This document shows positions 1-64,000 of a stretch of 64,000 bases of DNA, one piece after another. Both the position numbers and the translations under genes were made by a program. Source of the stretch: Candidatus Limiplasma sp. (GTDB lineage: Bacteria; Bacillota; Clostridia; Christensenellales; Aristaeellaceae); the NCBI GenBank assembly GCA_963675365.2, contig CAXXVA010000002.1, positions 109,899-173,898 on the forward strand, given 5' to 3'. Below the pieces are notes generated by a model. The model saw only the letters and a list, made by a program, of their open reading frames with translations, was not told the origin of the DNA and did not search any database. How positions within the stretch are numbered: the stretch's first letter is position 1; each line of letters begins with the position of its first letter.

Positions 1-146
1 ATACCTCGCACGCTGCCGGTTTTCTTTTCCCCATCTTGCGCTTGGTCAATCCTTGATGTAGCGCTGCTACTACTTCGGATTTCGCAAACACAATCTGAGA
101 AAAAGCAACTCCGGCATCATACAAGGGTTCCGGTCGTCGTTTGCCT
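1..146 (+). repeat. Family-A long palindromic intergenic repeat, copy R1 (left outer arm cut by window edge)
   Basis: Core GATGTAGCGCTGCTACTAC (55-73) and flanks ACGCTGCCGG / ATCTTGCG / GCAAAC / CGGCATCA align with 7 other copies. Right outer arm CGTCGTTTGCCT at 135-146. Confidence 0.75.
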
Positions 147-197
147 GCGTGTGATCAAACAACAAGCTAGATACGCAAGTGTTACCAAAAGGCCGCC

Positions 198-1439
198 CTA
201 AAGCCCCGCATGCCTGCGCAGCGCGTCGGCTTCCTGCGCGGAAATCGGATGGGTGGAGTAGCGGGCGCGGTCATAGAGCGCCGCGGCGGGGGCCGCGGCG
301 TCGGCGGACAGGCGGAGCGCGCCGCTTTTGAGCATCTCCCGCGCGGTCAGGGCGGGATCGGGCGCGGCCGCGCGGCTCAGCAGCATCTTGTACACGCGCC
401 GCACGCGCTGTGCGGGGGACAGTTTTTCCCACGGGGTGGGGAACACGCGGGTTTTGGCGCGGCGCAGGCGTTCGGCGGCGGCTTTCTTGATCTCGTCCCA
501 GTCAAGCATACTCTCGGACTGGTCCACATAATCGGCGGAGATGCGCTGCCTGAAAAGCCTGAGCCTGTCCATCAGGATATGGAGCGCTCTGCGTAAAAGC
601 TTGTACAGGTGCTTGAAAAAGAAGAAAAGCAGCGCGGCGGCGACCAGCGCGGCGACGACGATCAGCGCGATTTCCACGATCCGGGAAACCGTGCCGGGTT
701 CGGCGTCTTCATAAAAGACCGCGAAGGGATTGCTTCCCTGCACTATGCCGCCGTCCGTACTTTGCTGGAACAGGGAGCTCAACCACAGCACAGCGGCGCC
801 GACGGCCATGATGATCCACCGGATCGCCGCGCGCACGGCGGCGCCGACGGCCTTGAGGCTTGCCAGCAGCAGTGCGGCCAGGCAGAACACGGCGAGCAGG
901 ACGCGGTTGTGCGCAAGCAGCGTTTTGGCCGAGGCCGAGACGGTTTCCAGCAGCATGGAGCGGTTGTAGGAGAACAGAAGCGCGAGCAGGTACAATACGA
1001 AAATCCATTTGAGCGGCGCGGCCGCGCTTTCAAACACGGGGTAAAGCTTTGCAAATTGCGCGATGATGTGCAGCACGAGGCACGCGCCCAGATGCCGGAT
1101 TGACCACTCCTGATGCGCGGGGCGCGCCATGGCGGGCATGAACAGCAGCATGGTCACGGCGCAGGGCAGGAACAAAAGCATCGCAAGCGGCGCCGTGCGC
1201 AGGAACAGCGCCGCGCAGCCCGCCGCCATCAGCGCCATGGCGAGGAGCAGCGCCGGCGTGCGGCGTTTTGCGGGCTGAAGCCCTGCCAGGCCCGTAAGCA
1301 AAAGCGCGGGGACGGGCAGCACGGCCGCAAGCCACAGCCTGTCCGGCAGCAGCGCCGCGCCGGGCATAAGATAGATCGGCGAAAGCCCCATGGCGCATAG
1401 CAGCGCCGCGTAAAGCTTCGGTATCAGCCGCCTGCTCAT
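198..1439 (-). CDS. Polytopic membrane protein with DUF4129-like C-terminal domain (third gene of MoxR-DUF58 operon)
   Basis: 413-aa ORF with many hydrophobic helices. C-terminal LYDRARYSTHPIS motif is typical of DUF4129. Its ATG overlaps the upstream stop (ATGA at 1436-1439). Confidence 0.75.
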   Translation of the reverse strand: MSRRLIPKLYAALLCAMGLSPIYLMPGAALLPDRLWLAAVLPVPALLLTGLAGLQPAKRRTPALLLAMALMAAGCAALFLRTAPLAMLLFLPCAVTMLLFMPAMARPAHQEWSIRHLGACLVLHIIAQFAKLYPVFESAAAPLKWIFVLYLLALLFSYNRSMLLETVSASAKTLLAHNRVLLAVFCLAALLLASLKAVGAAVRAAIRWIIMAVGAAVLWLSSLFQQSTDGGIVQGSNPFAVFYEDAEPGTVSRIVEIALIVVAALVAAALLFFFFKHLYKLLRRALHILMDRLRLFRQRISADYVDQSESMLDWDEIKKAAAERLRRAKTRVFPTPWEKLSPAQRVRRVYKMLLSRAAAPDPALTAREMLKSGALRLSADAAAPAAALYDRARYSTHPISAQEADALRRHAGL

Positions 1440-2524
1440 GACGCTTCCTCCCGGAACCCCTGCTGGTCGATTAACTGCAAAACGGCGGTATTGCCTGCGC
1501 GGCGCAGGGCGGCAAGCCTTTGCTGCAAAAGCTCGGAATCATACGCCGACAGCAGCAGCATATCCATGCCGGTAACCGCGCACAGGTCGTCGAGCACTTT
1601 CAGGATTGTGCGCGTGCGCCGGATGGTCAGGTGCGCCATCGCGGAGAGGATCTCCCCCTCGCGCTGGGACGACCGCGCGGGCAGAAGCACCGTTGGATCG
1701 TCCTCCTCGTCCACGGGGATGTTGATGGCAAAACCCGCCTCCACGCCGCCACGCAGGGCGTTCAGGCACAGCGTCGCCGTCAGCGAGATCATCATTTCCA
1801 CCGTCTGCTGCTCGCATTCCATCAGGTCGCCCCATTGGGTTTCGGACATCTGGGCGTTGACGATCACGAGCATTTTCGGGTCGGCGGTTTTTTCGTGCAC
1901 CTTCACCTGCAATTGCCCGGTGCGCGCCGTGGCCCGCCAGTGGATGAACTTGCGTTCGTCGCCCGCCGCGTAGGGGCGCACGCCGGACACCCAAACCGGG
2001 TCGGGGATGATCCAGCGCTTGACCAAAAGGTCGCCCTGCCAGCGTGTGGACGGCAGGGGGATCTCGTCTGGGGACAGCAGCCGCGGGAAAACCTCGATGG
2101 CCGCGCCCGTGTCCGCCTGGATGCGCGGAACGTTGACGGAAAACAGGTCGCCAGCCTGCAGGGAGACCGACCCGGCCTTGTAGTATCCGCGTTTTGAAAG
2201 CGTCACGCTGTGCGTGCGCGTGATTTGCTGAAAGGGCTTTAAATAAAATACGCTCTTATGGTAGCGCTCGCCCGAAACGCGGGTCTCCGCGTCGGAGCGG
2301 AACCTGAGATGCGGCGAGATGCGGCTTTCCGCCTTCACCCAGGGCACGGGCAGGAGCTTTTTGTTGCGGATGACCTCGATCATCTCCACCGTATCGCCCT
2401 GGCTGCCGCTGACGGCCGAAAACCTGCGTTCGTAGCTCACGCCCCGCAGGGCGAACCTGCCGATCAGCAGCCCCTGGACAAGGATCAGCCCGGCGACGGC
2501 GACCAGCAGGATGAAGACGCTCAT
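1436..2524 (-). CDS. DUF58 family protein
   Basis: Start set at MSVFILLVAVAGL (ATG 2522-2524, ATGA overlap with the MoxR stop). N-terminal TM helix and FIHWRATARTGQLQVKVHE motif. The 556-aa track ORF is an upstream extension overlapping MoxR. Confidence 0.8.
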   Translation of the reverse strand: MSVFILLVAVAGLILVQGLLIGRFALRGVSYERRFSAVSGSQGDTVEMIEVIRNKKLLPVPWVKAESRISPHLRFRSDAETRVSGERYHKSVFYLKPFQQITRTHSVTLSKRGYYKAGSVSLQAGDLFSVNVPRIQADTGAAIEVFPRLLSPDEIPLPSTRWQGDLLVKRWIIPDPVWVSGVRPYAAGDERKFIHWRATARTGQLQVKVHEKTADPKMLVIVNAQMSETQWGDLMECEQQTVEMMISLTATLCLNALRGGVEAGFAINIPVDEEDDPTVLLPARSSQREGEILSAMAHLTIRRTRTILKVLDDLCAVTGMDMLLLSAYDSELLQQRLAALRRAGNTAVLQLIDQQGFREEAS

Positions 2525-3513
2525 GCCGTCGGGTCCTCGGTGGGCACGGGCACGGCTTTCAGGGCTTCGAGCACCGCCGTTTGCCCGGCGCCCGATTTGC
2601 CGTACGCGCCGCGCACGATCACGCGGTGGGCAAGAACCGGCACGGCAAGGGTTTTCACGTCGTCCGGGGTGACAAAATCGCGCCCCCGGATGATGGCCAG
2701 CGCCTGCGACGCGCGCATGAGCGCGAGCATCCCGCGCGGGCTTGCGCCAAGCAGCGCCTGGGGCAGCTTGCGCGTGTACTCGCACAGCGCGGCGATGTAC
2801 TCCATCACCGGCGTTGACACCTGCACATTCGGGCAGGCGGCCTGCGCTTCCAGCAGATCCGCGCCGCTGGCCACGGGGGAGAGCGTTTCGGCGGGATCGT
2901 TTTGCAGGAAACGGGTCAAAATCTCCACGGCCTCGCTCCCCTCTGGGTAGCCCATGGACAGCCGCATCAAAAAGCGGTCCAGCTGCGCCTCCGGCAGGGC
3001 GAAGGTGCCCTGGATTTCCACCGGGTTTTGCGTGGCGACGACCAGGAACGGCTCCTCCAGCTTCCGGGTCACGCCGCTTTCGGTCACCTGCCGCTCCTCC
3101 ATGCATTCCAACAGCGCCGACTGGGTGCGCGGCGTGGCGCGGTTGATTTCGTCGGCGAGCAATATATTGGTGAACACCGGCCCCGGCTGGAAGCAGAATT
3201 CCCCCGTGGCGGGCTGGTAGACGCTCGTGCCCGTCACGTCGGAGGGCATCAGGTCAAGCGTGAACTGGATGCGCGTGAAGCGGCAGTCGAGCGACTTTGC
3301 CAGGCTTTTGCACAGCATGGTCTTGCCTGTGCCGGGTACGTCCTCCAGCAGCACGTGGCCTTTGGCGATCAGCGCGGCCATCAGGGTTTCGATCACGTCC
3401 CCCTTGCCGACGATCACGCGCGCGATGTTCTCTTCGACCCGTTTGATAAATGCGGCTGTCTGCACGGAAACCACCTGAGCTTTCTGTTTTGTTTGTTTCT
3501 CATAGTATAGCAT
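2521..3513 (-). CDS. MoxR-family AAA+ ATPase
   Basis: LLEDVPGTGKT Walker A and LLADEINRATPRTQSALLECMEE. Start at MLYYEKQ (3511-3513) is inferred from usual MoxR length; the ORF stays open to 3648. Confidence 0.85.
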   Translation of the reverse strand: MLYYEKQTKQKAQVVSVQTAAFIKRVEENIARVIVGKGDVIETLMAALIAKGHVLLEDVPGTGKTMLCKSLAKSLDCRFTRIQFTLDLMPSDVTGTSVYQPATGEFCFQPGPVFTNILLADEINRATPRTQSALLECMEERQVTESGVTRKLEEPFLVVATQNPVEIQGTFALPEAQLDRFLMRLSMGYPEGSEAVEILTRFLQNDPAETLSPVASGADLLEAQAACPNVQVSTPVMEYIAALCEYTRKLPQALLGASPRGMLALMRASQALAIIRGRDFVTPDDVKTLAVPVLAHRVIVRGAYGKSGAGQTAVLEALKAVPVPTEDPTA

Positions 3514-3637
3514 ACTCCGCCGCTTTTCAGACGCGCAGGCGGACGGTACGGACGGAATTGTTTGCATTTTCGCCCGTGTGTTGCTATGATACAGTGCGTA
3601 CGGACAAGTGATTTCCGACTGTACGGAGGAGCTTTCT

Positions 3638-4525
3638 ATGAGCGTCATCGATATCCAAAATTTGACCCGCGATTACGGCCGCCACAGGGGCGTGTTCGAC
3701 GTTTCCTTTGCGGTCAGCGAGGGCGAGGCCTTCGGCTTTCTGGGCCCCAACGGCGCGGGCAAAACCACCACCATCCGGCACCTGATGGGCTTTTTGAAGC
3801 CCAACCGGGGTTCCTGCAGGATCAACGGCATGAACTGTTGGGACAACCGCGCCGAAATCCAGCAGACGCTTGGGTACATTCCCGGCGAGATCGCGTTTTT
3901 CGACGATATGACGGGGCCGGAATACCTGCGTTTCATCGCCCGCTACCGGGGTATGAAGGGCGACGGCCGGAAAAAGGAGCTTTTGGAGCGCTTTGAACTC
4001 AGCCCCGCCGGGCGCATCAAAAAGATGTCCAAGGGCATGAAGCAGAAGCTCGGCATCGTGGCCGCGCTGATGCACGATCCCGCGATCCTGATCCTGGACG
4101 AACCCACCTCGGGCCTCGATCCGCTGATGCAGAACCGCTTCATCGAACTCGTGATGAGCGAAAAGCAGCGCGGCAAGACCATATTGATGTCCAGCCATAT
4201 GTTTGAAGAGGTCGAACGCACCTGCCATCGCATCGGCATCATCCGCCAGGGCGAGCTGGTGACGGTTGACTCGGTGGACGAGCTCAAGGCCAAGCAGCAG
4301 AAAAAGTTTATCGTGACCTTTGAAAACTCAAAGGCCGCCGAAGCCTTCTTAAAAGAAGAACTGCAATCCGAAATGCTCACCCATCACCGCGTGGAGGTCA
4401 CCGTGGGTGACAACATCCGCGAGCTGATTGCCGCCATGGGCCGCTACCCCGTGCAAAACCTCGCCGCGCCAAGCCAGAGCCTGGAAGAGGTCTTCATGCA
4501 GTACTACGGAGGTGACAAGGCATGA
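3638..4525 (+). CDS. ABC transporter ATP-binding protein (ABC-2 type)
   Basis: GFLGPNGAGKTTTI Walker A, MSKGMKQKLGIVAAL signature, ILILDEPTSGLD Walker B. GGAGGA RBS lies before ATG 3638. Confidence 0.9.
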   Translation: MSVIDIQNLTRDYGRHRGVFDVSFAVSEGEAFGFLGPNGAGKTTTIRHLMGFLKPNRGSCRINGMNCWDNRAEIQQTLGYIPGEIAFFDDMTGPEYLRFIARYRGMKGDGRKKELLERFELSPAGRIKKMSKGMKQKLGIVAALMHDPAILILDEPTSGLDPLMQNRFIELVMSEKQRGKTILMSSHMFEEVERTCHRIGIIRQGELVTVDSVDELKAKQQKKFIVTFENSKAAEAFLKEELQSEMLTHHRVEVTVGDNIRELIAAMGRYPVQNLAAPSQSLEEVFMQYYGGDKA

Positions 4526-5325
4526 ACGCGACGCTTTACAAACGCGAAATGAAATCCAGCTGGAAGCTGCTTGCGATCTTCACGGCGATCCTGACGATGT
4601 ACGTCGTGCTGATCGTGGTCATGTACTCGCCGGAAATGCTGCAGATGTTCCAGCAGTTTTCCCAAACCATGCCGCAATTGATGAACTCGTTCAGCATGGA
4701 CTTTTCCTCCGATTCGCTGACGCTGCTGGGGTATCTGGCGAGCGGGCTGTACGGCTTCATCCTGATCATTTTCCCCATGATTTTCTCCATTATCCGCGGC
4801 AACGGCCTGGTGGCCCGCTACGTGGACCGGGGGTCCATGGCGTCGCTTTTGGCCGCGCCGGTCAAGCGCCGCACGGTGGCGCTGACGCAGATGGCGGTAC
4901 TGTTAACGGGTATCGTATGGCTGGTGCTGTACGCGACCGGGCTTGAGCTGTTCACCATCGCGCTGCACTCGCCCGGGCAGGCAGATACCTGGACGCTGCT
5001 GAAGCTCAACTTCGGGCTTTTGTCGCTGCACCTGTTCATCGGCGGGATCTGCTTTCTGGCTTCGTGTATCTTTGATGAAACCCGCTATTCCCTGGCGCTT
5101 GGCGCGGGGCTGCCCGGGCTGATGTTTATTCTGCAGCTTTTGGCGCAGGCGGGCGACGCCACCAAGGGCTTCAAATACGCGACGTTCTTCACGCTTTACA
5201 ATCCCGACGGCATTGCCGCGGGTACCGCCGGGGCCATGGGCGGGGTGTGGGTGCTGCTCGCCGGAGCCGTGGTGTTGTTTGCGGCGGCGGTAACGACGTT
5301 TACGAAACGGGATCTTTCCATTTAA
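4522..5325 (+). CDS. ABC-2 family transporter permease
   Basis: 267-aa polytopic membrane ORF. ATGA overlap with the preceding ATPase stop. Confidence 0.8.
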   Translation: MNATLYKREMKSSWKLLAIFTAILTMYVVLIVVMYSPEMLQMFQQFSQTMPQLMNSFSMDFSSDSLTLLGYLASGLYGFILIIFPMIFSIIRGNGLVARYVDRGSMASLLAAPVKRRTVALTQMAVLLTGIVWLVLYATGLELFTIALHSPGQADTWTLLKLNFGLLSLHLFIGGICFLASCIFDETRYSLALGAGLPGLMFILQLLAQAGDATKGFKYATFFTLYNPDGIAAGTAGAMGGVWVLLAGAVVLFAAAVTTFTKRDLSI

Positions 5326-5340
5326 GTAACAGGAGGTTGT

Positions 5341-5973
5341 ATGGCGGCGATACTGACGGCCACGAACCTGAAATTCCTCGATATCCTGCGCTACCCCGAC
5401 ATCCGGATCGAGCGGGGCAGCGCAAGCTTTATCTGCGGGCGCAGCGGCACGGGCAAAACGACGCTTTTAAAGCTGTTCAACGCCACCCAGACGCCCGCCG
5501 ACGGGACGATCACCTTTGACGGGCAGGACATCGCGGAGATGGACACCATCGACCTGCGCCGCAGGGTGCTGCTCGCCGGGCAGAAGGTGTACCTGTTCGA
5601 CGATACCATCAAAGGCAATTTCGAGCAGTTTTACGCCTTTCGCGGCGAGCCCTGCATCGGCGAAGACGACATGAAGGAATTCCTGCGTCTTTGCTGCGTC
5701 GAATTTCCGCTGGACACGCGCTGCCAGCCGCTTTCGGGCGGAGAAAAACAGCGCGTGTTTCTGGCTATCCACCTGTCCATGAAGCCGCAGGTGCTGATGA
5801 TGGACGAGCCCACGTCCGCGCTGGATAAAAAAACGTCGCGGTTGTTGCTTTCGCAGGTGAAAGCCTACTGCGCGGACAACGGCATCACCCTGGTCGCCAT
5901 CAGCCATGATATTACCCTGACCGCGGAGTTTGCCGATCAGGTGATTACCTTGTCGGAGGAGGCGTGCGAATGA
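5341..5973 (+). CDS. fetA: ABC transporter ATP-binding protein, FetA/YbbL-like
   Basis: GRSGTGKTTLLK, LSGGEKQRVFLA, LMMDEPTSALD. AGGAGG RBS. Paired with a YbbM/FetB-like permease. Confidence 0.75.
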   Translation: MAAILTATNLKFLDILRYPDIRIERGSASFICGRSGTGKTTLLKLFNATQTPADGTITFDGQDIAEMDTIDLRRRVLLAGQKVYLFDDTIKGNFEQFYAFRGEPCIGEDDMKEFLRLCCVEFPLDTRCQPLSGGEKQRVFLAIHLSMKPQVLMMDEPTSALDKKTSRLLLSQVKAYCADNGITLVAISHDITLTAEFADQVITLSEEACE

Positions 5974-6755
5974 GCCAGATTGTGCAGCTGGACCTGTGGC
6001 ATTTCGCGCTGATCTACCTGTTGCTGCTGGTGGTCATCACGGTGCTGCGCTTCACCAAAATCAATCAGACCAAGAGCCTGCTGTGGGGCAGCGCGCGCAT
6101 GACGCTGCAATTGACCCTGTCGGGGCTGATCCTCACCTACATTTTCCAAAATCCGCATCCGATCTTCGTGGCGCTGTACCTGCTGGCGATGATCAGCTTC
6201 GCGGTCTACCGCGTCATCCATTTAAACAAACAGCTTAACCGCAAATTCCGCTTGATCATCGCCGGGTCCATCGCGCTGTCGGGCCTTGCGGTGATGACCT
6301 ATTTCGTGGCGCTGGTCGTGGGCGAGCACCTGGGCAACCCCCAGTATGTCATCCCGATTTCCGGCATGCTGATGGGCAACACCATGACGGGCGTATCGCT
6401 GGGCGTGAAGACCCTGTACAAGACGGTGGAAGACCAGACCGACCGCATCGAGACCCTGCAGAACATGGGCGTCAGGCCTGAAAAGCTCTTCCTGCCCTTC
6501 GTGCGCCAGTCCATGGAAACGGCGATCCTGCCCACCATCAACACCATGGTCGGCATCGGCATCGTGGCCCTGCCGGGCATGATGACCGGGCAGATTTTAT
6601 CCGGCACGCTGCCCACCACCGCGATCCTCTACCAGATCGCCATCATGATCGCCATCTGCACCACGGTGTGCCTGTCCACGTTCGGGTCTTTGTATTTCGG
6701 CTACCGGACGCTTTACAACAAACGCAACCAGATCGAACTTTCTACCAATGAATAG
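5970..6755 (+). CDS. fetB: FetB/YbbM (UPF0014) family ABC permease
   Basis: Polytopic protein with GMLMGNTMTG motif. ATG 5970 overlaps the fetA stop (ATGA); the track start 5964 is a GTG two codons upstream. Confidence 0.75.
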   Translation: MSQIVQLDLWHFALIYLLLLVVITVLRFTKINQTKSLLWGSARMTLQLTLSGLILTYIFQNPHPIFVALYLLAMISFAVYRVIHLNKQLNRKFRLIIAGSIALSGLAVMTYFVALVVGEHLGNPQYVIPISGMLMGNTMTGVSLGVKTLYKTVEDQTDRIETLQNMGVRPEKLFLPFVRQSMETAILPTINTMVGIGIVALPGMMTGQILSGTLPTTAILYQIAIMIAICTTVCLSTFGSLYFGYRTLYNKRNQIELSTNE

Positions 6756-6790
6756 TCCGAGAATAGTGCGTTTCTTTTGGTTTAGTATGA

Positions 6791-8956
6791 CTATTCTTGA
6801 TCCATGAGTTTTTCTGATTGATCGCTGCGATTCTTCAGTTCTTTTAAAATCATTTCGCTAGTGACTTCTTCCTGTTTTTCATAAATTAGTATGAACGCTA
6901 TGCATCGTTGTTGTATTTTAGATGGCAATGTTTCACTGGGTTTACCGCTTAAATATCTTTTTATGGATTTATATGCCTTTTCTTCTGAAAGGATTGAATT
7001 GTCATAACGATGTGAGTAGTGATATGTGGTTTTCTCACCATAAGAAAAATATATAAAGGCTGCTATGAAATATGCAATATTAGAGGCACGCTTGGTTTTC
7101 TTTTTTAGGAACTCGTTAAAACCAGTAGGATCATACTGATCCCAGTAACTTACTAAAATATTCAAATTTGTTGATTCTATAAAACCTTTTGTTTTTGACA
7201 ACTCAACCGTCTTCGTTTGAGTGTTCTCTAATATTGTTTCAATCTCCTCACTGGAAAGATTTAAATTAGCCGCCTTTCCTTCTCTTAGCTGCCAGATAAC
7301 TGAAATTAGCATTGGCAATGTTTCTAAAGTAGCTTGATTAATTTTTTCACAAAGAAATTGAAATCGATATTCTGGATTCATTTTCTCAAGTAATTTTAAT
7401 GCACTATGGCCCAAATAGTATCGAACCGTAGGTTCAAAGGAATGTTGATTTTTATCATCTGAGTTTTGAAGAGGTAATAGCCACAACAATAAATTAAAAA
7501 TAATGATCAATCGATCGTTAGGGACATCCTCAATATAACTAAAAAGCATTCTTACGTAGTCATTGATTTGATTTCTTTGATGTAGCCTATGTATGTATTC
7601 ATGTAATTGGGATTCATTCATATTTGTAATCGAGTCAATGATAGTTGGATGTGATATATTGAGAGGGTTGGTTTCCATTGTAAAATATTGAGAAAAGTAC
7701 AGAGGGCTTGCAACTCTACGCATACGTTCAAGAGAACTGCGTGTGGGGTGGCTGCCGTAAAAGTTGTTAAGAACATTGATTCCGAACCAGGGAAACATCT
7801 TTGAAATAAAGGATAAAAAGGTTTCCGGATTCTGGGGATATAGTTTATCCAAGATAGATTTGATCACGTCAATGTAATCATTTTTTGCCTTACCATGAAG
7901 AAAACTAAACATTAGGTCGTTACCTTGTAATAATTGCTGATTGTGCTTAATCCAGATTATCATTTTTGGGTGGAATAGTTGCATAACTACGATTGCAAGT
8001 AGATCAACGAAATTAAACTCGCTAGAGACTGTAAGATACTGAGACTTAAATGCATTAATTAACCGCTTGATATCGCGAACTGTGCGAATTTGTTCAAGAA
8101 TAAAAGGTGATACTTCAGACCAGTATGATTTATCAAAAATGGGATTTGCAGACAACTTCAGAAGTTCATTAAGATGATCGAAAAATAAATCTTCAATAAT
8201 TTGTCTATTAACATCTGGAACAGGGAACATAACTTGAATAATCTTCTCTAAATACTCCTCACCATCACAATTTTGCTCCTTTTCAAGAGCTCTTGATACT
8301 ATTATTCTATCAAACGCCAAAAGGTACAGCATATAAGGGAAATCAGCAATTGAATTGACCAGTTGAAACATCAGGCGGATTTGATCATTGTTTAGCCTAT
8401 CTAAATCATCAATTATAACAAGTAATTTTTGTTTTTGGTCTTGAAGACACTTCACAATATTTTCTTTAAGCTTCATGATATTATTCTTTTTTGTAGCTCG
8501 TTCCATCAAATGGACACCAATACTTCCAAAAAGTCCTGTTAACGGTGCTAATATCAAAGCGGTTGGTGAAAAAAGCTGTACCAACATAATTGCAGATGAG
8601 TATTTTGCCAGCATATTTCCAACGCTATATAATTTCTCGTTGTAGACGGACGCCTTTATCGCTACAGATATTGTTTGAAAAAACTGTTCTAGCAATTGGT
8701 TTGTATTTGTATAGTTCCAAGGATTAAAGCGAATAATTATCGGTTGATTGTTTCTTTCTGTTTTTTCTATAATATCATTAGCAACCATATTGAGTATAGA
8801 TGTTTTTCCAGAGCCCCAACTACCGTATATTCCGACAGTAAAACTTTTATCGCCTTCAATTTTATGATTTAGTATTTCATCGGTTAATCTTTCAACAAAC
8901 GGAGCTCTTTTAAGGAGATCATCCCTTCTGTTGTTTATAGCATTATCAGAGAGCAA
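6791..8956 (-). CDS. KAP-family P-loop NTPase with membrane hairpin inserted in the NTPase domain (AT-rich island; Tmn-like)
   Basis: GIYGSWGSGKTSILNMV Walker A and LLVIIDDLDRL Walker B, with a hydrophobic insert SSAIMLVQLFSPTALILAPLTGLFGSIGVHL between them. Start set at TTG 8954-8956, 5 nt after GAGGTGA, giving MLSDNAINN, which aligns with the neighbour's MLSDQPIQT. The ORF is open to ATG 9058, which has no SD. Confidence 0.85.
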   Translation of the reverse strand: MLSDNAINNRRDDLLKRAPFVERLTDEILNHKIEGDKSFTVGIYGSWGSGKTSILNMVANDIIEKTERNNQPIIIRFNPWNYTNTNQLLEQFFQTISVAIKASVYNEKLYSVGNMLAKYSSAIMLVQLFSPTALILAPLTGLFGSIGVHLMERATKKNNIMKLKENIVKCLQDQKQKLLVIIDDLDRLNNDQIRLMFQLVNSIADFPYMLYLLAFDRIIVSRALEKEQNCDGEEYLEKIIQVMFPVPDVNRQIIEDLFFDHLNELLKLSANPIFDKSYWSEVSPFILEQIRTVRDIKRLINAFKSQYLTVSSEFNFVDLLAIVVMQLFHPKMIIWIKHNQQLLQGNDLMFSFLHGKAKNDYIDVIKSILDKLYPQNPETFLSFISKMFPWFGINVLNNFYGSHPTRSSLERMRRVASPLYFSQYFTMETNPLNISHPTIIDSITNMNESQLHEYIHRLHQRNQINDYVRMLFSYIEDVPNDRLIIIFNLLLWLLPLQNSDDKNQHSFEPTVRYYLGHSALKLLEKMNPEYRFQFLCEKINQATLETLPMLISVIWQLREGKAANLNLSSEEIETILENTQTKTVELSKTKGFIESTNLNILVSYWDQYDPTGFNEFLKKKTKRASNIAYFIAAFIYFSYGEKTTYHYSHRYDNSILSEEKAYKSIKRYLSGKPSETLPSKIQQRCIAFILIYEKQEEVTSEMILKELKNRSDQSEKLMDQE

Positions 8957-9149
8957 AACAATCACCTCAATAAATACATCTAATAGTATTATAGTGAATG
9001 GAAGCATAAATATCAATCGAAATTGTTTCCCAAGGATAGAGCATATGATATGATACATAGTATCGCTGTAGCGAAGGAATATCTATCGATTTGGAAACAA
9101 TGCTTTATCGAATATGATATACTATAACAAAATGTATTTGAGGTGACCC
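8957..9149. promoter_or_regulatory. AT-rich divergent control region between the two KAP NTPase genes
   Basis: Inverted repeat ATTGTTTCC (9022-9030) / GGAAACAAT (9093-9101). Repeated ATATGATAT motifs. TATACT at 9118-9123 lies 27 nt before ATG 9150. Both genes use a TTGAGGTGA RBS context. Confidence 0.5.
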
Positions 9150-11297
9150 ATGCTTTCCGACCAGCCTATCCAAACCGCAAAGGACGACCTGCTGGGGCGC
9201 ACGGCGTTTGCCGGGCAAATCGCCTCGGCGATGCTTAGCTGCCCGCCGGGCAAGCGCGGCAGCTTTGTGATCGGGCTTTGCGGCAAGTGGGGGTCGGGCA
9301 AGACCTCGGTGATCAATATGGTCACAGAGGCGATGCGGGGCCGGAAGGCCGGAAAGCCGATCCTGATCCAGTTCAACCCCTGGGATTATCCGGCGGAGGA
9401 GCTTTTGCCGGGGCAGCTTTTGCAAACCCTTGCCGACGAACTGCATAAATCGTCCCGCGGGAAAACCCTGAACAAAGCGGCCAGGGCGATGGAGAAGTAC
9501 GCCTCGGCGCTTGAAACCTGCCTGCCGAATTTCAGCTCCGAAACCGTGGCGGAGCTGCGCGGCGCGGCGCCTAAGAAGAAACAAAAAAAGCGCTCCGCGA
9601 CACAGCGCGTGATCAAGCGCCGGAATAAGGTATACAAGCTGCTCAGAAAGCAAAAAAAGAAAATCTACGTCGTGATGGACGATATCGACCGCCTGTCCTC
9701 CCAGCGTATCCGTAACGTATTGCAGCTGGTCAAGGCCGTGGCGGGGTTCCCGCGCTTTGTGTACCTTTTGTCGTTTGACCAGGACGTGGTCGTGGGCGCG
9801 CTGTCCAAGGAGCTGTACGGCGACGGGCGGCAGTACCTGGAGAAGTTCATCCAGGTGCAGTTCGATATCCCCGCGCCCGAGCCCGGCCGCATCCGCGATA
9901 TCCTGATGGCGTATATCACCTCGTGGCTGGAAAGCTACAAGGGCCTCAACTTCGACCGCGCGTACTTTGACGAGGTCGCGCCCTTCCTGTTTGCGCACAT
10001 CCTGAGCATCCGCGACGTGTACCGCTTCATCAATACCTTCCGCGTCCGTTACCAGGCGCTTGGAAACGAGGTCAATTTCGTGGATCTTCTGGCGGTCTCC
10101 GCCATGCAGCTGCACGCGCCCAAGGTACTGCCGTGGATTCAGGCGCACCGGGACGATCTGCTGCGGGGCGGCGGGCTGAACTACCGCAGCGCCGACCAGA
10201 TCAAGAAAAAGCAGTTCAAGGCCGAGCACCGGCGGATGATCCAGTCGCTGGACGAGTATGGCGGCGGCACGCTGCAAGCCCTGATCGGGCACATGTTCCC
10301 GCGCTACGGCAAGAACATTCTGGACGTATACGCCGACGACGCGGACCCGCGCTTTGTGCGCATGCGCCGCATCTGCTGCGAGGAGTTTTTCGACCTGTAT
10401 TTCACCCAGTCCCTCGGAAGCCTGCGCATTACCCAAAAGGAAATCGTCGGCGTCATCCACGAAATGGATGCCGCGCAATTGCGGGCCTATACCGACAGCC
10501 TGACCGGGGAGGAGCACCGCGCCGCGTTTTTAAACCATCTGCCGCATTACCTGGACGAAATTCCGGAAGAACGGCTTTCGCTGTTCTTCCACGAGGTGCT
10601 GTGGCTCAGCCGCCTGCCGGAGAGCAAAAACCCGGCTGACAAGCCCTTCCAGCGCTCGTTTTTCCAGGAGTGCTGCAATACGGCGCTGCGGATACTGTCC
10701 CAGATGCAGCGATACATGGCGGAGGAAAGCCTGAAATCCGCCGTGGAAAACGCTGGCAAAAAGACCCTGCCCATCCTCGTATCGGTGCTGACGTCCGTCC
10801 GCCGGGGCGCGCCCGGCGCGGAGAATGTGCAGCTTGACGAAGAGTTCATTACGGCGCAGCTGCGCCAGCTCATGACCCGGGTGCACGCCGTCGCGCTCAA
10901 GGACAACTGGCTTTTGTCGCACAAGCCTATGCCCGTGCTTGAATACTGGAAGCAGACCGACTTTATGGCCTTCCGCGTATATTTCCAGAAGCTGATGATG
11001 GACGACCTGAACGCTGCGAGGCTGGTATCCGTCCTGACCCAGCGCTTTGACCGGGGCGAGGATATGGAGTACCAGTTCGGCGATATGGACGGCAAGCACG
11101 CGTTTTCCGATCTGTTCCCGCAGGCGGACGCGCGCGACGCCGTACTGCGCCTGAAGGGTACGGAGGCCTTCCGCGCCCTGCCCGAGGACGTGCGGCTGGA
11201 CAGCGTGGCGTTTTCGCTGATGGACAGCTACCTGCACCGCGTATCGCAGGCGGACGTCATGGAAGAATACCCCAAGTGGGTAGAAGAAAATAAATAG
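9150..11297 (+). CDS. KAP-family P-loop NTPase (GC-rich, no membrane insert)
   Basis: GLCGKWGSGKTSVINMV and IYVVMDDIDRL. Lys/Arg-rich linker AAPKKKQKKRSATQRVIKRRNKVYKLLRKQKKK sits where the neighbour has TM helices. Collinear homology to 6791-8956 along the full length. Confidence 0.9.
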   Translation: MLSDQPIQTAKDDLLGRTAFAGQIASAMLSCPPGKRGSFVIGLCGKWGSGKTSVINMVTEAMRGRKAGKPILIQFNPWDYPAEELLPGQLLQTLADELHKSSRGKTLNKAARAMEKYASALETCLPNFSSETVAELRGAAPKKKQKKRSATQRVIKRRNKVYKLLRKQKKKIYVVMDDIDRLSSQRIRNVLQLVKAVAGFPRFVYLLSFDQDVVVGALSKELYGDGRQYLEKFIQVQFDIPAPEPGRIRDILMAYITSWLESYKGLNFDRAYFDEVAPFLFAHILSIRDVYRFINTFRVRYQALGNEVNFVDLLAVSAMQLHAPKVLPWIQAHRDDLLRGGGLNYRSADQIKKKQFKAEHRRMIQSLDEYGGGTLQALIGHMFPRYGKNILDVYADDADPRFVRMRRICCEEFFDLYFTQSLGSLRITQKEIVGVIHEMDAAQLRAYTDSLTGEEHRAAFLNHLPHYLDEIPEERLSLFFHEVLWLSRLPESKNPADKPFQRSFFQECCNTALRILSQMQRYMAEESLKSAVENAGKKTLPILVSVLTSVRRGAPGAENVQLDEEFITAQLRQLMTRVHAVALKDNWLLSHKPMPVLEYWKQTDFMAFRVYFQKLMMDDLNAARLVSVLTQRFDRGEDMEYQFGDMDGKHAFSDLFPQADARDAVLRLKGTEAFRALPEDVRLDSVAFSLMDSYLHRVSQADVMEEYPKWVEENK

Positions 11298-11457
11298 GTA
11301 AACTCCGAATCAATCCCATACATGCCGGTGATCCAATTTCCGCCAACTTGAGCCCGCAAAAACTTTGACGCAGCGCCGCTACGACTTCTATTTCTGCAGG
11401 CCCAATTCGACGAAAATACAATACGCCAGCCTGCATGGGCTTCATTCATCGTTTACC
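11297..11457 (+). repeat. Family-A palindromic repeat, copy R2
   Basis: Core TTGACGCAGCGCCGCTACGACTTC. Outer arms GGTAAACTCCGAAT (11297-11310) / ATTCATCGTTTACC (11444-11457). Fills the whole intergenic space from the KAP stop to the methyltransferase RBS. Confidence 0.8.
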
Positions 11458-11470
11458 AAAGGAGTATATT

Positions 11471-12223
11471 ATGGATTATCAGGATATAAACACAAAAACC
11501 ATCGACAGCTGGATTGAAGACGGCTGGGAATGGGGTACGCCCATTTCACATGAGGACTATGAAAAGGCGACCCGGGGCGACTGGCGCATGGTGCTCACCC
11601 CTCAGATTGCCGTGCCCAAAGAGTGGTATCCCGAGCTGAAAGGCGCCAGGGTACTGGGGCTGGCGTCCGGCGGCGGGCAGCAGATGCCCGTGTTTGCCGC
11701 GCAGGGCGCCGTGTGTACGGTGCTGGATTATTCCAAAAAGCAGCTCGAATCGGAGCGGATGGTCGCGCAGCGCGAGGGCTATTTGATCAACATTGTGCAT
11801 GCCGATATGACCAAGCCCCTGCCCTTCCCGGATGAGAGCTTTGATCTGATCTTCAACCCCGTATCCAACTGCTATATCGAGGACGTACACCACGTCTGGC
11901 GCGAGTGCCGCCGCATCTTAAAACCCGGTGGCCGCCTGATGGCGGGGCTGGATAACGGCGTCAACTATATTATCGACTGGGACCAGACCGAGATCAAATA
12001 CGCCCTGCCCTATAACCCCCTCAAGGACAAGGCCTTGTATGAAAAAGCCATGCGGGAAAACGACGGCATCCAGTTCTCCCACACGCTCGACGAGCAGATC
12101 CGCGGGCAGATCCAGGCCGGTCTCCGGCTGATTGATCTGTACGAGGATTACAACACCGAGGGCACGCTGCACAGATTCCATGTGCCTGCGTTCTGGGCGA
12201 CCCTCTCTGAGAAGCCGTTGTAA
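11471..12223 (+). CDS. Class I SAM-dependent methyltransferase
   Basis: Motif I VLGLASGGGQQ. AAGGAG RBS before ATG 11471. Base composition looks intermediate by eye. Confidence 0.8.
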   Translation: MDYQDINTKTIDSWIEDGWEWGTPISHEDYEKATRGDWRMVLTPQIAVPKEWYPELKGARVLGLASGGGQQMPVFAAQGAVCTVLDYSKKQLESERMVAQREGYLINIVHADMTKPLPFPDESFDLIFNPVSNCYIEDVHHVWRECRRILKPGGRLMAGLDNGVNYIIDWDQTEIKYALPYNPLKDKALYEKAMRENDGIQFSHTLDEQIRGQIQAGLRLIDLYEDYNTEGTLHRFHVPAFWATLSEKPL

Positions 12224-12224
12224 T

Positions 12225-12392
12225 ATAGGCAAACGACGCACAAATCCCCTATACGCTGACGGGTATATTTTCGCCATCTTGCGCCGGCAGAATCCTCGAC
12301 GTAGCGCTGCTGCTGCTTCAGATACCGCAACCGCCATCTGTAATAAAATCGACACCATCATCGCACAGGGTCTTTACGCGTCGTTTGCCTAT
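12225..12392 (+). repeat. Family-A palindromic repeat, copy R3
   Basis: Core TCGACGTAGCGCTGCTGCTGC. Perfect 15-bp outer arms ATAGGCAAACGACGC (12225-12239) / GCGTCGTTTGCCTAT (12378-12392). Starts 2 nt after the methyltransferase stop. Confidence 0.85.
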
Positions 12393-12670
12393 GTGGTGTC
12401 TAGTATCATGGATATACGATAAATTCCGAGGTTTTTACTGCATACCCGTTTCAAGCGCTATAAGGCAGTTTGGCGATTGCTTCAACAAGCCGCCTTTATT
12501 CAATCATCTTCACATCCCTTATCTTCGCGTGGGTCAAATACATGGGAAACAGCAGTTCCGAAGCTATAACACAAGGGTTATTGGCGTGATCGGTTTTGCA
12601 TTCTCTGAATGCGCGGCCGTCTGTTTGTCCGGTGTTTTCCTTGCTACGCGCAGCTTTCCACGCCTTTGTC

Positions 12671-12692
12671 CTTTAACCTCGCGCGGGTCATA
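12671..12692 (+). repeat. 22-nt repeat CTTTAACCTCGCGCGGGTCATA (second copy at 20251-20272)
   Basis: 21 of 22 identical to 20251-20272. Both copies are preceded within about 80 nt by the shared 9-mer TGTCCGGTG. Confidence 0.7.
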
Positions 12693-12700
12693 TTGTTGTC

Positions 12701-12785
12701 AAATATTCACCCGATGAATATTTTTATGAAAAACGCTTGACAGGGGAACGGACTGTGATTATAATGTGAATGTGAATTCATATTC
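12701..12785 (+). promoter_or_regulatory. Consensus sigma-70-type promoter flanked by two palindromic candidate TetR operators
   Basis: -35 TTGACA (12737-12742), 17-nt spacer, -10 TATAAT (12760-12765). Perfect IR AAATATTCA-N5-TGAATATTT (12701-12723) upstream. 18-bp near-palindrome GAATGTGAATTCATATTC (12768-12785) at the expected transcription start. Confidence 0.65.
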
Positions 12786-12805
12786 ATGGCCTTAATGAAC
12801 GGGAG

Positions 12806-13438
12806 ATGATGCCCATGCCAAAGGAAACGTTTGTGAACCTCAAAGAAGAAAAACAGCAGCGCATATTGAACGCGGCGCTGCATGAGATCGCCGAAAACGG
12901 GTACGACAGGGCCAGCGTCACCCGTATCGTGAAAGAGGCGGGCATCGCCACCGGCAGCTTCTACCAATACTTTGAGGACATGGACGACCTGTTCATCTAC
13001 ATCGCGCTGGAAGCCGGACGGATGAAAGCGCGCTACATGCAGCAGGCTCTCAATGAAAGCAAGGCCCGCAACCTGGAAAGCGTCATCCGCGCTATGTACC
13101 TTGGCGGCATGCGCTTTGGACTGGAGCACGAGGAGTACTACAAAAGCGCGGAAAGCCTTCTGCGCATGAAGGACTCGGAGCTCTACAGCAAAATGCTTGC
13201 CCACGCGGAGAAGAGCGATTTGGCCGTGTGGCTGTTTCAGATCGTCAACGAAGCCATCGCCAACGGCGAGCTGAACAAAAACATCACCCCGGAGCTGTTT
13301 TTCAGGCTTCTGACCAGCATCAACGCCACGATCATCGAATTCCTGATCGAACGCAAATCCGGCGAAGGCATGGACGCGGCGGACCTGGAAACGCTGTGCG
13401 AACTGGGCGTGCAGATCGTACTGCACGGAATCAGCTAA
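12806..13438 (+). CDS. TetR/AcrR family transcriptional regulator
   Basis: N-terminal HTH ASVTRIVKEAGIATGSFYQYFEDMDDLF. The true start may be ATG 12815 (MPKETF). Confidence 0.85.
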   Translation: MMPMPKETFVNLKEEKQQRILNAALHEIAENGYDRASVTRIVKEAGIATGSFYQYFEDMDDLFIYIALEAGRMKARYMQQALNESKARNLESVIRAMYLGGMRFGLEHEEYYKSAESLLRMKDSELYSKMLAHAEKSDLAVWLFQIVNEAIANGELNKNITPELFFRLLTSINATIIEFLIERKSGEGMDAADLETLCELGVQIVLHGIS

Positions 13439-13491
13439 TATAACGAACGTATAGACCGAAATCAATCACGGACCGAAAAGGAGACTTGACC

Positions 13492-14364
13492 ATGATCCAT
13501 GTGAAAAACCTTTCGTACTCCTACCAAAGGAACGATCGCTTTGCCGTCCGGGATATCTCGTTTGATATCGGCAAGGGCGAAATCTTCGGGTTTCTGGGCC
13601 CTTCGGGCGCGGGCAAATCGACCACGCAGGGTATCCTGACCGGGCTTCTTTTAATGCAAAACGGCGAGGCCGTGGTGGACGGCTATAACCTGCGCAAAGA
13701 AGACAAGAAGCGCTTCAACCGCATCGGCATGAGTTTTGAGCAGTCCAACCTCTATTCCAAGCTCACCGCCGAGGAAAACCTGCGCTACTATGCAAAGCTG
13801 TTCGACGTCCCCACCCGCGACCCGCGCGCGCTGATCGACATGGTGGGGCTTGGCGGCAAGGAAAACCAGAAGGCCGGATCGTTTTCCAAGGGACAGAAGC
13901 ACCGGCTCACCTTCGCGCGCTCGCTGCTCAACAACCCCGCGATGTGGTTTCTGGACGAGCCGACCACCGGTCTCGACCCGGCCATCGCCGCGCAGATCAA
14001 GGATATCATCCGCAAGGAATGCCAAAGCGGCGTCACCGCGTTTTTAACCACGCATAACATGTTCATCGCCGACGAGCTGTGCGACCGCGTCGCGTTTATC
14101 GTGGACGGCGAAATCAAGCTTATCGACTCGCCCAAGGCGCTCAAGCTCCAGTACGGGCACAAGACCGTCGCCGTGGAATACCGGCAGGATGGCGACGTGA
14201 AGAAGGAGACCCTCGCCCCCGCCAAGGCGGAGGACAAGGCGCGCCTCCACCAGATCCTGGACACGGGCGAGATTATCACCATGCACTCCAAAGAAGCGAC
14301 GCTTGAGGAGATCTTCATCAAGGTCACCGGAAAGGGGCTGACGGCGGATGAAACTGTGGGATAA
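13492..14364 (+). CDS. ABC transporter ATP-binding protein
   Basis: GFLGPSGAGKSTT, FSKGQKHRLTFARSL, WFLDEPTTGLD. AAAAGGAG RBS before ATG 13492 (the track start 13486 is TTG). Confidence 0.9.
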   Translation: MIHVKNLSYSYQRNDRFAVRDISFDIGKGEIFGFLGPSGAGKSTTQGILTGLLLMQNGEAVVDGYNLRKEDKKRFNRIGMSFEQSNLYSKLTAEENLRYYAKLFDVPTRDPRALIDMVGLGGKENQKAGSFSKGQKHRLTFARSLLNNPAMWFLDEPTTGLDPAIAAQIKDIIRKECQSGVTAFLTTHNMFIADELCDRVAFIVDGEIKLIDSPKALKLQYGHKTVAVEYRQDGDVKKETLAPAKAEDKARLHQILDTGEIITMHSKEATLEEIFIKVTGKGLTADETVG

Positions 14365-15544
14365 CTATAAAAAAGAACTGAAAATCGCCTCCCGCGGCTT
14401 CTACTTCTACATGGAGATCATCACCGCGGTCATCCTGCTGGCGGCGATCCTTTTGTTCGTGCCCGCCGAAACCACGAGCGTTTCCAAAGAACTGATCTAT
14501 ATGGACGGCCCGCGCGAAGTGCTCGACGCCATGCTTGCGCAGAACTTCGGCGAGCCGGGGCAGTACGTACGCGCGGAGGACACCGCCGTCAGGCTCCGCC
14601 CGATGGATCTCACCTACTACGACGAGCAAACCGGCATACAGTTTGACAAATCCTTTACCGATAAAGTGACCTTGGAACTGGAAACCTGGAACTACTATAA
14701 CGCCGATACCGGCGCGCTGGAAAAGACAGTTTATATCGCGGCCAGCATGGACGACATGCTCCGCGTTGCCCGGACCGAAAAATGGTACGCCACGGTCGTA
14801 ACCGCCGGTGAAGACGCGCAGCCGCAGTACCGCCTGCTCCTCTTCGGCTCGGAAAGCGAGCGTTACCGCAACCTGATCTCCGCCGTGATGGGCGCGGGCG
14901 ACACTCCGGCGCTGCTCAAGGCCATGGACGCGCAGCCTGTGGAAACCCTCGGCGCGGAAAACGTGCTTAACAACCGCCAGAGCTTTATGCCCATGGCCGT
15001 GGTGATCATGAACGGGCTGATGGGCATGCTCGTGGTCATTTCCTACCTGATCATCGACAAATCCTCCGGGCTGATCCGCGCGATGGCGCTGACGCCCATG
15101 GGCACGCGCAGCTACCTGATGAGCAAGGTGTTGGTGGTGCTGACCACCTCGCTGGTATCCTCCATCGTGGTCACCGTGCCTATCATGGGTGCGCAGCCCA
15201 ACTACCTATTATTTATCCCGACGGCCATGCTGGTATCCGTGCTCTCGTGCATGATCGGGCTTTGGCTCGCGTCGTTCTTCTCCGACATCAAATCGGCCTA
15301 CGGTATGATCTTCCTGATGCTTCTGTTGTTGATCCTGCCCGCGATGAGCTACATTCTGCCCAGCTTCGCGCCGCTGTGGATTAAGCTGATGCCGACCTAT
15401 CCCATGCTGCAGGCTGTGAAAGAAACCCTGCTTAAAACGCCCGACGTGGGCTATGTGCTTTTGGTCGGCGGCGGGATGATCGTACTGTCGGGGCTGTTGC
15501 TATGGCTGTCGGAACGCCGCTACCGCAGGATTTTGGGGGTGTAG
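14348..15544 (+). CDS. ABC-2 type transporter permease with large N-terminal extracytoplasmic domain
   Basis: 398 aa. One N-terminal TM helix, a soluble domain of about 170 aa, then multiple C-terminal TM helices. Overlaps the ATPase 3' end by 17 nt. Confidence 0.75.
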   Translation: MKLWDNYKKELKIASRGFYFYMEIITAVILLAAILLFVPAETTSVSKELIYMDGPREVLDAMLAQNFGEPGQYVRAEDTAVRLRPMDLTYYDEQTGIQFDKSFTDKVTLELETWNYYNADTGALEKTVYIAASMDDMLRVARTEKWYATVVTAGEDAQPQYRLLLFGSESERYRNLISAVMGAGDTPALLKAMDAQPVETLGAENVLNNRQSFMPMAVVIMNGLMGMLVVISYLIIDKSSGLIRAMALTPMGTRSYLMSKVLVVLTTSLVSSIVVTVPIMGAQPNYLLFIPTAMLVSVLSCMIGLWLASFFSDIKSAYGMIFLMLLLLILPAMSYILPSFAPLWIKLMPTYPMLQAVKETLLKTPDVGYVLLVGGGMIVLSGLLLWLSERRYRRILGV

Positions 15545-15547
15545 GAC

Positions 15548-16552
15548 ATGAAAAAAGCATTCAGCGTTTTACAGCGCGATTTAAAACTGGCCGTCAAGGA
15601 CCCGCTGTCGCTCATCGTCATCCTCGCGCCGCTGATCGTTGCGCTGGTCATCTCCTGGATGTCGCCGGGCATCAGCGAAACGACGGTGAACTTCGCCGTG
15701 GATGCAAGCCTGGGCCAAAGCGTTGTCGATACGCTTGAAAACTACGCGAGCGTCGAAACGCTCGACGGTGCCGACGCCGTGCGCGAACGCGTGCTGCGCC
15801 GCGACGAGGTGTTCGGCCTGATCCCGGGCGATTCCGGCCCCGTGCTGGTGCGCCAGGGGAACGAATCGGAAACCTCTCTGTCCATGGCGAAACTGCTGGG
15901 CGCCATAGCCCAGACCGGAACCGCGGAACAGGTTCAGGGCGATCATTTCGGCTTCCTCTCCTTCCGCGACGAGACCTCGCCGCTGAAACGCGCTCTGTCC
16001 ATCTCGATGCTCCTGATGATCAGCGTGTTCACCGCGATGCTCATTTCGCTGGGACTGGTGGACGAAAAAACCGACCAGACCATCAAGGCCGCCAACGTCA
16101 CCCCGATGCCGCAGTGGCTTTATGTGATCGCCAAAAGCTTCATCGGCGTAACCGCGCTTCTGATCTCCTCGGTCGTCGCGCTGCTCATCCTCGGGATGAC
16201 CGCCATCAACTGGGGGCAGATCCTGCTGATGATCGTCGCAAGCGCGCTGATTTCCATCATCGTCGCGTTCGTCATCGGCCTGGCGTCGTCGGATTATATC
16301 GAGGCTTCCGGCAGCGTAAAAATGCTGATGCTGCCCATGATCGCCTCGGTTGTCGTGTACGAGCTCGTCGATCCCGCCTGGCACTGGACCGTATGGTGGA
16401 GCCCGTTTTACTGGGCGTACCGCGGCATCACGGAGATCATTCAGGGTACGTCGCAGTGGGGGAGCACGCTCCTGTACGCCGCGATCATCGCGCTGATCTC
16501 CGCGGGGGTTTACACGCTCAGTCTGAAAAGTATTCGAAAATCTTTGCAGTAA
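15548..16552 (+). CDS. ABC-2 type transporter permease (second subunit)
   Basis: 334 aa with the same architecture as the preceding permease. Starts 4 nt after its stop. Confidence 0.75.
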   Translation: MKKAFSVLQRDLKLAVKDPLSLIVILAPLIVALVISWMSPGISETTVNFAVDASLGQSVVDTLENYASVETLDGADAVRERVLRRDEVFGLIPGDSGPVLVRQGNESETSLSMAKLLGAIAQTGTAEQVQGDHFGFLSFRDETSPLKRALSISMLLMISVFTAMLISLGLVDEKTDQTIKAANVTPMPQWLYVIAKSFIGVTALLISSVVALLILGMTAINWGQILLMIVASALISIIVAFVIGLASSDYIEASGSVKMLMLPMIASVVVYELVDPAWHWTVWWSPFYWAYRGITEIIQGTSQWGSTLLYAAIIALISAGVYTLSLKSIRKSLQ

Positions 16553-16585
16553 CATAGAACGCACGCATTTGAAGGAGGTCATACC

Positions 16586-16822
16586 ATGGAAACCGGATAT
16601 CTGGTCGGGGGAATCGCCTGCGCGGCGTACGCGCTGCTGTGCTTCGGGATCGGGTTTTTAAAACCGCAGAGCCTCATGAAACTCGTCAAGCAGAAGCTCA
16701 AAATGTTCACCGGCAGCAAGGAACCCAGCGACAGGGCCACCATGATCACCTGCGTCGTCTTCGGCGTGCTGGGCGTGGCGGGGGCTGTAATCCTATTCGC
16801 CGTCGGCGCCGCCAACGCCTGA
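16586..16822 (+). CDS. Small two-helix membrane protein
   Basis: 78 aa with two hydrophobic helices. GGAGG RBS. Last gene of the TetR-ABC cluster. Confidence 0.55.
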   Translation: METGYLVGGIACAAYALLCFGIGFLKPQSLMKLVKQKLKMFTGSKEPSDRATMITCVVFGVLGVAGAVILFAVGAANA

Positions 16823-16842
16823 TCAGCTTGCCCGGAAGGCCT

Positions 16843-17213
16843 GATCTGCGGTGTCAGCAGCGGACGGGAAGGGGCATCATTTACAAACGCGTAAACTCAA
16901 CCCCTTCCCACCCTTGCTTCCTAGCATCTCAAACCTTCTGAACAAGCTGATTCCTAATACTCAGGATCACTTAATCTGCGGAGAAGGTGTGTCGGATTTT
17001 CGCATCACTTACGAACGAGTAAGCTCCGCTCAACCCTCCATCCGTTTTATTGTCGCAGCCCGCACTTCCCTTTGGCTGCTCTGAAAAACGTCCCAACCGA
17101 AACTCCTTTTGCGCTTCGCGCAAGCACCACACAGGGTGCCCAGTCGTTCGGCTGCCTAGCATCTCAAGCCTTCTGAACAAGCTGACTCCTAATACTTAGG
17201 ATGGCTTGATCTG
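16843..17213 (+). repeat. Family-B modular repeat, tandem array (two units plus the start of a third)
   Basis: Units start at GATCTGCGGTGTCAGC (16843), AATCTGCGGAGAAGGTGTGTCGG (16972) and GATCTG (17208). Each carries GCATCAYTTACRAACG...CTCAACCC. The 59-nt module CCTAGCATCTCAARCCTTCTGAACAAGCTGAYTCCTAATACTYAGGAT...ATCTG occurs at 16920-16978 and 17155-17213. Confidence 0.8.
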
Positions 17214-17436
17214 TAATGTTGATGGTTAGTTGCCTCGTGTATATAAAATGTAAGCGAGGTAATGGTGTTTACTAGCATTGAATATTCATTATTGTATGTC
17301 GTATATGCCTCTATATGAATACAAAAAATGTTATTTGTATGAAGATATAATCTAGTATATGTTTGCTAGAAGTATCTTTATTTCAGGAATTCTTTGTGTC
17401 AGTTTATAAGCGGCTTAATATTTAGATTCAATATAT

Positions 17437-17465
17437 TGACGAAAACACTCAAATAAAGGTATACT
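17437..17465 (+). promoter_or_regulatory. Candidate promoter of the ATPase/TOPRIM operon
   Basis: TTGACG (17437-17442), 17-nt spacer, TATACT (17460-17465), within AT-rich island DNA about 84 nt before ATG 17549. Confidence 0.45.
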
Positions 17466-17548
17466 ACTTTTAGTTTACATATAAGCCTTTATCTCGTTAA
17501 CAGTGAATCTAGTTATTTAAGTTATAAAGTATTCAAGGAGTAATAGTT

Positions 17549-18928
17549 ATGAATAGTCTTCAGAGATTTCAAATTCTCGGGCTATATGGTGACAGAGATG
17601 TTGATATTACGATTAATGACAATACCGTAATATTTGTTGGGGAAAACGGCTTAGGAAAAACCACGGTTTTAAAATATATGTTTTCTGTTCTTTCAGGTGT
17701 TTATTCTCATATGCCGACACATAAGTTCGACAAGATTGTTATTACTATTAGCAATAAAGAGTACACCTTATCGAGCAATCAAGCAAAAACGGCAAAGGTA
17801 ATTAACCCAAATTCAATTAGGCGTTTGCCTGTTCAATTTCGCAGAGAATTATTTAAACTGGATAGAGAAGATGGAATTTCAATTAATGATGTTCTTAATA
17901 TTGCTAATAAATTGAATTATCCTGTGAAAATGATTCTTGATATACTTCAATATAACTCAGAGAACAACAATAATGATATTCATCAGATTGAAATGAACTT
18001 TGATGAAAGTCATATTACACAAATTCCTAATGCTCTTGGGGCAAGAGTTTTATATCTTCCAACTTATAGACGAATTGAAGAAGACTTATCCTATATCATT
18101 CAAGAACGACAGAATTTTCGGGACCCTGAAGAGCTTCAAACTATATTTGAATTTTCAGAAAGAGGTAGCCATAGCTATATAGAATTAGTCGAATTTGGTA
18201 TGCAGGATGTAAAAGATAAAATTAAAAAGAAATGCTCAGAATTGAGCAGATATTCAGAGGCAAGCTTTAAAGAATTAGCTTATTTAAATTTAGGGGACGT
18301 TATAGATAAGAAATATCGAATGTCGGAACAGACATTTACATCAGTGCAAGATAGCGATATAGAGAAGTTTAAATTATGTGTATCACGAAATAATAAAAAT
18401 ATGCTTAATAATAAGCAAATACAATTATTGACTCAGATTCTGCATGGAAATAAACCACAAGCAAATGAAACACAAAGACAGATTCTTCTATATTATTTTA
18501 GGAATTTACTTGCACTTCAAGATGAATTAGAGAAAAAAGAAAAGGGTATTTCTGATTTTTGTAGTATGTGTAGCGAGTATCTTTCGCTTTCAGATAAGAT
18601 TATGATCTATGATATATCAAAATTCGATGTGCAAATATTGAAACAAAGAAGCAATGAGCCAATAGATATGAGCGATTTGTCTTCAGGAGAAAAACAAATA
18701 GTATCCCTATTTAGCCATCTGTATTTGCAAGACAAAGATGAGTTATTTGTTATAATTGATGAACCAGAGCTATCTCTTTCAGTACCTTGGCAAAAGCGGT
18801 TTTTATGTGATATAAGGAATGGCTCATCTTGCACAGGACTTATTGTTGCTACACACTCTCCGTTTATATATGATAATAATCTTTTTAAATATGCACATGG
18901 GCTAAAAGAATACTTTATTAACGGGTGA
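17549..18928 (+). CDS. ariA: ABC-type (SMC/RecF/OLD-like) ATPase, AriA-like
   Basis: FVGENGLGKTTVLK Walker A, LSSGEKQIVSLF signature, LFVIIDEPELSLS Walker B, ATHSPF H-loop, and a long helical insert between the lobes. AAGGAG RBS. AT-rich codon usage. Confidence 0.8.
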   Translation: MNSLQRFQILGLYGDRDVDITINDNTVIFVGENGLGKTTVLKYMFSVLSGVYSHMPTHKFDKIVITISNKEYTLSSNQAKTAKVINPNSIRRLPVQFRRELFKLDREDGISINDVLNIANKLNYPVKMILDILQYNSENNNNDIHQIEMNFDESHITQIPNALGARVLYLPTYRRIEEDLSYIIQERQNFRDPEELQTIFEFSERGSHSYIELVEFGMQDVKDKIKKKCSELSRYSEASFKELAYLNLGDVIDKKYRMSEQTFTSVQDSDIEKFKLCVSRNNKNMLNNKQIQLLTQILHGNKPQANETQRQILLYYFRNLLALQDELEKKEKGISDFCSMCSEYLSLSDKIMIYDISKFDVQILKQRSNEPIDMSDLSSGEKQIVSLFSHLYLQDKDELFVIIDEPELSLSVPWQKRFLCDIRNGSSCTGLIVATHSPFIYDNNLFKYAHGLKEYFING

Positions 18929-18932
18929 AGTT

Positions 18933-19880
18933 ATGAGCATGATATCTATTCATAAATCTGCCCTAGAAGAGATTATTGTACCATATCATTTCTTTTTGAC
19001 GGCACAAACCAAAGATGCGAAAAAGTTATTTGGCTTTGTTGAAGGGATAAATGATATTTCATATTATAATAATCATATTAGTCGGGTTATTAAGGATTAC
19101 GAGTTAATACTAATTGAAGCGGGTGAGCCAGGAAATAAAAGTAAGGTACTTCAGCTAATTGATATAATTGATTGGAATAGGTATCCTGAAAAACAGACAG
19201 CTTTTTTTGTGGATAGAGATCTAGATGATTTTTTTAATGGACAAAAGGATAGAGCAAATTTATATATAACAGATGATTGCTCTATTGAGAATTCAATTGT
19301 TAGTACATATACACTTAATAGAGTTATAAAAGAATTATGCAATATAAATTTATATGAAAAGGAAAATGAGAAACTATTCCAGCTGTTTTTATGTGGTGTA
19401 AACGAATTAGCGAAAGCGGTTTCGCTAATTAGTGCAGCATATATTTGGTTGCAAAGAAAAGGAGATAAACCATCATTCAATTGCATTGAGATTAAAGATG
19501 TCTTATGCATGGAAAAATGCAATGTGAAGACAATGAATAGTACGGATATTGTTTCATATATTGAAAGAAAATGGAATACCAAAATTATGATTGATGAAGT
19601 TTTATCTGTCGAAGTAGAGTTCCAAGATAAAAATATTGACTTGAGATATATTCGAGGGAAGTACTTAATGTGGTATTTTGTGAATTTTATCAATAACTTC
19701 CATGAGTCTTGTCAAGAATACTTTCCGCGCTTATCAAAACCACGGTCAATAAGAAAGCTAGATGTAAATAATGCTATTAATGATTTAGGGGTGCGCTCAA
19801 AAACGCCAGAGACATTGGTCGATTTTATAAGTAGAACGTACCTGATGTTTATCTCAGAAGCATGTGCAACATCTGTTTAG
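18933..19880 (+). CDS. ariB: DUF4435/TOPRIM-like nuclease, AriB-like
   Basis: FVEGINDISYYN (TOPRIM Glu motif), GNKSKV, FFVDRDLDDFF (DxD), CSIENS. Starts 5 nt after the ATPase stop. Confidence 0.75.
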   Translation: MSMISIHKSALEEIIVPYHFFLTAQTKDAKKLFGFVEGINDISYYNNHISRVIKDYELILIEAGEPGNKSKVLQLIDIIDWNRYPEKQTAFFVDRDLDDFFNGQKDRANLYITDDCSIENSIVSTYTLNRVIKELCNINLYEKENEKLFQLFLCGVNELAKAVSLISAAYIWLQRKGDKPSFNCIEIKDVLCMEKCNVKTMNSTDIVSYIERKWNTKIMIDEVLSVEVEFQDKNIDLRYIRGKYLMWYFVNFINNFHESCQEYFPRLSKPRSIRKLDVNNAINDLGVRSKTPETLVDFISRTYLMFISEACATSV

Positions 19881-19926
19881 AAAGCTAGCATCTTACTGGC
19901 TGATTATTCTTTAAATTCATAGTATT

Positions 19927-19952
19927 ATCGCCGCAGAGTTTTCTGCGGCGAT
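19927..19952 (+). terminator. Intrinsic terminator of the island operon
   Basis: Perfect 10-bp stem ATCGCCGCAG-agtttt-CTGCGGCGAT followed by TGATTTTA. Confidence 0.75.
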
Positions 19953-20089
19953 TGATTTTACGCAAGTTTAAGTTGCCTTTGATTGCGGGTTTACATTTCT
20001 TTGCTATGATGGTGCCGTGATAGAGGATTTCCTTTGACCAAACCCGTCGAGGCCGAGCGATATGGACGCCGTTCTGGGCGGGTTTTCGG

Positions 20090-20116
20090 GACAGGCACCA
20101 TGTGCCTGTCTTTTCG
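20090..20116 (+). terminator. Orphan hairpin terminator
   Basis: GACAGGCAC-cat-GTGCCTGTC followed by TTTTCG. No CDS lies upstream between 19953 and 20089. Confidence 0.45.
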
Positions 20117-20250
20117 TGTAGCTGGGTTTTTCCATTGTAATACGATTATCCGCCGGCTTGCGTGTCCTTTGGCGGTGTCCGGTGACGCGTTTGCATCAAC
20201 CCGTGCGGGGGTATTGATGCTGCGAGAAATTTAAAAGCTGTGTTTGCGGC

Positions 20251-20272
20251 TTTTAACCTCGCGCGGGTCATA
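20251..20272 (+). repeat. 22-nt repeat TTTTAACCTCGCGCGGGTCATA (copy of 12671-12692)
   Basis: See 12671-12692. Lies between the AT-rich island and the stop of the 20300 gene. Confidence 0.7.
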
Positions 20273-20299
20273 GCGGGATATATCAACCGAAACGTTCGG

Positions 20300-22282
20300 C
20301 TACGGCCGGTAATAGTGCGTGATGCGGGTGCAGACGCCCTTGTCGTTTAGCACAAACTGCAGGTACATCATCTGGCTGGATAGCGTTGTGGTCGAGTACT
20401 GAATGGTGCGCGTGCCGTCGTCGTTGATATTGATCACGCCGATATCCGGGTCGGCAAAGTAGAGGTTGCGGCTGCCATCCTGGTTATCGGGCATGCCGAA
20501 ATCCTTATACACGGCGGTGATCTCCGCTTCGGTGGAACCTACGCCCACGCCGCGCGGGGGCGTGGCGATGTTGCGGTTCATGTCCACGCTCGCCAGCAGC
20601 CACTGGTTGCCCACCAGCACGAACACGGCCTTGCCCCAGGTATACGTAAGCTCCTGCGCCTGCCCCTCGTAGAACATGTACTGAATATCCTGCGTCGTGT
20701 CCGGCTGCCCGAATGTGCCGGTGAAATCCGACAAACGCGTTTTCCCCAGCACGAAGTCCGCAAAGGTATCCTCGCGCGAGTAGGGGTCCGGCAGGTAGGG
20801 AGCGACGGAGAACTTGTAGTAGACCTCCAGCGTGGACGACCGCTTGCCGTAGCCGTTGACCACCAGCGCGTGCAGGTAGACGCGGCCCGTGGGCAGCGCG
20901 ATGGGGGTTTCTTCATCCCAGATCGGGCTGAGGTCGGGGTCGGGCTGCGAGCCGTCGAAGGTGTAATAGAAGGTCAGGTCGTCTTCCTTGGCCTTTTGCT
21001 CGTCCGTTTTGGTGTTGTAGTTGGAGGATTTCTCGCCCGGCCGCAGGCTGACAGACTTCAGCTTGTTATAGGTGTTGGGGGCGAGGTTGGCCTTGGGGGC
21101 GGCGGGCGTGGGGTAATACACCGTATACTGCGCCGAAAACTCGTCGGAGTGCAGATCGTCGATTACGCATACGGCGCGCAGCTTAAACGTGCCCTCGGTG
21201 ATCGTTACCGTATCGCCTGTCATCAGCGTACCTTCCTCGGGCAGAATCTTATCGTCGTCCAGCGTGTAGTAGATGTCGTAGCCCTGCGGCGAGGTGAGCT
21301 GGATATGCTGTTCCAGCTCGTAGCGGCCGGCGACCTGCGTGGCGTCCACCTCCGGCTTTTCGGGGATGAAGGTGTTGCGTTCCACACGGTAGGCTTCGCG
21401 GCCTGTGTTTTCATAAGCGGTCAGCATCAGGTCCGCCGCCTCGGGGTTGCGGTCCTGGCGGGTCAACAGCGCGATCAGCGCCGTGTACGCCTCGGTGCGG
21501 GAGGGGCTGACGGTATCGATCAGGTCTTGGTACACGGCCTCGGCCAGGTCGTCCTGGTTGTTGAGCTCGTACACCGTTGCCAGAAGGTACAGCCCGTCGT
21601 AGTTTTCGGGGTCGAGGGTATCGGCGATGCGGAAGGCCTTGATGGCCGAATCCATATCGCCTATTTCGGTATAGTCCTGCCCCACCAGCCAGTAGGTCTG
21701 CGCGGGCACGGTCAATAACCGGTCGAGAATCTCCTCCTGCTCCGTGAGCAAGGTAGCGTCGGTCGTCTGCGCAAGCGCGAGCTCTTCTTCCGTCGTCATC
21801 AGCACCTGTTTGCGGCCGGTGATGCGCTGGCCCTCGTCGGTCGACTTGATGTAGATAAAGTACCCGACCGCCGCAAGCACAAGCAGCGCCGTAAGGATCA
21901 CGAAAAGCAGCATCCAGTTGAACTTGTGGTACTGCATGCCCTTGGTCTTATGGCGGCTGGAGGTTACGTAGGGCGTCCCAACGCTGCCGTGCACGGGAAC
22001 GCCGGAGCGCGTTTGCGGGCGGCTGAGCCCGTCGCCCTTGGCGGCGTTTGCGCGCCGTACGCCGCGAGCGCTTTCCGGCGGCAGGGGGGACATTTCATAG
22101 TCGCCGTACTCGGGTACCGCTTCGCGTTTTTCATCGGGCAGCATTTGCGGCGGCGCGTCGCCGCGCCGTCCCTGGCGCATGCCGCGAACGCCGGGATCGT
22201 CGTCCCGGCGCGCCATCTCGCCGCAGACGCCGCACATCACGGCGTCGTCGGGTAAATAACTGCCACATTGCTTACAATACAT
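20300..22282 (-). CDS. Zinc-ribbon / single-pass membrane / TPR-repeat protein with C-terminal beta-rich domains
   Basis: N-terminal MYCKQCGSYLPDDAVMCGVCG, TM helix WMLLFVILTALLVLAAVGYFIYI, TPR-like region (YWLVGQDYTEIGDMDSAIKAFRIA...). Confidence 0.7.
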   Translation of the reverse strand: MYCKQCGSYLPDDAVMCGVCGEMARRDDDPGVRGMRQGRRGDAPPQMLPDEKREAVPEYGDYEMSPLPPESARGVRRANAAKGDGLSRPQTRSGVPVHGSVGTPYVTSSRHKTKGMQYHKFNWMLLFVILTALLVLAAVGYFIYIKSTDEGQRITGRKQVLMTTEEELALAQTTDATLLTEQEEILDRLLTVPAQTYWLVGQDYTEIGDMDSAIKAFRIADTLDPENYDGLYLLATVYELNNQDDLAEAVYQDLIDTVSPSRTEAYTALIALLTRQDRNPEAADLMLTAYENTGREAYRVERNTFIPEKPEVDATQVAGRYELEQHIQLTSPQGYDIYYTLDDDKILPEEGTLMTGDTVTITEGTFKLRAVCVIDDLHSDEFSAQYTVYYPTPAAPKANLAPNTYNKLKSVSLRPGEKSSNYNTKTDEQKAKEDDLTFYYTFDGSQPDPDLSPIWDEETPIALPTGRVYLHALVVNGYGKRSSTLEVYYKFSVAPYLPDPYSREDTFADFVLGKTRLSDFTGTFGQPDTTQDIQYMFYEGQAQELTYTWGKAVFVLVGNQWLLASVDMNRNIATPPRGVGVGSTEAEITAVYKDFGMPDNQDGSRNLYFADPDIGVININDDGTRTIQYSTTTLSSQMMYLQFVLNDKGVCTRITHYYRP

Positions 22283-22296
22283 CGCGAATCGATCCT

Positions 22297-22980
22297 TTAG
22301 GCTTTGCAGGATTCCGCGGACTGGTTGTTCACCGGATGTCCGTTGATTTCCAACTCAAATTCCTGCTTTAAAAACCGCGCGGCCTTCTCGCACATCAAAA
22401 TGCGGGGCAGGTAGATGGACAGGTACTCAAGCACGGAGCTTGTCGTATCCATCACCAGCGACTGGCGGATCACGCGGGTCTTGCGGTTGACGATCACTTC
22501 GTTTTTCTGGATGGCGAAGTTCACGCGGTCGTGGATATCGGTGGGATCGGGGCTGCCGTTGCGCACCCGGCTTTTGTGCGCGTCGGATTTATCGGCGATG
22601 ATCAGCGCGGCGCTGACCGCCGAAGACGCCGTTCCGCTTTCCTCCTCGTGGTTGCCGACGGCCGTCACCACCTCCAGCGCGTCATTGATGGTCATGCCCG
22701 CTTCGCGGAGGATGGGGAACAGCATGATCGCGCCGTTGGGCCCGTGGTCGTGGCGGTTGATGGAGTTGCCCACGTCGTGTACCCATCCGGCGATGGCCGC
22801 AAGCTCAATCTCGCGCTCGGAATAGCCGAGCTGGATCAAAATATGGCTCGCGGTGCGGCTGACGTAGCTTAAATGCCGCGGGCCGTGATCAGTATACCCC
22901 AGGTGCTCCAGATAGCGGTTGCCCGCCTTGATCAGCGCGCGGATGTTTTCGTTCTGTTTGATATCTGCCAGTGTAATCAT
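22297..22980 (-). CDS. HD-domain phosphohydrolase
   Basis: Start at MITLADIKQNE (ATG 22978-22980). HGPRH and GWVHDVGNSINRHDHG motifs. The track ORF to 23187 is an upstream extension overlapping the next gene. Confidence 0.8.
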   Translation of the reverse strand: MITLADIKQNENIRALIKAGNRYLEHLGYTDHGPRHLSYVSRTASHILIQLGYSEREIELAAIAGWVHDVGNSINRHDHGPNGAIMLFPILREAGMTINDALEVVTAVGNHEEESGTASSAVSAALIIADKSDAHKSRVRNGSPDPTDIHDRVNFAIQKNEVIVNRKTRVIRQSLVMDTTSSVLEYLSIYLPRILMCEKAARFLKQEFELEINGHPVNNQSAESCKA

Positions 22981-22990
22981 GTGTCGCTCC

Positions 22991-23815
22991 TTAGCGCAGC
23001 TGCAGCCGCTGTACGGCAAGGTAGGTCGGATCGTCGGTAAAATCGCGGTAGGGCGCTTCGCCGCCGAGGCGCTCGATGGCGTTGCGGATCTCGATGAAGT
23101 CGATGTAAGAGGTATCCTTGGCTTCTGCGGCCGAAAGCAGCGGTTCCACGGCGCGCTCGTCGTCCATCTTGCCCAGATAGCCCGCATACAGCGCGCGCTT
23201 GCCCGCCTGAGTCTTGAAGCGTTCGATGGCGAAGGTCACCACGGCGTCGTCGGCGCCGGGCCGGGCCAAAACGTCCAGCAGCGCTTCCCTGCCAGCGTCG
23301 TCCGCCGCCGTAAAGGCGATCTTCGCGGGGCCGAGCGCCTTGTCGCCCATCAGGTTCAGGCTTTCCAGCGCCGCGTCCAGCAGATCTTCGTCCTCGGTGC
23401 GCTCCACCTGCCAGCGGATGTATTCAACCATCGGCTTATCGCTTTCCATCTCGCGCAGAAGGTCCACGGCGAGCATCCGCGCTTCGGTGGGCGCGCCGGC
23501 GTTTTGCGCAAGCGCCAGCAGCGCGTCCTCGTCGCCCAGCGCATGCAGCCGGGTGAGCAGCGGATCGGGTGTGGGAACGCCCTGTGCGATATAGTCGTTC
23601 AGCAGGTCGATCAGCGCTTTGGCGTCCGTAAAGCGCTCAAAGTATTCCGCGGGCGTCTGCCCGTCCAGAAAATCGGCCGGGGTTTTCAGCCACGCGGTGT
23701 AAAACTCGGGCGCGGCTTCTTCCAGCGCGTCGGCCGTTTTGTATTTTCCGCGGTTTTCTTCAATCCAGCGGCCGAGCGCCTTGGCGAACGCCGCGTCGAA
23801 ATCAATCAGTTTCAT
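22991..23815 (-). CDS. Conserved hypothetical, all-alpha (HEAT-like repeats)
   Basis: 274-aa ORF in an operon-like string with the HD gene. Acidic and helical, with no catalytic motif recognised. Confidence 0.6.
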   Translation of the reverse strand: MKLIDFDAAFAKALGRWIEENRGKYKTADALEEAAPEFYTAWLKTPADFLDGQTPAEYFERFTDAKALIDLLNDYIAQGVPTPDPLLTRLHALGDEDALLALAQNAGAPTEARMLAVDLLREMESDKPMVEYIRWQVERTEDEDLLDAALESLNLMGDKALGPAKIAFTAADDAGREALLDVLARPGADDAVVTFAIERFKTQAGKRALYAGYLGKMDDERAVEPLLSAAEAKDTSYIDFIEIRNAIERLGGEAPYRDFTDDPTYLAVQRLQLR

Positions 23816-23885
23816 GGGGTCTCCTCTCGTGATACGGGGTTTTTGTAACGTTCGCGTTTTACCGCGCGATCCCCTGTTATGCCCG

Positions 23886-24764
23886 TCAGCGCCGGTTTAA
23901 AAGCCTGAGCAGGTCGGGCGTTGAAAAGTTATATTTTTTTGCGCAGAAGTGGCACACGAGCTCCGCGCCGTCCACGTCGTCGGTGATCATGCGCTTGAGT
24001 TCTTCCGGGCCCAGCGCGATCAACGCGCGCTCCATGCGCTCCCGGGAACAGTTGCATTCGTAGCGCAGTTCCCCGGTTTCCAAAAGCTCCGGCTCAAGCC
24101 TCGCAAACCAGGTTTGCAGAAGGGCTTCCGGCGTTTCGTGCAGCAGCTCGCCCGCGATCTCGCCGAAGATCGGCGAGCGCAGTTCGAGCTGATCGATCAG
24201 CTCGTCGCCGCAGCCCGGCATGGCCTGCAGCAGCACCCCGCCGGCGGCGTCCACCGTCACGTCCGAGGCGATCACGCCCAGGCTGACCAGCGAGGGGCTT
24301 TGCTCGCTCTGTACGTAGTAGTACGCAAGGTCGGCGGCGATTTCGCCCGAGGTCAGGCTCACCTGGCCGATGTAGGGGCTTTTCATACGCAGGTCCTTGA
24401 CCACGCTCAGCCGCCCGTGCCTGCCCACGCCGCCGCCGATATCGAGCTTGCCGTCCTTGAGCGGCAATTGCACCGTGTGGTTTTGCACGTAGCCGCGAAC
24501 GGTGACGGCCGCGTCGGCATGCCCTCCAACGCAGACGATCTTTTTCAGCGGCCCGTCGCCGTCGATGGTCAGGGTCACGGTGGATTTCGGCTCCTTAAGC
24601 GTGGAGGTTAGCATGGCCGCGGCCATCAGCCCGCGCCCGAGCGCCGCGGCGGCCACGGCGCTGGACCCCTGCAGTTCCTGCGCCCTGCGCACGGTTTCGG
24701 TCGCGTTTAACATTAGGCCGCGCACGGCGCCGCCCCGCAAGGTGAAATGCAGCATGGTATCCAT
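23886..24764 (-). CDS. hslO: Hsp33 redox-regulated chaperone
   Basis: C-terminal zinc centre CNCSRERMERAL ... CHFCAKKYNF. Typical length of 292 aa. Confidence 0.9.
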   Translation of the reverse strand: MDTMLHFTLRGGAVRGLMLNATETVRRAQELQGSSAVAAAALGRGLMAAAMLTSTLKEPKSTVTLTIDGDGPLKKIVCVGGHADAAVTVRGYVQNHTVQLPLKDGKLDIGGGVGRHGRLSVVKDLRMKSPYIGQVSLTSGEIAADLAYYYVQSEQSPSLVSLGVIASDVTVDAAGGVLLQAMPGCGDELIDQLELRSPIFGEIAGELLHETPEALLQTWFARLEPELLETGELRYECNCSRERMERALIALGPEELKRMITDDVDGAELVCHFCAKKYNFSTPDLLRLLNRR

Positions 24765-24767
24765 GGC

Positions 24768-25511
24768 CTAAAGCTCCTTTTTCGTCGCCGCGACGTGCCA
24801 GCGTTTTTCGTCCGGCTTTGGCGCGTCCAACACCCTGTCGCCGTAAGCCCGGACGTCCGCAAAGCCTTCGGCTTCCAGCAGGGCGGTCAGCTGTTTAAGC
24901 GTATAGCCGTACTGGGTTTGTTCTTCCACGATGCGGCCGTAGTGCCCGTCCTTCTCCCGCTTGAAGATCGAAAGCCGCATCTCCACGCGGCAGGACGAGC
25001 TGTAATAGCGGTTCGTCCACAGGTAGGCGACGTCGTTGAGGTCTTCGCCGTGGGTGTTGCTGCCGAGCACGTTTTGCAGCTTCCAGGGCGTCGATACGTC
25101 GAAAATCAGCGCGCCGCCGGGCCTGAGCGCCTGGTGCGCGGCCCGGAAAAACGCGGATACGTCCTGTTTGGAGGGCAGGTAGTTCACCCCGTCGCAGGTG
25201 CACAGCACCGCGTCCTGCGGGCGGTGCAGCGTAAACGTCCGCATGTCCATGTGCACAAAGGGGATGGCTAGCCCCAGGCGCCGCGCCTTGCCCGCCGCGA
25301 CGGCGAGCATATCGGCGGAGGCGTCCACCCCGGTCATCGCGTAGGTTTTGGCAAGCGGAAGCGTCAGCCCGCCCGTGCCGCAGGCGCACTCGCACACCGC
25401 GCCTTTATGAACGCCGCGCAGGCGCAGAAGCTCGCGGTAAAAAGCGGCCCATGCGGGATAATCCACATCGGCCATCAGGCGGTCATATACGGATGCAAAC
25501 GCGGTATACAA
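24768..25511 (-). CDS. Class I SAM-dependent methyltransferase
   Basis: Motif I VCECACGTGGLTLPLA. Confidence 0.8.
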   Translation of the reverse strand: MYTAFASVYDRLMADVDYPAWAAFYRELLRLRGVHKGAVCECACGTGGLTLPLAKTYAMTGVDASADMLAVAAGKARRLGLAIPFVHMDMRTFTLHRPQDAVLCTCDGVNYLPSKQDVSAFFRAAHQALRPGGALIFDVSTPWKLQNVLGSNTHGEDLNDVAYLWTNRYYSSSCRVEMRLSIFKREKDGHYGRIVEEQTQYGYTLKQLTALLEAEGFADVRAYGDRVLDAPKPDEKRWHVAATKKEL

Positions 25512-25530
25512 TCAACAGTCTCCCACGAAC

Positions 25531-26517
25531 CTAGACTTCGTCCTCAAGCTCGTCGTCGTCATCGTCGTCGTCGTCCTTGTGCAGCCCGCGATCCACCACC
25601 GCGCCGTCGATTTTGGAGTTGATGAACTTGTCAAACACGGCGTTTGAAAAGCTTGCCGAGATAAAGCGGCTGAGCGCAAATCCCAGCAGCATATAGTACA
25701 GGAACAGGATCACAACGACCCATACGTAGTACACCGTGAAAAACGCCACCACGATTCCGATGATCGTCGGCACCAGCGTGATCAGCTTGAACAAAACGGT
25801 CTGGGGCAGCCGCCCAAGGGTGAGCAGCAGGGAATTGCGGATAAGCTGGGGGTACGTCAGCTTGTAGCTGACCATCAGCGGATAGGTGAAGATCAGGCTC
25901 ATCATCCACACAATGCCCACCAGCAGCGTGAGCATCTGGGGAATCACGTAGAGCATGCCGTTGGTGCTGGCAAGCGAGCCGTAAAAATCCCAGCACACGT
26001 ACACGATCACCGGCACAAGCCCGGTGATGAAGCCGGTCAACAGCCCGTGCTTCCAGTTCTCTTTCACGGCGTCCTTGAAATCGCTGAAGATAAAGGCGTG
26101 CTCGTCGCGCGCCCAGTTGCGCGTTACGAAGCAAAGCCCGGGCGTAAACGGCCCGGTGATGGTAATCGCGGGAATGAGCATCAAAAGCCCGAACATCACG
26201 ATGGACTTGACCTGTTCAACGTTCTGGGCCATTTGCAGGTCGAAATCCGCCTTGAGCAGGGTGCCCTCTTCCAGCAGGATATTGGCGCTTGCCATATCGC
26301 CAAGCACCGTGAAGATCAGGATCAGGTGATAGGCGATCACGATCATCGCGGGCAGCCACGCCAGCATGTATAAAAGGTTCAGCCGCGTCAGCCCGCTCAG
26401 CCGCACGCGCAGCATTTCGCGGAAAAGCTGGCCCCGCGTGGTGGGCAGGTCGTCCTTGGTATAATCGCCCTTGCCGGACTTGCCGTACAGGTAGTTGTTC
26501 ATGAATTTACCGAACAT
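25531..26517 (-). CDS. YesL/DUF624-like polytopic membrane protein with poly-Asp tail
   Basis: 328 aa with multiple TM helices. C-terminus HKDDDDDDDDELEDEV. Confidence 0.65.
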   Translation of the reverse strand: MFGKFMNNYLYGKSGKGDYTKDDLPTTRGQLFREMLRVRLSGLTRLNLLYMLAWLPAMIVIAYHLILIFTVLGDMASANILLEEGTLLKADFDLQMAQNVEQVKSIVMFGLLMLIPAITITGPFTPGLCFVTRNWARDEHAFIFSDFKDAVKENWKHGLLTGFITGLVPVIVYVCWDFYGSLASTNGMLYVIPQMLTLLVGIVWMMSLIFTYPLMVSYKLTYPQLIRNSLLLTLGRLPQTVLFKLITLVPTIIGIVVAFFTVYYVWVVVILFLYYMLLGFALSRFISASFSNAVFDKFINSKIDGAVVDRGLHKDDDDDDDDELEDEV

Positions 26518-26679
26518 CTGGTTTGCCTCCCTCTTGCTCAGGGCAAACGCTGATCAATCCCCCGCACACGGACGATTGCGTTTTCACCGCCGCGCAAGGT
26601 ATTTATTCATCGTTTACCTGGGTATTATACCATATTCGGCTGTGTTGTGTATGGTTGAAGATTCAGGTTTTACAGGCGC

Positions 26680-27777
26680 TCAGCCTTTAAGCTCGTTTTC
26701 CAGAAATCTGAGGATGTCCCCGGCGGCCGGCGGGCAGCCCGGCACGCTTTTGGAAAATCGGGATGTGCAGCGCCCGATGCCGATCGCCCCGTCCACGGTC
26801 TGGCCCTGATAGCCCTGCCCAACGCAAACGGGAACGCGAAGTTTGCCTAGTTTTCCGCTCTCGTCCAGCCGCAACAGCGCGTAGACGGTGTTGGCGCAGC
26901 AGGCCGAACAGGCGTCCTTCTGGGTAACGCGGGACAAAAGCCGGTTGACGCGGCGCTGCGGCGCGCGCATGGCGGTTTTGGGCTGCGAAAGAACGATCTC
27001 CTCAAGCGCCGAAAGGTCCGCGCTGCCCGCGCCGAGCGCTTCCGCGATGCCGATGTAGGGCACGTCGCTTAATTGATAGCCAAGCTGCGTGCAGGCGTAC
27101 GCGTCGCAGAGCACCGGGTCATGGGTGCCGAAAATCTGGTCGCGCTGTACGGGGCTGCCGCCTTCCTCATAATCAAGATCGCCGCAGACCGCGTCCACCA
27201 GCACGAAGTTCTGCTTAAGGCCCAGCGCCAGATGCCCGATGGGCTTGTGCAGGCCCATGGCGTGGTAGCGGCGCTTTTCGGAATTGGGGATGAGCCCCTT
27301 CATGTTTTTCAGCGCGCAGGTCAGCCGCGTCTGGCAGTGGCCTTTCATCACGGGCACGTTGATCAGGTAATCGAGCTTCAGGGCGCTGTCGCAGATTTTA
27401 AGCTCCATCCCGCCGCAATCGACCGCCGTGGAGCTGTCCGGCTGGGTATCGATGAACGGGACGCCGGTTTTTTTGGAAAGGTCGGTATACCCGCACACGT
27501 CGGCGGCGTCTTTGGTGCGCGCGCCCACCCAGGCGCCCTCCAGCATGCAGAGGTTGTTAAATCCGTGCGCCCGGAGATAGTCGATGATGCCCTCTACGAT
27601 CTGCGGGTGCGTGGTCGCGCCGTTGCAGGCGTCCGACGCCAGCACGAGGTTGGGCTTGATGCCGATCAGCGCGCCCTTGTCCGGGATATCGTTTTGGATA
27701 TCGGCGGCCTCCAGCACGGACATGGCCATGGCCTTCAAATCGCTTCCGTAGGTGCTCCAGATGGTGTTGTTTTTCAT
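26680..27777 (-). CDS. DUF362 domain protein with Cys-rich C-terminus
   Basis: Start at MKNNTIWSTYG (ATG 27775-27777). GIKPNLV motif. C-terminal CSACCAN...VCVGQG...GRCTSRF...PGCPP. The upstream part of the track ORF overlaps the divergent gene. Confidence 0.7.
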   Translation of the reverse strand: MKNNTIWSTYGSDLKAMAMSVLEAADIQNDIPDKGALIGIKPNLVLASDACNGATTHPQIVEGIIDYLRAHGFNNLCMLEGAWVGARTKDAADVCGYTDLSKKTGVPFIDTQPDSSTAVDCGGMELKICDSALKLDYLINVPVMKGHCQTRLTCALKNMKGLIPNSEKRRYHAMGLHKPIGHLALGLKQNFVLVDAVCGDLDYEEGGSPVQRDQIFGTHDPVLCDAYACTQLGYQLSDVPYIGIAEALGAGSADLSALEEIVLSQPKTAMRAPQRRVNRLLSRVTQKDACSACCANTVYALLRLDESGKLGKLRVPVCVGQGYQGQTVDGAIGIGRCTSRFSKSVPGCPPAAGDILRFLENELKG

Positions 27778-27928
27778 ACTGCCCTCCGTGGGTCCGGCCG
27801 CGCCGAAGTGGTTTCGCCTATAGAATAGACCGTTGAGACGGCTGATGTCAACGCCGCGGCGAAAAGGCTCCAGCAAGCGCTTTACGCGGGCTGTGCGCTC
27901 TGCTATGATGGATCGGGGAGGGATAGCC

Positions 27929-29164
27929 ATGCATATAGCGGTTATCGGCGGCGGAGCGGCCGGATTTGCGGCGGCGATCGCCGCGGCGCAGGGCGGCGCG
28001 CAGGTCACGGTGCTGGAGCGCAACGCAAAGCCGCTCAAAAAGCTCGGCGTGACCGGCAACGGGCGGGGCAACGTGATGAACACGGGCGAGCCCGTCTATT
28101 ACGGCGATCCCGCGTTCGCCGAAGCGGTGCTCGGGCGCTGCGGCGTTCAGGAGCTTACCGCGTTTTTTGCCTCGCTGGGCGTTCCCCTGCGCGAGGAGGG
28201 CGAGCATCTGCTTTACCCCGCGAGCTTGCAGGCCTCGGCGGTGCAAAGCGCGCTGCTTTTGCGCGCCGGGCAGTTGAACATCGACGTCCGATGTCTTACG
28301 CACGTTACGCGCATCGCGCCTGAAAAGGGCGGCTTTGCGGTCTCCGGCATGCAGGGATCGGGCGGCGATCCAAAGCACAATACGGAAGCGCCGTTCAGTC
28401 TGCACGCCGACAAGGTGATCGTCGCCTGCGGCGGCGCGGCCTACCCCGTGCACGGCACCGACGGCACAGCCTACGGCCTGTTAACGGCGCTTGGGCACAA
28501 GAGCACGCCCATATTCCCCGCGCTGTGCGCGCCCACCGTGCCCAAAAAGCGGCTACAGGGGCTTAAAGGCCAGCGTGTGCGCGCGAAGCTCTGGCTGGAG
28601 GACGCGCAGGGGAACTCCCTGCACGCGGCGCGCGGCGAAGCACTGTTTGCCGACGACGCGGTCAGCGGCATCGCGGCCATGCAGCTTGCGCGCTTTGCGC
28701 AACCGGGCACGGCGCTGTGCCTTGATCTGTCCGACGAGCTGAACCTGCAGGGCGGCGTTCTGCCCTTCCTCCGGTCTCTCGCCGACGCGCGGAAGGAGCT
28801 TCCAATAGCCGAGCTGTTCACCGGCGTGCTGTCCACGCCCGTGTCCCGGATGATCCTGCGCGAGGCGGGTATGAAAGACCTGTCCGCGCCCATCTCCGCC
28901 CTCGGCATGGACCAACTGCGGGCCATTGCCGAGACAATTGCCTGTGTCCGCCTGCCGGTTCAGGGCACGCGCGGGTTTGACTTTGCGCAGGTCACCGCGG
29001 GCGGCATCGAAACGGAAAACTTCGATCCCGCCACCATGGAAAGCCGCCTTGTGCCCGGCCTGTACGCCGCCGGAGAAATTTTAAACGTCGACGGCGACTG
29101 CGGCGGATTCAATTTAATGTTTGCGTTTGCCTCCGGTTTGATAGCCGGCGCCTCAGCCCGATGA
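27929..29164 (+). CDS. HI0933/YhiN-like FAD-dependent oxidoreductase
   Basis: Start at MHIAVIGGGAAGFAAAIAAAQGG (dinucleotide-binding motif). C-terminal GEILNVDGDCGGFNL is typical of the family. Confidence 0.8.
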   Translation: MHIAVIGGGAAGFAAAIAAAQGGAQVTVLERNAKPLKKLGVTGNGRGNVMNTGEPVYYGDPAFAEAVLGRCGVQELTAFFASLGVPLREEGEHLLYPASLQASAVQSALLLRAGQLNIDVRCLTHVTRIAPEKGGFAVSGMQGSGGDPKHNTEAPFSLHADKVIVACGGAAYPVHGTDGTAYGLLTALGHKSTPIFPALCAPTVPKKRLQGLKGQRVRAKLWLEDAQGNSLHAARGEALFADDAVSGIAAMQLARFAQPGTALCLDLSDELNLQGGVLPFLRSLADARKELPIAELFTGVLSTPVSRMILREAGMKDLSAPISALGMDQLRAIAETIACVRLPVQGTRGFDFAQVTAGGIETENFDPATMESRLVPGLYAAGEILNVDGDCGGFNLMFAFASGLIAGASAR

Positions 29165-29172
29165 AAGGACCC

Positions 29173-29220
29173 CATCTGCTTTGTTGACTTCGTCGGGATA
29201 GCGCATCACTTACAAACGAC
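29173..29220 (+). repeat. Family-B repeat, partial copy
   Basis: CCATCTGCTTTGTTGAC-N12-GCGCATCACTTACAAACGAC parallels 16843-16895. Confidence 0.6.
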
Positions 29221-29257
29221 CTCCGGTTTGATAGCCGGTTCGGCGGCAGGAGAACGT

Positions 29258-29359
29258 CCTTCTTTCTTTTAGAAAAAAAGAAAGAAGGCAAAGAAAACCA
29301 AATATACAAAAATTGGCCGCGCAATGCGCGGCCAATGACGGTTCAGGGGCAAAGCCCTT
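29258..29359. repeat. Composite hairpin/terminator module (family C), copy 1
   Basis: CCTTCTTTCTTT / AAAGAAAGAAGG hairpin (29258-29288). GGCCGCGCAATGCGCGGCC (29315-29333) serves as the terminator for the minus-strand gene (AATTTTTG follows on minus). AGGGGCAAAGCCCTT hairpin (29345-29359). Confidence 0.75.
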
Positions 29360-29390
29360 GTCAGGGTGATAGTGATGAAAACCCTATCGT

Positions 29391-29642
29391 CTACTTGCGT
29401 TTGAACATACCCGTCACAACCAGTAACAGGCACGCGCCGCCAAGCGCGATCAGGAAACTGCCCAGGTTGAAGCCGCTGATGGCGCCAAGGCCCAGCAGCG
29501 AAGCGATCCAGCCGCCCAGCAGGCCGCCGACGATGCCTACGACGATGTTGGCAAGCAGCCCCATGTTTTTGTTGCGGCCCGTAATCATGCTGGCGACCCA
29601 ACCTGCCAGCCCGCCCATAACGATCCAGGAAATAATACCCAT
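29391..29642 (-). CDS. GlsB/YeaQ/YmgE family small membrane protein
   Basis: Start at MGIISWIVMGGLAGWVASMITG (ATG 29640-29642). 83 aa, glycine-zipper helices. Confidence 0.8.
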   Translation of the reverse strand: MGIISWIVMGGLAGWVASMITGRNKNMGLLANIVVGIVGGLLGGWIASLLGLGAISGFNLGSFLIALGGACLLLVVTGMFKRK

Positions 29643-29849
29643 ATTGCTCCTCCTTATAGTCCGGTTAAGCGCCGCGCCGACGGATGCGTCCGCCGCCTGC
29701 GGCATGCGTTTCGTCTGTACAAAAATCATTATAAGCAGGCGTTTTGCGCCTGTAAAGCACTCTAGCATATTCTAATCAAGCTCTAAGCTTGCGCCAACTC
29801 CCGCCGTGCGGTACAATCAGAAAACCATCGTAGATTTGGAGGGAACGTT

Positions 29850-30305
29850 TTGCACCGCATCCTGTTTGTTTGTATGGGTAACATCTGCCGCAGCCCCATG
29901 GCGGAGTTCATTCTGAAAGACCTTGTCAAAAAGCGCGGCCTTGCCGGGGATTTTCACATCGAGTCGCGCGCGACCAGCACCGAGGAGCTTGGCAACCCCG
30001 TATACCCGCCCGCGAAAGCGGAGCTTCAAAAGCACGGCATTTCCTGTGATGGGAAGGTGTCCATACAGCTTACAAAAGCGGATTACGACGCGTTCGATCT
30101 GCTGATCGCCATGGACAAGCTGAACCTGCGCAATATCGACCGCATCACCGGCGGCGATCCGCAGGGGAAGGTACACCTGATGATGGAGCGTACCGCACGC
30201 CCCGGCGAGGTGGACGATCCGTGGTTTACCCGCCGATTTGACATTACCTACCGGGATATCCTGGAGGGCTGCGAGGCGTGGCTGGACGTGATTGTAAAGC
30301 CGTAA
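29850..30305 (+). CDS. Low-molecular-weight protein-tyrosine phosphatase
   Basis: FVCMGNICRSPMAE (CX5R P-loop) and DDPWF near the C-terminus. TTG start after GGAGGG. Confidence 0.9.
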   Translation: MHRILFVCMGNICRSPMAEFILKDLVKKRGLAGDFHIESRATSTEELGNPVYPPAKAELQKHGISCDGKVSIQLTKADYDAFDLLIAMDKLNLRNIDRITGGDPQGKVHLMMERTARPGEVDDPWFTRRFDITYRDILEGCEAWLDVIVKP

Positions 30306-30428
30306 GCGCCTCATGCCGCAAAGAAATGCGCCTTGAAAATGCCCGCTGACACGGCGGGCATTTCCGCGCTGGGTTGGAGGTTTCCCAAAACCCCCATCCG
30401 TGGTATGATGTCGTGGGGAGGAATGGCA

Positions 30429-31376
30429 ATGCGCGTAACGGTGATCGGCTCGGGGCGCTGGGGTACGTTCCTGGCGTGGTACGCCGATCGGCAGGGGCAT
30501 TCCGTCCGCCTGTTCGGACGCGAACAATCGCCCCGTTTTCAGGCGCTCAGGCAAAGCCGGGGCAACGATTTGGTAACGCTGACCGAAGGCGTGGAGTTTT
30601 GCTCCGCGCTGACGCGGGACACGGATCTGATTTTGATCTCCGTCTCCTCCCAGGCGCTGCGCGAGGTGCTGACCGAACACGCGGGAATGCTGCGCGGCAT
30701 CCCCCTGGCGCTGTGCATGAAGGGGCTGGAAATGGGCACGGGCAAGCGCTTGTCCGTGGTGACCCGCGAGGTGCTCGGTCAAAGCCAGCCCGTCGCGGTG
30801 TGGCTGGGCCCCGGCCATGTACAGGAGTTCGTTCGCGGCGTGCCCAACTGCATGGTGATCGACTCCGACGACGAAACCCTTAAAGCCATGCTCGTGGAAG
30901 AACTCTCCGGCGAGCTGATCCGTTTTTACTACGGGCGCGATCTGATCGGCTCGGAGATCGGCGCGGCGGCCAAAAATGTGGTCGGCATCGCCGCCGGGGT
31001 GCTGGACGGTCTGAAGCTTTCCACCCTCAAAGGCGCGCTGATGAGCCGGGGCACGCGCGAGGTCGCGCGCCTGATTCAGGCGTTGGGCGGCAACGAGCTG
31101 AGCGCTTACGGCCTGTGCCATCTGGGCGATTACGAGGCCACCGTGTTTTCCCCGTACAGCCACAACCGCCGCTTCGGCGAATGCCTGGCGACGGGCGAGC
31201 CGTATACGGAGCTTGCCGAAGGCGTGTACACCGCCGAGGCGCTGATGGACCTGGAGGCGCAGACCGGCGTGGAGCTGCCCATCTGCCGCGCGGTGTACCG
31301 GGTGCTCTACGAAAAAGCGGACATTCAAAAAACCCTTGGAAGCCTGTTTGATCGCAGTTTGAAAATGGAGTTTTGA
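30429..31376 (+). CDS. gpsA: NAD(P)H-dependent glycerol-3-phosphate dehydrogenase
   Basis: VTVIGSGRWGTFLAW and GAAAKNVVGIAAG. Start ATG 30429 (or 30423) after GGGGAGG. The track start 30333 is an extension. Confidence 0.85.
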   Translation: MRVTVIGSGRWGTFLAWYADRQGHSVRLFGREQSPRFQALRQSRGNDLVTLTEGVEFCSALTRDTDLILISVSSQALREVLTEHAGMLRGIPLALCMKGLEMGTGKRLSVVTREVLGQSQPVAVWLGPGHVQEFVRGVPNCMVIDSDDETLKAMLVEELSGELIRFYYGRDLIGSEIGAAAKNVVGIAAGVLDGLKLSTLKGALMSRGTREVARLIQALGGNELSAYGLCHLGDYEATVFSPYSHNRRFGECLATGEPYTELAEGVYTAEALMDLEAQTGVELPICRAVYRVLYEKADIQKTLGSLFDRSLKMEF

Positions 31377-31415
31377 CATTCACCGAGATATGACAAGGAA
31401 GGATCAGACGACCGT

Positions 31416-32471
31416 ATGAAAGACAAGAAAGACAGAAAGGCCCGCAAGCTCGTGGATATCGGCGGACAGGCGGTGCTCGAGGGCGTGATGATGAAAGCGC
31501 CCGACGCCGTGGCCGTTGCCGTGCGCCGGCCGGACAAGACCATCGTCGTCCACCGGACGCCCTACGCTCCGCCCTCCAAAAAGCGCAAGTGGCTGGGCTG
31601 GCCGCTGGTTCGCGGCGTGGTGAACATGGGCACGATGCTGTCGCTGGGCATGTCGACCCTGCAAAAGTCCACCAACATGCTCGGGGTGCTGGACGAGGAG
31701 CCGACGAAGTTTGAACTGTGGCTCTCCAAAAAGCTCGGCAAGGGCGTGGATAAAATCGTGATGGGCACGGCGATCACCCTGGCGATCGTATTGTCGGTCG
31801 TATTGTTCTTCGCCATCCCCGAGGCCTTTGCAAGGCTTTTAAAGGGCGTATGGGCCGACGGCAGCCTGAACTGGCTGGTCAACCTGCTTTCGGGCGTCCT
31901 GCGTATTCTGATTCTGATCGGCTATATCCTCGTGTGCTCACTGGTACCGGACGTGCGCCGCACCTTCCAGTACCACGGCGCGGAGCATAAAACCGTGTAT
32001 AACCACGAAGCCCAAAAGCCGTTAGCGCCCGAAATGGCGCAGACCTTTTCCACCCTGCACCCGCGCTGCGGCACCAGCTTTCTTTTGCTGGTGTTCGTCA
32101 TCTCCATCGCCCTGTTTACGGTGGTGGGCTACCAGGGCAACGTGTACGTCTGGCGGCTGTTAAGCCGGCTGGCGCTGCTGCCGGTCGTCGCGGGCGTGAG
32201 CTACGAAATTCTCAAACTGCTGGCGCATTCCGGCGGAACCGTCGCCCGCGCGCTGCGCTGGCCGGGCATCCAATTGCAGCGGCTGACCACCAAAGCGCCG
32301 GACGACGGTATGCTGGAGGTCGCCATCGTGTCCATGAACGTGGCGCTGCACGGCATGCCAAAACATGCCGAACTGACCCCCGAGGGCTGGGCGATTCTGA
32401 AAAGCTACAAGGAAAGCGAGCCTGACTACGAACCCGAGGCCGAACCCGCCGGGGACAAGGCGGCGGTATGA
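31416..32471 (+). CDS. DUF1385 (YqhQ-like) membrane protein
   Basis: FQYHGAEHKTV motif. Conserved position upstream of prmC-prfA. Confidence 0.85.
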   Translation: MKDKKDRKARKLVDIGGQAVLEGVMMKAPDAVAVAVRRPDKTIVVHRTPYAPPSKKRKWLGWPLVRGVVNMGTMLSLGMSTLQKSTNMLGVLDEEPTKFELWLSKKLGKGVDKIVMGTAITLAIVLSVVLFFAIPEAFARLLKGVWADGSLNWLVNLLSGVLRILILIGYILVCSLVPDVRRTFQYHGAEHKTVYNHEAQKPLAPEMAQTFSTLHPRCGTSFLLLVFVISIALFTVVGYQGNVYVWRLLSRLALLPVVAGVSYEILKLLAHSGGTVARALRWPGIQLQRLTTKAPDDGMLEVAIVSMNVALHGMPKHAELTPEGWAILKSYKESEPDYEPEAEPAGDKAAV

Positions 32472-33301
32472 CCATACGGGAAGCCCTGCGGCTGGGCACG
32501 GAAACCCTTTCCGAGGTGCCCGACCCGCGCGTGGATACGGAGCTTTTGCTGGGTCACGAGCTGGATATGGCGCGGATGGAGCTCAAACTGAACCCCGCGC
32601 GGGAACTGGCCCCCGCACAGGAGCAGGTCTTCCTGCAAGCGCTGGAACGGCGCAGGAACAGGGAGCCGCTGCAGTACATTCTGGGCACGCAGAGCTTCTG
32701 CGGCGCCGAACTCGCCGTAAACGAAGCCGTGCTCATCCCAAGGCCGGAAACCGAAACCCTCTGCGAGCTTGCGCTCAAACGCATCGAAACGACGCAAAGC
32801 CCGACCGTGGCCGATATCTGCACGGGCAGCGGCGCGATCGCCGTCGCCGTAAAACTCGCCCGCCCGGACGCGAAGGTCTTTGCGACCGAATTAAGCCCCC
32901 AAGCCCTGTCCGTCGCTCGGGACAACGCCAAACGAAACGGCGCGGACATCACCTTTTTGCAAGGAGACCTCATGGAACCGTTACAGGGAAAAACGTTTGA
33001 CTGCATCCTCTCCAACCCGCCCTATATCAAGGCGGGGGATTTGGATACCCTCCAGCCCGAAGTGCGCAAGGAGCCGCGCATGGCGCTGGACGGCGGAGCG
33101 GACGGCCTGCGCTTTTACCGCAGGCTCGCAACAGACGCGCCCCGCTGTTTAAAGCGCGGCGGCAGCCTGTTTCTGGAGCTTGGCGACGGGCAGGCGCAGC
33201 CTGTATCCGCGCTGGTTTCCGCCGCCGGGTTTACGGGCGTGCGCGTCCACAACGACCTGTTCGGAAAGCCCCGCGTTTTGGAGGCGCTGCTGTACCCGTA
33301 G
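32468..33301 (+). CDS. prmC: Release-factor glutamine N5-methyltransferase
   Basis: [11 protein letters not shown] motif I and SNPPYI catalytic motif. ATGA overlap with the upstream gene. Confidence 0.9.
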
Positions 33302-33350
33302 CGTACGCATCGTTGCCATCCGATCCCATACGACGTAAAGGAGCACAGCG

Positions 33351-34428
33351 ATGTTTGACAAGTTTGATTTTATTCTTTCCCGGCACCAGGAGCTTACCGA
33401 GGCCGTCAGCCAGCCGGAGATTATCGCCGACGCCGAGAAATACCAGACCCTCTCTAAAAGAGCTTGCCGCCCTCACCCCGCAGGCGGAGGCGTGGAAAAC
33501 CTATCAGGATACCCTCTCCCAGATTCAGGAAGCCAAAGAAATGCTCGATCTGCCCGACATGGCCGATATGGCGGCCGACGAGCTCAAACGCCTTGAGGCG
33601 CTTAAGGACGAGCAGGAAAACGAGCTGCGCCTGCTGCTGATCCCCAAAGACCCCGACGACGACCGCAGCGTGGTGATGGAAATCCGCCAGGGCGCGGGCG
33701 GAGACGAGGCGGCGCTGTTCGGCGCGATCCTTTTGCGCATGTACTCGCGCTTTGCCGAGCGCCATCGCCTGAAGCTCGAACCCGTCAGCTATAACATGAC
33801 CGAGCTCGGCGGCGTGAAGGAAGCGGTATTCAACATCAAGGGCAAGGGCGCCTACAGCAGGCTCAAGTTTGAAAGCGGCGTCCACCGCGTGCAGCGCGTG
33901 CCCTCGACCGAGTCCTCCGGACGCATCCACACCTCCACCGCGACCGTGGCCGTGTTGCCGGAAGCCGAGGATGTGGAAATCAACATCGACCCGCAGGACC
34001 TGCGCATCGACGTGTACCGGTCCTCCGGCCACGGCGGCCAGTGCGTCAACACCACCGACTCCGCCGTGCGCATCACGCACATCCCCACCGGCCTGGTGGT
34101 CACCTGCCAGGATGAGAAAAGCCAGATCAAAAACCGCGCCAAAGCCATGATGGTTTTGAAAACCCGCCTTTACCAGAAGATGCGCGACGAAAAGGACGCC
34201 GAATACGCCGCGCACCGGCGCGGGCAGGTGGGCACGGGCGATCGCTCCGAGCGCGTCCGCACCTACAACTTCCCGCAGGGGCGCGTGACCGACCACCGCC
34301 TGAGCGGGGCCGACGACGCCCGCAAGAACTTCAATATCGACGCGATTACCGACGGCGACCTGGACGAGCTCATCGACGCGCTGACCCTGCAGGATCAGGC
34401 CGAAAAGCTCAAGGAAATCGGAGCGTAA
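33351..34428 (+). pseudogene. prfA: Peptide chain release factor 1, interrupted by an apparent +1 frameshift at A4 run 33456-33459
   Basis: AAGGAG-N7-ATG 33351 opens [36 protein letters not shown]. The rest of RF1 ([12 protein letters not shown] ... [14 protein letters not shown] ... [11 protein letters not shown]) is in the +1 frame of track ORF 33313-34428. Deleting one A restores ...YQTLSKELAAL... Confidence 0.8.
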
Positions 34429-34430
34429 GC

Positions 34431-35465
34431 GTGCGTACCCGCATCAGCCCGCCCACGGACAGGGAGATCCGCAAAGCCGCCAAATTGCTTTTGGACGGCG
34501 AGCTCGTCGCCTTTCCCACCGAGACCGTTTACGGTCTGGGCGCCAACGCGCTGAACGCGGACGCGGTTCAAAAGATTTTCACCGCCAAGGACCGCCCGGC
34601 GGATAACCCACTGATCGTGCACGTCGCCAGCGCCGGCGCGGCCGAAACGCTCTGCCATATGACCGACGACGCCCGTGCGCTCATGACCGCGTTCTGGCCG
34701 GGCCCACTGACCCTGTTATTACCGAAGAAACCTGTAATCCCGGCCGTGACCAACGCGGGGCTAAAAAGCGTCGCCGTGCGCATGCCGGATCACCCGGTGG
34801 CGCTTAAGCTGCTCAAAGCAAGCGGCCTGCCCGTCGCCGCGCCCAGCGCCAACCGCAGCGGCAGACCCAGCCCCACCACCGCCCGGCACGTGTGGGACGA
34901 TATGCACGGCAGAATCCCCATGATTCTGGACGGCGGTCCCTGCCGCGTGGGGCTTGAATCCACGGTGCTTGACATGACGGGGGACACCCCCGCCATCGTG
35001 CGCCCCGGCGGGGTGACGCTTGAGATGCTTTCCGCCGTACTGCCCGGCGTGCGCGTGGCCGAGACCGCTATGCGCGAGCTGAAATCCGGAGAGGTCGCCG
35101 TAAGCCCCGGCATGCGGCACACCCATTACGCGCCCAAAGGCGAGCTTACGCTGGTCGAGGGCGAGCCCGGCAGGGTGGAGGCCGAATGCAAGCGGCTGCA
35201 CCAAAATGCAAAAACGGCCGGCAAACGGGCCTGCCTGCTGGTCGCCAAGGAACGCCTGCCGGTTTACGAAGGCCTTGAAACCTACACGCTTGGCAGCCTC
35301 CAGGCGCCCGAGACCATCGCCCACACGCTGTTTGCGGCGCTTCGGCAGATGGACGACGACGGGATTGAAGTAATCGTCTGTGAGGCGGTGGATGCCTCCG
35401 GCATCGGCCTTGCGGTCATGAACCGGCTGCGCCGCGCCGCGGGCTTCCGCGTCGTCAGGGTTTAA
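34431..35465 (+). CDS. tsaC: L-threonylcarbamoyladenylate synthase (Sua5/YwlC long form)
   Basis: FPTETVYGLGANAL, SANRSGRPSPT, and a C-terminal Sua5 domain. GTG start. Confidence 0.85.
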   Translation: MRTRISPPTDREIRKAAKLLLDGELVAFPTETVYGLGANALNADAVQKIFTAKDRPADNPLIVHVASAGAAETLCHMTDDARALMTAFWPGPLTLLLPKKPVIPAVTNAGLKSVAVRMPDHPVALKLLKASGLPVAAPSANRSGRPSPTTARHVWDDMHGRIPMILDGGPCRVGLESTVLDMTGDTPAIVRPGGVTLEMLSAVLPGVRVAETAMRELKSGEVAVSPGMRHTHYAPKGELTLVEGEPGRVEAECKRLHQNAKTAGKRACLLVAKERLPVYEGLETYTLGSLQAPETIAHTLFAALRQMDDDGIEVIVCEAVDASGIGLAVMNRLRRAAGFRVVRV

Positions 35466-35518
35466 CAAACCTGTTTTCGAGACATAATACCAAATACCCC
35501 GATAAGGAGGGACACGCA

Positions 35519-35803
35519 ATGGCGGACATTCTGCTGGATATCACGCCCTTTGAGGAAAAAATCTCCCTGCACAGTTATCTGAAGGACAACTTGAAATTCC
35601 CGTTCTATTACGGGGCGAACCTCGACGCGCTGTACGACGAGCTTGCAAGCATCGACCACCCGGTGCAGATCGCGCTCACGTTTCACGATCATCCCATCAC
35701 CGGGCACGAACGCTATATCCCGCGCATGGTCGAGGTCTTCAAAGCCGCGGCGCAGGACAACTACAATATCAGGCTGACCGTTACGGAAGCCGAAGCGAAA
35801 TAG
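35519..35803 (+). CDS. Barstar-family protein
   Basis: 94 aa. [16 protein letters not shown] matches the barstar signature. AAGGAGGG RBS. Confidence 0.7.
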
Positions 35804-35817
35804 CAGGAGGCTGTATT

Positions 35818-37665
35818 ATGATACTGGATGGAAAGCTATGGGTAGGTACGGCGGCGCACGCGCCGGTATGCCTGGAACCGCAGATGGCCAACCGCCACGG
35901 GCTGATCGCCGGGGCGACCGGCACGGGCAAGACCATCACGCTCAAGGTGATGGCGGAAGGTTTTTCCGCCATGGGCGTGCCGGTGTTTGTAAGCGACGTC
36001 AAGGGCGATCTGTCCGGTATGGTCCGCCCGGGGGAGAACACCGACGCCCTGGCCGCGCGGCTGATCGCCACGGGCGTGGACCGCTTTTCGTTTGAGGCCT
36101 TCCCCACGGAGTTCTGGGACGTATACGGCGAGCAGGGGTACCCCGTGCGCACCACCGTCAGCGAGATGGGGCCGCTGCTTTTATCCAGGCTCTTAAGCCT
36201 CAACGAAACGCAGGCGGGCGTGCTGAGTATGCTGTTTCGCATCGCGGACGATGAAAACATGCTGCTTTTAGACCTAAAGGACTTAAAGGCCATGCTGGTC
36301 TACGCGGGCGAGAACGCCGACCGCTATACCCTGAACTACGGCAACATCGCCAAGGCGACCGTCGGTGCCATCCAGCGCGCCGTGGCGGTGCTGGAGGATC
36401 AGGGCGGCGACAAGTTCTTCGGAGAACCGGCGCTGGAAATCTCGGACTGGCTGCGCCAGGACGAGGAGGGCCGCGGCGTTATCAACATTCTGGCCGCCGA
36501 CAAGCTGTTCCGCAATCCCCTGATGTACTCCACGTTCCTTTTATGGGTGCTTTCCGAGCTTTATGAAACCCTGCCCGAGCAGGGCGACGGCGAGAAGCCC
36601 CGCATCGTGTTCTTCTTTGACGAGGCGCACCTTTTATTCAACAACTGCCCCAAAGCGCTGATGGACAAGATCGAGCAGATCGTCCGGCTGATCCGTTCCA
36701 AGGGCGTTGGCGTGTACTTCGTCACCCACAATCCCGCCGACGTGCCCATGAACATTCTGGGCCAGCTCGGCAACCGCGTGCAGCACGCGCTGCGGGCCTT
36801 TACGCCCATGGACCAGAAGGGCGTCAAAGTCGCCGCCGATACCTTCCGCCAGAACCCGGCGTTTGATACCGAAGACGTGATCACCAAGCTCGGCACGGGC
36901 GAGGCGCTGGTGTCGTTCCTGGATGAAAAGGGCGCGCCGCAGATGGTGACCCGCGCGCTGATCCTGCCGCCGCAGAGTATCATGGGCACCATTGATCCGG
37001 CGCTGCGCCAGACCTTTATCGATACCGGCGCGTTCGCCGGGGTATACGATATGCCTATCGACCGCCAGAGCGCTTACGAATACCTGGCCGCGTCCATGAA
37101 TTTGGGCCGTCAGGCAGCGCCCGCTCCCGCTCCGGTGGAGCCCGCCCCCGCGTTCACCGCCGTGCCCGTCGCGCCTGCCGTGCAGGCAGCAGCGCCGCAG
37201 GCACCTTCCTTCATGGTATTCGATCCCGCGACCGGCGGTTATCAGGCCCGGGAGATTCCGGCGATGGCCGTCGCGCAGGAGGCCGCGCCCGCACCCGCGA
37301 CCCAACTGGTGCAAAGCACGCAGCAGAGCGTGCTGGTGCTTGATCCCGCCACCGGGCAGTATGTGCGCAGGGACATGACCCTGGTGCTCGACCCCGCCAC
37401 GGGCCAGTATGCGCCGGTGCTTTCCCAAGACGAAAAGAAAGCCGCCGCGCAGGCGCAGAAGGACCGGCTTAAGGCACAGCGCGAGGCCGAAAAGGCCGAG
37501 CGCCGCCAGCACATGGACGATCTGCGCGAGGAGCGCGCCCAACGCGCCCGCAAGAACGACAGCATCTTAGGCCGCGTACAGAACACCGCCATCTCCACCG
37601 CCACCCGCACCGTGGTCAGCCAACTGACGCGCGGAATCTTAGGCGGATTGATTGGGAAGAAATAA
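35818..37665 (+). CDS. DUF853/YjgR (HerA-like) P-loop NTPase with repeat-containing C-terminal region
   Basis: [16 protein letters not shown] Walker A and [12 protein letters not shown] Walker B. C-terminal Ala/Pro-rich stretch with three DPATGxY repeats. Confidence 0.85.
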
Positions 37666-37666
37666 G

Positions 37667-37839
37667 TTATTTCATACGAACCCAAACCTTTTTCACCCCT
37701 ATCTTGCGTCGTCTTTTACCCGCGCTCTGTGTCGCGAGATCTCGACATAGCGCCGCTATGCCTTCGCTCTCGCTTCTTGACCGCGAATAAAATACTCGCA
37801 ATCTATCCGGCGAAAAACTTCGGATTCGCATGAAATATT
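37667..37839 (+). repeat. Family-A palindromic repeat, divergent copy R4a
   Basis: ATCTTGCG, core TCGACATAGCGCCGCTATG. Outer arms TTATTTCATACGAA (37667-37680) / TTCGCATGAAATAT (37826-37839). Confidence 0.65.
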
Positions 37840-37912
37840 CTAGGCTTAGGCAGAGATGTGGGGAAGGGTCTCCCGGATTTGCTGGCAATGAGCACGATCA
37901 ATCGTAAACAGC

Positions 37913-38075
37913 AGGCAAACGCTGGGGGGAGACCATGAGAGATGACGAATCGGATTTTTGTCGGATTGGGTTTGCGCGGCTCGAAGTCGTAGCAGCGCTA
38001 CGTCGAGGGCAGAGCGGGCCCAAGCTGGCGGAAATCAGAACGTCAGATCGCGTGGGCTATCATCAGCATTTGCCT
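37913..38075 (-). repeat. Family-A palindromic repeat, copy R4b (inverted relative to R4a)
   Basis: Core GAAGTCGTAGCAGCGCTACGTCGA. Outer arms AGGCAAACGCT (37913-37923) / AGCATTTGCCT (38065-38075). Confidence 0.8.
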
Positions 38076-38093
38076 GAAAAGAAGGGATAATAC

Positions 38094-38975
38094 ATGGCAC
38101 GATACCAGTATAAATACAGAAGACCGCAGAAGCGCAAGACGCGCATGGGACGGGTGCTGTTTGTGATTGTGCTGGTTTTGGCGCTTGCCTATCCGTTCTT
38201 CGAGGCGTTTCACATCAACGTGCAGGAGCACACCACAAGTCTGCAAAACCTGCCGACGTCGCTGCGCAACTTAAAGATCGTTTTTGTGTCCGATATCCAC
38301 CAGAACCTGTGGGACAGCCAGGCGCGCACCGATAAGATCGTCAAGATCATCAACGGTCTGAGCGCCGATCTGGTGCTGCTGGGCGGCGATTACGCATCGG
38401 ACCCGGACGGTGCCATCGCGTTTTTTGAAAACCTGCCGCTCATTCAGGCGCGGCTTGGTGCGTTCGGCGTGCTGGGCAACAAGGACCGGTCGGAATCCAA
38501 CGTGGAAAGGCGCAATCTCACCCAGGCCATGAAGGACGCGGGGGTCACCCCGCTGGTCAACGAAGTTACCTCCATCAAGGTGGGGCAGAGCACCCTGTAC
38601 ATCGCGGGTGTGGACGACCTGCAGACAGGCGGGGCGGACGTCGACACCGTCGCGGCGCAGGTGAGCGCGGATGATTTCGTGATTCTGCTTGGGCATAACC
38701 CGGAAATACTCGACGACGCGGTGAGAGCGCTGGATAAAAACGGCAAGACCCACTGGTACGATCTGGCACTGTTCGGGCATACGCACGGCGGGCAGATCGT
38801 GCTGTTCGGCACGCCGCTTCTGTACACCTTCAAGCAGGAAACGGCCTCGCGTTACCTGTCCGGCTGGATCAACGAAAACCGCGCGGAAATCCTGGTCTCC
38901 AACGGCGTGGGAACCTCGATTGTGCCGATGAGATTGTTTGCTCCGGCGCAGATACATCTCATCAGACTCAGGTAA
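38094..38975 (+). CDS. Membrane-anchored metallophosphoesterase (YkuE-like)
   Basis: VSDIHQ, GGDYASDP, GNKDR, GHNP, GHTHGGQ motifs. N-terminal TM helix. Confidence 0.85.
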   Translation: MARYQYKYRRPQKRKTRMGRVLFVIVLVLALAYPFFEAFHINVQEHTTSLQNLPTSLRNLKIVFVSDIHQNLWDSQARTDKIVKIINGLSADLVLLGGDYASDPDGAIAFFENLPLIQARLGAFGVLGNKDRSESNVERRNLTQAMKDAGVTPLVNEVTSIKVGQSTLYIAGVDDLQTGGADVDTVAAQVSADDFVILLGHNPEILDDAVRALDKNGKTHWYDLALFGHTHGGQIVLFGTPLLYTFKQETASRYLSGWINENRAEILVSNGVGTSIVPMRLFAPAQIHLIRLR

Positions 38976-39044
38976 CAAGCCGGCCCATAAGGCGCGATCT
39001 GCGTTGTCAGCTGTTGCGGCCCCGCCCGACATTCTTTGATACGC

Positions 39045-39095
39045 AAAAGCCGCGCATTGCGCGGCTTTTTATTGGAGTTCAGGGGCAGTGCCCCT
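39045..39095. terminator. Bidirectional terminator plus GC hairpin (family C module, copy 2)
   Basis: AAAAGCCGCGCATTGCGCGGCTTTTT (39045-39070) between convergent genes, then AGGGGCAGTGCCCCT (39081-39095). Preceded by family-B fragment GATCTGCGTTGTCAGC (38996-39011). Confidence 0.8.
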
Positions 39096-39129
39096 GATCA
39101 GGGTTATAGGGATGAAATCCTTATCATTC

Positions 39130-40884
39130 TTACTTTGCCTGGTTGCAGCTGACCACGCCGCGTTCGGCGTCGAGGGTCACGACTGCGCCGCTCTTTAGAA
39201 TCTTGGTAGCGTTTTTAGCGCCGATGACGATGGGCAGGTCGAGGCTCATGGCGGCGATGGCGCCGTGGCCGTTCAGGTCGCCGTCCTCCAGCACCAGCCC
39301 GGATGCCATGCGGATCAGGGGCAGCAGCGCGTTGGTGGTCTGGGAGATAACCAGAATATCACCTTCGCGGAAGGTATCCAGGGCTTCCTGCTCCGACTGG
39401 CACACGCACAGCGGCGCGCAGACGCTGGAATGGCTGATGCCGCTGCCCGTGACCAGGATATGCCCGACCACGTGTACCTTCATCAAATTCGTCGTCCCGC
39501 TCACGCCCAGGGGCACGCCCGCGGTCATCACCACGACCTCGCCGTCGTGCAGCAATCCGGCTTTTTCGCCCGCGTCCACGGCGTGCTCGAACAGGTCGTC
39601 GGTGTTGTAGGCCTCTTCCATCGCAAGCGGGATCACGCCCCAGCTCAGGTTCAGCTGGCGGCGGGTGGCCTCGTCCATCGCGCAGCAGATGATGGGACAG
39701 TTGGGGCGGTATTTGGAAATCATGCGCGCGGTGTGGCCGGACTTGGTCACGGCGATGATCGCCGACGCGCCCAGATCGTGCGCGCTGGTGACGGCGGAAT
39801 GGCTGATGGCGTTGGTAACGTCGGGGATGTGATTGCCCTCGCGTACCTGAAAGCGCTTGACATAGTTGATATCGGCTTCGGTGCGCAGGGCGATGCGCAC
39901 CATGGTTTTCACGGCTTCCACGGGGTACAGGCCCGCGGCGGTCTCGCCCGAGAGCATGATGGCCGAGGTACCGTCGTAAATGGCGTTGGCGACGTCGGTG
40001 GCTTCGGCGCGGGTGGGGCGGGGGTTGTGCATCATGCTGTCGAGCATCTGCGTGGCGGTAATCACCGGCCGCCCGGAGGAGTAGCCCTTATGGATGAGCT
40101 GCTTTTGGATGACAGGCACGTCCTCCAGCGGAATTTCCACGCCCAGGTCGCCGCGCGCCACCATGATGCCATCGGACACGCGCAGGATCTCGTCGATATT
40201 CTTGACGCCCTGATGGTTTTCAATCTTGGCGATGATTTTGGGGTCCTCGCCGTCCTCGCGTCCCAGAAGCTTTCGGATCTCCAGAATATCCTCGGCGCTG
40301 CGTGTAAACGATGCGGCGATGAAATCGATATGGTTTTTCAGCCCGAAGCGGATATCCAGGATGTCCTGCCGGCTTAAGAATGGAATGTTGACCTGGATGC
40401 CCGGCACGTTGATGTTTTTATGGTCGCTGACCAACCCGGAATTTTCCACGCGGCAGATGATATCCTCGCCGTCGATCTGCGTCACGGTCAGGGAGATCAG
40501 CCCGTCGTCCAAAAGCACCGTATCGTCCGGGTGCAGGTCCGCGTGCAGCGCGGGCCAGGTGATGGACACCTGCTGCGCGTTGCCGGGGACCTTGTGCGCG
40601 CATAAACGGAAAAGCTGCCCTTTTTGAAGCGCAACTTGCTTATTTTCAAACGTCCCGACGCGGATCTCCGGTCCTTTGGTGTCCAGCATGATCGCCACGG
40701 GCAGGTCCAGCTCGTTTCTGAGTCTTTTCACCCGTTCCATGGTCTCGCCGTGGGACTGGTGCGTGCCGTGGGAGAAGTTGAGCCGCGCCACGTTCATGCC
40801 CGCGCGCATGATGGCGCGCAGGATATCGTCGTCGGCGGTCGATGGGCCGAGCGTGCAGATGATCTTGGTTTTGATCAGCGTCAT
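39130..40884 (-). CDS. pyk: Pyruvate kinase with C-terminal PEP-utilizer mobile domain
   Basis: KIICTLGPST and MVARGDLGVEIP. A C-terminal extension of about 100 aa (GHILVTGSGIS...GGDLNGHGAIAAMSLDLPIVIG), as in Bacillus/Geobacillus PK. Confidence 0.9.
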   Translation of the reverse strand: MTLIKTKIICTLGPSTADDDILRAIMRAGMNVARLNFSHGTHQSHGETMERVKRLRNELDLPVAIMLDTKGPEIRVGTFENKQVALQKGQLFRLCAHKVPGNAQQVSITWPALHADLHPDDTVLLDDGLISLTVTQIDGEDIICRVENSGLVSDHKNINVPGIQVNIPFLSRQDILDIRFGLKNHIDFIAASFTRSAEDILEIRKLLGREDGEDPKIIAKIENHQGVKNIDEILRVSDGIMVARGDLGVEIPLEDVPVIQKQLIHKGYSSGRPVITATQMLDSMMHNPRPTRAEATDVANAIYDGTSAIMLSGETAAGLYPVEAVKTMVRIALRTEADINYVKRFQVREGNHIPDVTNAISHSAVTSAHDLGASAIIAVTKSGHTARMISKYRPNCPIICCAMDEATRRQLNLSWGVIPLAMEEAYNTDDLFEHAVDAGEKAGLLHDGEVVVMTAGVPLGVSGTTNLMKVHVVGHILVTGSGISHSSVCAPLCVCQSEQEALDTFREGDILVISQTTNALLPLIRMASGLVLEDGDLNGHGAIAAMSLDLPIVIGAKNATKILKSGAVVTLDAERGVVSCNQAK

Positions 40885-40906
40885 GTGCGCTCCTTTCGCC
40901 GTCGGG

Positions 40907-41365
40907 TCATGCGGTTTCGAGTTGCAAAAGCGCTTCCTTGATATAAAGGCCGCCGCCGTAGCCCACCAGCTTGCCGTTTGCGCCGATCACGCGGTGGCAG
41001 GGGATGAAGATGGGCAGGGGATTTTGATTGTTGGCCATGCCCACGGCCCGCGAGGCCTTCGGCTTGCCGATCTGCGCCGCGATACCGCCGTAGGACATGG
41101 TCTGCCCGTAGGGGATCGTTTCAAGCGCCTTCCAGACCGCCGTTTGAAAGGCCGTGCCGACCGGGTTCAGCGGCACGGTGAACGCCTTGCGCGTGCCGGC
41201 GAAGTATTCGCGCAGTTCCTGCGCGGCCTGCAGCAGCAGCGGGGTTTCCCGTTCTGTTTCGCCGTCTTTCCTATAGGCTTTCAGCCGCAGCTGTGTAAGC
41301 TTTCCGTCTTGTTCCGCGAGCGTCATATCGCCAAGCGGCGTGGAGACCGTCAGGATGTTCGTCAT
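40907..41365 (-). CDS. ogt: Methylated-DNA-protein-cysteine methyltransferase
   Basis: Start at MTNILTVSTPLG (ATG 41363-41365, ATGA overlap with the upstream stop). Active site IPCHRVIGANG. Confidence 0.9.
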   Translation of the reverse strand: MTNILTVSTPLGDMTLAEQDGKLTQLRLKAYRKDGETERETPLLLQAAQELREYFAGTRKAFTVPLNPVGTAFQTAVWKALETIPYGQTMSYGGIAAQIGKPKASRAVGMANNQNPLPIFIPCHRVIGANGKLVGYGGGLYIKEALLQLETA

Positions 41366-42504
41366 GCCATCGCCCCGCCTTTGTTCAGCGACAGGTAGAG
41401 CGAATAGGGGGCAAGGAACAGGATGGCCGAGCACAGCGCCAGCAGCCCGTAATCGCGGAAGATGTTCGTGGAACCGTCCAGCGAGAATTCGAGCATCACG
41501 CAGGCCGCCACGGCGATCAACGCCACAAACCAGGTGAGGATCAGCCGGAGGTTCGCGCCCTTCAGGCGCAGGAAAAACGCGAGGTATACGCCCATCGCCG
41601 CCAGGATGCCGACGCCGATCCCGATATGACCCGTTAAGTCGAGCATGTGGTTGATGGGGTTGATCATCATCCACAGGACCACCGCCATGATGGGCAGCAT
41701 CGTCCACGCGGCGGTCACCGCGTCGCGCGCGCCATGCGCCTTGCCGTAGCGGCGGCAGAACACGCCCAGGACGATTAAAATCGAAAGCAGCGCAAGCACC
41801 TGCTGGATGCGCACGAAGGAATAGATCATATGCCCGTCGCTGCGCATGCTTTCAAACACGATCTGCGCCGCGCCGTACAGCGCGAAAAACAGCATCGCCA
41901 GGTCGCCGCCGCGGCGGTTTTTTTTGCGCGCGAACAGGAACATGATCAAAAGCAGGATCAGCGCGAACACCGCTTCGTAGCGGAATACCGCCAGGCGGTA
42001 CAGCTCGATCGCGCCGAATTTTTCGGAGATAAACAGCATCGGCAGGCTCTGGGCCAGCGCGCCAGCTTCCACCTGGCGGCCGACGCCGAAGTTTTCCGTC
42101 AGCCCCTCGGCAAGGCGCAGCCCGAAGATCAGCAGAGGAAGCGGCAGGGCCGCCGCGTCCAGGAAGCTTCGGAAATCAAACTTATTGATCTTCGCGGCGA
42201 TCCCCGCGGCGAGTACGAGCCCCGCAAGCATTCCGGCCATGGAGTAACCGCCGTCCCAGAAATAGAGCATCTTCCCGGGCTGCTCGAGGACCAGGAAAAA
42301 GGTATTGAAGTTTGCCGCGCAGTATACGATGCGCGATACGATCAGCCCGATCGGCATACCGAGCACGCCGTACCATAAAACGGCGTCCGTGCTCACCTGC
42401 GATTTCCGCCGCTGGAGCAGCATCAGCCCGAGATAGCACAGCACGCTGATTCCCACGGCAAGGCCGTACAGAGAACCGGTGATGCCAAAGATGGTGAACG
42501 TCAT
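41362..42504 (-). CDS. lgt: Prolipoprotein diacylglyceryl transferase-like membrane protein with C-terminal extension
   Basis: Polytopic. YFWDGGYSMAGML resembles the Lgt GG motif. 380 aa is longer than a typical Lgt. Confidence 0.55.
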   Translation of the reverse strand: MTFTIFGITGSLYGLAVGISVLCYLGLMLLQRRKSQVSTDAVLWYGVLGMPIGLIVSRIVYCAANFNTFFLVLEQPGKMLYFWDGGYSMAGMLAGLVLAAGIAAKINKFDFRSFLDAAALPLPLLIFGLRLAEGLTENFGVGRQVEAGALAQSLPMLFISEKFGAIELYRLAVFRYEAVFALILLLIMFLFARKKNRRGGDLAMLFFALYGAAQIVFESMRSDGHMIYSFVRIQQVLALLSILIVLGVFCRRYGKAHGARDAVTAAWTMLPIMAVVLWMMINPINHMLDLTGHIGIGVGILAAMGVYLAFFLRLKGANLRLILTWFVALIAVAACVMLEFSLDGSTNIFRDYGLLALCSAILFLAPYSLYLSLNKGGAMA

Positions 42505-42518
42505 AATAGCCTACCCCG

Positions 42519-43556
42519 TCAGTTGTCGATCGCCGTTGCGAAGTAAATCACGTCGCTCAGGTCGCGGGTGGCATAACCGCCCTTGTTGGAAAGCATTTCA
42601 TGGTTTAGCACCATGATGGAGGAATTGCCGCCGTCCAGCGCGTAGGCCTGCGTGCAGCCGAGATTGTACATATATTCGGCAAGCTCCTTCACGCTCACGC
42701 CCGGGCTTTCGTCAATCCGCCCGTCCACCGTAACCACCACGTAGGTCAGCGGCGCAAGCTGCCCGATGGCGGTGCGGGGGTCCTCGCCGTCCAGGCCGAT
42801 GAAGTATTTATCCGGCATTTCCATCAGCTCGCCGTCCACCACCAGCGCGGGGCCGAAGTAGAAGGCGTTGATCATTTCATGCTCTTCCAAAAACGCGTTC
42901 ACGGCGTCTTCCTCGTCGCTTTTGGTACCGGTGTGCTGGATGATGTGAAGGTCGGAGTTTTCGTCGATCAGCAATAGATCGGTGCTGGGCGACGGTTTCC
43001 AGCGGTAGACCTCGCCCTCCCGCACCACGTAGCCGTTGCCGCTGCTCGTGCGGGTATAGAAATCCCCGTTGATCAGAAGCACGGCGTTCATGCCTCTGGA
43101 AAAATAATCAATGGGATGGCGCTCGCTTTTGTTGCTGCTCACGGCCGTGCGCAGCTGCGAGGGCGTTGCGATCTTGACATAGGCGACGTGGAAGGTGGAG
43201 TCGTACGCGCGGTCTTCGGTGACCTCCACGATGATGGTTTTGTCCGTATAGCCGTCCTGCGTGAAGTTATCCTGAATGGCCGCGCGGCCGGGCTCGTTCA
43301 GGTCAACGGGCAGATAGGCGATATCGTTGGTCGGCAGGATCGCGTCCATCAGGCCCGCGCTCGCCAGATAGCCGATTGCGCCGTCCAGATCATAGTCCCA
43401 GGCGTCGTCCTGGTCAAAATCCGGGAGGGTTTCATTCAGGTACCGCTGCTCGGCCTCGGGGAGGATGGCGGCGGAGGGTACGATAAACGTAAGCGACAGC
43501 GCCATCAGCACGGTAATGGCGGCCAGCGTAATGGTACGGCGTTTTCCAGTATTCAT
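42519..43556 (-). CDS. Phosphodiester glycosidase (DUF2233/NAGPA) family protein, membrane-anchored
   Basis: Start at MNTGKRRTITLAAITVLMAL (ATG 43554-43556). YALDGGNSSIMV motif. Confidence 0.7.
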   Translation of the reverse strand: MNTGKRRTITLAAITVLMALSLTFIVPSAAILPEAEQRYLNETLPDFDQDDAWDYDLDGAIGYLASAGLMDAILPTNDIAYLPVDLNEPGRAAIQDNFTQDGYTDKTIIVEVTEDRAYDSTFHVAYVKIATPSQLRTAVSSNKSERHPIDYFSRGMNAVLLINGDFYTRTSSGNGYVVREGEVYRWKPSPSTDLLLIDENSDLHIIQHTGTKSDEEDAVNAFLEEHEMINAFYFGPALVVDGELMEMPDKYFIGLDGEDPRTAIGQLAPLTYVVVTVDGRIDESPGVSVKELAEYMYNLGCTQAYALDGGNSSIMVLNHEMLSNKGGYATRDLSDVIYFATAIDN

Positions 43557-43662
43557 AGAGCGCCTGCCTTTCTCGGTCATTATCCGTATTATATAACAAA
43601 CATCGTCCATACTACAAGACGATTCAGGGCCGGCGATGATTGCATGATTGTAAATATAGCAT

Positions 43663-43698
43663 ATAAAAAACGGGCTTCCGCATATACGGAAGCCCGTT
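43663..43698 (-). terminator. Intrinsic terminator of the ECF-S operon
   Basis: 12-bp stem AACGGGCTTCCG-catata-CGGAAGCCCGTT, followed on the minus strand by TTTTTTAT. Confidence 0.8.
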
Positions 43699-43717
43699 CA
43701 GCCTGCCCATTAAGCCT

Positions 43718-43847
43718 CATCTGCGTTGTCGCCTGCGTGATGTCGCGGGCATCATGTACGTTCGTGTACACTCAACCCGTGCCACACCGGGCTTCTGGCA
43801 TCTAAGCCTTTTTGAACAGGCTGATGTACTTATGATGGATCAGGCGG
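43718..43847 (+). repeat. Family-B modular repeat, single full unit
   Basis: CATCTGCGTTGTC ... GCATCATGTACGTTCGTGTACACTCAACCC ... GGCATCTAAGCCTTTTTGAACAGGCTGATG ... GGATCAGGCGG is collinear with 16843-16978. Its end overlaps the stop codon of the ECF-S gene. Confidence 0.75.
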
Positions 43848-44400
43848 TTTTGCCGACGATCTTTTTGGGGAGCATCGGCAGCACGATGCCGCCCAGCACC
43901 AGCGCGACGCCCGCGGTGACCAGCTGCACCGACTGTGCGGTCGCCGCCGCCGACAGCGCGGCGGAAAACGCGAGCCCCTTCATGGACGTAAGCACCGTGG
44001 CCTGCCCCAGGGTGATCACGGCGAACTTCACCGCCGCGGCGGCTACGCCGGTTACGATCCAGCGGGGCCAGGATACGGAAAGCGAGCTCTTGTCTTTTAA
44101 GGCAAACAGCGCGTAGAACACGACCAGCACGGCGTTGCCGGCGATAACCCACGGGATCATCTGCACAAGAGACAGATGCCCCTGCGCAAACGCGATCAGC
44201 GGCGAGATCACCGCGACCGCAACCCCGCCCCAAAGCCCCACGGCCGTCGCGGCGACGATCAGGCAGAGGTTGACGAGGCTGCCGATGATGTAGGTGGTGA
44301 CGATCGAATCGCCAAGCACGAACCGAAGCTGCTGAAACACGATGGTCAGCGCGACCAGAAGTGCGGTCGCGACCATTTTACGGATATTCTGTGAACTCAT
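43840..44400 (-). CDS. ECF transporter S component (substrate unknown)
   Basis: 186 aa with about six TM helices. Size and hydrophobicity pattern fit ECF S units. No EcfA/T genes nearby. Confidence 0.65.
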   Translation of the reverse strand: MSSQNIRKMVATALLVALTIVFQQLRFVLGDSIVTTYIIGSLVNLCLIVAATAVGLWGGVAVAVISPLIAFAQGHLSLVQMIPWVIAGNAVLVVFYALFALKDKSSLSVSWPRWIVTGVAAAAVKFAVITLGQATVLTSMKGLAFSAALSAAATAQSVQLVTAGVALVLGGIVLPMLPKKIVGKTA

Positions 44401-44412
44401 AACAATAACACC

Positions 44413-44670
44413 TCATGATTTCTTTTTGGACAGCGCGCTTTTTACCTGCACGCCCTTTACGTTGCCGAGCTTGGCCGTCAGCGAGCCGATCGCAAGGTTT
44501 TCCCCTTCCACAATCAGGCCGATAACCGCCGATTGCGCGCTTGCGTCCGGCACGCCGACGCGCGCCTTGACTACGGCGGAGTACTCGCCGATAATGCGGT
44601 TGATCTCGCCGGCCTCCGAGCGGTCGTCCATCACGATCCCGATAAAGCCCAGCCGGGTTTCCTGGTTCAT
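44413..44670 (-). CDS. Small ACT/CopG-like regulator resembling the TM1266 family
   Basis: RLGFIGIVMDDRSEAGEINRIIGEYSAVVKARVGVP...IGLIVEGENLAIGSLTAKLGNVKGVQVK. Start at MNQETRL (GGAGGA-N7-ATG). The ORF is open to 44685. Confidence 0.55.
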   Translation of the reverse strand: MNQETRLGFIGIVMDDRSEAGEINRIIGEYSAVVKARVGVPDASAQSAVIGLIVEGENLAIGSLTAKLGNVKGVQVKSALSKKKS

Positions 44671-44922
44671 GTCATCTTCCTCCATGGTATCAAAAAAACG
44701 GTTGCTTGTGAAAAAAGCTAACCGCTGTCAAAAACGTATGCCGCCACAGGCGTTCCTCCTCTCTCTCTTCGCCTTTGGCCGTGCCTCGGGCGTCAACAGG
44801 GTACGGGAGTTTTGAATCGCATTCGCCCTTGCGGCTGTGCCACGCGGGGTTATGCCTGGTGCAAACGCCGGATCATATCCTGGTTCGGTGTTCGCGTCGT
44901 TTCCACTACATTGTTAATTATA
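44671..44922 (-). promoter_or_regulatory. About 240-nt structured 5' leader with terminator just before the start codon (unclassified attenuator or riboswitch candidate)
   Basis: Extended -10 TGATATAAT (minus strand, 44917-44925). Leader contains several GC stems. Intrinsic terminator CGGTTAGC-loop-GCAACCG plus U7 (plus coordinates 44692-44728). Confidence 0.5.
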
Positions 44923-44952
44923 TCACAAAGCCATACAAATGAAAACAGGATT

Positions 44953-45717
44953 TTACACGGGGTAATTTTGCAGGTATTCCACCCATTCCTGATAGATCGC
45001 TTCCTCGGATTTGCCGAAAACCGCCGCGTAATCCTGCGAGACGATCAGCTCCAGCACCTTGTTCCATCCGTAGGCCTGGTCCAGGTACTTAATGTAGGTA
45101 TGCGCGAAGGTATAGCCGCCCATATTGGAGAAATAAATCGGGTTTTTGGTGCGGGTGTCCGACAAGCTGGGGATATTGCGCCACGATAGCACCTCGCGGC
45201 GGAACGCCTGCCCGTTGGTCAGGTACAGCGCCATTCCCTCGGTCAGCCACAGGCGGATGCGAGGGTTCATGGTGTACACGTAGGCGTGCGCAATCTCGTG
45301 GGGCGCGGCGCTCAGGATGGTATCGTAATCGTGCGCGGTGCCGGTGGCCGCGGGCGAAGTGAGGATCACGTCGTCGCCCAGGTTGTCGCCGATGTACCAG
45401 CTAAGCCCCAGCAGCGGGATAATCAGCCCGTATTTCTTCTGCTGCATCCGCACTTGGCTGTCGTAGACGAAAACGTCGATCACCGGCGGATCAGAAAGCG
45501 CCAGTTTGTCCGTGAGGGCTGCTGCCGATACTTCCGCCAGGGCGAATACGTCTTCCGCGGCCGCTTTTTCCGTTTGGTAATACACCCGCACGTAGTCCCC
45601 GGAAAGCGTTTGCATGCCGGGGACCTTTCGCCACAGGACGGGAATGAACGAAGCCGCGGCGATGGCGACAAGCGCCATCACCGCGACGAGTGTGATTTTC
45701 AGAACCTTTTTACCCAT
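44953..45717 (-). CDS. Membrane-anchored putative zinc metallopeptidase
   Basis: N-terminal TM helix and HEIAHAY (HExxH) motif. Confidence 0.6.
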   Translation of the reverse strand: MGKKVLKITLVAVMALVAIAAASFIPVLWRKVPGMQTLSGDYVRVYYQTEKAAAEDVFALAEVSAAALTDKLALSDPPVIDVFVYDSQVRMQQKKYGLIIPLLGLSWYIGDNLGDDVILTSPAATGTAHDYDTILSAAPHEIAHAYVYTMNPRIRLWLTEGMALYLTNGQAFRREVLSWRNIPSLSDTRTKNPIYFSNMGGYTFAHTYIKYLDQAYGWNKVLELIVSQDYAAVFGKSEEAIYQEWVEYLQNYPV

Positions 45718-45725
45718 GCTCTCCC

Positions 45726-46967
45726 TTATTGCGCCACAAGCCCCAGCGCGACCTCATAGGCCTTTTTAAGCTGCGCGTCGTTCAGGTCGCCGAACTGGAA
45801 TACCTGGGTCGCCTGGTCTTCGGGCATGGCGACCTCCACGTCCGGCGTAATGCCGACGTCCTTGGGGCAGAACCCGTTGGGCGTGTAGTACTGCGCGGTG
45901 GTAATCTGCATGCCGTCGGTGCTTTCGTCGTACTGGTTGAGCCCGATCACGGATTGCACCACGCCTTTGCCGAAGCTCTGCACGCCCACGATCGTGGCGA
46001 TGCCGTAATCCTGCAGCGCGCCGGCGATGATTTCAGACGAGGAAGCGGAGTATTCGTTCATCAGCATCACGACGGGGATATCCACGCTGCCCGCCGTGGC
46101 GTTATAGTATTCCTGCTGTCCGTAGCGGTCTTCTAGGTAGACCACCACGTCGTCGTCGATAAAGTTGTCGGCGATGTCCACCGCCGCCTGCACCCAGCCG
46201 CCGGGGTTGTCGCGCAGGTCAAAGATCAGCACCTTCATACCCTGGGCAATCAGCGCGTCCAAATGTTCCTTGAAGCTTTCGGCACAGTCGCCGGCGAATT
46301 CGTACAGGAGGATATAGCCCACGTTATCGTCCAGCATCATCGAGGACACGCGGTTGATGTGAATTACGGCGCGTTCGACGTCGAACTCGAGAATCTCGTT
46401 ATCGCGCAGGACGCTCACATGCACGCTTTCGCCCACCTCGCCGCGCATGGTGTCCACGGCTTCCTGCAGGGTGTAGACGTTGACGTCGATATCTTCAACC
46501 TGCACCAGCACGTCGCCCTTGCGCAGGCCCGCCTGCTCGGCCGGGCTGCCCTCGAACGTGCGGGTGATGGTGCACAGTTCCGTGATATAGCTTGCGGAGA
46601 TCTGAATGCCGATGCCGGCGTACTTGCCCTCGTCGTCCTCCCAGAGGTCGCTGAACTGCTCGGAGGTGTAATAGAAGGTGTACGGGTCGTCCAGCGCCGC
46701 CAGCATCCCGGCCTTGGCGCCGTCCAGCAGGGTATCGAAATCCGATTCCTTGTAGTAGTAATAGTCGATATAATCGGCGATCTGGTCAAGCTCGGCGTAC
46801 TTTTGGTAGCGATCGTACTCCGTCTTGGAAATGGTCACCGTATCGTCCTGGCTCTGGTAGGGCGCAAACAGCTGCGCCGAGGCAAGGGGGGCCGCCGCGC
46901 CAAGCAGCAGCACCGTGACGACGAGGAGGGATATCCATAGGATTTTCTTATTCTTGGGGATTTTCAT
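45726..46967 (-). CDS. ctpA: S41 family C-terminal processing peptidase
   Basis: Signal/TM segment, PDZ region (GSPAEQAGLRKGDVLVQVE), catalytic SASSSEIIAGALQD and GKGVVQS. Confidence 0.85.
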   Translation of the reverse strand: MKIPKNKKILWISLLVVTVLLLGAAAPLASAQLFAPYQSQDDTVTISKTEYDRYQKYAELDQIADYIDYYYYKESDFDTLLDGAKAGMLAALDDPYTFYYTSEQFSDLWEDDEGKYAGIGIQISASYITELCTITRTFEGSPAEQAGLRKGDVLVQVEDIDVNVYTLQEAVDTMRGEVGESVHVSVLRDNEILEFDVERAVIHINRVSSMMLDDNVGYILLYEFAGDCAESFKEHLDALIAQGMKVLIFDLRDNPGGWVQAAVDIADNFIDDDVVVYLEDRYGQQEYYNATAGSVDIPVVMLMNEYSASSSEIIAGALQDYGIATIVGVQSFGKGVVQSVIGLNQYDESTDGMQITTAQYYTPNGFCPKDVGITPDVEVAMPEDQATQVFQFGDLNDAQLKKAYEVALGLVAQ

Positions 46968-46980
46968 GATTCGTCACCTT

Positions 46981-48051
46981 CTAGTAGATCTGTTTGGGCT
47001 TCTCATGCCCGCATTTTTTCAGTTCGTGGAGTATTTTAAACGTCACGGCGTCGTCGAATTTGCGCAGGTCAAGCCCGGTCTGCCGCTGGACCTTGTCCAG
47101 CCTGTACACCAGGGTGTTGCGGTGAATGTAAAGCTGCCGCGCGGTATCGGAGAGGTTGAGGTCCTTGCGGAAAAACATCTCGATGGTCTGCAGCATCTCG
47201 TCGTTGAACAGCTTGGCCGTTTTGCGGTTAAATAAAAGCTGGTGGTAGTGCATGCCCTCCTCGCGGGGGATGTCCATCAAAAAGCGCTCCAGCAGCAGGA
47301 AGCGGAACACGTGGATGGAGCCGCTCTTTTGGAAGATATGGCCGACCTCCATGGCGCGCTTGGCCTCCAGGTAGCTTTCGGCAAGCGTGGCGAGCGTCGC
47401 CTTGGGCTCGCCGATGCCGATGGTCACCTGGCGGATGCCTTCCTGCGTCAGGGTTTCTTCCACGGCCATGGCGAACTGGTACAGATCGTCCACCCCGTCG
47501 ATGCCGTTCATATCCTTGATCAGCACCGTGTTATGGCGGTTCATTTCCACCAGGGTGTCGGTTTCCGTCAGCGGGATCAGCTCTCCCAGCGTCGCGTATG
47601 AGCTCATCTTTTCGGTGTTTTCCAGCTGGAACAGCATCACGCAGCGGTCCATATCCATGGGGATCTGGTGCTCGGCCGCCCGCGCCGCAAGCGCCGTGCC
47701 GATCTCATCCTGCCTAAGCACCCGGCGGAGGACGTCGGACTGGCTGGCGATGGAAAAGCTTGACTTGAGCATGCTCATCAGCATGGCGTCGGCAAGCTTT
47801 AGCAGATCCTCCGCGCCCGCCGCGCCCGAATCGCAGATCAGGAACAGCTGCGGGTTCAGGTCCAGCGCGCGGAAGTATTCCCTGCCGATCATGTGGGTGA
47901 TTCCGGGCGTCATCACCATGGCGGGCAGAATTTTGCGCTCGCCTTCCTCGGGTACCACCGGGAAGCCCTGCGCGTCCAAAAGCCGCACCGGCACGCTGAG
48001 CCCCGCAAAGATCGCCTCGATCCGTTTGATGTAGCGTTTTTCAATAAACAC
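46981..48051 (-). CDS. PucR/CdaR family transcriptional regulator
   Basis: C-terminal HTH ARQLYIHRNTLVYRLDKVQRQTGLDL. Confidence 0.8.
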   Translation of the reverse strand: MFIEKRYIKRIEAIFAGLSVPVRLLDAQGFPVVPEEGERKILPAMVMTPGITHMIGREYFRALDLNPQLFLICDSGAAGAEDLLKLADAMLMSMLKSSFSIASQSDVLRRVLRQDEIGTALAARAAEHQIPMDMDRCVMLFQLENTEKMSSYATLGELIPLTETDTLVEMNRHNTVLIKDMNGIDGVDDLYQFAMAVEETLTQEGIRQVTIGIGEPKATLATLAESYLEAKRAMEVGHIFQKSGSIHVFRFLLLERFLMDIPREEGMHYHQLLFNRKTAKLFNDEMLQTIEMFFRKDLNLSDTARQLYIHRNTLVYRLDKVQRQTGLDLRKFDDAVTFKILHELKKCGHEKPKQIY

Positions 48052-48086
48052 GGGCTGTCGCCTCTTCCTTTATAGCGTCTGCGGAA

Positions 48087-48893
48087 CTACGCGAGCGTCC
48101 GCATGTAGTTGGCGTAGTGTGCGAATACGATGCCGGGCTCTTCCAGCGTCGTATCCCAGCGTTTGACCCATTCCAGGGAGTAGAAGCCTTCGTAGCCGAC
48201 GGCCTTGAGCGCCGTCACTACGCCTTCCAGCGGTACGTCGCCAAAGCCCGGCAGGGCGTAGCGGTAACCGTCGGCGGTCTTCTGGCTGTCCTTTAAGTGG
48301 GTGTGGCATATCCAGGGGTTAAGGTTTGCGACCGTCGCCTGCGGGCTTTCGCCCCGGAAGCGGTAGGGATGATGCACGTCCCACAGCGCGCCCATGAACT
48401 TGGAGTTGACGGCCTCCAAAAGCTTTGCGAGCTTTTCGGAGTCGCACCAAACGCCGTTGGTTTCAATCAGCAGCGTGACGCCGTAATCTTCGGCGAGCTT
48501 GGCAAGCTTCATCGCGTGCTCTTTGACGTAGCCCTCGTCCACCGTGCCGATGGGCTTGGGCACGGGCGCGGCGGCCATGATGCGCACATAGGGCGTATTC
48601 AGCCGCTTTGCCAGTTTCAGGTATGCTTCCACCTCGACGTCCACAGGCGCTTCGGAGTCGCGCAGGTGAATGCAGCAATCGCTGTCCAGGCAGGGGATCG
48701 CAAGATTCATGCGTTTAAGCTCGTCCATGGTGTGCTGGATGTTTTTCTCGGAGAAAATCGGGATCACGGGTACGGAGATGTCCGTGCCGATTCCGCGCAT
48801 TTCGACGCCCTGATAGTTCAGGTCTACCGCCGCGGACGTGATCTCGCGCCAGCTCCAATGCGGGCAGCCCAGCGTAGAAAAGCTGATCTTCAT
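48087..48893 (-). CDS. Sugar phosphate isomerase/epimerase (xylose isomerase-like TIM barrel)
   Basis: 268 aa. LIETNG, WDVHHPY and LEWVK patterns are typical of AP endonuclease 2 / TIM-barrel isomerases. Confidence 0.7.
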   Translation of the reverse strand: MKISFSTLGCPHWSWREITSAAVDLNYQGVEMRGIGTDISVPVIPIFSEKNIQHTMDELKRMNLAIPCLDSDCCIHLRDSEAPVDVEVEAYLKLAKRLNTPYVRIMAAAPVPKPIGTVDEGYVKEHAMKLAKLAEDYGVTLLIETNGVWCDSEKLAKLLEAVNSKFMGALWDVHHPYRFRGESPQATVANLNPWICHTHLKDSQKTADGYRYALPGFGDVPLEGVVTALKAVGYEGFYSLEWVKRWDTTLEEPGIVFAHYANYMRTLA

Positions 48894-49054
48894 CTCAGTC
48901 GCCTCCGTATTGCATATCCGGTATCATTATGATATCATTGCGGCGAATGAAAGGCAAGTCCCGCATTGCTTCGGCGGCCCTGAAAGCCGCCCGCGCGGAG
49001 CCTTGACTTGTAACAGAAAACCGATAATATGTAAATCTTGGGCGGAGGCATGCC

Positions 49055-50362
49055 ATGCGGAACAGGCGCAGACGATCCGGCGTTTCCACGGGCACGGTGG
49101 CGACGCTCGTTCTGTTTGTCTTGGTCGCCGGGGGCAGCGCGCTGCTGTTTCCAAAGCTTCTGGGGCGCGTGGACCAGCGCGTGAGCCCGCAGCAGGTGGG
49201 CGTGGCGCTGGAAAATTCGTTTGCCGCGTTTTCGGACAGCGTTCTCGGGCAGCCGACGAGCACGCCGGACCCCGCTGCCACCGCGCCGCCGACCGTAACC
49301 CCGCAGCCGCAGCAAACGGTTACGCCCGGCCAGACCTTCAAGCTAAGCATCACGGCGGCGGGGGAGCTGTCGTTCGATCTGGGGATACAATCCGCTTGCC
49401 AGTCCGGCGACGGCTACGATTTTGATTTCTGCTTTGAACAGATCAAAGGCTACCTGACCGGCGATATCAAGCTGGCGACGCTTTATAACATCGTGCTCCC
49501 CGGCGAACCCCTGTCCGACGTCAATATGCCCGCCGCGGCGGTAACGGCCGTTAAGAACGCGGGCTTCAACGTATTGTCCACGGGCTTTTACGGCGCGCTG
49601 GACGGCGGCGTGGACGGCCTTGCGGCGACGCTTGCGCTGATCCGGCAAAACGGGATGCTGCCCTACGGCACCTACACCACGGCCGGCGAACGCGGCCAGG
49701 TGGTTACCCAAGAGGTAAACGGCGTGAAAGTTGCGTTTTTAAGCTTTCAGGCGGAGCTGAGCACCCAGGGTAAGCGCGTGACCACCAAGGAGGCGCAGGG
49801 CTACGTGTTCGCGCAGATGACCCTGCCGGTGATGACCGCCGATATCGCCGCCGCGCGCGAGGCCGGGGCGGGCGTAGTGGTCGTATCGCTTTGCTGGGGG
49901 CTTGAGGACGCCGACGCGCCCACCAAGCTGCAGCGCGAGATGGCCCAGGGCATCGCCGACGCCGGGGCGGATATCATTCTGGGCACCAATCCGGGCGTAC
50001 TGCAGCCCGTAGTGATTCTATCATCCACGAAAGCCGACGGTACGCAGCGGCAAACGCTGTGCGCCTATTCCCTTGGCAGTATCCTCAATTCCGACCGCCG
50101 CAACCGCGCGGTGATCACCAGCGTTCTTTTGCACATCAACCTCCGCTACACCCCGCAAAACGACGCCCTGAGCTTTGAGACCATCACCTACACGCCGGTG
50201 TACATCTGGCGCGGCTCAAGCGGGAAGAAAACCACGCTGCAGCCCGTGATCGCCAACGCCGAGCCGCCCGCCGAAATGAACGACGACCAGCAGGCCATCA
50301 TGGGCCGCGCGCTGGCGGACGTCAGGGCTATCTTTGAAAATTCGCTGATCGAGGAACGGTGA
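49055..50362 (+). CDS. CapA (PGA_cap)-like membrane-anchored protein, catalytic residues apparently substituted
   Basis: N-terminal TM helix. Collinear with CapA blocks, but GTNPGVLQP replaces the canonical GHHPHV, CWG replaces HWG, and TGFYGALDGG replaces NNHxxDxG. Confidence 0.5.
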   Translation: MRNRRRRSGVSTGTVATLVLFVLVAGGSALLFPKLLGRVDQRVSPQQVGVALENSFAAFSDSVLGQPTSTPDPAATAPPTVTPQPQQTVTPGQTFKLSITAAGELSFDLGIQSACQSGDGYDFDFCFEQIKGYLTGDIKLATLYNIVLPGEPLSDVNMPAAAVTAVKNAGFNVLSTGFYGALDGGVDGLAATLALIRQNGMLPYGTYTTAGERGQVVTQEVNGVKVAFLSFQAELSTQGKRVTTKEAQGYVFAQMTLPVMTADIAAAREAGAGVVVVSLCWGLEDADAPTKLQREMAQGIADAGADIILGTNPGVLQPVVILSSTKADGTQRQTLCAYSLGSILNSDRRNRAVITSVLLHINLRYTPQNDALSFETITYTPVYIWRGSSGKKTTLQPVIANAEPPAEMNDDQQAIMGRALADVRAIFENSLIEER

Positions 50363-50368
50363 CAAATT

Positions 50369-50743
50369 ATGAGCGCAAAAAACAGGTCCTTTATCTCCGG
50401 GTTTTTCCACGCGGTGGACGGCGTAAAAGAAGCGCTGAAAACCGAGCGCAGCATGCGCATCCACGCCGTTACGGCCGTACTGGTGGTCGTTTTCGGGTTT
50501 CTGCTCCATATCAGCCTTTGGGAGTGGATCGTCTGCGTGACGCTGTTCGGGCTGGTGATGGGAGCGGAGCTCCTGAATACCGCCCTTGAACACACCGTGG
50601 ATATCTGCTGCCCAAACCTGGACCCCCGCGCCAAGCGCGTCAAAGACGTCGCCGCCGCCGCGGTGCTTACGGTGTCGCTCGCGGCAGGGATCGTGGGATT
50701 ATTGATTTTCGTGCCTAAAGTATGGCATGCAGTGTTTGGGTAA
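50369..50743 (+). CDS. dgkA: Diacylglycerol/undecaprenol kinase
   Basis: 124 aa, three TM helices, GAELLNTALEHTVD motif. Confidence 0.85.
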   Translation: MSAKNRSFISGFFHAVDGVKEALKTERSMRIHAVTAVLVVVFGFLLHISLWEWIVCVTLFGLVMGAELLNTALEHTVDICCPNLDPRAKRVKDVAAAAVLTVSLAAGIVGLLIFVPKVWHAVFG

Positions 50744-50900
50744 ATAATGCCAAAACCCCCGATACGCTGCCGGGTTGATTTTCCTCATCTTGCGCCCGCG
50801 GGGGTTTCGACGTAGCGCTGCTACGACTTCAACCCCCGCAAACGCAACCTGTGAAAAATCCACCTCGGCATCGCACAGGTTCTTCCGGCATTATTTACCC
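50738..50900 (+). repeat. Family-A palindromic repeat, copy R5
   Basis: Core TCGACGTAGCGCTGCTACGACTTC. Perfect 14-bp outer arms GGGTAAATAATGCC (50738-50751, includes the dgkA stop) / GGCATTATTTACCC (50887-50900). Confidence 0.85.
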
Positions 50901-51021
50901 AAGTGGAATACCGTTATTGGTTTATCATATTTGATAAATGTGGAGAATTTGATGAGCTTCAAATCATAGCCAATTTTCTGTAATGTTGTATGTTTATATA
51001 GTAATGCAGAAGGAGCATATT

Positions 51022-52080
51022 ATGTCAGATACATTAATAGATATTTTGAATAAAGCATTTGAGGAACATATTAATAAACTTAAAAAGCAAGGTGTTTCCG
51101 ATGAGGAAGTTTTAGTAAGAGAACGAGAATTTGACTTTACAGAAGTGCTAGAGACAATGATACAAACTGCTACAGATAATACGGTTCAATTCTTTCAGAG
51201 CACTATGTATGAACGTGTGATGGAGGAACGAGCTACTATAGATGAGTTTATTGCACATCAGGATCAAATATGGGGTAAAGGTTTTGTAGCATCAGAAGCA
51301 ATGTATATTATTGCTGTCGAATCTGCAGAGGCATATGGAGAGTATTTGGCAGATTTACCGAATAACCAAAAAGATGATAAAAAATATCGATACCTTGCAT
51401 TACGAGAACTTCATGGACGTTCTTGTCAAGTGTTTCTTGAGATACTTTGCCTTATGAAATCAGGATTTGCTGATGGTGCATATGCACGATGGCGTACTAT
51501 GTATGAGCTGAGCATTGTAGCGGAGTTTATTTGGAACAATGAAGAATACGTTGCTCAAGCATTCATTCAAGCATCTGAAGGCAATGACAACTGGTACAAC
51601 TGGGCAAAAGAAGCACCATGCTTCAAATCACAAAAAAAGAATATAACTTTTTCTGCTATTGAATCTAAGTGTAATCTATTAACTGATGATTGGAAAAAAC
51701 AACACGAATTGGCACATAAAATTGTTCACGCATCGCCACAAGCCACATTTAAGCGTTTAGGTATTTTCAAACCAAATGGCAATATAATAGCAGGTCATAC
51801 TGACTATGGTATAGTTAGTGCAGCCGAGAATTCTGCGATTTCGCTTTCAAAAATCACAACATTATTCCTTACTCTAATACCATATGGGGACGGTTTAGTG
51901 CACTCACGATGTTTGAGTAAATGGGTAAAAGAAATAAAAAAACATTATTATAATGCTGAAGATAATAGTTTTACAAATGCTGAACCGAAAAATCCACAAT
52001 TGATGGGAATCAAACTAAATAGTACCGGAGAAAACACGCATGCCAATTCCACGGGTTCGCACCGAGTAGATTGCGATTGA
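51022..52080 (+). CDS. AT-rich orphan all-alpha protein (possibly DUF5677-like), function unknown
   Basis: AAGGAG-N7-ATG 51022. 352 aa. AT-rich codons until about 52040. The last 12 codons (ANSTGSHRVDCD) are GC-rich and encoded by the outer arm of repeat R6. Confidence 0.7.
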   Translation: MSDTLIDILNKAFEEHINKLKKQGVSDEEVLVREREFDFTEVLETMIQTATDNTVQFFQSTMYERVMEERATIDEFIAHQDQIWGKGFVASEAMYIIAVESAEAYGEYLADLPNNQKDDKKYRYLALRELHGRSCQVFLEILCLMKSGFADGAYARWRTMYELSIVAEFIWNNEEYVAQAFIQASEGNDNWYNWAKEAPCFKSQKKNITFSAIESKCNLLTDDWKKQHELAHKIVHASPQATFKRLGIFKPNGNIIAGHTDYGIVSAAENSAISLSKITTLFLTLIPYGDGLVHSRCLSKWVKEIKKHYYNAEDNSFTNAEPKNPQLMGIKLNSTGENTHANSTGSHRVDCD

Positions 52081-52196
52081 TTTTGGTTTCTGACGAAGAA
52101 CGAGGCCGCAGTAGTAGCAGAGCTACGTCAAGGCCGAAGTGATGAAGTAAGGAGCCAAAAGCGGCGCAAGATACCGGTGCGAAACCGTGGAATTGG
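52043..52196 (-). repeat. Family-A palindromic repeat, copy R6
   Basis: Core GCAGTAGTAGCAGAGCTACGTCAA. 22-bp outer arms CCAATTCCACGGGTTCGCACCG (52043-52064) / CGGTGCGAAACCGTGGAATTGG (52175-52196), 21 of 22 complementary. Confidence 0.85.
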
Positions 52197-52199
52197 TAT

Positions 52200-53210
52200 T
52201 TAAATAGTCATGAATTCCCTGAACTCCCGCATAATCCCCATCCCGTCCGGGTAGTGCGCCGCGAACTGTGGTACTGCGTGGCTGGGGAAGGAGTTGCCCT
52301 CAATGAAGCAGGGGCCTTGGTTGGTCACGGCCACGTCCCAGGCGATGTAGCGCATCTGGGGTACCCTTTGGGCGGCGCGAAGGCACATGTCCATCGCTTC
52401 CTTGAAGTAGGGGACGGTAAAGCCGATGATCTTAGTGCCGGTCATCGGGTGGGTTTCGTAGGTATCGCCGGCCTTGTCCGCGCCGACGGTCAGGAGCGTT
52501 CCGGTCAAAAGGTCCACGCGGGCGGCCATGCCTCCGCAGTCCACGTTATCCATCACCTTGCCGTTGCCGATGCGCAGGAACGCGTACACCACGCCCTGCT
52601 TTTTGTCGCCCAGCAGGGTGGCGATGCGGATGGTGTTCACCGAGCTCGGGCAGAGCTCCATCATTTTGTTGTGCTGGATCAGGCGTTCTTCCAGAATGCC
52701 GATTTGCCCTTTGAGCAGTTCCTTGCGGAAATCCTCCTCGCGGCTTTCAAAATCGGCCTTCGTGTAGTGTTGAATGCCCACGCCGGAGGATCCCTCCAGG
52801 GGCTTTGCGATGATATCGGGATTCTCGCTTAAGAACGCTTTCAGCTCGTTCAGCGTGGTAGCTTCGGAAAACTTCATCCAGTTGCGCTTGATATCATCCT
52901 TGAACAGGGTGTTGAACTCTGTTTTGTCGTCAAAAAAGTGCCAATAGGCTTTGTCGTTCATTTCGCGCACGATGGTATTGCTCAAGCCCCGCGTGATCAC
53001 GGTCTTTTTCTGCGCGGCGTTCAGGCGGTACATCTCGGCGATCTTGTAGTCCATGTAGCCCGCGTTATAAATCAGGGCGCATTTGAGCAGATCGAAATAC
53101 AGCCACAGGCGGGGTTTGCCGCTGCGCTCCACGAGAAAATCCATGGTTTTTCCGAAGCGCTTGAAATCCATGCGGAAAACGCGCTTGAAGAAGAATACTA
53201 ACCTACTCAT
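52200..53210 (-). CDS. ATP-grasp family protein (sugar-transfer-associated type)
   Basis: Start at MSRLVFFF (AGGAGG RBS, ATG 53208-53210). GSSGVGIQ and CFIEGNSFP motifs. Confidence 0.7.
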   Translation of the reverse strand: MSRLVFFFKRVFRMDFKRFGKTMDFLVERSGKPRLWLYFDLLKCALIYNAGYMDYKIAEMYRLNAAQKKTVITRGLSNTIVREMNDKAYWHFFDDKTEFNTLFKDDIKRNWMKFSEATTLNELKAFLSENPDIIAKPLEGSSGVGIQHYTKADFESREEDFRKELLKGQIGILEERLIQHNKMMELCPSSVNTIRIATLLGDKKQGVVYAFLRIGNGKVMDNVDCGGMAARVDLLTGTLLTVGADKAGDTYETHPMTGTKIIGFTVPYFKEAMDMCLRAAQRVPQMRYIAWDVAVTNQGPCFIEGNSFPSHAVPQFAAHYPDGMGIMREFREFMTI

Positions 53211-53244
53211 GAAGTCCTCCTGAACGAACGAATATAGAAACACA

Positions 53245-53411
53245 ATAGGCAAATGATGAGGAAAGCACTTGTGCGATGGCGAACCGGATTTTTGTCAGGT
53301 TGGGTTTGCGTGGGCCGCAGTAGTAGCAGCGCTACGTCAAGGCTCCCGCAAGCGCAAACTGGCGGAAATACGGTCGATAGCGCGCAGGGGATTGCGTCAG
53401 CGTTTGCCTAT
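53245..53411 (-). repeat. Family-A palindromic repeat, copy R7
   Basis: Core GCAGTAGTAGCAGCGCTACGTCAA. Outer arms ATAGGCAAA (53245-53253) / TTTGCCTAT (53403-53411), the latter overlapping the ychF stop. Confidence 0.85.
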
Positions 53412-54505
53412 ACGTTAAAGCGAATGAGAGTGACGTCGCCGTCCTTCATGATATAGTCCTTGCCCTCGCTGCGCACCAGGCCCTTTTCCTTGCAGGCGGC
53501 CATGCTGCCCTGCTCGATCAGCTGCTCGTAGGGCACGACCTCCGCGCGGATGAACCCGCGTTCGAGGTCGGTATGGATTTTGCCCGCGGCCTGCGGAGCC
53601 TTGGTGCCGTTTTCGATCGTCCAGGCGCGGCACTCGTCCTCGCCGACGGTGAAAAACGAAATCAGACCTAAAAGCCGGTAGCTCGCGCGGATCAGCCGGT
53701 CCAGCCCGCTCTGGCCGATGCCCAGGTCGTCCAGGAACATCTGTTTTTCTTCGGCGTCCATCTGGCCGATCTCTTCCTCAATGCGCGCGGAAATGGTGAA
53801 CACCTCCGCGCCTTCTCTGACGGCGATTTCCTGCACGCGCCTGACCAGCGGCAGCTCGGCGATCTCCTTGCCGATATCGTCTTCGGATATGTTGGCGGCG
53901 TAGATCACGGGCTTGTCGGTGAGCAGAAACCAGCCGCGCAGGACCTCTTTTTCGTCGTCGCTGACCTGAAAGGTGCGCGCGGGCTTGTCGCTTTCCAGAT
54001 GGGCAAGCAGACGCCTGCCCAGATCGGCTTCGGCGGCGTATTTCTTTTCCCCGGTCCTCACCAGTTTTTCGGCTTTTTCGGTGCGTTTTTGCACGGTTTC
54101 CAGATCGGCAAAGATCAGCTCCAGATTGATTTCTTCAATATCGCGGGCGGAATCCACCGAGCCGTCGACGTGGATGACGTTCTCGTCTGCAAAGCAGCGC
54201 ACCACGTGCACGATGGCGTCCACCTCGCGGATGTGGGACAAAAACTTGTTGCCCAGCCCCTCGCCCTTGCTCGCGCCCTTCACCAGTCCGGCGATATCCA
54301 CGAAGGTCACCGAGGCGTACACCCGGCTTTTGGGGTTGTACATTTGGATCAGCTTGTCAAGCCGCTTGTCCGGCACGGGCACGATGCCCGTATTGGGCTC
54401 GATGGTGCAAAACGGGTAGTTGGCCGCCTGCGCTCCCGCCTTGGTGATGGCGTTGAACAGCGTCGATTTTCCCACGTTCGGCAGCCCTACGATTCCCAGT
54501 TTCAT
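53408..54505 (-). CDS. ychF: Ribosome-binding ATPase YchF
   Basis: GIVGLPNVGKSTLFNA, DIAGLVKGAS, and a C-terminal TGS-like domain. 365 aa. Confidence 0.95.
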   Translation of the reverse strand: MKLGIVGLPNVGKSTLFNAITKAGAQAANYPFCTIEPNTGIVPVPDKRLDKLIQMYNPKSRVYASVTFVDIAGLVKGASKGEGLGNKFLSHIREVDAIVHVVRCFADENVIHVDGSVDSARDIEEINLELIFADLETVQKRTEKAEKLVRTGEKKYAAEADLGRRLLAHLESDKPARTFQVSDDEKEVLRGWFLLTDKPVIYAANISEDDIGKEIAELPLVRRVQEIAVREGAEVFTISARIEEEIGQMDAEEKQMFLDDLGIGQSGLDRLIRASYRLLGLISFFTVGEDECRAWTIENGTKAPQAAGKIHTDLERGFIRAEVVPYEQLIEQGSMAACKEKGLVRSEGKDYIMKDGDVTLIRFNV

Positions 54506-54585
54506 GATTGCTATACCTCAACTATTCAGCAGTCTTTCGACCACCAATTATACGGGATTATAAGGGCTTTTGCAATTCGGACCGG

Positions 54586-56382
54586 TCAGTCCTCTAAATA
54601 GCTGTATTGCGCTTCCACCAGCGTACGGTAATGACCGCCGGGGATGTTCATCAGTTCGTCGTGGGTGCCGGCTTCGGCGATGCCGCCGTTCTGTACGACC
54701 ATAATGCGGTCCGCCTGGCGGATGGTGGACAGCCGGTGCGCGATCACAAAGCTGGTACGGCCTTTTAAGAGCACGCCAAGCGCTTCCTGGATCAGCATTT
54801 CGGTGCGCGTATCGATGGAGGAGGTCGCTTCGTCCAATATCAGGATGCGCGGGTCGTTTAACAGCGCGCGGGCGAAGGAGATCAGCTGCTTCTGTCCGGT
54901 GGACAGGCTCGCCCCGCGCTCGCCCATTTCGGTTTGATAGCCGTGCCGCAGGCTCATGATGAAATCATGCACGCGCACGGCCTTGCACACGGCGATCACC
55001 TCGTCCTCGGTGGCGTCCAGCCGCCCGTAGCGGACGTTATCCAGTATCGTGCCTGAAAAGATAAAGCTGTCCTGCATCATCACGGACATCTGCCGTCTGA
55101 GCGATTGCAGCTTCACGTCGCGCACGTCGTGCCCGTCAATCCGTATCGCGCCGCCGGTTACGTCGTAAAAGCGGCTGATAAGGCTGACGATGGTACTCTT
55201 GCCCGCGCCCGTCGGCCCGACCAGCGCGATGGTCTGCCCCGGCTCTACGGTGAAGCTGACGTCTTTGAGCACGGGCTGTTTTTTGTCGTAGCTGAAATCC
55301 ACACGGTCGAACGCAATTCGGCCCTCGATGGGCGGCAGCTCCGGGATATCGTCCCGCTTGTCATACACCAGCGGTTTGGTATCCATGATCTCAAAAATCC
55401 GCTCGATGGACGCCATCGCCGCCAGAATATCGTTGTAAAAGGTGGATACGTTGTTAATCGGTTCCCAGAACCGCCCAAGGTACCACAATATCGCCAGCAG
55501 ATCGGCCAGCACCAGGCCGTCCACGCTGCCCGCCGGGCCCATGAAAATCAGGCCCGCGACGTACACGCCCGCCGTGCCGATCGCGCTTAAGGTATCGATG
55601 AACGGCCAGAACAGGTTGTTGATGCCCACGGCCTTCATCCAGCTCTTCTTGATGTCCATGTTGGTGTCGTCAAACAGCTCTTTGTTGCGCTTCTCGCGCA
55701 CGAAGGACTGGGTGACGCGCATCCCGGCCAGGCTTTCGTGCAGGTAGCCGTGCATGGTCGAGGTTTTCAGCCGCACGATCTGCCAGGCTTTGCGCATCCG
55801 GCGTCTGAGAAGCATGATGATAAGCCCCAGTATGGAAAGCGAACACAGCGCCACCAGCGTCAGCTTCCAGTTGAGCACGAACATGATGATCACCAGCAGC
55901 ACCAGCGTCAGGCAGTCCACCAAAACGTTTACGATGCCGTTGGTAAACAGGTTGTTGAGGCGGTTGACGTCGTTGATGACGCGCACCATGATCTTGCCCG
56001 CCGACCGGTTGTCAAAAAACGGCAGCGACAGCGACTGGATGTGATCGAACAGGTCCTGCCGCAGGGTGGCGATCGCCTTGCGGCCCGCGACGTTCATGTT
56101 GCGGATGCGCAGATGCAGGCAGAAGCCGCCCACCAGCACCGAGATCACCGTGCCCGCCAGCAGGAGCGGGATGGCCGCGTAATTGCCGTCCGTCAGCGCG
56201 CCCACGGCGCGGCTGAGCAGATAGGGGTTTATAAGGCTCGCGCCCGATACGACGACCATCAGCAGCAGCGAGACGATCATTTCTTTTTTATACGGTTTCA
56301 GGTATTGAAGCATCCGCAGGAACAGCCCTTTGTCAAACGGCGCTTCCATCACTTCGTCGTCCAGGTTGCGCAGGCGCGCCAT
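54586..56382 (-). CDS. ABC exporter, fused permease/ATPase (heterodimer partner 2)
   Basis: Six TM helices, then GPTGAGKSTIVSL, LSTGQKQLISFARA, ILILDEATSSID. Confidence 0.9.
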   Translation of the reverse strand: MARLRNLDDEVMEAPFDKGLFLRMLQYLKPYKKEMIVSLLLMVVVSGASLINPYLLSRAVGALTDGNYAAIPLLLAGTVISVLVGGFCLHLRIRNMNVAGRKAIATLRQDLFDHIQSLSLPFFDNRSAGKIMVRVINDVNRLNNLFTNGIVNVLVDCLTLVLLVIIMFVLNWKLTLVALCSLSILGLIIMLLRRRMRKAWQIVRLKTSTMHGYLHESLAGMRVTQSFVREKRNKELFDDTNMDIKKSWMKAVGINNLFWPFIDTLSAIGTAGVYVAGLIFMGPAGSVDGLVLADLLAILWYLGRFWEPINNVSTFYNDILAAMASIERIFEIMDTKPLVYDKRDDIPELPPIEGRIAFDRVDFSYDKKQPVLKDVSFTVEPGQTIALVGPTGAGKSTIVSLISRFYDVTGGAIRIDGHDVRDVKLQSLRRQMSVMMQDSFIFSGTILDNVRYGRLDATEDEVIAVCKAVRVHDFIMSLRHGYQTEMGERGASLSTGQKQLISFARALLNDPRILILDEATSSIDTRTEMLIQEALGVLLKGRTSFVIAHRLSTIRQADRIMVVQNGGIAEAGTHDELMNIPGGHYRTLVEAQYSYLED

Positions 56383-58169
56383 CAGGCTTCACCACCCTTC
56401 GGGGAGGCGGTAAAGTCGCGGGTCTGGTCGCGGAATAACTCGGCGTAGATACCGTTAAGCTGCAAAAGCTCCCGGTGCGTACCGCGCTCGGCGATGCGCC
56501 CGTCCTTGAGCATGATGATCTGGTCGGCCTTGCGCACCGAGGAAATGCGGTGCGCGATAATGAACGTGGTGCGCCCTTTGAGCACGCTTTGCAGCGCCGA
56601 TTGAATCTCGGCCTCGGTTTCCATGTCCACGGCGGAGGTCGCGTCGTCCAAAATGAGGATGCTGGGATCGTAGAGGATCGCCCGGGCCAGCGCCAGGCGC
56701 TGCTTCTGCCCGCCGGACAGGCCCAGCCCGCGCTCGCCGATGACCGTATCGTACCCGTGGGCGCTTTCCAGAATAAAATCCTCCGCCTGCGCGGCGCGCG
56801 CCGCGGCCTCCACCTGCGCCTGCGTGGCGTCCGGACGACCGAAGCGGATGTTTTCGGCAATGGTTTCGGAAAACAGGAAGGTTTCCTGCATCACCACGCC
56901 GATGCTGTTGCGCAAATCCTTCAGATCCTGCCTGCGCACGTCCACGCCGTCCACCTTCAGGCTGCCGTCGGCCACGTCGTAGTAGCGGCCAAGCAGCGTG
57001 ACCAGCGAGGTTTTGCCCATGCCTGTCGCGCCCATCACGGCGATCACCTGCCCTGGCTTGACGTGCAGGTCGATGTCCTTGAGCACGGTGGTATCGTTGT
57101 ACTGGAAGCTGAGGTCTTCAAAGTCCACGCGGCCTTCGCGGGTTTTCGGAGCCTCGGTCTCCTTGGGGTTTTTGATTTTTGAACCCAGGTTCATATAGTA
57201 GATCAGCTTCTCCGAGGATACAAAGCCGTTGGTCGCCATGTTAACGAACATCGCCACCTGCCGCATGGGGGCCATCAGCATCCACACAAAGCCCGCCGCG
57301 CCGACCAGTGTGCCGATGTCCAGCAGCCCCTGCTGCAGCATGATGGAGCCCGAGATCATCAGCACGGGAATGGCGAGGCGCGCGGTCGCGTCCAGCAGCG
57401 GTAGGTAAACGCTCCAGATTTTCGTGCCGCGCAGGTTGTAGTTGAGCACCTTCTGGTTTTCGATCTCAAACATCGCTTTTTCGTAGTCTTCCCGGGCAAA
57501 GGCTTTTACCAGGCGCACGCCGGCGATGTTTTCCTGCGTCCGGGTGTTCAGCACGGCGTTTTGCTCGCGCACGGCCACGTGCGCCGGGCGGATATTGTGG
57601 CGCAGCCGCCACGCCGCCAGGGCGATGAACGGGCTGAAGCACAGCATGATCAGCGTCAGCCGCCAGCTCATCAGGCTCATGCCGACGAGCGCGAGCACGA
57701 ACATCATCGCGTTTTCCACAATGCCCAGCACGCCGTTGACGATCAGCATGCGCACACCCTCGATATCGCCGGTCATCCGGCTCATGATTTCGCCGATGTG
57801 ATGGGTATCGTAAAACGCATAGGAGAACTTCTGCATATGGCCGTACAGGCCCGTACGCAGATCGTAGACTACGGACTGGGAGACGTCTTCGATCATCATG
57901 CCGCGGACGTACATCATCACACTGCGCACGGCGGTGACGCCGATCAGGATGCCGCAAAGCTGCAAAAGAAGGGCCATGTCGCGGCTTGGGAGCACGTCGT
58001 TGATCACCGCTTTTGTGATGTAGGGTACGATCATGCGCAGCGCCGTTAAAAAAACGATCAGAACTATGCAGGCAATCAGTTTGCCTTTGTAGGGTTTCAG
58101 CCACTGGAAGAATCGCCGGTAGGTATCCATTTCATCCTCCGGAAACAGGGTTGGAATCCACTGTTTCAA
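56382..58169 (-). CDS. ABC exporter, fused permease/ATPase (heterodimer partner 1)
   Basis: GATGMGKTSLVTL, LSGGQKQRLALARA, ILILDDATSAVD. Its stop overlaps the start of the downstream partner. Confidence 0.9.
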   Translation of the reverse strand: MKQWIPTLFPEDEMDTYRRFFQWLKPYKGKLIACIVLIVFLTALRMIVPYITKAVINDVLPSRDMALLLQLCGILIGVTAVRSVMMYVRGMMIEDVSQSVVYDLRTGLYGHMQKFSYAFYDTHHIGEIMSRMTGDIEGVRMLIVNGVLGIVENAMMFVLALVGMSLMSWRLTLIMLCFSPFIALAAWRLRHNIRPAHVAVREQNAVLNTRTQENIAGVRLVKAFAREDYEKAMFEIENQKVLNYNLRGTKIWSVYLPLLDATARLAIPVLMISGSIMLQQGLLDIGTLVGAAGFVWMLMAPMRQVAMFVNMATNGFVSSEKLIYYMNLGSKIKNPKETEAPKTREGRVDFEDLSFQYNDTTVLKDIDLHVKPGQVIAVMGATGMGKTSLVTLLGRYYDVADGSLKVDGVDVRRQDLKDLRNSIGVVMQETFLFSETIAENIRFGRPDATQAQVEAAARAAQAEDFILESAHGYDTVIGERGLGLSGGQKQRLALARAILYDPSILILDDATSAVDMETEAEIQSALQSVLKGRTTFIIAHRISSVRKADQIIMLKDGRIAERGTHRELLQLNGIYAELFRDQTRDFTASPKGGEA

Positions 58170-58326
58170 TAGGTGTTACCATACACCCATTCGCCGCGGA
58201 TGTAAAGGGTTACAAATGGGAAAATTGACAAAACCGGAAACGTTTCACGCGCCGCGCCGCCGGAAGGCGGGCATTGTCCAAAAACATGCCGTTGTGGTAT
58301 AGTCTCCTAGACGGGGAGGCGGTACC

Positions 58327-59667
58327 ATGGCACAGCTTAAGGATATGGCAATGGCGGAACTCTTATCGGAAGACGGGTATGTATGCTCCTGCGGGCACAC
58401 GCACCGCGCGGGGCTGAAGACGCTGCACATCGGCGGCGGCGCGCTGCGCTTTCTGCCGGAAACGGTCAGGCTGCTCGGGTGCATGAAGCCTTTCGTCTTC
58501 TGCGACGAAAACACCTACAAGGCCGCCGGGCCGCAGGTGGAGGCGGCGCTCAATGAGGCGGGCATCGCCTATACCCTGTTTCAATTCCCGCAGGCGTTTG
58601 TCGAGCCGGACGAGCATGCGGTCGCGCAGCTTGAGGCCGCGCTTAAAAAGGACTGCGACCTGATTTTGTCCATCGGCTCGGGCGTGATCACGGACTGCGG
58701 CAAGGTGCTTGCGCACGGCAGTGGGCTCAAGCACCTCGCGGTCGCCACCGCGCCGTCGATGGACGGGTACGCGTCCAACTCCTCCTCGATGATAGAACGC
58801 CGCGTCAAGGTGTCGGCGTACAACGCCTGCCCGCAGGCGATCCTCGCCGATACGGATATTTTAAAAGCCGCGCCCGGGCGCATGCTGCGGGCGGGGCTTG
58901 GAGACATGCTGGCCAAGTCCGTCGCGCAGTGCGAGTGGCGCATTTCCCATCTCGTCACCGGCGAGTACTACTGCGCGGAGGTTTCCGCGCTGATGCGCAA
59001 ATCACTTCAAAAAATCGTGGACGCCGCGCCTAAGCTGATGGAACGCGACGAAGCGGCGGTCGAGGCCGTGGCCGAGGGGCTGGTGCTCTCCGGCCTGGCG
59101 ATGGCTTTTGCCGAGATCTCGCGCCCGGCATCCGGGCTTGAGCATTACTTTTCGCACCTGTGGGAGATGTTTGCGCTGCAAGCGGGACAACCGCAGGAGC
59201 TGCACGGCATTCAGGTGGGCGTCGGCACGGTGCTGACGCTGGATATCCTGCGGCGCCTGCGTAAGCTGCGCCCGGACGAACAGAAGCTGGAACGCGCGAT
59301 CGCCGCGTTTGACCAAAGCGCATGGGAAAACGAAATCCGCCGGGTGTTCGGCAGCGCGGCGGAAACGCTGATCGAAAAGGAACATACCCTCTGGCATAAA
59401 AACGACCCCGACGCCCGCAGGGCGCGCTTCCTACGCATCCGCGATCACTGGGACGAGATTCTTACCATTATGGATGAGGAACTGCCCGACCTGGACGAAA
59501 CCGCCGCTCTGATGCGCTCCCTGGGTCTGCCCACCGCTCCGGCCGATATCGGCATCTCGCCGAGCGAGACACGCGACGCGTTCATCCACTCCCGTGACAT
59601 CCGCGACAAGTATTTGACCAGCTCGATGCTGTGGGATATGGGGATTCTCGACGAATTTTCTGTTTAA
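58327..59667 (+). CDS. Iron-containing alcohol dehydrogenase family, sn-glycerol-1-phosphate dehydrogenase (AraM/EgsA)-like
   Basis: 446 aa. GSGVITDCGK and HYFSHLWEM patterns. The family-level call is by overall resemblance only. Confidence 0.6.
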   Translation: MAQLKDMAMAELLSEDGYVCSCGHTHRAGLKTLHIGGGALRFLPETVRLLGCMKPFVFCDENTYKAAGPQVEAALNEAGIAYTLFQFPQAFVEPDEHAVAQLEAALKKDCDLILSIGSGVITDCGKVLAHGSGLKHLAVATAPSMDGYASNSSSMIERRVKVSAYNACPQAILADTDILKAAPGRMLRAGLGDMLAKSVAQCEWRISHLVTGEYYCAEVSALMRKSLQKIVDAAPKLMERDEAAVEAVAEGLVLSGLAMAFAEISRPASGLEHYFSHLWEMFALQAGQPQELHGIQVGVGTVLTLDILRRLRKLRPDEQKLERAIAAFDQSAWENEIRRVFGSAAETLIEKEHTLWHKNDPDARRARFLRIRDHWDEILTIMDEELPDLDETAALMRSLGLPTAPADIGISPSETRDAFIHSRDIRDKYLTSSMLWDMGILDEFSV

Positions 59668-59673
59668 GGACGG

Positions 59674-59807
59674 TTAGGGGTTTCACCCCTAAGAACCCGA
59701 CAAGGGCGTTGCCCTTGACCCACAAAAAAGGCCGCGCATTGCGCGGCCTTTTTAGACTGTTTCAATTGGTTTTTTTGCTCCTTTTCTGTTTCCGCAAAGA
59801 AAAGGAG
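59674..59807. terminator. Composite hairpin/terminator module (family C), copy 3
   Basis: TTAGGGGTTTCACCCCTAA (59674-59692) and CAAGGGCGTTGCCCTTG (59701-59717). Bidirectional terminator AAAAAAGGCCGCGCATTGCGCGGCCTTTTT (59724-59753). CTCCTTTTCT / AGAAAAGGAG hairpin (59778-59807). Confidence 0.8.
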
Positions 59808-59811
59808 GAGC

Positions 59812-61365
59812 TTATTCGATCGCCGTTAACAGCAGCAGTTCAAAATACGGGTAGGACTCGGTAACGGTCGTTTCGCCGTCGGCGGTCTGGCCCTCGTCGC
59901 CGGTTACGGACATACCTACGGATTTGCCGTACATCATCAGCCGCGCGCCGATATCGTAGGCGGGTTCCTCGTTGGCGATGACGAGAATAATGTCGGAATA
60001 GGTATCGCCGGATTTATGCAGCGCCATTTTGTAAATCCAGTCCTCGCCGGACTGCGTTACGTCCAGCAGGTAGCTTTTGTACACGATGGTCTGCCCGTCG
60101 TAGCGCGCGATATCCTGGATGAGCGTATCGTAATTGGGGCTGACGGCGTCGGCCTTGATGCGGTTGATCATATCCTCGGTGGTCCAGCTGCGTGAGAAAA
60201 CGAGGGTGATGCGGCGGTCCTCCAGACCCTTTTTGGAAAAGACCAGCAGCAGCTCGTACAGACCTTCGTCCTGGGTATCGATCTTGACGGTGAACTTGCC
60301 CTCGGCGGATACCTTTGTGGTGCCGACTGACTCGTCGTTGATGAACTCCTGTATTTCGGCCCGGGGTTCCGCCGTACCCAGAATGGTCAGGGAATCGGAG
60401 GTGATGGTCTCGGGAATCTCGGTTTGGATGTTCACGGCCAGCAGCGTGCGCGAATAGGTCGTCGGGGGGAACGCGATTTCCGCCACGATTTCCCCGGCGT
60501 ACTCGGCGGTCAGCGTCGTCATAAACACGCCCTCGCGCGGAAGCTCGACAGGGATTTTAAACTTGCCGCTTTTTGTGACTTCCACCTCGGTCAAGATGGG
60601 AGTGGCATAATTCAGCCCCATGGTCGTGGCGGTGAACTTCACGCCCTCGGCGGCCGTGCCGGAAATTTCAAAATCGGCCGCGTTGGTTTCCTGCGGGGGC
60701 TGGACAGCAATATTGATCTGCGCCTGCGCCTTGGCCGGCAGCGGCAGGATTTCCACAAACGTGAAGGTATTCCAGATCTTGTTGAGCGCCGTATTATCCT
60801 TGGTGGTCGGCTTGCGGTTGTAGACCTGCATATCGAAGGTGATCTCGTAACCGTTGCGGATCGTGCGGCGCATATAGCCGCGGTGGTCGATATCGCCGTA
60901 CTTGCGCATGATGTATTCCAAAATCAGAAACCGCCCGGCATCGACGTGCTTCCAGTTGGACGTGGAAAAGGTATAGCCGTCGGCGGTGTAGTCGTTATGC
61001 GGGTAGAAGCTGGTGCGGTAGGTGCCGCGGTAATCGCTGGTTTGCTCGTTGACGTCAAACACCAGCAGGGTATTCTCGTCCTGGGTTGCGGTCAGCTCAA
61101 ACCGCCGGTCGGTGTCCTCCTGATCCCAGGCCTGCAAAAGAACGCCGCGCGCGAGCATATCGTTGGCGACCTCTTCGGAGGTGAGGCCGTGCCCGGACAG
61201 CCATTCGGCATAGGTCGAAATATTGTCCGGCGTGATGACGATGTAGGTTTCCGGGATATCTACGGTTGCCATCAGCGTATCCAGCGCGTAGGTCTGCGCC
61301 AGGGCGACGCCGGATATGAAAAGAAGCGACAGCAGGAGCACTGTGCCGATCATCCATTTGCGCAT
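59812..61365 (-). CDS. Secreted hypothetical protein
   Basis: Start at MRKWMIGTVLLLSLLFISGVALAQ (signal peptide, ATG 61363-61365). 517 aa, beta-rich, no motif recognised. Confidence 0.7.
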   Translation of the reverse strand: MRKWMIGTVLLLSLLFISGVALAQTYALDTLMATVDIPETYIVITPDNISTYAEWLSGHGLTSEEVANDMLARGVLLQAWDQEDTDRRFELTATQDENTLLVFDVNEQTSDYRGTYRTSFYPHNDYTADGYTFSTSNWKHVDAGRFLILEYIMRKYGDIDHRGYMRRTIRNGYEITFDMQVYNRKPTTKDNTALNKIWNTFTFVEILPLPAKAQAQINIAVQPPQETNAADFEISGTAAEGVKFTATTMGLNYATPILTEVEVTKSGKFKIPVELPREGVFMTTLTAEYAGEIVAEIAFPPTTYSRTLLAVNIQTEIPETITSDSLTILGTAEPRAEIQEFINDESVGTTKVSAEGKFTVKIDTQDEGLYELLLVFSKKGLEDRRITLVFSRSWTTEDMINRIKADAVSPNYDTLIQDIARYDGQTIVYKSYLLDVTQSGEDWIYKMALHKSGDTYSDIILVIANEEPAYDIGARLMMYGKSVGMSVTGDEGQTADGETTVTESYPYFELLLLTAIE

Positions 61366-61508
61366 ATTGCACCTTCCTTTGGGGCGTGGGTCATGCAACG
61401 TTTCAATCTGCCCTATCTTACCATAAAACGCCGGAAATACGCAACAAAACAAGCGTTCCGGCGCGGGATTATTACATTTTGAAAGACGGGCGAAACGCTG
61501 CGGCCGGT

Positions 61509-62513
61509 TCAGCCGCTGCCGTGATCAAAATCCTCCGCGGGCATATAGCCGGCAATGCCGTCGCCGGTCACGACGTGCACCCAATCGTCGCCCGCGAGGC
61601 CGATCACGGTGATGTACTCACGCCCCGATCCGCGGTCGTACGATATCCCCGCGAGCGCGCTTTCGCCGTCCGGGGCTGTGTAAATGTTCAGCGGCTGCCC
61701 GGCGAGCGATTCCCGGACGAACAGCGCCGGAAACGCGGAAACGACGGTTAGCATATCGTCGCTGGCGGCAAGGTATGCTTTCATCATGTAGCCCTCCGTG
61801 CCCGCGACGGTGACGCGTACCCAGTCGCCGAGGTCCTCCTCGATCTTCACAGGCGTTCCGTTGTAGTACTTGCCTTTGGAGACGGCGCTTGTGTTCGGCT
61901 CGGCGCGCAGGTGCAGGCGGTCGGCGGGGTCCGGGTTGTTCACCAGCGCGTACCCTTCTATGTTCAGGGTTTTGGCCGCGCTGTCCAGACCCGGCGGGTA
62001 TAGATTGGGGTCAAACGCGGAAAGCGCGGGGGAGGTGTTCTCCGCGTATAAAAGGCGGCCCGCCCCGGGGAAATTCTCAAAAAGCCAGTAGCGCGTACAC
62101 AGATACGTGCTCTGCCCCTGTACGTAGGTTAGTCGCCAAACGCCGTCCGCGTCCGGTTCGAAACCGTAGAGCAGCGCTTCGGAATACACAATGGTCACGG
62201 ACGCGTACCCCGCGAGGATCGAGGGCCCATCCCCGTTGATCTCCGGCAGGGGCGCGCTTCTCGATTGCAGCGCAAACCCGCCGCCGCCGGCCTTGTAGAC
62301 GCGAAGCGTCCGGCCGCCTTGGGCTTCGGTCAGAATATACCAATATCCGTCGCCGATGGACAGCGCCTGCACAAAGCCGGAGTGTTCCACCCCGGCCCGC
62401 AGCCCCCCCGGCAGCTCGTCCCACGGGATGTTTGCCGGTTCGTCCCACGCGGAGGCGGGCAGCGCGGACAGGCAGAGGAGTACGGCCAGGATGACGAAAA
62501 GCGCGCGTTTCAT
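61509..62513 (-). CDS. Secreted protein with bacterial SH3-like domain
   Basis: Signal peptide MKRALFVILAVLLCLSALPASA. SH3b-like LHLRAEPNTSAVSKGKYYNGTPVKIEEDLGDWVRVTVAGTEGYM. Confidence 0.65.
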   Translation of the reverse strand: MKRALFVILAVLLCLSALPASAWDEPANIPWDELPGGLRAGVEHSGFVQALSIGDGYWYILTEAQGGRTLRVYKAGGGGFALQSRSAPLPEINGDGPSILAGYASVTIVYSEALLYGFEPDADGVWRLTYVQGQSTYLCTRYWLFENFPGAGRLLYAENTSPALSAFDPNLYPPGLDSAAKTLNIEGYALVNNPDPADRLHLRAEPNTSAVSKGKYYNGTPVKIEEDLGDWVRVTVAGTEGYMMKAYLAASDDMLTVVSAFPALFVRESLAGQPLNIYTAPDGESALAGISYDRGSGREYITVIGLAGDDWVHVVTGDGIAGYMPAEDFDHGSG

Positions 62514-62689
62514 GCGTAAGCCCCGTTTCTAATGTTGTTTGCTTCCGGCTATTTAACGCCCGCGATTGCCAATTCCCTGCATGGCCGGGACATTTGTTTG
62601 AAAAGAGATTTCGGCGCGCTTGCGGTTGCCGCGTCTATACCGGATATGATATACTTGGCGCACACAAACAAGCAAAAGGGGGCGGGGGA

Positions 62690-64000
62690 ATGGCGCTGTT
62701 TGACGCGGACGCGGCAGGCGTTCTTTGGGACAGCATCGCGCTTCCCAACGCCTTTGTGATCGAATATATGCCCACCGCGCCCGAAAATTACGTCAAGGTC
62801 TACCTGTACGGGCTTTTGTACGCGCGCTATGCCTGCGCGTCCGAAGGGCTTTCTGTGCAGGGGCTTGCCAAAGAGCTGGGTATGGAAGAGGCGGAGGTGC
62901 TTTCGGCGCTGCAGTACTGGGAGCGCTTAAGGCTCGTGTCCCGCACGCAGGATAAACCTCCACGCTATACCTACTTAAATGTACAGCAGGCCATGATGGG
63001 GCGGCAGGCCGCCCCGGTGGACGACAAGTACATGGAGTTCGCCCAAGCGCTGTACGCTATCTTCGGCGAACGCCGCAAATTGCACGGCGGGGAAACCCAG
63101 CTTTGCTACGAGTGGGTGGAGCAGCTCGGCCTGCCAAGCGAGGTGGTGCTCTTGCTCGTGCAGCATCTTGCGTTTACGCGCGGGGTGAACTTCTCCTTCA
63201 AGGCCGCCCAGAAGGTGGCGTTGGAAATGAAGGAGCGCAACATCGTCAGGCTGGAGGACGCGGAGCAGTTTTTCGCCCGCAGCTCCGCCGCGTGGGACGG
63301 CACCCGTAAGATTCTCCGCCGGATTTCCAAGTTCCGCCCGCCCACGACCGACGAGATCGACCTATACCTGAAATGGACGAAGGAATGGGGCTTCGCGCCC
63401 AAGGCCATCGAGACCGCCTGCGCGGAGATGACCGGCGGCGACCCGAGCTTTAAATATCTGGATTCGATCCTGCGCGGCATTCACGAGCGCTCCGGCCGCA
63501 AAGCGACCACGGCGGCGCAGCTTGAAAAGCAATTAAGCAAAGAGAAGGAAGAAAACGCCGACATCCGCGAGGTGCTTTCGGCCGCGGGACTCAAGATCAG
63601 CCCCAACCACCCGACCATTAAGGAAAGCTACCAGAAAATGCTGTCCATGGTCAGCCACGACGCCGTGGTGATGGCCGCCAGGGAAATCAGCCGTTCGCGG
63701 AAAAACCAGTCCGTGCAGAAGCTCGAAGAGCTTGTGGAAAAGTGGCACCAAAAAGGCATCCAGACCAAGGAAGACGTGCAGGAATACCTGTCGCTGGTCA
63801 AGCGGCAAAACGCCTTTTTACAGACGTTGTTTGCCGCGATGGGCGCCGACTTGAGCCCCTCGCCCGCCGACCGGGAGCTGTTGCACAAATGGCGCGAAAA
63901 CTGGGCGTTTTCCGACGAGGTTTTAACCGAGGTCGCCGGGTACTCGCGGGGCAAGTCTGCGCCGATGGCGTTTATGAACAAGGTGCTGGAAAGCTTTTTC
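62690..64000 (+). CDS. DnaD-domain replication initiation/membrane attachment protein (3' end beyond window)
   Basis: Not in the ORF track because no stop falls in the window. I translated ATG 62690 to 64000 by hand, open for 437 codons. Repeated DnaD-like modules (YEWVEQLGLPSEVVLLLVQH; LKWTKEWGFAPKAIETACAEM...YLDSILRGI; LVEKWHQKGIQTKEDV). Confidence 0.75.
   Translation, partial: MALFDADAAGVLWDSIALPNAFVIEYMPTAPENYVKVYLYGLLYARYACASEGLSVQGLAKELGMEEAEVLSALQYWERLRLVSRTQDKPPRYTYLNVQQAMMGRQAAPVDDKYMEFAQALYAIFGERRKLHGGETQLCYEWVEQLGLPSEVVLLLVQHLAFTRGVNFSFKAAQKVALEMKERNIVRLEDAEQFFARSSAAWDGTRKILRRISKFRPPTTDEIDLYLKWTKEWGFAPKAIETACAEMTGGDPSFKYLDSILRGIHERSGRKATTAAQLEKQLSKEKEENADIREVLSAAGLKISPNHPTIKESYQKMLSMVSHDAVVMAAREISRSRKNQSVQKLEELVEKWHQKGIQTKEDVQEYLSLVKRQNAFLQTLFAAMGADLSPSPADRELLHKWRENWAFSDEVLTEVAGYSRGKSAPMAFMNKVLESFF

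What the first reader, a model, noticed from the sequence alone, without database searches (positions are those of the whole stretch)
6760..11297. Head-to-head full-length KAP NTPase homologs with opposite base composition: AT-rich membrane version versus GC-rich basic-linker version
6791-8956(-) and 9150-11297(+) are collinear homologs end to end. Matching blocks include MLSDNAINNRRDDLL / MLSDQPIQTAKDDLL, GIYGSWGSGKTSILNMV / GLCGKWGSGKTSVINMV, IIRFNPWNY / LIQFNPWDY, LLVIIDDLDRL / IYVVMDDIDRL, EYLEKIIQVMFPVP / QYLEKFIQVQFDIP, and VRDIKRLINAF..EFNFVDLLAIVVMQL / IRDVYRFINTF..EVNFVDLLAVSAMQL. Both genes also share the TTGAGGTGA translation-initiation context. Hand counts of single 60-nt lines give 17/60 G+C at 7021-7080 versus 44/60 at 10141-10200. 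Between Walker A and B the AT-rich copy has a hydrophobic hairpin, the classic KAP membrane insertion also seen in the single-gene Tmn defence NTPases. The GC-rich copy instead has a Lys/Arg-rich linker. The composition switch is abrupt: about 6760, just after the fetB stop, and about 9140, just before the GC-rich gene's RBS. I do not know of a described arrangement in which a foreign membrane KAP NTPase sits divergently against a resident soluble paralog. It could be a two-component sensor/effector pair or a defence-gene landing pad.
Basis: partly seen in the sequence, partly recalled or inferred. Interest (0 to 1): 0.8.

Follow-up and report, generated by a model that had tools for sequence, protein, structure and literature searches.

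The report
Foreign PifA-like gene beside resident one
Two back-to-back genes of the PifA family (phage-exclusion KAP NTPases) are really there, but they are most likely two independent stand-alone genes rather than a two-part system: one is long resident in this Clostridia lineage, and the other is a recent 2.3-kb foreign insertion.

Summary
6791-8956(-) (721 aa, 33% GC, GC3 0.31) and 9150-11297(+) (715 aa, 60% GC, GC3 0.82) are collinear homologs (30% identity, E 8e-110). Both match Pfam KAP_NTPase and the PADLOC PifA model (1e-70, 7e-69), and the family profile aligns with F-plasmid-type PifA over 629 columns.

The two-component interpretation is not supported. The GC-rich gene sits in the same fetB-KAP-methyltransferase synteny in 13 related loci plus one contig known only from its gene table (55-87% identity). 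It is always alone there and is under purifying selection (dN/dS 0.18-0.24). The AT-rich gene occurs in this genome only. Its best homolog is 35% identical, it has its own promoter, and it fills a ~2.3-kb block that replaces ~100 bp of a variable spacer. None of 82 other family loci has two full copies within 10 kb, and no partner gene recurs.

The "membrane hairpin" is a 31-residue hydrophobic tip on a two-helix stalk that AlphaFold leaves unstructured. The resident clade has a Lys/Arg-rich tip at the same place.

The window holds two more AT-rich islets; one is PARIS-like (AriA/AriB). Verdict: new members of a known kind, with adjacency best explained by insertion into a permissive spacer.

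The parts
6791..8956 (-). Foreign AT-rich PifA-family KAP NTPase gene (721 aa, TTG start, GC 0.33, GC3 0.31). KAP P-loop domain at res 17-307, helical C-terminal part of ~400 aa, hydrophobic stalk tip at res 121-151.
8957..9065 (-). Promoter and leader of the foreign gene inside the islet. -35 TTGATA (9016-9011), 17-nt spacer, -10 TATAAT (8993-8988), RBS GAGGTGA (8968-8962). The right end of the foreign block (~9065) is approximate.
6737..6790 (.). Left junction zone. Homology to relatives ends at 6736, inside the last ~6 codons of fetB (C-terminus ..IELSTNE here, ..IEIGSAE or ..IEIGGTA in relatives). The exact breakpoint lies somewhere between 6737 and 6790.
9066..9149 (+). Native promoter and RBS of the resident gene, AT-rich in relatives too. 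Extended -10 TGATATACT (~9115-9123), RBS GAGGTGA (9140-9146).
9150..11297 (+). Resident GC-rich PifA-family KAP NTPase gene (715 aa, GC 0.60, GC3 0.82) with a Lys/Arg-rich stalk tip (res ~126-146). Vertically inherited and under purifying selection.
5964..6755 (+). fetB-like ABC permease. Conserved left neighbour of the resident KAP; its last codons were rewritten by the insertion.
11468..12223 (+). Class I SAM methyltransferase. Conserved right neighbour of the resident KAP in the 12 related loci whose sequence extends past the KAP gene (4-70 bp downstream there). Here it is separated by a 146-bp copy of a host repeat.

Best explanation
Two independent, stand-alone PifA-family KAP P-loop NTPase genes lie back to back because a foreign single-gene cassette landed in the permissive spacer next to a resident family member.

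Shown:
- The GC-rich gene has long been part of this Limiplasma-like Clostridia lineage. It is fixed between fetB and a SAM methyltransferase, has host-like codon composition, and is under purifying selection.
- The AT-rich gene, with its own promoter and RBS, is a ~2.3-kb unameliorated block found only in this genome. It replaces ~100 bp of spacer and rewrites the last codons of fetB.
- Family members elsewhere occur singly, often as compact AT-rich islets in GC-rich hosts, sometimes next to integrases or recombinases or at prophage ends.

Inferred:
- Each protein works alone as sensor, switch and effector in one chain.
- The helical C-terminal ~400 residues would recognise a phage product, and the KAP NTPase would act as an NTP-dependent switch, probably driving oligomerisation. 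The output would resemble that of F-plasmid PifA: a membrane permeability lesion or abortive-type block.
- The tip of a two-helix stalk that projects from the P-loop core, hydrophobic in the foreign copy and poly-basic in the resident clade, is the likely membrane-contact element. The two proteins would then associate with the membrane differently.
- Carrying two 30%-identical versions would simply widen the range of phages recognised.
For: Family:
- Pfam KAP_NTPase 2.3e-51 and 7.4e-43.
- PADLOC PifA 1.1e-70 and 7.1e-69.
- hhalign of the family profile against F-type PifA: 99.8% probability, E 6.8e-29, 629 columns.
- Walker A, Walker B and the other invariant columns are kept in both proteins.

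Resident status:
- Graded relatives at 87 to 55% identity.
- Identical fetB-KAP-MTase synteny in L001, L002, L083, L084, L007, L009, L012 and L093-L098, plus the P0122 contig. None has a second copy.
- dN/dS 0.18-0.24, with dS equal to that of neighbouring genes. GC3 0.82.

Foreign status:
- Best non-self hit is 35% identical and the cluster has one member.
- blastn shows 2,374 bp replacing 97 bp.
- GC3 0.31. Own promoter with 11 of 12 consensus matches.

Stand-alone:
- 0 of 82 other loci have two full copies.
- No recurrent neighbour gene; integrase in 7 of 80 loci and serine recombinase in 4 of 80.
- 22 of 72 family genes are more than 0.10 below host GC, with compact 2.2-2.4-kb islets in L021, L023, L032 and L081.
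- 7 viral contigs carry members.

Permissive site and genome habit:
- Spacer of 78-956 bp, with GNAT genes in two relatives.
- Two more AT-rich islets in the window, one of them AriA/AriB; the AriA/AriB islet is absent from relatives.

Architecture:
- AF2 pLDDT 86 and 88, with the same stalk-and-tip layout in both.

Mechanism by analogy:
- PifA causes membrane depolarisation and nucleotide leakage (PMC13001434).
- Single-gene KAP NTPases with a C-terminal region of unknown function from gut Firmicutes protect against phage and need both Walker B and the C-terminal region (PMC13552941).
Against: - Landing immediately beside the only other family member in the region is improbable under random insertion: a few sites out of thousands in a genome of roughly 2.7 Mb. 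The permissive-spacer argument reduces this coincidence but does not remove it.
- No phenotype data exist for either gene.
- The resident gene's strict vertical inheritance is atypical for a defence gene, so its role may not be defence.
- No insertion signature (target duplication, terminal repeats or a recombinase) was found, so how the block arrived is unknown.
- The membrane role of the stalk tip is inferred only. AF2 gives it pLDDT below 50 in both proteins.
Confidence: 0.72

Rival explanations
1. The two proteins form a functional pair: a hetero-oligomer, or a sensor/effector split in which the hydrophobic-tipped foreign protein supplies membrane anchoring and the basic-tipped resident protein supplies sensing (or the reverse). 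The adjacency would then be selected.
For: - Immediate divergent adjacency with promoters ~100 bp apart.
- Complementary stalk tips, one hydrophobic and one basic.
- A 12-nt inverted repeat brackets the shared control region (I16).
- The closest solved fold, RdrA, forms rings.
Against: - The resident gene is maintained alone, under purifying selection, in 13 syntenic loci.
- 0 of 82 other family loci carry a second full copy within 10 kb.
- Both proteins are complete, with all motifs, so neither looks like a degenerate partner.
- The AT-rich copy is no closer to the resident (30%) than to unrelated family members (up to 35%).
- Single KAP genes suffice for defence (PMC13552941).
Confidence: 0.07
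2. Only the AT-rich gene is a phage-defence gene. The resident GC-rich clade is a domesticated PifA-like NTPase with a housekeeping or regulatory role, possibly linked to the adjacent methyltransferase or to the ABC exporters, and its basic stalk tip reflects a changed target.
For: - Strict synteny with fetB and the methyltransferase across 55-87% identity, host-like GC3 and purifying selection. These are unusual for defence genes, which are normally patchy.
- The Lys/Arg-rich tip is conserved within the clade and departs from the family consensus YIPxxGxYLxPL.
- The literature notes that phage restriction may not be PifA's primary function (PMC13552941).
Against: - Strong PifA-model match (7e-69) and the same full-length architecture as the mobile members.
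- dN/dS at the upper end of its neighbours' range, as expected for a sensor.
- The whole neighbourhood is syntenic, so methyltransferase adjacency alone carries little information.
Confidence: 0.17
3. Local inverted duplication of the resident gene followed by divergence; or an assembly chimera that stitched a low-GC organism's fragment into a high-GC contig.
For: - Head-to-head paralogs can arise by inverted duplication.
- The source is a metagenome-type assembly, and three AT-rich blocks lie within 64 kb.
Against: Against duplication:
- 30% identity.
- GC3 0.31 against 0.82.
- The AT-rich copy is not nearest to the resident clade.

Against a chimera:
- Each AT-rich block is a complete gene or operon with its own promoter, set precisely in an intergenic spacer with host sequence continuing collinearly on both sides.
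- The same pattern of 2.2-2.4-kb AT-rich family islets recurs in independent GC-rich genomes.
Confidence: 0.03

Closest known systems
PifA of the F plasmid (phage T7 exclusion protein; founding bacterial member of the KAP NTPase family)
   Same: - Similar size (741 aa against 715 and 721 aa).
- N-terminal KAP P-loop domain followed by a long helical region.
- Profile alignment over 629 columns at 99.8% probability and strong PADLOC PifA hits.
- No true TM helices, but a moderately hydrophobic segment at the same stalk-tip position.
- A single polypeptide suffices for exclusion (literature).
   Different: - Only ~17-25% identity.
- No PifC repressor gene upstream.
- Chromosomal, in an anaerobic Clostridia lineage rather than an enterobacterial plasmid.
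- Stalk tip is either much more hydrophobic (foreign copy) or poly-basic (resident copy).
- Triggers and phenotype are unknown.
Single-gene KAP NTPase defences with a C-terminal region of unknown function (EF_KAP and the Faecalibacterium and Lachnospira genes; PMC13552941)
   Same: - Gut Firmicutes origin.
- KAP NTPase plus a large uncharacterised C-terminal region in one protein.
- Found near recombinases on mobile DNA.
- Experimentally protective as single genes, needing both Walker B and the C-terminal region.
   Different: - EF_KAP is modelled with two TM helices, one N-terminal and one within the NTPase domain. The two proteins here have none predicted.
- Sequence relationship to those particular proteins was not tested here.
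[quoted passage not shown]
   Same: - Single-gene P-loop NTPase defence.
- An insertion after Walker A that contacts the membrane.
   Different: - Tmn is assigned to the YobI family, phylogenetically distinct from KAP, and has two bona fide TM helices within the P-loop domain (PMC13001434).
- Neither protein here produced a Tmn hit in PADLOC.
- The hydrophobic stretch here is 31 aa and is not predicted as TM helices.
RdrA of RADAR and QatA of the Qat system (defence ATPases)
   Same: - RdrA is the best structural match in the PDB (E 1e-6).
- QatA shares the region around Walker A.
   Different: - TM-score to RdrA is only ~0.30.
- QatA scores 55 bits against a 600-bit cut-off.
- No RdrB or QatBCD partner genes adjacent.

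Membership tests
KAP family P-loop NTPase (Pfam PF07693) | Significant match to the KAP_NTPase profile above the curated threshold | tested here: met
   175.2 and 147.3 bits against a 20-bit cut-off, covering profile positions 1-290 and 4-291 of 293
KAP family P-loop NTPase (Pfam PF07693) | Intact Walker A (GxxGxGKT/S) and Walker B (hhhhDDxDR) | tested here: met
   GSWGSGKTS with LLVIIDDLDR, and GKWGSGKTS with IYVVMDDIDR. These columns are invariant across 110 homologs
KAP family P-loop NTPase (Pfam PF07693) | Two or four transmembrane helices associated with the NTPase domain. This is the classic feature, though PifA itself is an exception. | tested here: not met
   GC-rich copy: maximum KD19 is 0.36 in the insert. 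AT-rich copy: one 31-aa hydrophobic stretch (KD19 1.76), too short for two helices and modelled as coil with pLDDT below 50. Only 16 of 189 relatives reach KD19 >= 1.6. PifA also lacks TM helices
PifA family (PADLOC PDLC02361; F-plasmid T7 exclusion protein) | Strong match to the PifA profile as best defence-family hit | tested here: met
   E 1.1e-70 and 7.1e-69, model positions 7-473 of 720. The next hits (PDC-S20, QatA) have E >= 1e-14
PifA family (PADLOC PDLC02361; F-plasmid T7 exclusion protein) | Full-length collinear homology to an authentic F-type PifA | tested here: met
   hhalign of the 110-sequence family profile against CP048300.1 'phage T7 exclusion protein': 99.8% probability, E 6.8e-29, query 15-662 against target 13-691 of 741
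PifA family (PADLOC PDLC02361; F-plasmid T7 exclusion protein) | pifC repressor gene immediately upstream, as in the F pif operon | tested here: not met
   pifC precedes pifA on the IncFIA plasmid. tblastn of PifC against the window gives no hit better than E ~1
PifA family (PADLOC PDLC02361; F-plasmid T7 exclusion protein) | Phage exclusion with membrane permeability lesion triggered by phage proteins | not testable with these tools
   Needs phage challenge and membrane assays
Tmn (YobI-family transmembrane NTPase) | Profile match to Tmn/YobI, with two TM helices inserted in the P-loop domain | tested here: not met
   No Tmn model among PADLOC hits at E <= 0.01. No TM helix pair. The family distinction is stated in PMC13001434
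Qat system ATPase QatA | NCBIfam equivalog score at or above the cut-off, plus QatBCD neighbours | tested here: not met
   55.3 and 53.3 bits against a 600-bit cut-off, with only ~50-100 N-terminal residues matched. Neighbours are fetB and a methyltransferase
Hypothetical two-gene 'paired KAP' system | Recurrent co-occurrence of two family members as neighbours in independent genomes | tested here: not met
   0 of 82 loci have two full copies within 10 kb; the four doubles are frameshift-split single genes. All 13 resident-clade loci are single-copy

The most novel reading that the evidence does not exclude
The adjacency is not accidental. Either the foreign PifA-like protein with the hydrophobic tip co-assembles with the resident one with the basic tip into a mixed oligomer, coupling a new phage sensor to an existing membrane or effector function. 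Or incoming family genes are preferentially captured next to a resident homolog. The first would be the first described heteromeric KAP-NTPase defence. The second would be a homolog-targeted capture mechanism.
Probability: 0.07. Interest if true: 0.6.

Novelty: new member of a known kind. Interest (0 to 1): 0.27.

Why it matters
Taken at face value, this is an example of how defence repertoires grow. A compact, promoter-bearing, single-gene cassette from a low-GC donor drops into a tolerant spacer of a high-GC gut Clostridia genome, beside an old family member, and the same 64 kb holds two more such cassettes.

Two aspects are useful beyond that:
- A PifA-family clade is vertically inherited and compositionally native across a genus-to-family-level group. 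That is unusual for defence genes and offers a tractable case of possible domestication.
- The two genes form a natural comparison, with the same fold but a hydrophobic or a poly-basic stalk tip. This could be used to test how PifA-like proteins, whose mechanism is still unknown, engage the membrane.

Neither point changes current understanding of KAP NTPases.

Tried and rejected
- **Insertion signature:** searched 6600-9300 for target-site duplications or terminal inverted repeats around the islet and found nothing convincing.
- **Shared cassette ends among the three AT-rich islets:**
  - Islets 2 and 3 share exact 12-mers at their edges, but the KAP islet has neither.
  - The apparent 65-nt duplication left of islet 2 is a native repeat array also present in relatives.
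- **RNA elements:** no tRNA or tmRNA genes and no Rfam match anywhere in the window, so there is no tRNA-type integration site and no known RNA element.
- **Solved structures:** a sequence search of the PDB with the family profile gave no hit. Foldseek gave only weak matches, RdrA and Orc1/Cdc6 at TM ~0.3.
- **Source record:**
  - An exact-sequence look-up of the resident protein found no gene on record.
  - The cluster look-up carried no accession or name.
  - The organism is therefore inferred only from relatives labelled Candidatus Limiplasma.
- **Founding KAP paper:** PMC416466 is not held, so its family definition is cited second-hand through PMC13001434 and PMC13552941.
- **Local duplication:** considered and rejected (30% identity, GC3 0.31 against 0.82).
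- **Assembly chimera:** considered and rejected (precise intergenic placement, and recurrence of the pattern in other genomes).

Full report
**1. Observation**

The two ORFs exist as described. 6791-8956 on the minus strand encodes 721 aa from a TTG start 5 nt after GAGGTGA. The longer ATG ORF reaching 9058 is not supported, because all homologs begin M[FL]SD.PI and the database entry P0001 is 721 aa. 9150-11297 on the plus strand encodes 715 aa.

BLASTP aligns them end to end: 30% identity over 717 positions, E 8e-110. GC is about 0.33 across 6750-9150 and about 0.60 on either side. GC3 is 0.305 for the AT-rich gene, 0.823 for the GC-rich gene and 0.867 for fetB.

Between Walker A and Walker B the AT-rich protein has a 31-residue hydrophobic stretch, SAIMLVQLFSPTALILAPLTGLFGSIGVHLM, with maximum KD19 of 1.76. 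The GC-rich protein has no hydrophobic stretch there (maximum 0.36) and 24 Lys/Arg in 77 residues.

The shared TTGAGGTGA is only the Shine-Dalgarno core. Orthologs of the resident gene carry CTGAGGTGA, TTGAGGTGA or CAGAGGTGA.

**2. Family**

- Both proteins match Pfam KAP_NTPase far above threshold (2.3e-51 and 7.4e-43).
- Among defence-system models both match PADLOC PifA best (1.1e-70 and 7.1e-69). QatA and PDC-S20 are only weak, partial hits, and no Tmn model is hit.
- NCBIfam QatA scores 55 bits against a cut-off of 600.
- A 110-sequence profile of the family aligns with an authentic F-type PifA ('phage T7 exclusion protein', 741 aa, IncFIA plasmid CP048300.1). The alignment covers 629 columns at 99.8% probability, E 6.8e-29.
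- The pifC repressor gene that precedes pifA on the plasmid has no counterpart in the window.

Both genes are therefore full-length PifA-family KAP NTPases.

**3. The GC-rich gene is resident**

Its homologs form a graded series at 87, 83, 82, 74, 73, 71 and down to 55% identity. In every related locus recovered it has the same neighbours: ABC ATPase, permease, fetA, fetB, KAP, SAM methyltransferase, TetR, ABC exporter. These loci are L001, L002, L083, L084, L007, L009, L012 and L093-L098, plus the contig carrying P0122. None has a second family gene.

Against three of these relatives its dN/dS is 0.18-0.24. That is at the upper end of its neighbours' range (0.05-0.28), and its dS matches theirs. 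This is vertical inheritance under purifying selection. Several of these relatives are labelled Candidatus Limiplasma (Clostridia).

**4. The AT-rich gene is a recent insertion**

Its best non-self homolog among 5.8 billion clustered proteins is 35% identical, and its cluster has one member from one contig. It is no closer to the adjacent resident gene (30%) than to unrelated family members.

blastn against L001 shows homology ending at 6736 and resuming at 9111, so 2,374 bp replace 97 bp. The left breakpoint lies within the last six codons of fetB, whose C-terminus is rewritten from ..IEIGSAE to ..IELSTNE.

On the right, the final ~75 bp of AT-rich sequence is the resident gene's own promoter. 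It is AT-rich and conserved in relatives, with an extended -10 TGNTATACT. The foreign block therefore ends near 9065. It carries its own promoter-like site, TTGATA-17-TATAAT (11 of 12 matches), plus an RBS. No target duplication, terminal repeat or recombinase was found.

**5. Is the pairing a system?**

A scan of one genome per species with a family alignment returned 80 loci with 10-kb flanks. With L001 and L002 added, 0 of 82 carry two full family genes. The four apparent doubles are single genes split by a frameshift.

No neighbouring gene family recurs. The commonest neighbours are tyrosine integrases (7 of 80 loci) and serine recombinases (4 of 80). Seven viral contigs carry members, three of them at contig ends.

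Family genes are typically AT-shifted relative to their hosts. The median offset is -0.068, and 22 of 72 are below -0.10. Compact 2.2-2.4-kb AT-rich islets occur in GC-rich genomes L021, L023, L032 and L081. L021 is a Limiplasma genome in which the islet is not near another family gene.

The fetB-KAP spacer is itself variable, at 78-956 bp, and holds a GNAT gene in two relatives.

The same window has two more AT-rich islets.
- 17549-19880 encodes a PARIS-like AriA/AriB pair (2.6e-28 and 3.6e-20) and is absent from L001 and L002.
- 50983-52080 encodes a DUF5677 protein.

Taken together, these results point to independent stand-alone genes and a permissive insertion site, not a two-component system.

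**6. Structure and the 'membrane hairpin'**

AlphaFold2 models are confident: pLDDT 86.3 with pTM 0.81, and pLDDT 87.6 with pTM 0.77. Both show the same architecture: a P-loop core, a two-helix stalk, then about 400 residues of helical domain. The stalk is H107-129/H149-172 in the AT-rich protein and H101-124/H147-167 in the GC-rich protein.

In both models the stalk tip is unstructured with pLDDT below 50 (residues 129-153 and 126-146). The tip is hydrophobic in the foreign protein and Lys/Arg-rich throughout the resident clade.

Most of the family carries a mildly hydrophobic YIPxxGxYLxPL motif at this position, and only 16 of 189 reach KD19 >= 1.6. F PifA has a moderately hydrophobic segment near the same place (KD19 1.17, against a maximum of 1.27 for its whole Walker A-B insert) and no TM helix.

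The feature is therefore a variable stalk tip, plausibly a membrane-contact loop, and not the classic KAP pair of TM helices.

The literature held here says three things relevant to this point:
- PifA lacks TM helices.
- Tmn belongs to the distinct YobI family (PMC13001434).
- Single-gene KAP NTPases with uncharacterised C-terminal regions from gut Firmicutes protect against phage, and they need Walker B and the C-terminal region (PMC13552941).

No solved structure is a sequence homolog. The best fold match is RdrA of RADAR at TM ~0.30, followed by Orc1/Cdc6-type AAA+ proteins.

**7. Mechanism (inferred)**

Each protein probably acts alone. The helical C-terminal region would sense a phage product. 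The KAP NTPase would switch and probably oligomerise. The output would be a PifA-like membrane lesion or abortive block, with the stalk tip contacting the membrane. Two 30%-identical versions would broaden recognition.

Rivals:
- A functional heteromer (about 7%).
- A domesticated, non-defence role for the resident clade (about 17%). Its strict vertical inheritance and altered tip suggest this.
- Local duplication or an assembly artefact (about 3%).

**8. Verdict**

These are new members of a known kind, the PifA-family KAP NTPases. The one notable point is that a foreign copy landed directly beside a vertically inherited one. Interest is modest.

Noticed in passing
window 17225-19928 (ORFs 17549-18928 + and 18933-19880 +): Second AT-rich islet (~32% GC) encoding a PARIS-like pair. 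The first ORF is an AriA-type AAA_15/AAA_21 ATPase (PADLOC AriA 2.6e-28). The second is an AriB/DUF4435 protein (AriB 3.6e-20). The islet is absent from relatives L001 and L002, where the flanking 78-aa and 661-aa genes are ~100-470 bp apart.
   Followed up: partly
window 50983-52080 (+): Third AT-rich islet (~35% GC) with a single 365-aa ORF carrying DUF5677 (Pfam 9e-18). It has no PADLOC hit and its function is unknown. It is possibly another defence-type cargo gene.
   Followed up: partly
window 17210-17221 and 50977-50988; 19948-19959 and 52073-52084: Islets 2 and 3 share exact 12-mers at both edges: TCTGTAATGTTG on the left and GCGATTGATTTT on the right. Each occurs exactly twice in the 64 kb. 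The left one sits exactly at the composition switch in both islets. The right one lies in host sequence for islet 2 but inside the ORF end for islet 3. This could be chance or a cassette-end or att-like core. The KAP islet lacks both motifs.
   Followed up: partly
window 11310-11455, with related copies near 61, 37750, 37914-38035(-), 50778-50830 and 53319-53369(-): A dispersed host intergenic repeat of ~120 nt with core GCGCYGCTACGACTTC (6 hits against 0.14 expected). One copy separates the resident KAP from its methyltransferase in this genome only; in L001 the two genes are 22 bp apart. This may uncouple their transcription. Another copy flanks islet 3.
   Followed up: partly
window 16830-17225; also L002 ~11900-12120, L084 and L012: A native array of a different structured intergenic repeat (GCATCAYTTAC..GTAARCTC ... 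CTTCTGAACARGCTGA) lies downstream of the 78-aa ORF and is conserved in relatives. It has no Rfam match. Islet 2 is inserted right after the last unit.
   Followed up: partly
window 9022-9033 and 9090-9101: A 12-nt inverted repeat, ATTGTTTCCCAA / TTTGGAAACAAT (11 of 12 complementary, 56 nt apart), lies between the two divergent KAP promoters. Its right arm overlaps the resident gene's -35 region. It could be an operator pair or chance (rough expectation ~0.04 for a 200-bp region).
   Followed up: no
L025, L038, L041, L060 (family loci from other genomes): Four of 80 family genes in other genomes are split into N- and C-terminal halves by a frameshift or stop near profile positions ~255-365. These are either pseudogenes or assembly errors.
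   Followed up: no
L098 5020-5979 and the contig of P0122 (gene at 6353-6841 of its listing): In two relatives the fetB-KAP spacer holds a GNAT acetyltransferase gene at host GC. This shows that the junction accepts extra genes in other lineages too.
   Followed up: partly

Follow-up and report, generated by a model that had tools for sequence, protein, structure and literature searches.

The window, by which we mean the whole 64,000-nucleotide stretch of DNA analysed here, contains an AT-rich islet that very probably carries an intact ariA-ariB operon of PARIS (phage anti-restriction-induced system), which a GC-rich, Ca. Limiplasma-like Clostridia genome of gut or digester type gained by horizontal transfer; we put the probability of this reading at about 0.82. 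The islet and its two genes lie as follows.

17214–19926, no strand assigned: AT-rich islet, ~2.7 kb, GC ~0.31 in the composition profile, missing at the orthologous intergenic site of related genomes
17549–18928, plus strand: ariA, ABC-type ATPase of 459 aa (Pfam, PADLOC, hhalign, Foldseek, invariant columns)
18933–19880, plus strand: ariB, predicted DUF4435/Toprim nuclease of 315 aa (Pfam, PADLOC, AF2/Foldseek, hhalign)

The published detection rule for PARIS (MacSyFinder/DefenseFinder) calls for a gene encoding an AAA_15 domain of at least 32 bits or an AAA_21 domain of at least 27 bits, adjacent to one encoding a DUF4435 domain of at least 27 bits (PMC9122126). In the window these domains score 52.6, 55.3 and 75.8 bits, respectively, in two co-oriented genes separated by 4 nt (18929–18932), and since ariB starts so soon after the ariA stop codon the two are likely to be translationally coupled. 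The two-gene PARIS architecture proposed in the first-pass annotation is borne out by Pfam, by PADLOC, by the best structural matches, by the register of catalytic residues in profile-profile alignment and by empty orthologous sites in relatives.

All the features that had been used to call the first protein an ABC-type ATPase (GENGLGKT, LSSGEKQ, IIDEPELSL, ATHSP and a helical insert) are present. The Walker A motif is G31-ENGLGKT-T39, with the lysine at K37, the signature LSSGEKQ spans residues 377–383, the Walker B/D-loop is IDEPELSL (D404, E405) and the H-loop THSP (H436). K37, LSSGEKQ, D404-E405 and H436 are invariant among 35 homologues. In the AF2 model (pLDDT 80) the insertion, at ~218–348, is formed by helices and lies between the two ATPase lobes. 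Both Pfam scores are above the curated cut-offs, a phmmer search finds AriA in the PDB at 1.3e-11, and hhalign aligns 384 columns with canonical AriA (probability 99.2, E = 1.9e-19).

The second protein contains the FVEGINDISYY and FFVDRDLDD motifs noted earlier, and a search with family profiles bears out its assignment to DUF4435/TOPRIM, with a PADLOC AriB match of 3.6e-20 beside the Pfam score. An alignment of 21 homologues shows E37, D41, D94-R95-D96, E119 and R241-G242-K243 to be invariant. The AF2 model (pLDDT 89, pTM 0.86) has AriA-bound AriB, 8ux9_A and 8v46_D, as its sole significant PDB matches in Foldseek, over the full length and with probability 1.0. The relationship to B185 AriB is visible only by profile-profile and fold comparison: pairwise BLAST against canonical AriB gives nothing significant, and sequence searches of the PDB return no AriB chain, either with the single sequence (E ≤ 1) or with a 21-sequence profile (E ≤ 10). 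With hhalign (E = 1.7e-6 against the B185-type family) the catalytic E26 of B185 AriB aligns with E37 of the window protein, D30 with D41, D88-R-E90 with D94-R-D96, E122 with E119, R236 with R241 and K64 with K69. Functional data on the B185 residues are available (PMC11464382, PMC12409363). Among those implicated in tRNA recognition, K64 and R236 align with the conserved K69 and R241, R28 aligns with I39 and K60 falls opposite a gap. The RNA target of the window AriB may differ from that of B185, as R28 and K60 have no counterpart. No match to AriB was found in a phage collection.

It is very unlikely that the pair belongs to some other ABC-ATPase system under the wrong name, be it AbiL, class 1/2 OLD or Gabija, Septu or retron PtuAB, or MADS. 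An AAA_15/21 ATPase is common to these systems, and the window ATPase also matches, with weaker scores, the PtuA, mad3 and mad8 models of PADLOC and an OLD nuclease chain in the PDB. AriA is, however, the best PADLOC model by 11 orders of magnitude (2.6e-28, against 3e-17 or worse for PtuA models), and AriA chains come first in the fold search, making up all of the top 14 Foldseek matches (E 1e-13 to 5e-11; TM 0.50–0.68, best 0.60/0.68); the next family, retron PtuA, appears at 1e-7, a match 10^6 weaker. The DUF4435 partner argues against these systems as well. At E ≤ 1 the second protein matches no further Pfam family except a sub-threshold XFP_N (E = 0.09), and no PADLOC model beyond AriB and AriAB. 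Two separate genes are present here instead of an OLD or GajA fusion, Pfam finds no Toprim_Old (PF20469) match, and the PtuB HNH partner of Septu and retron PtuAB is absent, its place being taken by DUF4435. An AbiL-specific partner model on the second protein was sought in Pfam and PADLOC (E ≤ 1) without a match; RloB belongs to AbiLii specifically. RloB (PF13707), a non-DUF4435 family, is one of the partner domains annotated in Fig. 6c of PMC11464382, a paper in which AbiL and PARIS stand as sister systems within one ABC-ATPase/Toprim superfamily. P2 Old, Gabija GajA and the retron-associated, AbiL and MADS3-4 systems likewise couple an AAA_15/AAA_21-type ATPase to a Toprim-type nuclease (PMC11464382), but they do so through a fused Toprim_Old or an RloB/DUF4276-type or HNH partner, whereas the window has a separate DUF4435 protein. 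Of the original label "PARIS/AbiL-like", the first half therefore stands and the second does not, since the second protein matches only DUF4435 and the AriB/AriAB models.

Judged by sequence, two systems are closer to the window pair than PARIS-2 of E. coli B185 is: PARIS-1 of E. coli O42 and a further PARIS from a P4 satellite. O42 PARIS-1 (pFR84/pFD237; Rousset et al. 2022, Table S2A) is also a two-gene ariA-ariB operon. Its AriA, compared over the first 399 residues (the part given in Table S2A), is 27% identical to the window ATPase (E = 3e-27) and has the motifs YLPTYRRIE and EFG-x-x-DV in common with it. The two AriB proteins align with an hhalign probability of 97.4 (E = 1.3e-11), bringing VEG/FEG, FFVD-x-D, IEN and RGKY into register, although the two pairs are still only ~18–27% identical. 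The other is a P4-hotspot pair from E. coli GPEC60-12-649 (WP_001472069/WP_001472067), which lies in a P4-like satellite at ssrA, flanked by psu and int. Identity to the window proteins is 27% for the full-length AriA (E = 4e-45) and 26% for 274 aa of AriB (E = 9e-12). WP_001472067 is among the P4-hotspot systems in supplementary file 2 of Rousset et al.; the pair is not known to have been tested individually. B185 PARIS-2 (PDB 8UX9, 8V45-8V49) has the same architecture and folds, similar sizes (464 and about 310–316 aa, against 459 and 315 aa in the window) and equivalent ATPase residues (K39/K37, E393/E405; B185/window), but is 15–16% identical (16% for AriB), and its AriB has no pairwise or profile-to-sequence match to that of the window. 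The match to B185 is to be read with this low identity in mind and with TM-scores that are moderate (0.47–0.68). A supposed lack of YLPTYRRIE in B185 AriA was dropped, as the homologous YFPAFRTM is present.

The AriA-AriB clade is neither Firmicute-specific nor rare. The AriB subfamily comprises 2,781 clusters (50% identity) according to an exhaustive HMM search; the 21 AriB homologues returned by a word-indexed search, which had suggested a rare family, were an artefact of sensitivity. Proteobacteria and Archaea have full-length homologues of the ATPase (37–41% identity), every one of them accompanied by a DUF4435 protein. The loci sampled were from Bacilli MAGs, an unassigned Logan assembly contig, Desulfoscipio, Methanosarcina, Massilia and E. 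coli, and in every one (L001–L004, L013–L015, L047) the ATPase gene precedes the DUF4435 gene. When E. coli genomes were searched at the DNA level, the window pair found no match and the Massilia homologue one weak match, which led to L047. Neighbours of the homologous pairs include type I R-M plus GmrSD, the P4-satellite hotspot and transposases. In BLASTN comparisons with L001–L004 and L013–L015, similarity was confined to the two genes, with no conserved island ends or leader. The earlier suggestion of a divergent, perhaps uncharacterised Firmicute clade is thus right as to the distance from the B185 prototype and wrong as to the rest, given the pairs in Proteobacteria and Archaea and the nearer O42 PARIS-1.

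The islet was acquired horizontally, because three related Ca. Limiplasma-like genomes lack it at this site. In two of these (L005 and L011) the sequence corresponding to window position 16815 is joined directly to that at 20299, and in the third (L008) ~16958 is joined to 19929 within the same intergenic site. This insertion polymorphism makes PARIS accessory here, not core, and disposes of the concern that it might be conserved in all relatives. The composition had been described as sharply AT-rich in a GC-rich backbone, and the profile agrees: GC is 0.30–0.32 over 17250–19750 and 0.55–0.65 on both sides, that is, an islet of 30% GC in a backbone of roughly 60%. The flanks (12718–16815 and 20299–23999) are collinear with the relatives and, as previously noted, contain no integrase or transposase adjoining the islet. 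Scans for Rfam families (E ≤ 1) and tRNAs around it found nothing relevant. The O42 system, by comparison, has an enterobacterial host and a place in the P4 satellite hotspot, whereas there is no satellite, phage or recombinase around the window copy.

Sites with a possible part in expression were placed around the operon.

17436–17465, plus strand: candidate sigma-70-like promoter TTGACG-18-TATACT, 10/12 matches, within the 335-bp leader
17535–17540, plus strand: putative ribosome-binding site AAGGAG, read from the sequence, 8 nt upstream of the ariA ATG
19927–19952, plus strand: intrinsic terminator hairpin of 11 bp, 7 of them GC, followed by a T-rich tail; ends the operon

The 335-bp ariA leader contains no ORF. 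The operon had been credited with its own promoter, TTGACG-17-TATACT; the site exists, but its spacer is 18 and the match is no better than chance density, the AT-rich stretch having 16 promoter-like sites where 13.4 are expected. Taken by itself, the TTGACG-18-TATACT match is weak evidence for a promoter. The "perfect terminator" of the operon is likewise a real hairpin but not part of the islet: L005, L008 and L011 have a hairpin at the corresponding position although they lack the islet, so it belongs to the host backbone.

Directly left of the islet, copies of a dispersed structured repeat were found, with a possible remnant at the other end.

16823–16951, plus strand: structured repeat copy 1, ~130 nt, host DNA directly left of the insertion region
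16985–17213, plus strand: repeat copy 2, degenerate and in tandem, recognised by its similarity to the element consensus; the left islet border is at its end
19885–19905, plus strand: remnant resembling the element 3' arm, CTAGCATCT-TACT-GGCTGATT, immediately following the stop codon of ariB

Copy 1 has a minimum free energy of -64.8 kcal/mol (z = -5.8), and compensatory changes occur in 10/37 pairs of the element, which is present at 31 metagenome loci and in two copies in L008. Copy 2 has its core, GCATCACTTACGAACGAGTAAGCTC, at 17002–17026 and its 3' arm plus a 28-nt tail (repeat R2) at 17151–17213. Tandem copies are also seen in L017/L039 and L028. The remnant after ariB is a weak observation, a 9-mer plus a 7-mer match to the consensus. 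A 63-nt direct repeat (16916–16978 and 17151–17213) was considered as an att duplication and rejected: alignment of 34 element copies from the window, L008 and metagenomes placed an element core within the 172-bp spacer and showed that each repeat unit is the 3' end of one of the two tandem copies.

We also considered that the structured repeat might be a landing pad or recombination substrate beside which AT-rich accessory cassettes are captured, with no delivery by phage, satellite or recombinase, and, independently, that the captured PARIS lineage has a tRNA target and trigger unlike those of B185; we regard this combined proposal as improbable. The tandem copies at the left border and the 3' arm remnant after the ariB stop would fit a landing pad, as would L039, in which tandem elements are followed by an unrelated AT-rich single-gene island. 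Capture of an integron-like or MITE-like cassette has a low probability, as there is no integrase, the 64-kb window has only one exact core, and of the ~21 element copies that could be read only 2 border on AT-rich DNA.

A likely mechanism for the PARIS operon can be drawn from its E. coli homologues, with complex stoichiometry, trigger, tRNA substrate and defence phenotype inferred. The ABC ATPase AriA, which has a helical insertion, would assemble as a trimer of dimers and keep AriB monomers inactive; binding of a phage protein to AriA, dependent on ATP, would release AriB, which would dimerise into a two-metal Toprim endoribonuclease acting on host tRNA, so that translation stops and infection aborts. 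Known PARIS features include an AriA hexamer that sequesters AriB, an IS2 aromatic interface and basic central and radial pores.

It is quite possible, at somewhat less than even odds, that the pair is of the PARIS family but has diverged in function, with AriB cutting another set of tRNAs or another nucleic acid and AriA sensing proteins that are not Ocr-like. The low identity to B185 AriB and the loss of R28 and K60 would suit such a change, and the AriA loops equivalent to the trigger-sensing pore (136–146, 183–187 and 202–207) are modelled with low confidence and unrelated in sequence to those of B185. Pore regions are reported to be poorly conserved across the 11 PARIS clades (PMC11464382), and PARIS-1 and PARIS-2 differ in their phage spectra. 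On the other hand, the catalytic core and the residues aligned with R236 and K64 are conserved, and divergence of this kind would be variation within the PARIS mechanism, not a different one.

It seems unlikely that the pair is a selfish addiction cassette of toxin-antitoxin type, or that it is carried silently and does not defend this host. AriA was named an antitoxin by one set of PDB depositors, a tiny islet whose operon has 30% GC, against 60% in the host, could be poorly expressed or silenced, and O42 PARIS-1, validated as anti-phage, is active only when over-expressed or induced and inactive from its native promoter. Against this, deletion of either gene in B185 is non-toxic, which excludes a classical toxin-antitoxin system (PMC9122126), both window ORFs are full-length and have kept every catalytic residue, and the relatives of the pair lie in defence islands.

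The intact PARIS operon leaves knowledge of this known and widespread system unchanged, and DefenseFinder or PADLOC would have flagged it. It adds one more such system, in an uncultured Christensenellales-like Clostridia lineage, and shares its broad PARIS lineage with PARIS-1 of E. coli O42, which has been little studied. It shows that a defence operon can exist as a bare 2.7-kb islet without mobility genes, and its divergent AriA/AriB pair offers material for comparing trigger and tRNA specificity.

The gene pair lies in a stretch of low GC content (0.30-0.32 over 17250-19750) between flanks of 0.55-0.65, as the first-pass annotation had described in calling it sharply AT-rich against a GC-rich backbone. 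All of the protein motifs quoted there are present in the two open reading frames. The features of the islet and its borders are:

16823-16951: repeat element, copy 1 (MFE -64.8 kcal/mol, z = -5.8)
16985-17213: repeat element, degenerate copy 2, in tandem; AT-rich DNA begins exactly at its end
17436-17465, + strand: promoter-like match TTGACG-18-TATACT, a candidate promoter
17549-18928, + strand: ariA, 459 aa
18933-19880, + strand: ariB, 315 aa, co-oriented with ariA
19885-19905: 21-nt remnant resembling the 3' arm of the repeat element, after the ariB stop codon
19927-19952: 11-bp hairpin with a T-rich tail, 3' of ariB

The genes are 4 nt apart, AAGGAG stands 8 nt upstream of the ariA ATG, and no ORF was found in the 335-bp leader upstream of ariA. 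The two boxes proposed as the operon's own promoter are present, with a spacer of 18 nt, but in DNA this rich in A and T such sites are about as frequent as chance predicts (16 found against 13.4 expected), and the match is therefore only a candidate.

Protein 1 matched the Pfam families AAA_21 (55.3 bits) and AAA_15 (52.6 bits), and its top PADLOC match was AriA (2.6e-28), ahead of the PtuA, mad3 and mad8 models by 11 or more orders of magnitude. Protein 2 matched DUF4435 (75.8 bits, E = 5.6e-21) and PADLOC AriB (3.6e-20), with a weak AriAB match; nothing else was found in Pfam or PADLOC beyond a sub-threshold XFP_N match (E = 0.09). The rule of Rousset et al., under which neighbouring genes scoring at least 32 bits for AAA_15 or 27 bits for AAA_21, and at least 27 bits for DUF4435, are called PARIS, finds the system in 5.2% of genomes (PMC9122126); the window pair scores 52.6, 55.3 and 75.8 bits, respectively. 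Together with the fold and profile matches described below, these results show that the pair was rightly identified as PARIS (AriA ABC ATPase and AriB DUF4435 protein). It is a known kind of system, and DefenseFinder or PADLOC would reproduce the identification.

Of the two proteins, the ATPase is much the closer to the E. coli B185 prototype (PARIS-2). In a sequence search of the PDB, only the C-terminal 130 residues of the window ATPase aligned with E. coli AriA (1.3e-11). When a profile of 35 ATPase homologues was compared by hhalign with a canonical AriA, the alignment covered 384 columns (probability 99.2, E = 1.9e-19); the canonical sequence was a Pseudoalteromonas protein that shares 67% identity with B185 in a fragment of 130 residues. 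The best 14 PDB matches to the AF2 model of the window ATPase (pLDDT 80.4) were all AriA chains (E ~1e-13, TM up to 0.60/0.68), followed by retron PtuA at 1e-7. Window AriB had no PDB match by sequence, either singly or as a 21-sequence profile, and pairwise BLAST with canonical AriB was insignificant. Its AF2 model (pLDDT 89.1, pTM 0.86) had only two significant PDB matches, both AriB of PARIS complexes (full length, probability 1.0, TM 0.47-0.51, 16% identity), and hhalign with B185-type AriB gave a probability of 89.9 (E = 1.7e-6).

Residue equivalences were taken from the hhalign alignment and a residue count on the B185 AriB sequence. Window AriB E37 corresponds to B185 E26, whose mutation to Ala inactivates B185 AriB (PMC11464382, PMC12409363), D41 to D30, D94-R95-D96 to D88-R89-E90, E119 to E122, R241 to R236 and K69 to K64. 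Apart from K69, each of these window residues is invariant across the 21 AriB homologues. In the ATPase, K37 and E405 correspond to B185 K39 and E393. The pair thus directly shows conservation of the parts that the PARIS mechanism needs, and the mechanism established for B185 (PMC11464382, PMC12409363) is, by homology, the best-supported reading: an AriA hexamer would hold AriB, a phage protein would bind AriA in an ATP-dependent manner, and AriB would be released and dimerise, the dimer cleaving tRNA by two-metal catalysis and halting translation. The trigger may differ from that of B185, since the pore-equivalent loops of window AriA are unrelated to those of B185 in sequence and disordered in the model. 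The tRNA target may also differ, because B185 AriB R28 and K60, proposed tRNA contacts, are without counterpart in window AriB.

Eleven PARIS clades have been described (Burman et al., PMC11464382); the two proteins evolve together in these, and the pores that sense the trigger are poorly conserved. Using the sequences of both validated systems from Rousset et al. Table S2A, we found that, of the two, PARIS-1 (E. coli O42) is clearly the closer relative of the window pair. Table S2A gives residues 1-399 of PARIS-1 AriA, and the window ATPase is 27% identical to this part (E = 3e-27); hhalign of the AriB proteins gave a probability of 97.4 (E = 1.3e-11). PARIS-1 protects against many phages, only on induction (Rousset et al.). 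A P4-hotspot pair from E. coli GPEC60-12-649 (L047; NZ_CM160084.1, 2524358-2526680) shows similar relatedness (AriA E = 4e-45, AriB E = 9e-12), and its AriB, WP_001472067, is among the P4-hotspot systems of Rousset supplementary file 2. The window pair and a validated E. coli system are members of one broad lineage. The L047 pair, a member of the window's broad lineage too, occupies a hotspot of a P4-like satellite (psu … IS1 … truncated integrase … ssrA), and megablast found it in only one of 5,426 complete E. coli genomes.

The window ATPase has more than 5,000 matches, many full-length at 37-41% identity in Proteobacteria, Planctomycetes and Archaea. The AriB profile, run as an exhaustive HMM search, returned 2,781 clusters at 50% identity, 696 of them at E <= 1e-30. 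A DUF4435 gene lies directly 3' of the ATPase gene in each of the sampled loci (L001-L004, L013-L015, L047), from Bacilli MAGs, an unassigned Logan assembly contig, Desulfoscipio, Methanosarcina, Massilia and E. coli. Among the surroundings of these pairs are, for Methanosarcina, a type I R-M/GmrSD island, for the Bacilli MAGs and Desulfoscipio, transposases or recombinases, and for E. coli, a P4 satellite. The Methanosarcina locus (L014:2508-11365) is a compact archaeal defence island, with hsdM and hsdS upstream of a same-lineage pair and a Hypoth_Ymh gene, a GmrSD gene and then hsdR downstream. The closest relatives of the window proteins are from Firmicutes (45-56% identity). The suggestion of a divergent, uncharacterised Firmicute clade holds only for the divergence from the proteobacterial prototype; judged from these homologues, the lineage is not rare, nor is it confined to Firmicutes. 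The Massilia timonae pair (L015:5001-7414) has a GC content of 0.40 against 0.66-0.67 in its flanks, and the Desulfoscipio pair (L013) is likewise strongly AT-shifted against its host. As this shift recurs in other hosts, low GC looks like a trait of the lineage and not a pointer to a specific donor.

The flanking 660-aa gene places the host lineage among Ca. Limiplasma-like MAGs. In two related genomes (L005 and L011) the window flanks 12718-16815 and 20299-23999 (present at ~79% nucleotide identity) are joined by ~90 bp, and in a third (L008) window position ~16958 joins ~19929. Because the flanks join without it, the islet is an insertion; its absence from the same site in all three disposes of the possibility, raised in the first-pass annotation, that the locus is conserved core in all relatives. 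The hairpin at 19927-19952 also stands in all three empty sites. The hairpin and T-rich tail described as the operon's terminator are thus real, but belong to a host terminator into which the operon runs. No recombinase, phage or satellite genes were found near the islet, in agreement with the earlier observation of no adjoining integrase or transposase, and its non-coding ends have nothing in common with those of homologous PARIS loci. The stretch ~19953-20118 (+ strand), which separates the host terminator from the 660-aa gene, ends in a second hairpin and T run (~20090-20118) and so looks like a small RNA unit; it is ~77% conserved in L008 over 19929-20071, absent from L005 and L011, and without an Rfam match.

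Two other AT-rich islets occur in the window. One (6791-9058, - strand, GC ~0.33) codes for a KAP-family P-loop NTPase of 755 aa (Pfam 2.6e-51; PADLOC PifA 1.6e-70), probably another horizontally acquired abortive-infection gene. The product of the other (50983-52080, + strand, GC ~0.36) is a 365-aa DUF5677 protein (Pfam 9e-18), to which no PADLOC model matched.

An att duplication was considered for the 63-nt direct repeat left of the islet and rejected, as the repeat comes from the 3' part of a ~130-nt dispersed element. This element folds into a long hairpin; it has a conserved core (…GGGATGGCAAGGGGCATCACTTACGAACGAGTAAGCTCAACCCCTTGCCACCCTTGCTTCCTAGCATC…), and its terminal arms covary (compensatory changes in 10 of 37 pairs). 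It has no match in Rfam. It occurs twice in L008 (~150-290 and 12190-12330) and at 31 metagenome loci (L016-L046), often at contig ends; its usual site is right after gene terminators, at times in tandem, and it often breaks assemblies. It could be a REP/MITE-like element or a structured RNA of Ca. Limiplasma-like Clostridia that has yet to be classified. An AT-rich 3' flank follows two of ~21 readable copies, those of the window and of one metagenome locus (L039). L039:1-2414 mirrors the window, with a full copy, a degenerate tandem copy and a 2-kb AT-rich island (GC ~0.35) encoding an unrelated 667-aa protein, for which no family could be assigned beyond a weak DUF2207_C match and which matched nothing in PADLOC. 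What is notable about the window PARIS is only its occurrence as a bare islet without mobility genes, and the repeat element that neighbours it.

Follow-up and report, generated by a model that had tools for sequence, protein, structure and literature searches.

The hairpin repeats analyzed here belong to a Candidatus Limiplasma-like (Christensenellales) chromosome and probably represent a non-autonomous, non-coding mobile foldback repeat of ~163 bp with a MITE- or ERIC-like lifestyle, not gene cassettes or integron sites. The copies are inserted at gene junctions, fold into a long hairpin on one strand only (the folding, or F, strand), retain the stem through compensatory changes, show polar placement, and decay by deletion of the centre. 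Hairpin repeats between genes are widespread, REP, ERIC and MITEs being examples, and the function and mobility of most of them are not understood; the present family makes this question tractable.

A covariance model (CM) run with filters off detects nine copies in the 64-kb stretch of DNA that was analyzed (hereafter, the window): exactly the eight that had been located in an earlier note, and one that had been missed. The strand given for each copy is that of F, which is minus for six copies and plus for three. The type A copies are c1 (1-146, minus; 109.5 bits, truncated), which is cut off by the window start; c2 (11296-11458, minus; 118 bits), located between the stop codon of a KAP NTPase gene and the ribosome-binding site of a methyltransferase gene, with its first G completing the KAP TAG stop; c3 (12227-12390, minus; 134 bits), 3 nt past the methyltransferase stop; c5 (37913-38075, plus; 138 bits), 18 nt upstream of a metallophosphoesterase gene; c6 (50738-50900, minus; 165 bits), which overlaps dgkA and provides its TAA stop; and c8 (53247-53409, plus), which lies in the spacer of the ychF to ATP-grasp operon, provides the ychF TAG stop, and has an F strand antisense to this operon. 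Copies c4 (37674-37831, minus; 43 bits), 8 nt past the stop of a HerA-like gene, and c7 (52041-52198, plus; 60.6 bits), 1 nt from the stop of the ATP-grasp gene, form a separate subtype, type B, that lacks several inner blocks. The ninth copy (26541-26619, minus; 37.6 bits, E 2e-7) is an internally deleted remnant without the apex, in which the 5' arm is reduced to ~35 nt and the 3' arm to ~30 nt. Copies c4 and c5 have their F 5' ends turned towards each other, 73-81 nt apart (gap 37840-37912 by the c4 end in the earlier note, 37832-37912 by the CM end). Copies c6 and c7, likewise with their F 5' ends facing inwards, enclose an AT-rich (36% GC) DUF5677 gene (50901-52040, plus), the ORF of which extends 38 nt into c7. 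ORFs inside the repeats are just the tail ends of flanking genes; the repeats are non-coding. Dozens of copies were detected in related genomes, and tandem duplicates of the repeat exist.

In the window copies, the centre is conserved and the arms are variable. The 13-nt apex, allowing at most one mismatch, occurs 6 times in the window, compared with 0.03 occurrences expected from shuffles. The claim that all copies share a central 16-mer and a set of inner blocks was too strong: the exact 16-mer is present in 3 copies, and all six blocks are exact in c6 only. Identity among the window copies is only ~61%, unlike a recent burst, which counts against the mobile-repeat explanation.

The hairpin is strongly supported by pairing and covariation. 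Across 49 copies, 92.8% of the cells are paired, compared with 81.1% in shuffles; 55 of the 65 pairs include changes on both sides; and 391 double-change cells were observed, against 112 +/- 10 in shuffles. For each of the five measures, none of the 500 shuffles attained the observed value, and slid controls were ~40% paired. The four arm pairs quoted in the earlier note are complementary at 15/15, 14/14, 21/22 and 12/14 positions, respectively. The terminal ends, AGGYAAAYG and CRTTTRCCT, also pair, and the inverted symmetry thus runs along the whole element, making the ends terminal inverted repeats (TIRs). Among orthologues at the same site, both partners changed in 87 cases, compared with 38 expected, with the pair retained in 65. 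Together with the family-wide covariation, these paired changes support the earlier proposal that selection or conversion maintains the stem.

Conservation is highest in three unpaired motifs of the element: the apex (GUAGC-AGC-GCUAC), a purine loop with GAA facing GAA, and a loop of tandem G.A pairs in which AGAU faces AGAU. Substitution rates in same-site orthologues are 0.188 in stems and 0.107 at unpaired positions, and divergence is 0.08-0.25 for the elements compared with 0.21-0.45 for 4-fold sites of the flanking genes. As a point against the mobile-repeat explanation, the slower-than-neutral evolution at the same site and the conserved loops suggest that the repeat serves the host or acts as RNA and is not just selfish DNA, although conversion between copies could give the same picture.

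The copies had been described as imperfect palindromes, each folding into one long hairpin. The hairpin stands, but the symmetry does not; only one strand folds well. The F strand is the better folded one in all 88 elements examined from many lineages (mean -84 vs -61 kcal/mol) and in 22 of the 24 Geobacter copies. In the window, the F and R folds reach -60.2 and -32.7 kcal/mol, respectively, for c1, -84.2 and -56.1 kcal/mol for c5, and, for c4, -84.0 and -50.8 kcal/mol over the span 37667-37839 given in the earlier note or -74.5 and -43.0 kcal/mol over the CM coordinates 37674-37831. For c8, the z-score of the F fold is -7.0 with both DNA and RNA parameters, compared with +0.2 and -1.2 for R. 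G.U cells outnumber A.C cells by 423 to 61; by reasoning, not measurement, in-situ deamination bias would create the opposite asymmetry. Given that only one strand folds, we infer that the active form is a folded single strand. We favour single-stranded DNA (ssDNA) over RNA as this form, a choice that sequence alone cannot make.

The apex, the GAA/GAA loop and the tandem G.A loop recur in Clostridia, Negativicutes, Deltaproteobacteria, Bradymonadales and one gammaproteobacterium. In a cross-phylum MAFFT/RNAalifold alignment, the apex alone was aligned because arm lengths differ, and this alignment was left out of the statistics. A search of the window against Rfam 15 yielded no match at the gathering score, and nothing relevant was found at E <= 10 for the window copies or at E <= 1 for copies from 8 other lineages. 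In Geobacter metallireducens, 24 'predicted short RNA elements' (Gmet_R1001-R1024), unnamed, were listed without structure, strand analysis, mobility evidence or function (Aklujkar et al. 2009). These elements share with the Limiplasma type the apex G(R)CGTAGCGCTGCTACG(C)C, the CCATCT / GATCTG..AAAATC module, the whole-length hairpin, and the intergenic, multicopy occurrence, but are ~113 nt long and lack the outer ~25-nt arms (AGGYAAACG...CGTTTRCCT). The Geobacter apex stems covary (GTACC..GGTAC, GTGGC..GCCAC). From Clostridia to Deltaproteobacteria, the tip (~25 nt) and both purine-purine loops have been retained while compensatory changes accumulated in the stems, which suggests a specific partner molecule, and the presence of the family in cultivable Geobacter makes RNA-level and folded-strand pull-down work feasible.

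Comparison of filled and empty sites shows that c2, c3 and c8 have been inserted at gene or operon junctions where relatives carry no element, c2 being lineage-specific. At the c8 site, most of the 80 relatives lack the element and have a spacer of 12-40 nt; L111, L112 and L115/116 carry a copy there, and L109 has a collapsed one. At the c2 site, the two genes overlap or are 4 nt apart, with no element between them, in the four relatives L193-L196; c3 is absent from the same genomes, and relatives carry an intrinsic terminator at its position. The UPF0014-KAP-MTase-TetR-ABC neighbourhood is conserved, without repeats, in four relatives. Collapsed remnants with differing breakpoints were found in the window (26541-26619), L109 and L048.

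The ends of the Limiplasma-type elements conform to YR-GG...CC-YR and are palindromic, not direct: in the flanks, 62 of 98 positions match when read as a palindrome and 35 of 98 when read as a direct repeat. The flanks examined for this type show no target-site duplication, which counts against the mobile-repeat explanation; the palindromic flanks are compatible with either TA duplication or none. Bradymonadales relatives possess TIRs, and 4-6-bp direct repeats flank 4 of the 7 complete copies, which suggests that these copies move as double-stranded DNA by a DDE-type mechanism and not as ssDNA. None of the ~55 ORFs in the window contains a transposase, integrase, Y1 or RT domain; neither a mobilising enzyme nor a cognate IS was detected in the window, and none recurs at the 110 loci sampled. 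Clustering of the ORFs from these 110 loci revealed no neighbouring protein family common across lineages, only ordinary transporter-like families. A BLAST search of plasmids with the repeat produced no match, and a scan of viral contigs matched one contig, probably a chromosomal one, so that a phage or plasmid vehicle is unsupported. The window ychF protein has no exact match on record.

The earlier observation that copy ends lie close to stop codons holds across the family, with a median distance of 4 nt to the nearest stop among 96 elements. The placement is polar: the end that abuts the stop is the F 3' end in 51 of the 56 cases (p = 1e-10), and the same polarity is seen between convergent genes. 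Relative to co-directional neighbouring genes, F is antisense in 41 cases and sense in 11, and flanks on the F strand have a negative GC skew by 59 to 33, these orientation counts being based on heuristic gene calls and inflated by orthologous copies. The GC-skew result is suggestive, with replication and transcription effects confounded. The near-absolute polarity at stop codons constrains the insertion mechanism.

This polarity bears directly on an alternative, which we consider rather unlikely, that the F strand is a structured RNA, either a multicopy RNA of the small or antisense kind or a signal at which transcripts entering genes from downstream are processed or terminated. Under this scenario, a conserved protein or RNA would be the ligand of the apex and the G.A loops, with the spread of the DNA copies being secondary. 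Covariation, conserved G.U positions, purine-rich internal loops, the greater conservation of loops than of stems in same-site orthologues, slower-than-neutral evolution, cross-phylum conservation, and the annotation of the Geobacter elements as short RNAs are all in line with an RNA. However, F is antisense to the gene in 51 of the 56 stop-abutting cases and in 41 of the 52 co-directional contexts, and therefore, the usual transcript has the poorly folding strand. Furthermore, promoter-like or terminator-like signals at the elements are not above chance, there is no conserved flank outside the element and no Rfam match, G.T and tandem G.A pairs are stable in DNA as well, and the z-score with DNA parameters is -7.

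An improbable alternative is a REPIN/RAYT-type system, in which a Y1 HUH transposase, the product of a single-copy gene elsewhere in the genome, would use the apex as its REP-like site. REP sequences consist of GTAG followed by a hairpin, and the F-strand apex, GAAGTAGTAGC-AGC-GCTAC, has this arrangement, a short hairpin following GTAG. Also compatible with such a system are the fold of one strand only, the absence of a target duplication from the Limiplasma lineage, the long vertical inheritance of copies and the orientation bias; like the window repeat, REP and REPIN are hairpin-forming and long-lived, and their biology is single-strand-specific. In REPINs, however, the arms are conserved and the centre is variable, the reverse of the window repeat. 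Moreover, no Y1_Tnp domain was found in the window ORFs and none recurs near the copies, no RAYT gene is present in the window or the sampled loci, and the flanking direct repeats of the Bradymonadales copies do not fit.

Still less probable is an attC-like cassette system, with the repeats being folded-strand sites at which a site-specific recombinase captures and shuffles the genes in between. Integron attC sites are imperfect palindromes defined by structure; the folded strand is the substrate, is antisense to the upstream ORF and abuts its stop. The window repeats resemble them in that structure is kept more than sequence, one strand folds, and this strand is antisense to the upstream ORF and abuts the stop. 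One locus fits, c6-c7, a hypervariable AT-rich island: in each of five related genomes, the gap between dgkA and the ATP-grasp gene holds a different AT-rich gene set. The DUF5677 gene is replaced by unrelated AT-rich genes in L109, L111, L112 and L116; L109, L111 and L112 have orthologues of c6, that of L111 being truncated; and the breakpoints, with c7 compared among L116, L109, L112 and L114, are at or inside the repeats.

This is, however, a single locus. The two other AT-rich islands of the window are free of repeats. In a test of association, 6 of 8 AT-rich islands had repeats, compared with 2.1 expected, but the six represent one and the same locus from related genomes and were therefore not counted as independent evidence. 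In contrast to attC sites, which have R''/R' cores, an integrase and arrays, none of the 49 copies contains the core sites RYYYAAC (R'') or GTTRRRY (R') on either strand, no integrase is encoded among the ~55 window ORFs, and the orientations are mixed instead of forming a co-oriented array. Copies c2 and c8 are inserted inside operons. Nor, outside the c6-c7 interval, are the bracketed genes accessory, as had been suggested: the adjacency of ATP-grasp and ychF is seen in essentially all of the 80 relatives, whether repeats are present or not, and ATP-grasp, ychF and the methyltransferase are syntenic core genes that occur without repeats in relatives. Atypical composition, attributed to all three bracketed genes, holds for the DUF5677 gene only (GC 0.36, GC3 0.26), whereas the methyltransferase (0.57/0.75) and ATP-grasp (0.56/0.79) genes resemble their neighbours. 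Judged by the criterion that the earlier note itself set, little of the suggested cassette or recombination-site role thus survives outside the c6-c7 locus.

It is highly improbable that the repeats are duplex-DNA palindromes read by a dimeric DNA-binding protein or a restriction-modification system with no single-stranded form: the apex AGCGCT and GCAGC resemble restriction-type sites, but the mismatches themselves are conserved (AGAT on both arms, GAA opposite GAA), and a duplex site predicts neither this nor the covariation of the Geobacter apex stems nor the excess of G.U over A.C. Chance palindromes and promoter-bearing sRNA genes were also considered and rejected on the evidence weighed above. 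Intrinsic terminators were rejected as well: no terminator-like site coincides with any element in 50600-53500, and no T-run follows the copies.

The mobile foldback repeat that we favour has its closest counterparts among ERIC elements and MITEs. ERIC/IRU of Enterobacteriaceae and Vibrionaceae is a 127-bp imperfect palindrome that is intergenic, multicopy, non-coding and present in either orientation; it has been argued to be under structural constraint, and its mobilisation is not understood. The likeness to an ERIC- or REP-like 3'-end element, suggested earlier, is borne out by the repeats being non-coding, multicopy, intergenic, hairpin-forming, insertion-polymorphic and abutting stops. 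The sequences are unrelated, however, and the window repeat differs in its cross-phylum tip, variable ends, one-strand fold and polar placement at stops. MITEs that form hairpins over their whole length (Correia/NEMIS of Neisseria; Chunjie) are likewise small and non-coding, with TIRs and very stable predicted hairpins, can insert in operons without destroying them, and show both filled and empty sites; the window repeat is <500 bp, non-coding and multicopy, with TIRs and filled and empty sites. In MITEs, the ends and not the centre are conserved, and for the Limiplasma type, neither a clear target duplication nor a cognate IS was found. Chunjie, the MITE of Geobacter uraniireducens, is described as AT-rich, with 21-bp TIRs and 9-bp direct repeats (PMC3184786). 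The strand-specificity, polarity and lack of a visible duplication of the window repeat would suit an IS200/IS605-derived PATE; however, PATEs have separate subterminal hairpins at each end, no TIR, and insert 3' of a fixed 4-5-nt target, whereas the window repeat forms a single uninterrupted hairpin that has TIRs, and beyond T-A(G/A) it showed no constant target.

For such a mobile foldback repeat, a trans-encoded enzyme would recognise the folded strand at the conserved apex and loops, and insertion would be orientation-specific, beside TAG/TAA-type sequence. The surviving orientation would be that with the poorly folding strand in mRNA and the F strand on the negative-GC-skew side; the orientation bias in long survival may reflect counter-selection or instability of the opposite orientation. 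Being fragile long palindromes, the copies might occasionally serve as breakpoints where foreign AT-rich genes come and go. More tentatively, the apex and G.A-loop module might be the recognition core of an undescribed class of mobile elements that spreads in a folded single-stranded form (as ssDNA, or as RNA that is turned into DNA again, like a bacterial SINE), is polar at stops, extends across at least four or five phyla, and forms fragile sites capturing defence-type AT-rich genes.

The repeats also matter for annotation: genes take stop codons from them, operons are divided by them, they stand in for terminators, and metagenome assemblies break at them.

The earlier note had described eight copies of a repeat of about 150-175 bp in the window, here c1 to c8 (1-146, 11297-11457, 12225-12392, 37667-37839, 37913-38075, 50738-50900, 52043-52196 and 53245-53411), and all are present: a scan of the window with a covariance model of 20 copies, made with filters off, returned exactly these eight and one more, a previously missed, internally deleted remnant of ~79 nt (26541-26619, minus strand). 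The 13-nt apex of the repeat occurs six times in the window with at most one mismatch, compared to 0.03 expected from shuffles. The quoted arm pairs are indeed complementary, at 15/15, 14/14, 21/22 and 12/14 positions; the blocks said to be conserved in every copy are exact in c6 only, and c4 and c7 belong to a subtype of their own (type B), the other six to type A. The copies are not symmetric palindromes, as one strand, F (defined as that reading GTAGCAGCGCTAC, the reverse complement of the strand quoted in the note), folds far better than its complement, R. F lies on the minus strand in c1-c4, c6 and the remnant, and on the plus strand in c5, c7 and c8; in the remnant, it is sense to both neighbouring genes, as in few copies. 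A direct repeat reported by a repeat finder (54800-54945 and 56614-56759) belongs to two adjacent paralogous ABC transporter genes (ABC_membrane and ABC_tran, 54586-58169) and is not a repeat element.

F folds into a single, nearly continuous hairpin of 60-70 pairs. The energies for the eight window copies are -60 to -103 kcal/mol for F versus -33 to -76 kcal/mol for R; for c8, F yields z = -7.0 under both RNA and DNA parameters against dinucleotide-shuffle controls, whereas R, with z = -1.2 and +0.2, is no different from the shuffles. Across the lineages sampled, 88 of 88 elements have the lower energy on F (mean -84 versus -61 kcal/mol), as do 22 of 24 Geobacter copies. Conservation is highest in the unpaired parts of the element. 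The apex of F comprises 5-6 bp and a closing AGC triloop; under it lie one U.U and one G-C pair, along with a 3x3 purine loop with GAA opposite GAA or GAG, and lower on the stem there is a tandem G.A loop with AGAU on both arms (5'-YAGAUUG paired with 5'-CAAGAUR). On R, these conserved mismatches read as pyrimidine-pyrimidine mismatches.

Pairing was assessed in 49 type A copies from the window and related genomes, using 500 shuffles and five measures, and no shuffle equalled the observed value on any measure. Standard pairs fill 92.8% of cells (81.1 +/- 0.4% in shuffles), changes occur on both sides at 55 of the 65 pairs, and 391 cells carry double changes (112 +/- 10 in shuffles); when the partners are slid by 1-3 columns, pairing drops to ~40%. 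F contains 423 G.U versus 61 A.C cells (249 versus 57 at pairs with a Watson-Crick consensus), and we infer that, given the element orientation, the usual in situ deamination biases (non-template or leading strand) would give the opposite asymmetry. Between genomes that carry a copy at a shared chromosomal site, changes affecting both partners of a pair number 87, where random placement would give 38 (permutation P < 0.0005), and 65 of the 87 retain the pair; of the single changes, 100 preserve pairing and 90 break it. Substitution is higher in the stems (0.188) than at unpaired positions (0.107), and divergence of the whole element (0.08-0.25) is below that at 4-fold sites of the flanking genes (0.21-0.45). 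The copies are thus constrained or homogenised in place, in agreement with the earlier proposal that selection or conversion maintains the stem; the data do not distinguish between selection, gene conversion among copies and template switching in quasi-palindromes, although template switching alone is at odds with the persistence of G.U pairs.

Comparison with relatives reveals filled and empty sites. The ychF and ATP-grasp genes are adjacent in essentially all of 80 metagenomic relatives, in most with a spacer of 12-40 nt that holds only a ribosome-binding site; the 163-bp c8 occupies this spacer only in the window and in relatives L111, L112 and L115/116, and in the Limiplasma MAG L109, with which the window DNA is ~80-84% identical, it has collapsed to 13 and 15 nt from its two ends. 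Just downstream (L109 1586-2595), tblastn matches the ATP-grasp gene as two pieces (230 and 95 aa), suggestive of a frameshift. At the c2 site, four relatives (L193-L196, including the genome of L109) have KAP NTPase and methyltransferase genes that overlap or are separated by 4 nt, and the covariance model finds no element there, so that c2 is an insertion between two coupled genes. The next copy, c3, occupies the position of the relatives' intrinsic terminator; a clear terminator follows the methyltransferase gene in L193 (4760-5015) and L194 (4754-4960), and in the window c3 is followed by a stretch (12393-12805) with no recognisable one. The remnants in the window, L109 and L048 differ in their breakpoints and reveal decay through central deletion. 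In L047 (3031-3357) and in L016 (5175-5461), two head-to-tail copies abut without a spacer; the near-identity of the L047 pair indicates tandem duplication, not separate insertions. L026 (3150-3600) and L092 (6580-7340), with flanks of 98% identity, differ in copy number (one versus two) in a region that also contains a second, smaller palindromic repeat (AGAGGCAAGCGCC...GCGCTTGCCTCT).

A 22-nt apex pattern matches at least 110 loci in the genome collection, those listed belonging to Candidatus Limiplasma, other Christensenellales or Clostridia MAGs, Alloclostridium, Schwartzia (Negativicutes), a Bradymonadales MAG, Desulfosarcina/Desulfobacteraceae, other Deltaproteobacteria and one Wenzhouxiangella; no protein family beside the listed copies recurs across lineages. 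The element was found on one viral contig and on no plasmid, and in none of the lineages searched does it match an Rfam 15 family. A full-text search with the apex led to the unnamed Geobacter 'short RNA elements' (Aklujkar et al., 2009), whose published alignment has an identical apex and the CCATCT / GATCTG..AAAATC module, and which belong to the same group by sequence. The Bradymonadales MAG (PWKZ; for example, L015, L024, L046 and L068) carries dozens of near-identical elements of ~190 bp with the same apex, many at contig ends, in which the module lies inside classical TIRs of three variants (CCTCAATCC..., CCATAATCG... and CCCTAATTCC...). Four of its seven complete copies are flanked by direct repeats of 4-6 bp, which argue for a DDE-type mechanism, at least in this lineage; the element has the look of a MITE that was recently active. 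In the Limiplasma type, no target duplication was seen, the two bases outside GG...CC being palindromic (TA/TA, TG/CA, CA/TG), not direct, and the ~55 window ORFs include no transposase, integrase, Y1 or reverse-transcriptase domain. Given the Bradymonadales repeats, we limit ourselves to the reading that an element which inserts, folds on one strand with conserved loops and compensatory maintenance, is polar at stop codons and decays by central deletion is probably a MITE/ERIC-like mobile foldback element with a single-strand-specific core. ERIC and hairpin MITEs are closest to it in behaviour; it differs from known kinds in its inverted conservation (tip and loops kept across phyla, ends lineage-specific), its fold on one strand only and its near-absolute polarity at stop codons.

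This polarity was analysed in 96 elements with heuristic gene calls (ORF length and GC3); 52 lie between co-directional, 14 between convergent and 10 between divergent genes. Copy ends do sit at or near stop codons, as originally observed: the nearest stop is a median of 4 nt away (mode -2, a TAG completed by the first bases of the element) and the nearest start 80 nt. In all, 56 ends fall between -45 and +12 nt from a stop codon, and 51 of these are the F 3' end (p = 1e-10, an optimistic value because orthologous copies were each counted); there F is antisense to the gene, and the strand found in the mRNA is the weakly folding R. Precise abutment between convergent genes is likewise at the F 3' end, F is antisense in 41 and sense in 11 cases between co-directional genes, and GC skew of the F-strand flanks is negative in 59 versus 33 cases. 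The Geobacter authors likewise list the R orientation as 5' of genes (Aklujkar et al., 2009). The polarity could result from orientation-specific insertion beside a TAG/TAA-like sequence or from loss of the opposite orientation, either because a -80 kcal/mol hairpin in mRNA would be harmful or because lagging-strand-template hairpins would be deleted. A trans-acting factor would recognise the folded F strand at its apex and G.A loops. We tentatively favour single-stranded DNA as the active form over RNA, a rather unlikely candidate, because F is rarely the transcribed sense strand, there is no evident promoter, and DNA parameters give the fold equal significance. The partner molecule and mechanism are now open to direct test.

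The bracketed genes had been viewed as atypical in composition and as possible cassettes. Only the DUF5677 gene between c6 and c7 is atypical; the methyltransferase (GC3 0.75) and ATP-grasp (GC3 0.79) genes are typical, core and syntenic in relatives, and the bracketing reflects independent insertions into neighbouring junctions. In its polarity logic the element resembles attC sites, but it has none of the defining attC/integron features tested, and attC core sites are absent from 49 of 49 copies. The expectation that strains differ in the genes between repeats, with breakpoints at or in the repeats, holds for the c6-c7 gap alone, and not for the ATP-grasp and methyltransferase genes. This convergent dgkA/ATP-grasp gap contains differing AT-rich gene sets in the window (DUF5677), L109, L111, L112 and L116; in a more distant relative without repeats, it holds one gene of ordinary composition (GC 55%) and no AT-rich island. 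The c6-side breakpoint coincides with the c6 end in the window, L109 and L112, and in L111, which lacks c7, it is inside the outer arm of c6. On the c7 side, the window and L116 keep c7 complete and break beyond it, L109 breaks within c7 (AT-rich outer arm) and L112 at about the apex, and the break in L113/L114 follows 32 nt of the inner arm. The c6/c7 and c4/c5 pairs alike have their F 5' ends turned towards each other, an arrangement that fits long palindromes acting as fragile sites; the variable gap is still a single locus. The c4/c5 pair (37674-38075; 73-81 nt apart depending on the c4 end taken) has the geometry of c6/c7 around the AT-rich island, but nothing is inserted between its copies.

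The two other AT-rich islands in the window have no hairpin repeat nearby. One is a second KAP-family NTPase gene (6791-9058, minus strand, 33% GC) flanked by the UPF0014 gene and the GC-rich KAP gene resident there, an acquired insertion given that this gap is only ~80-240 nt in L193-L196. The other (17549-19880, ~32% GC) comprises an AAA_15/AAA_21 ATPase gene followed by a DUF4435 gene, a pair that resembles the PARIS AriA/AriB defence pair; just upstream lie two 63-nt direct repeats of 89% identity (16916-16978 and 17151-17213).
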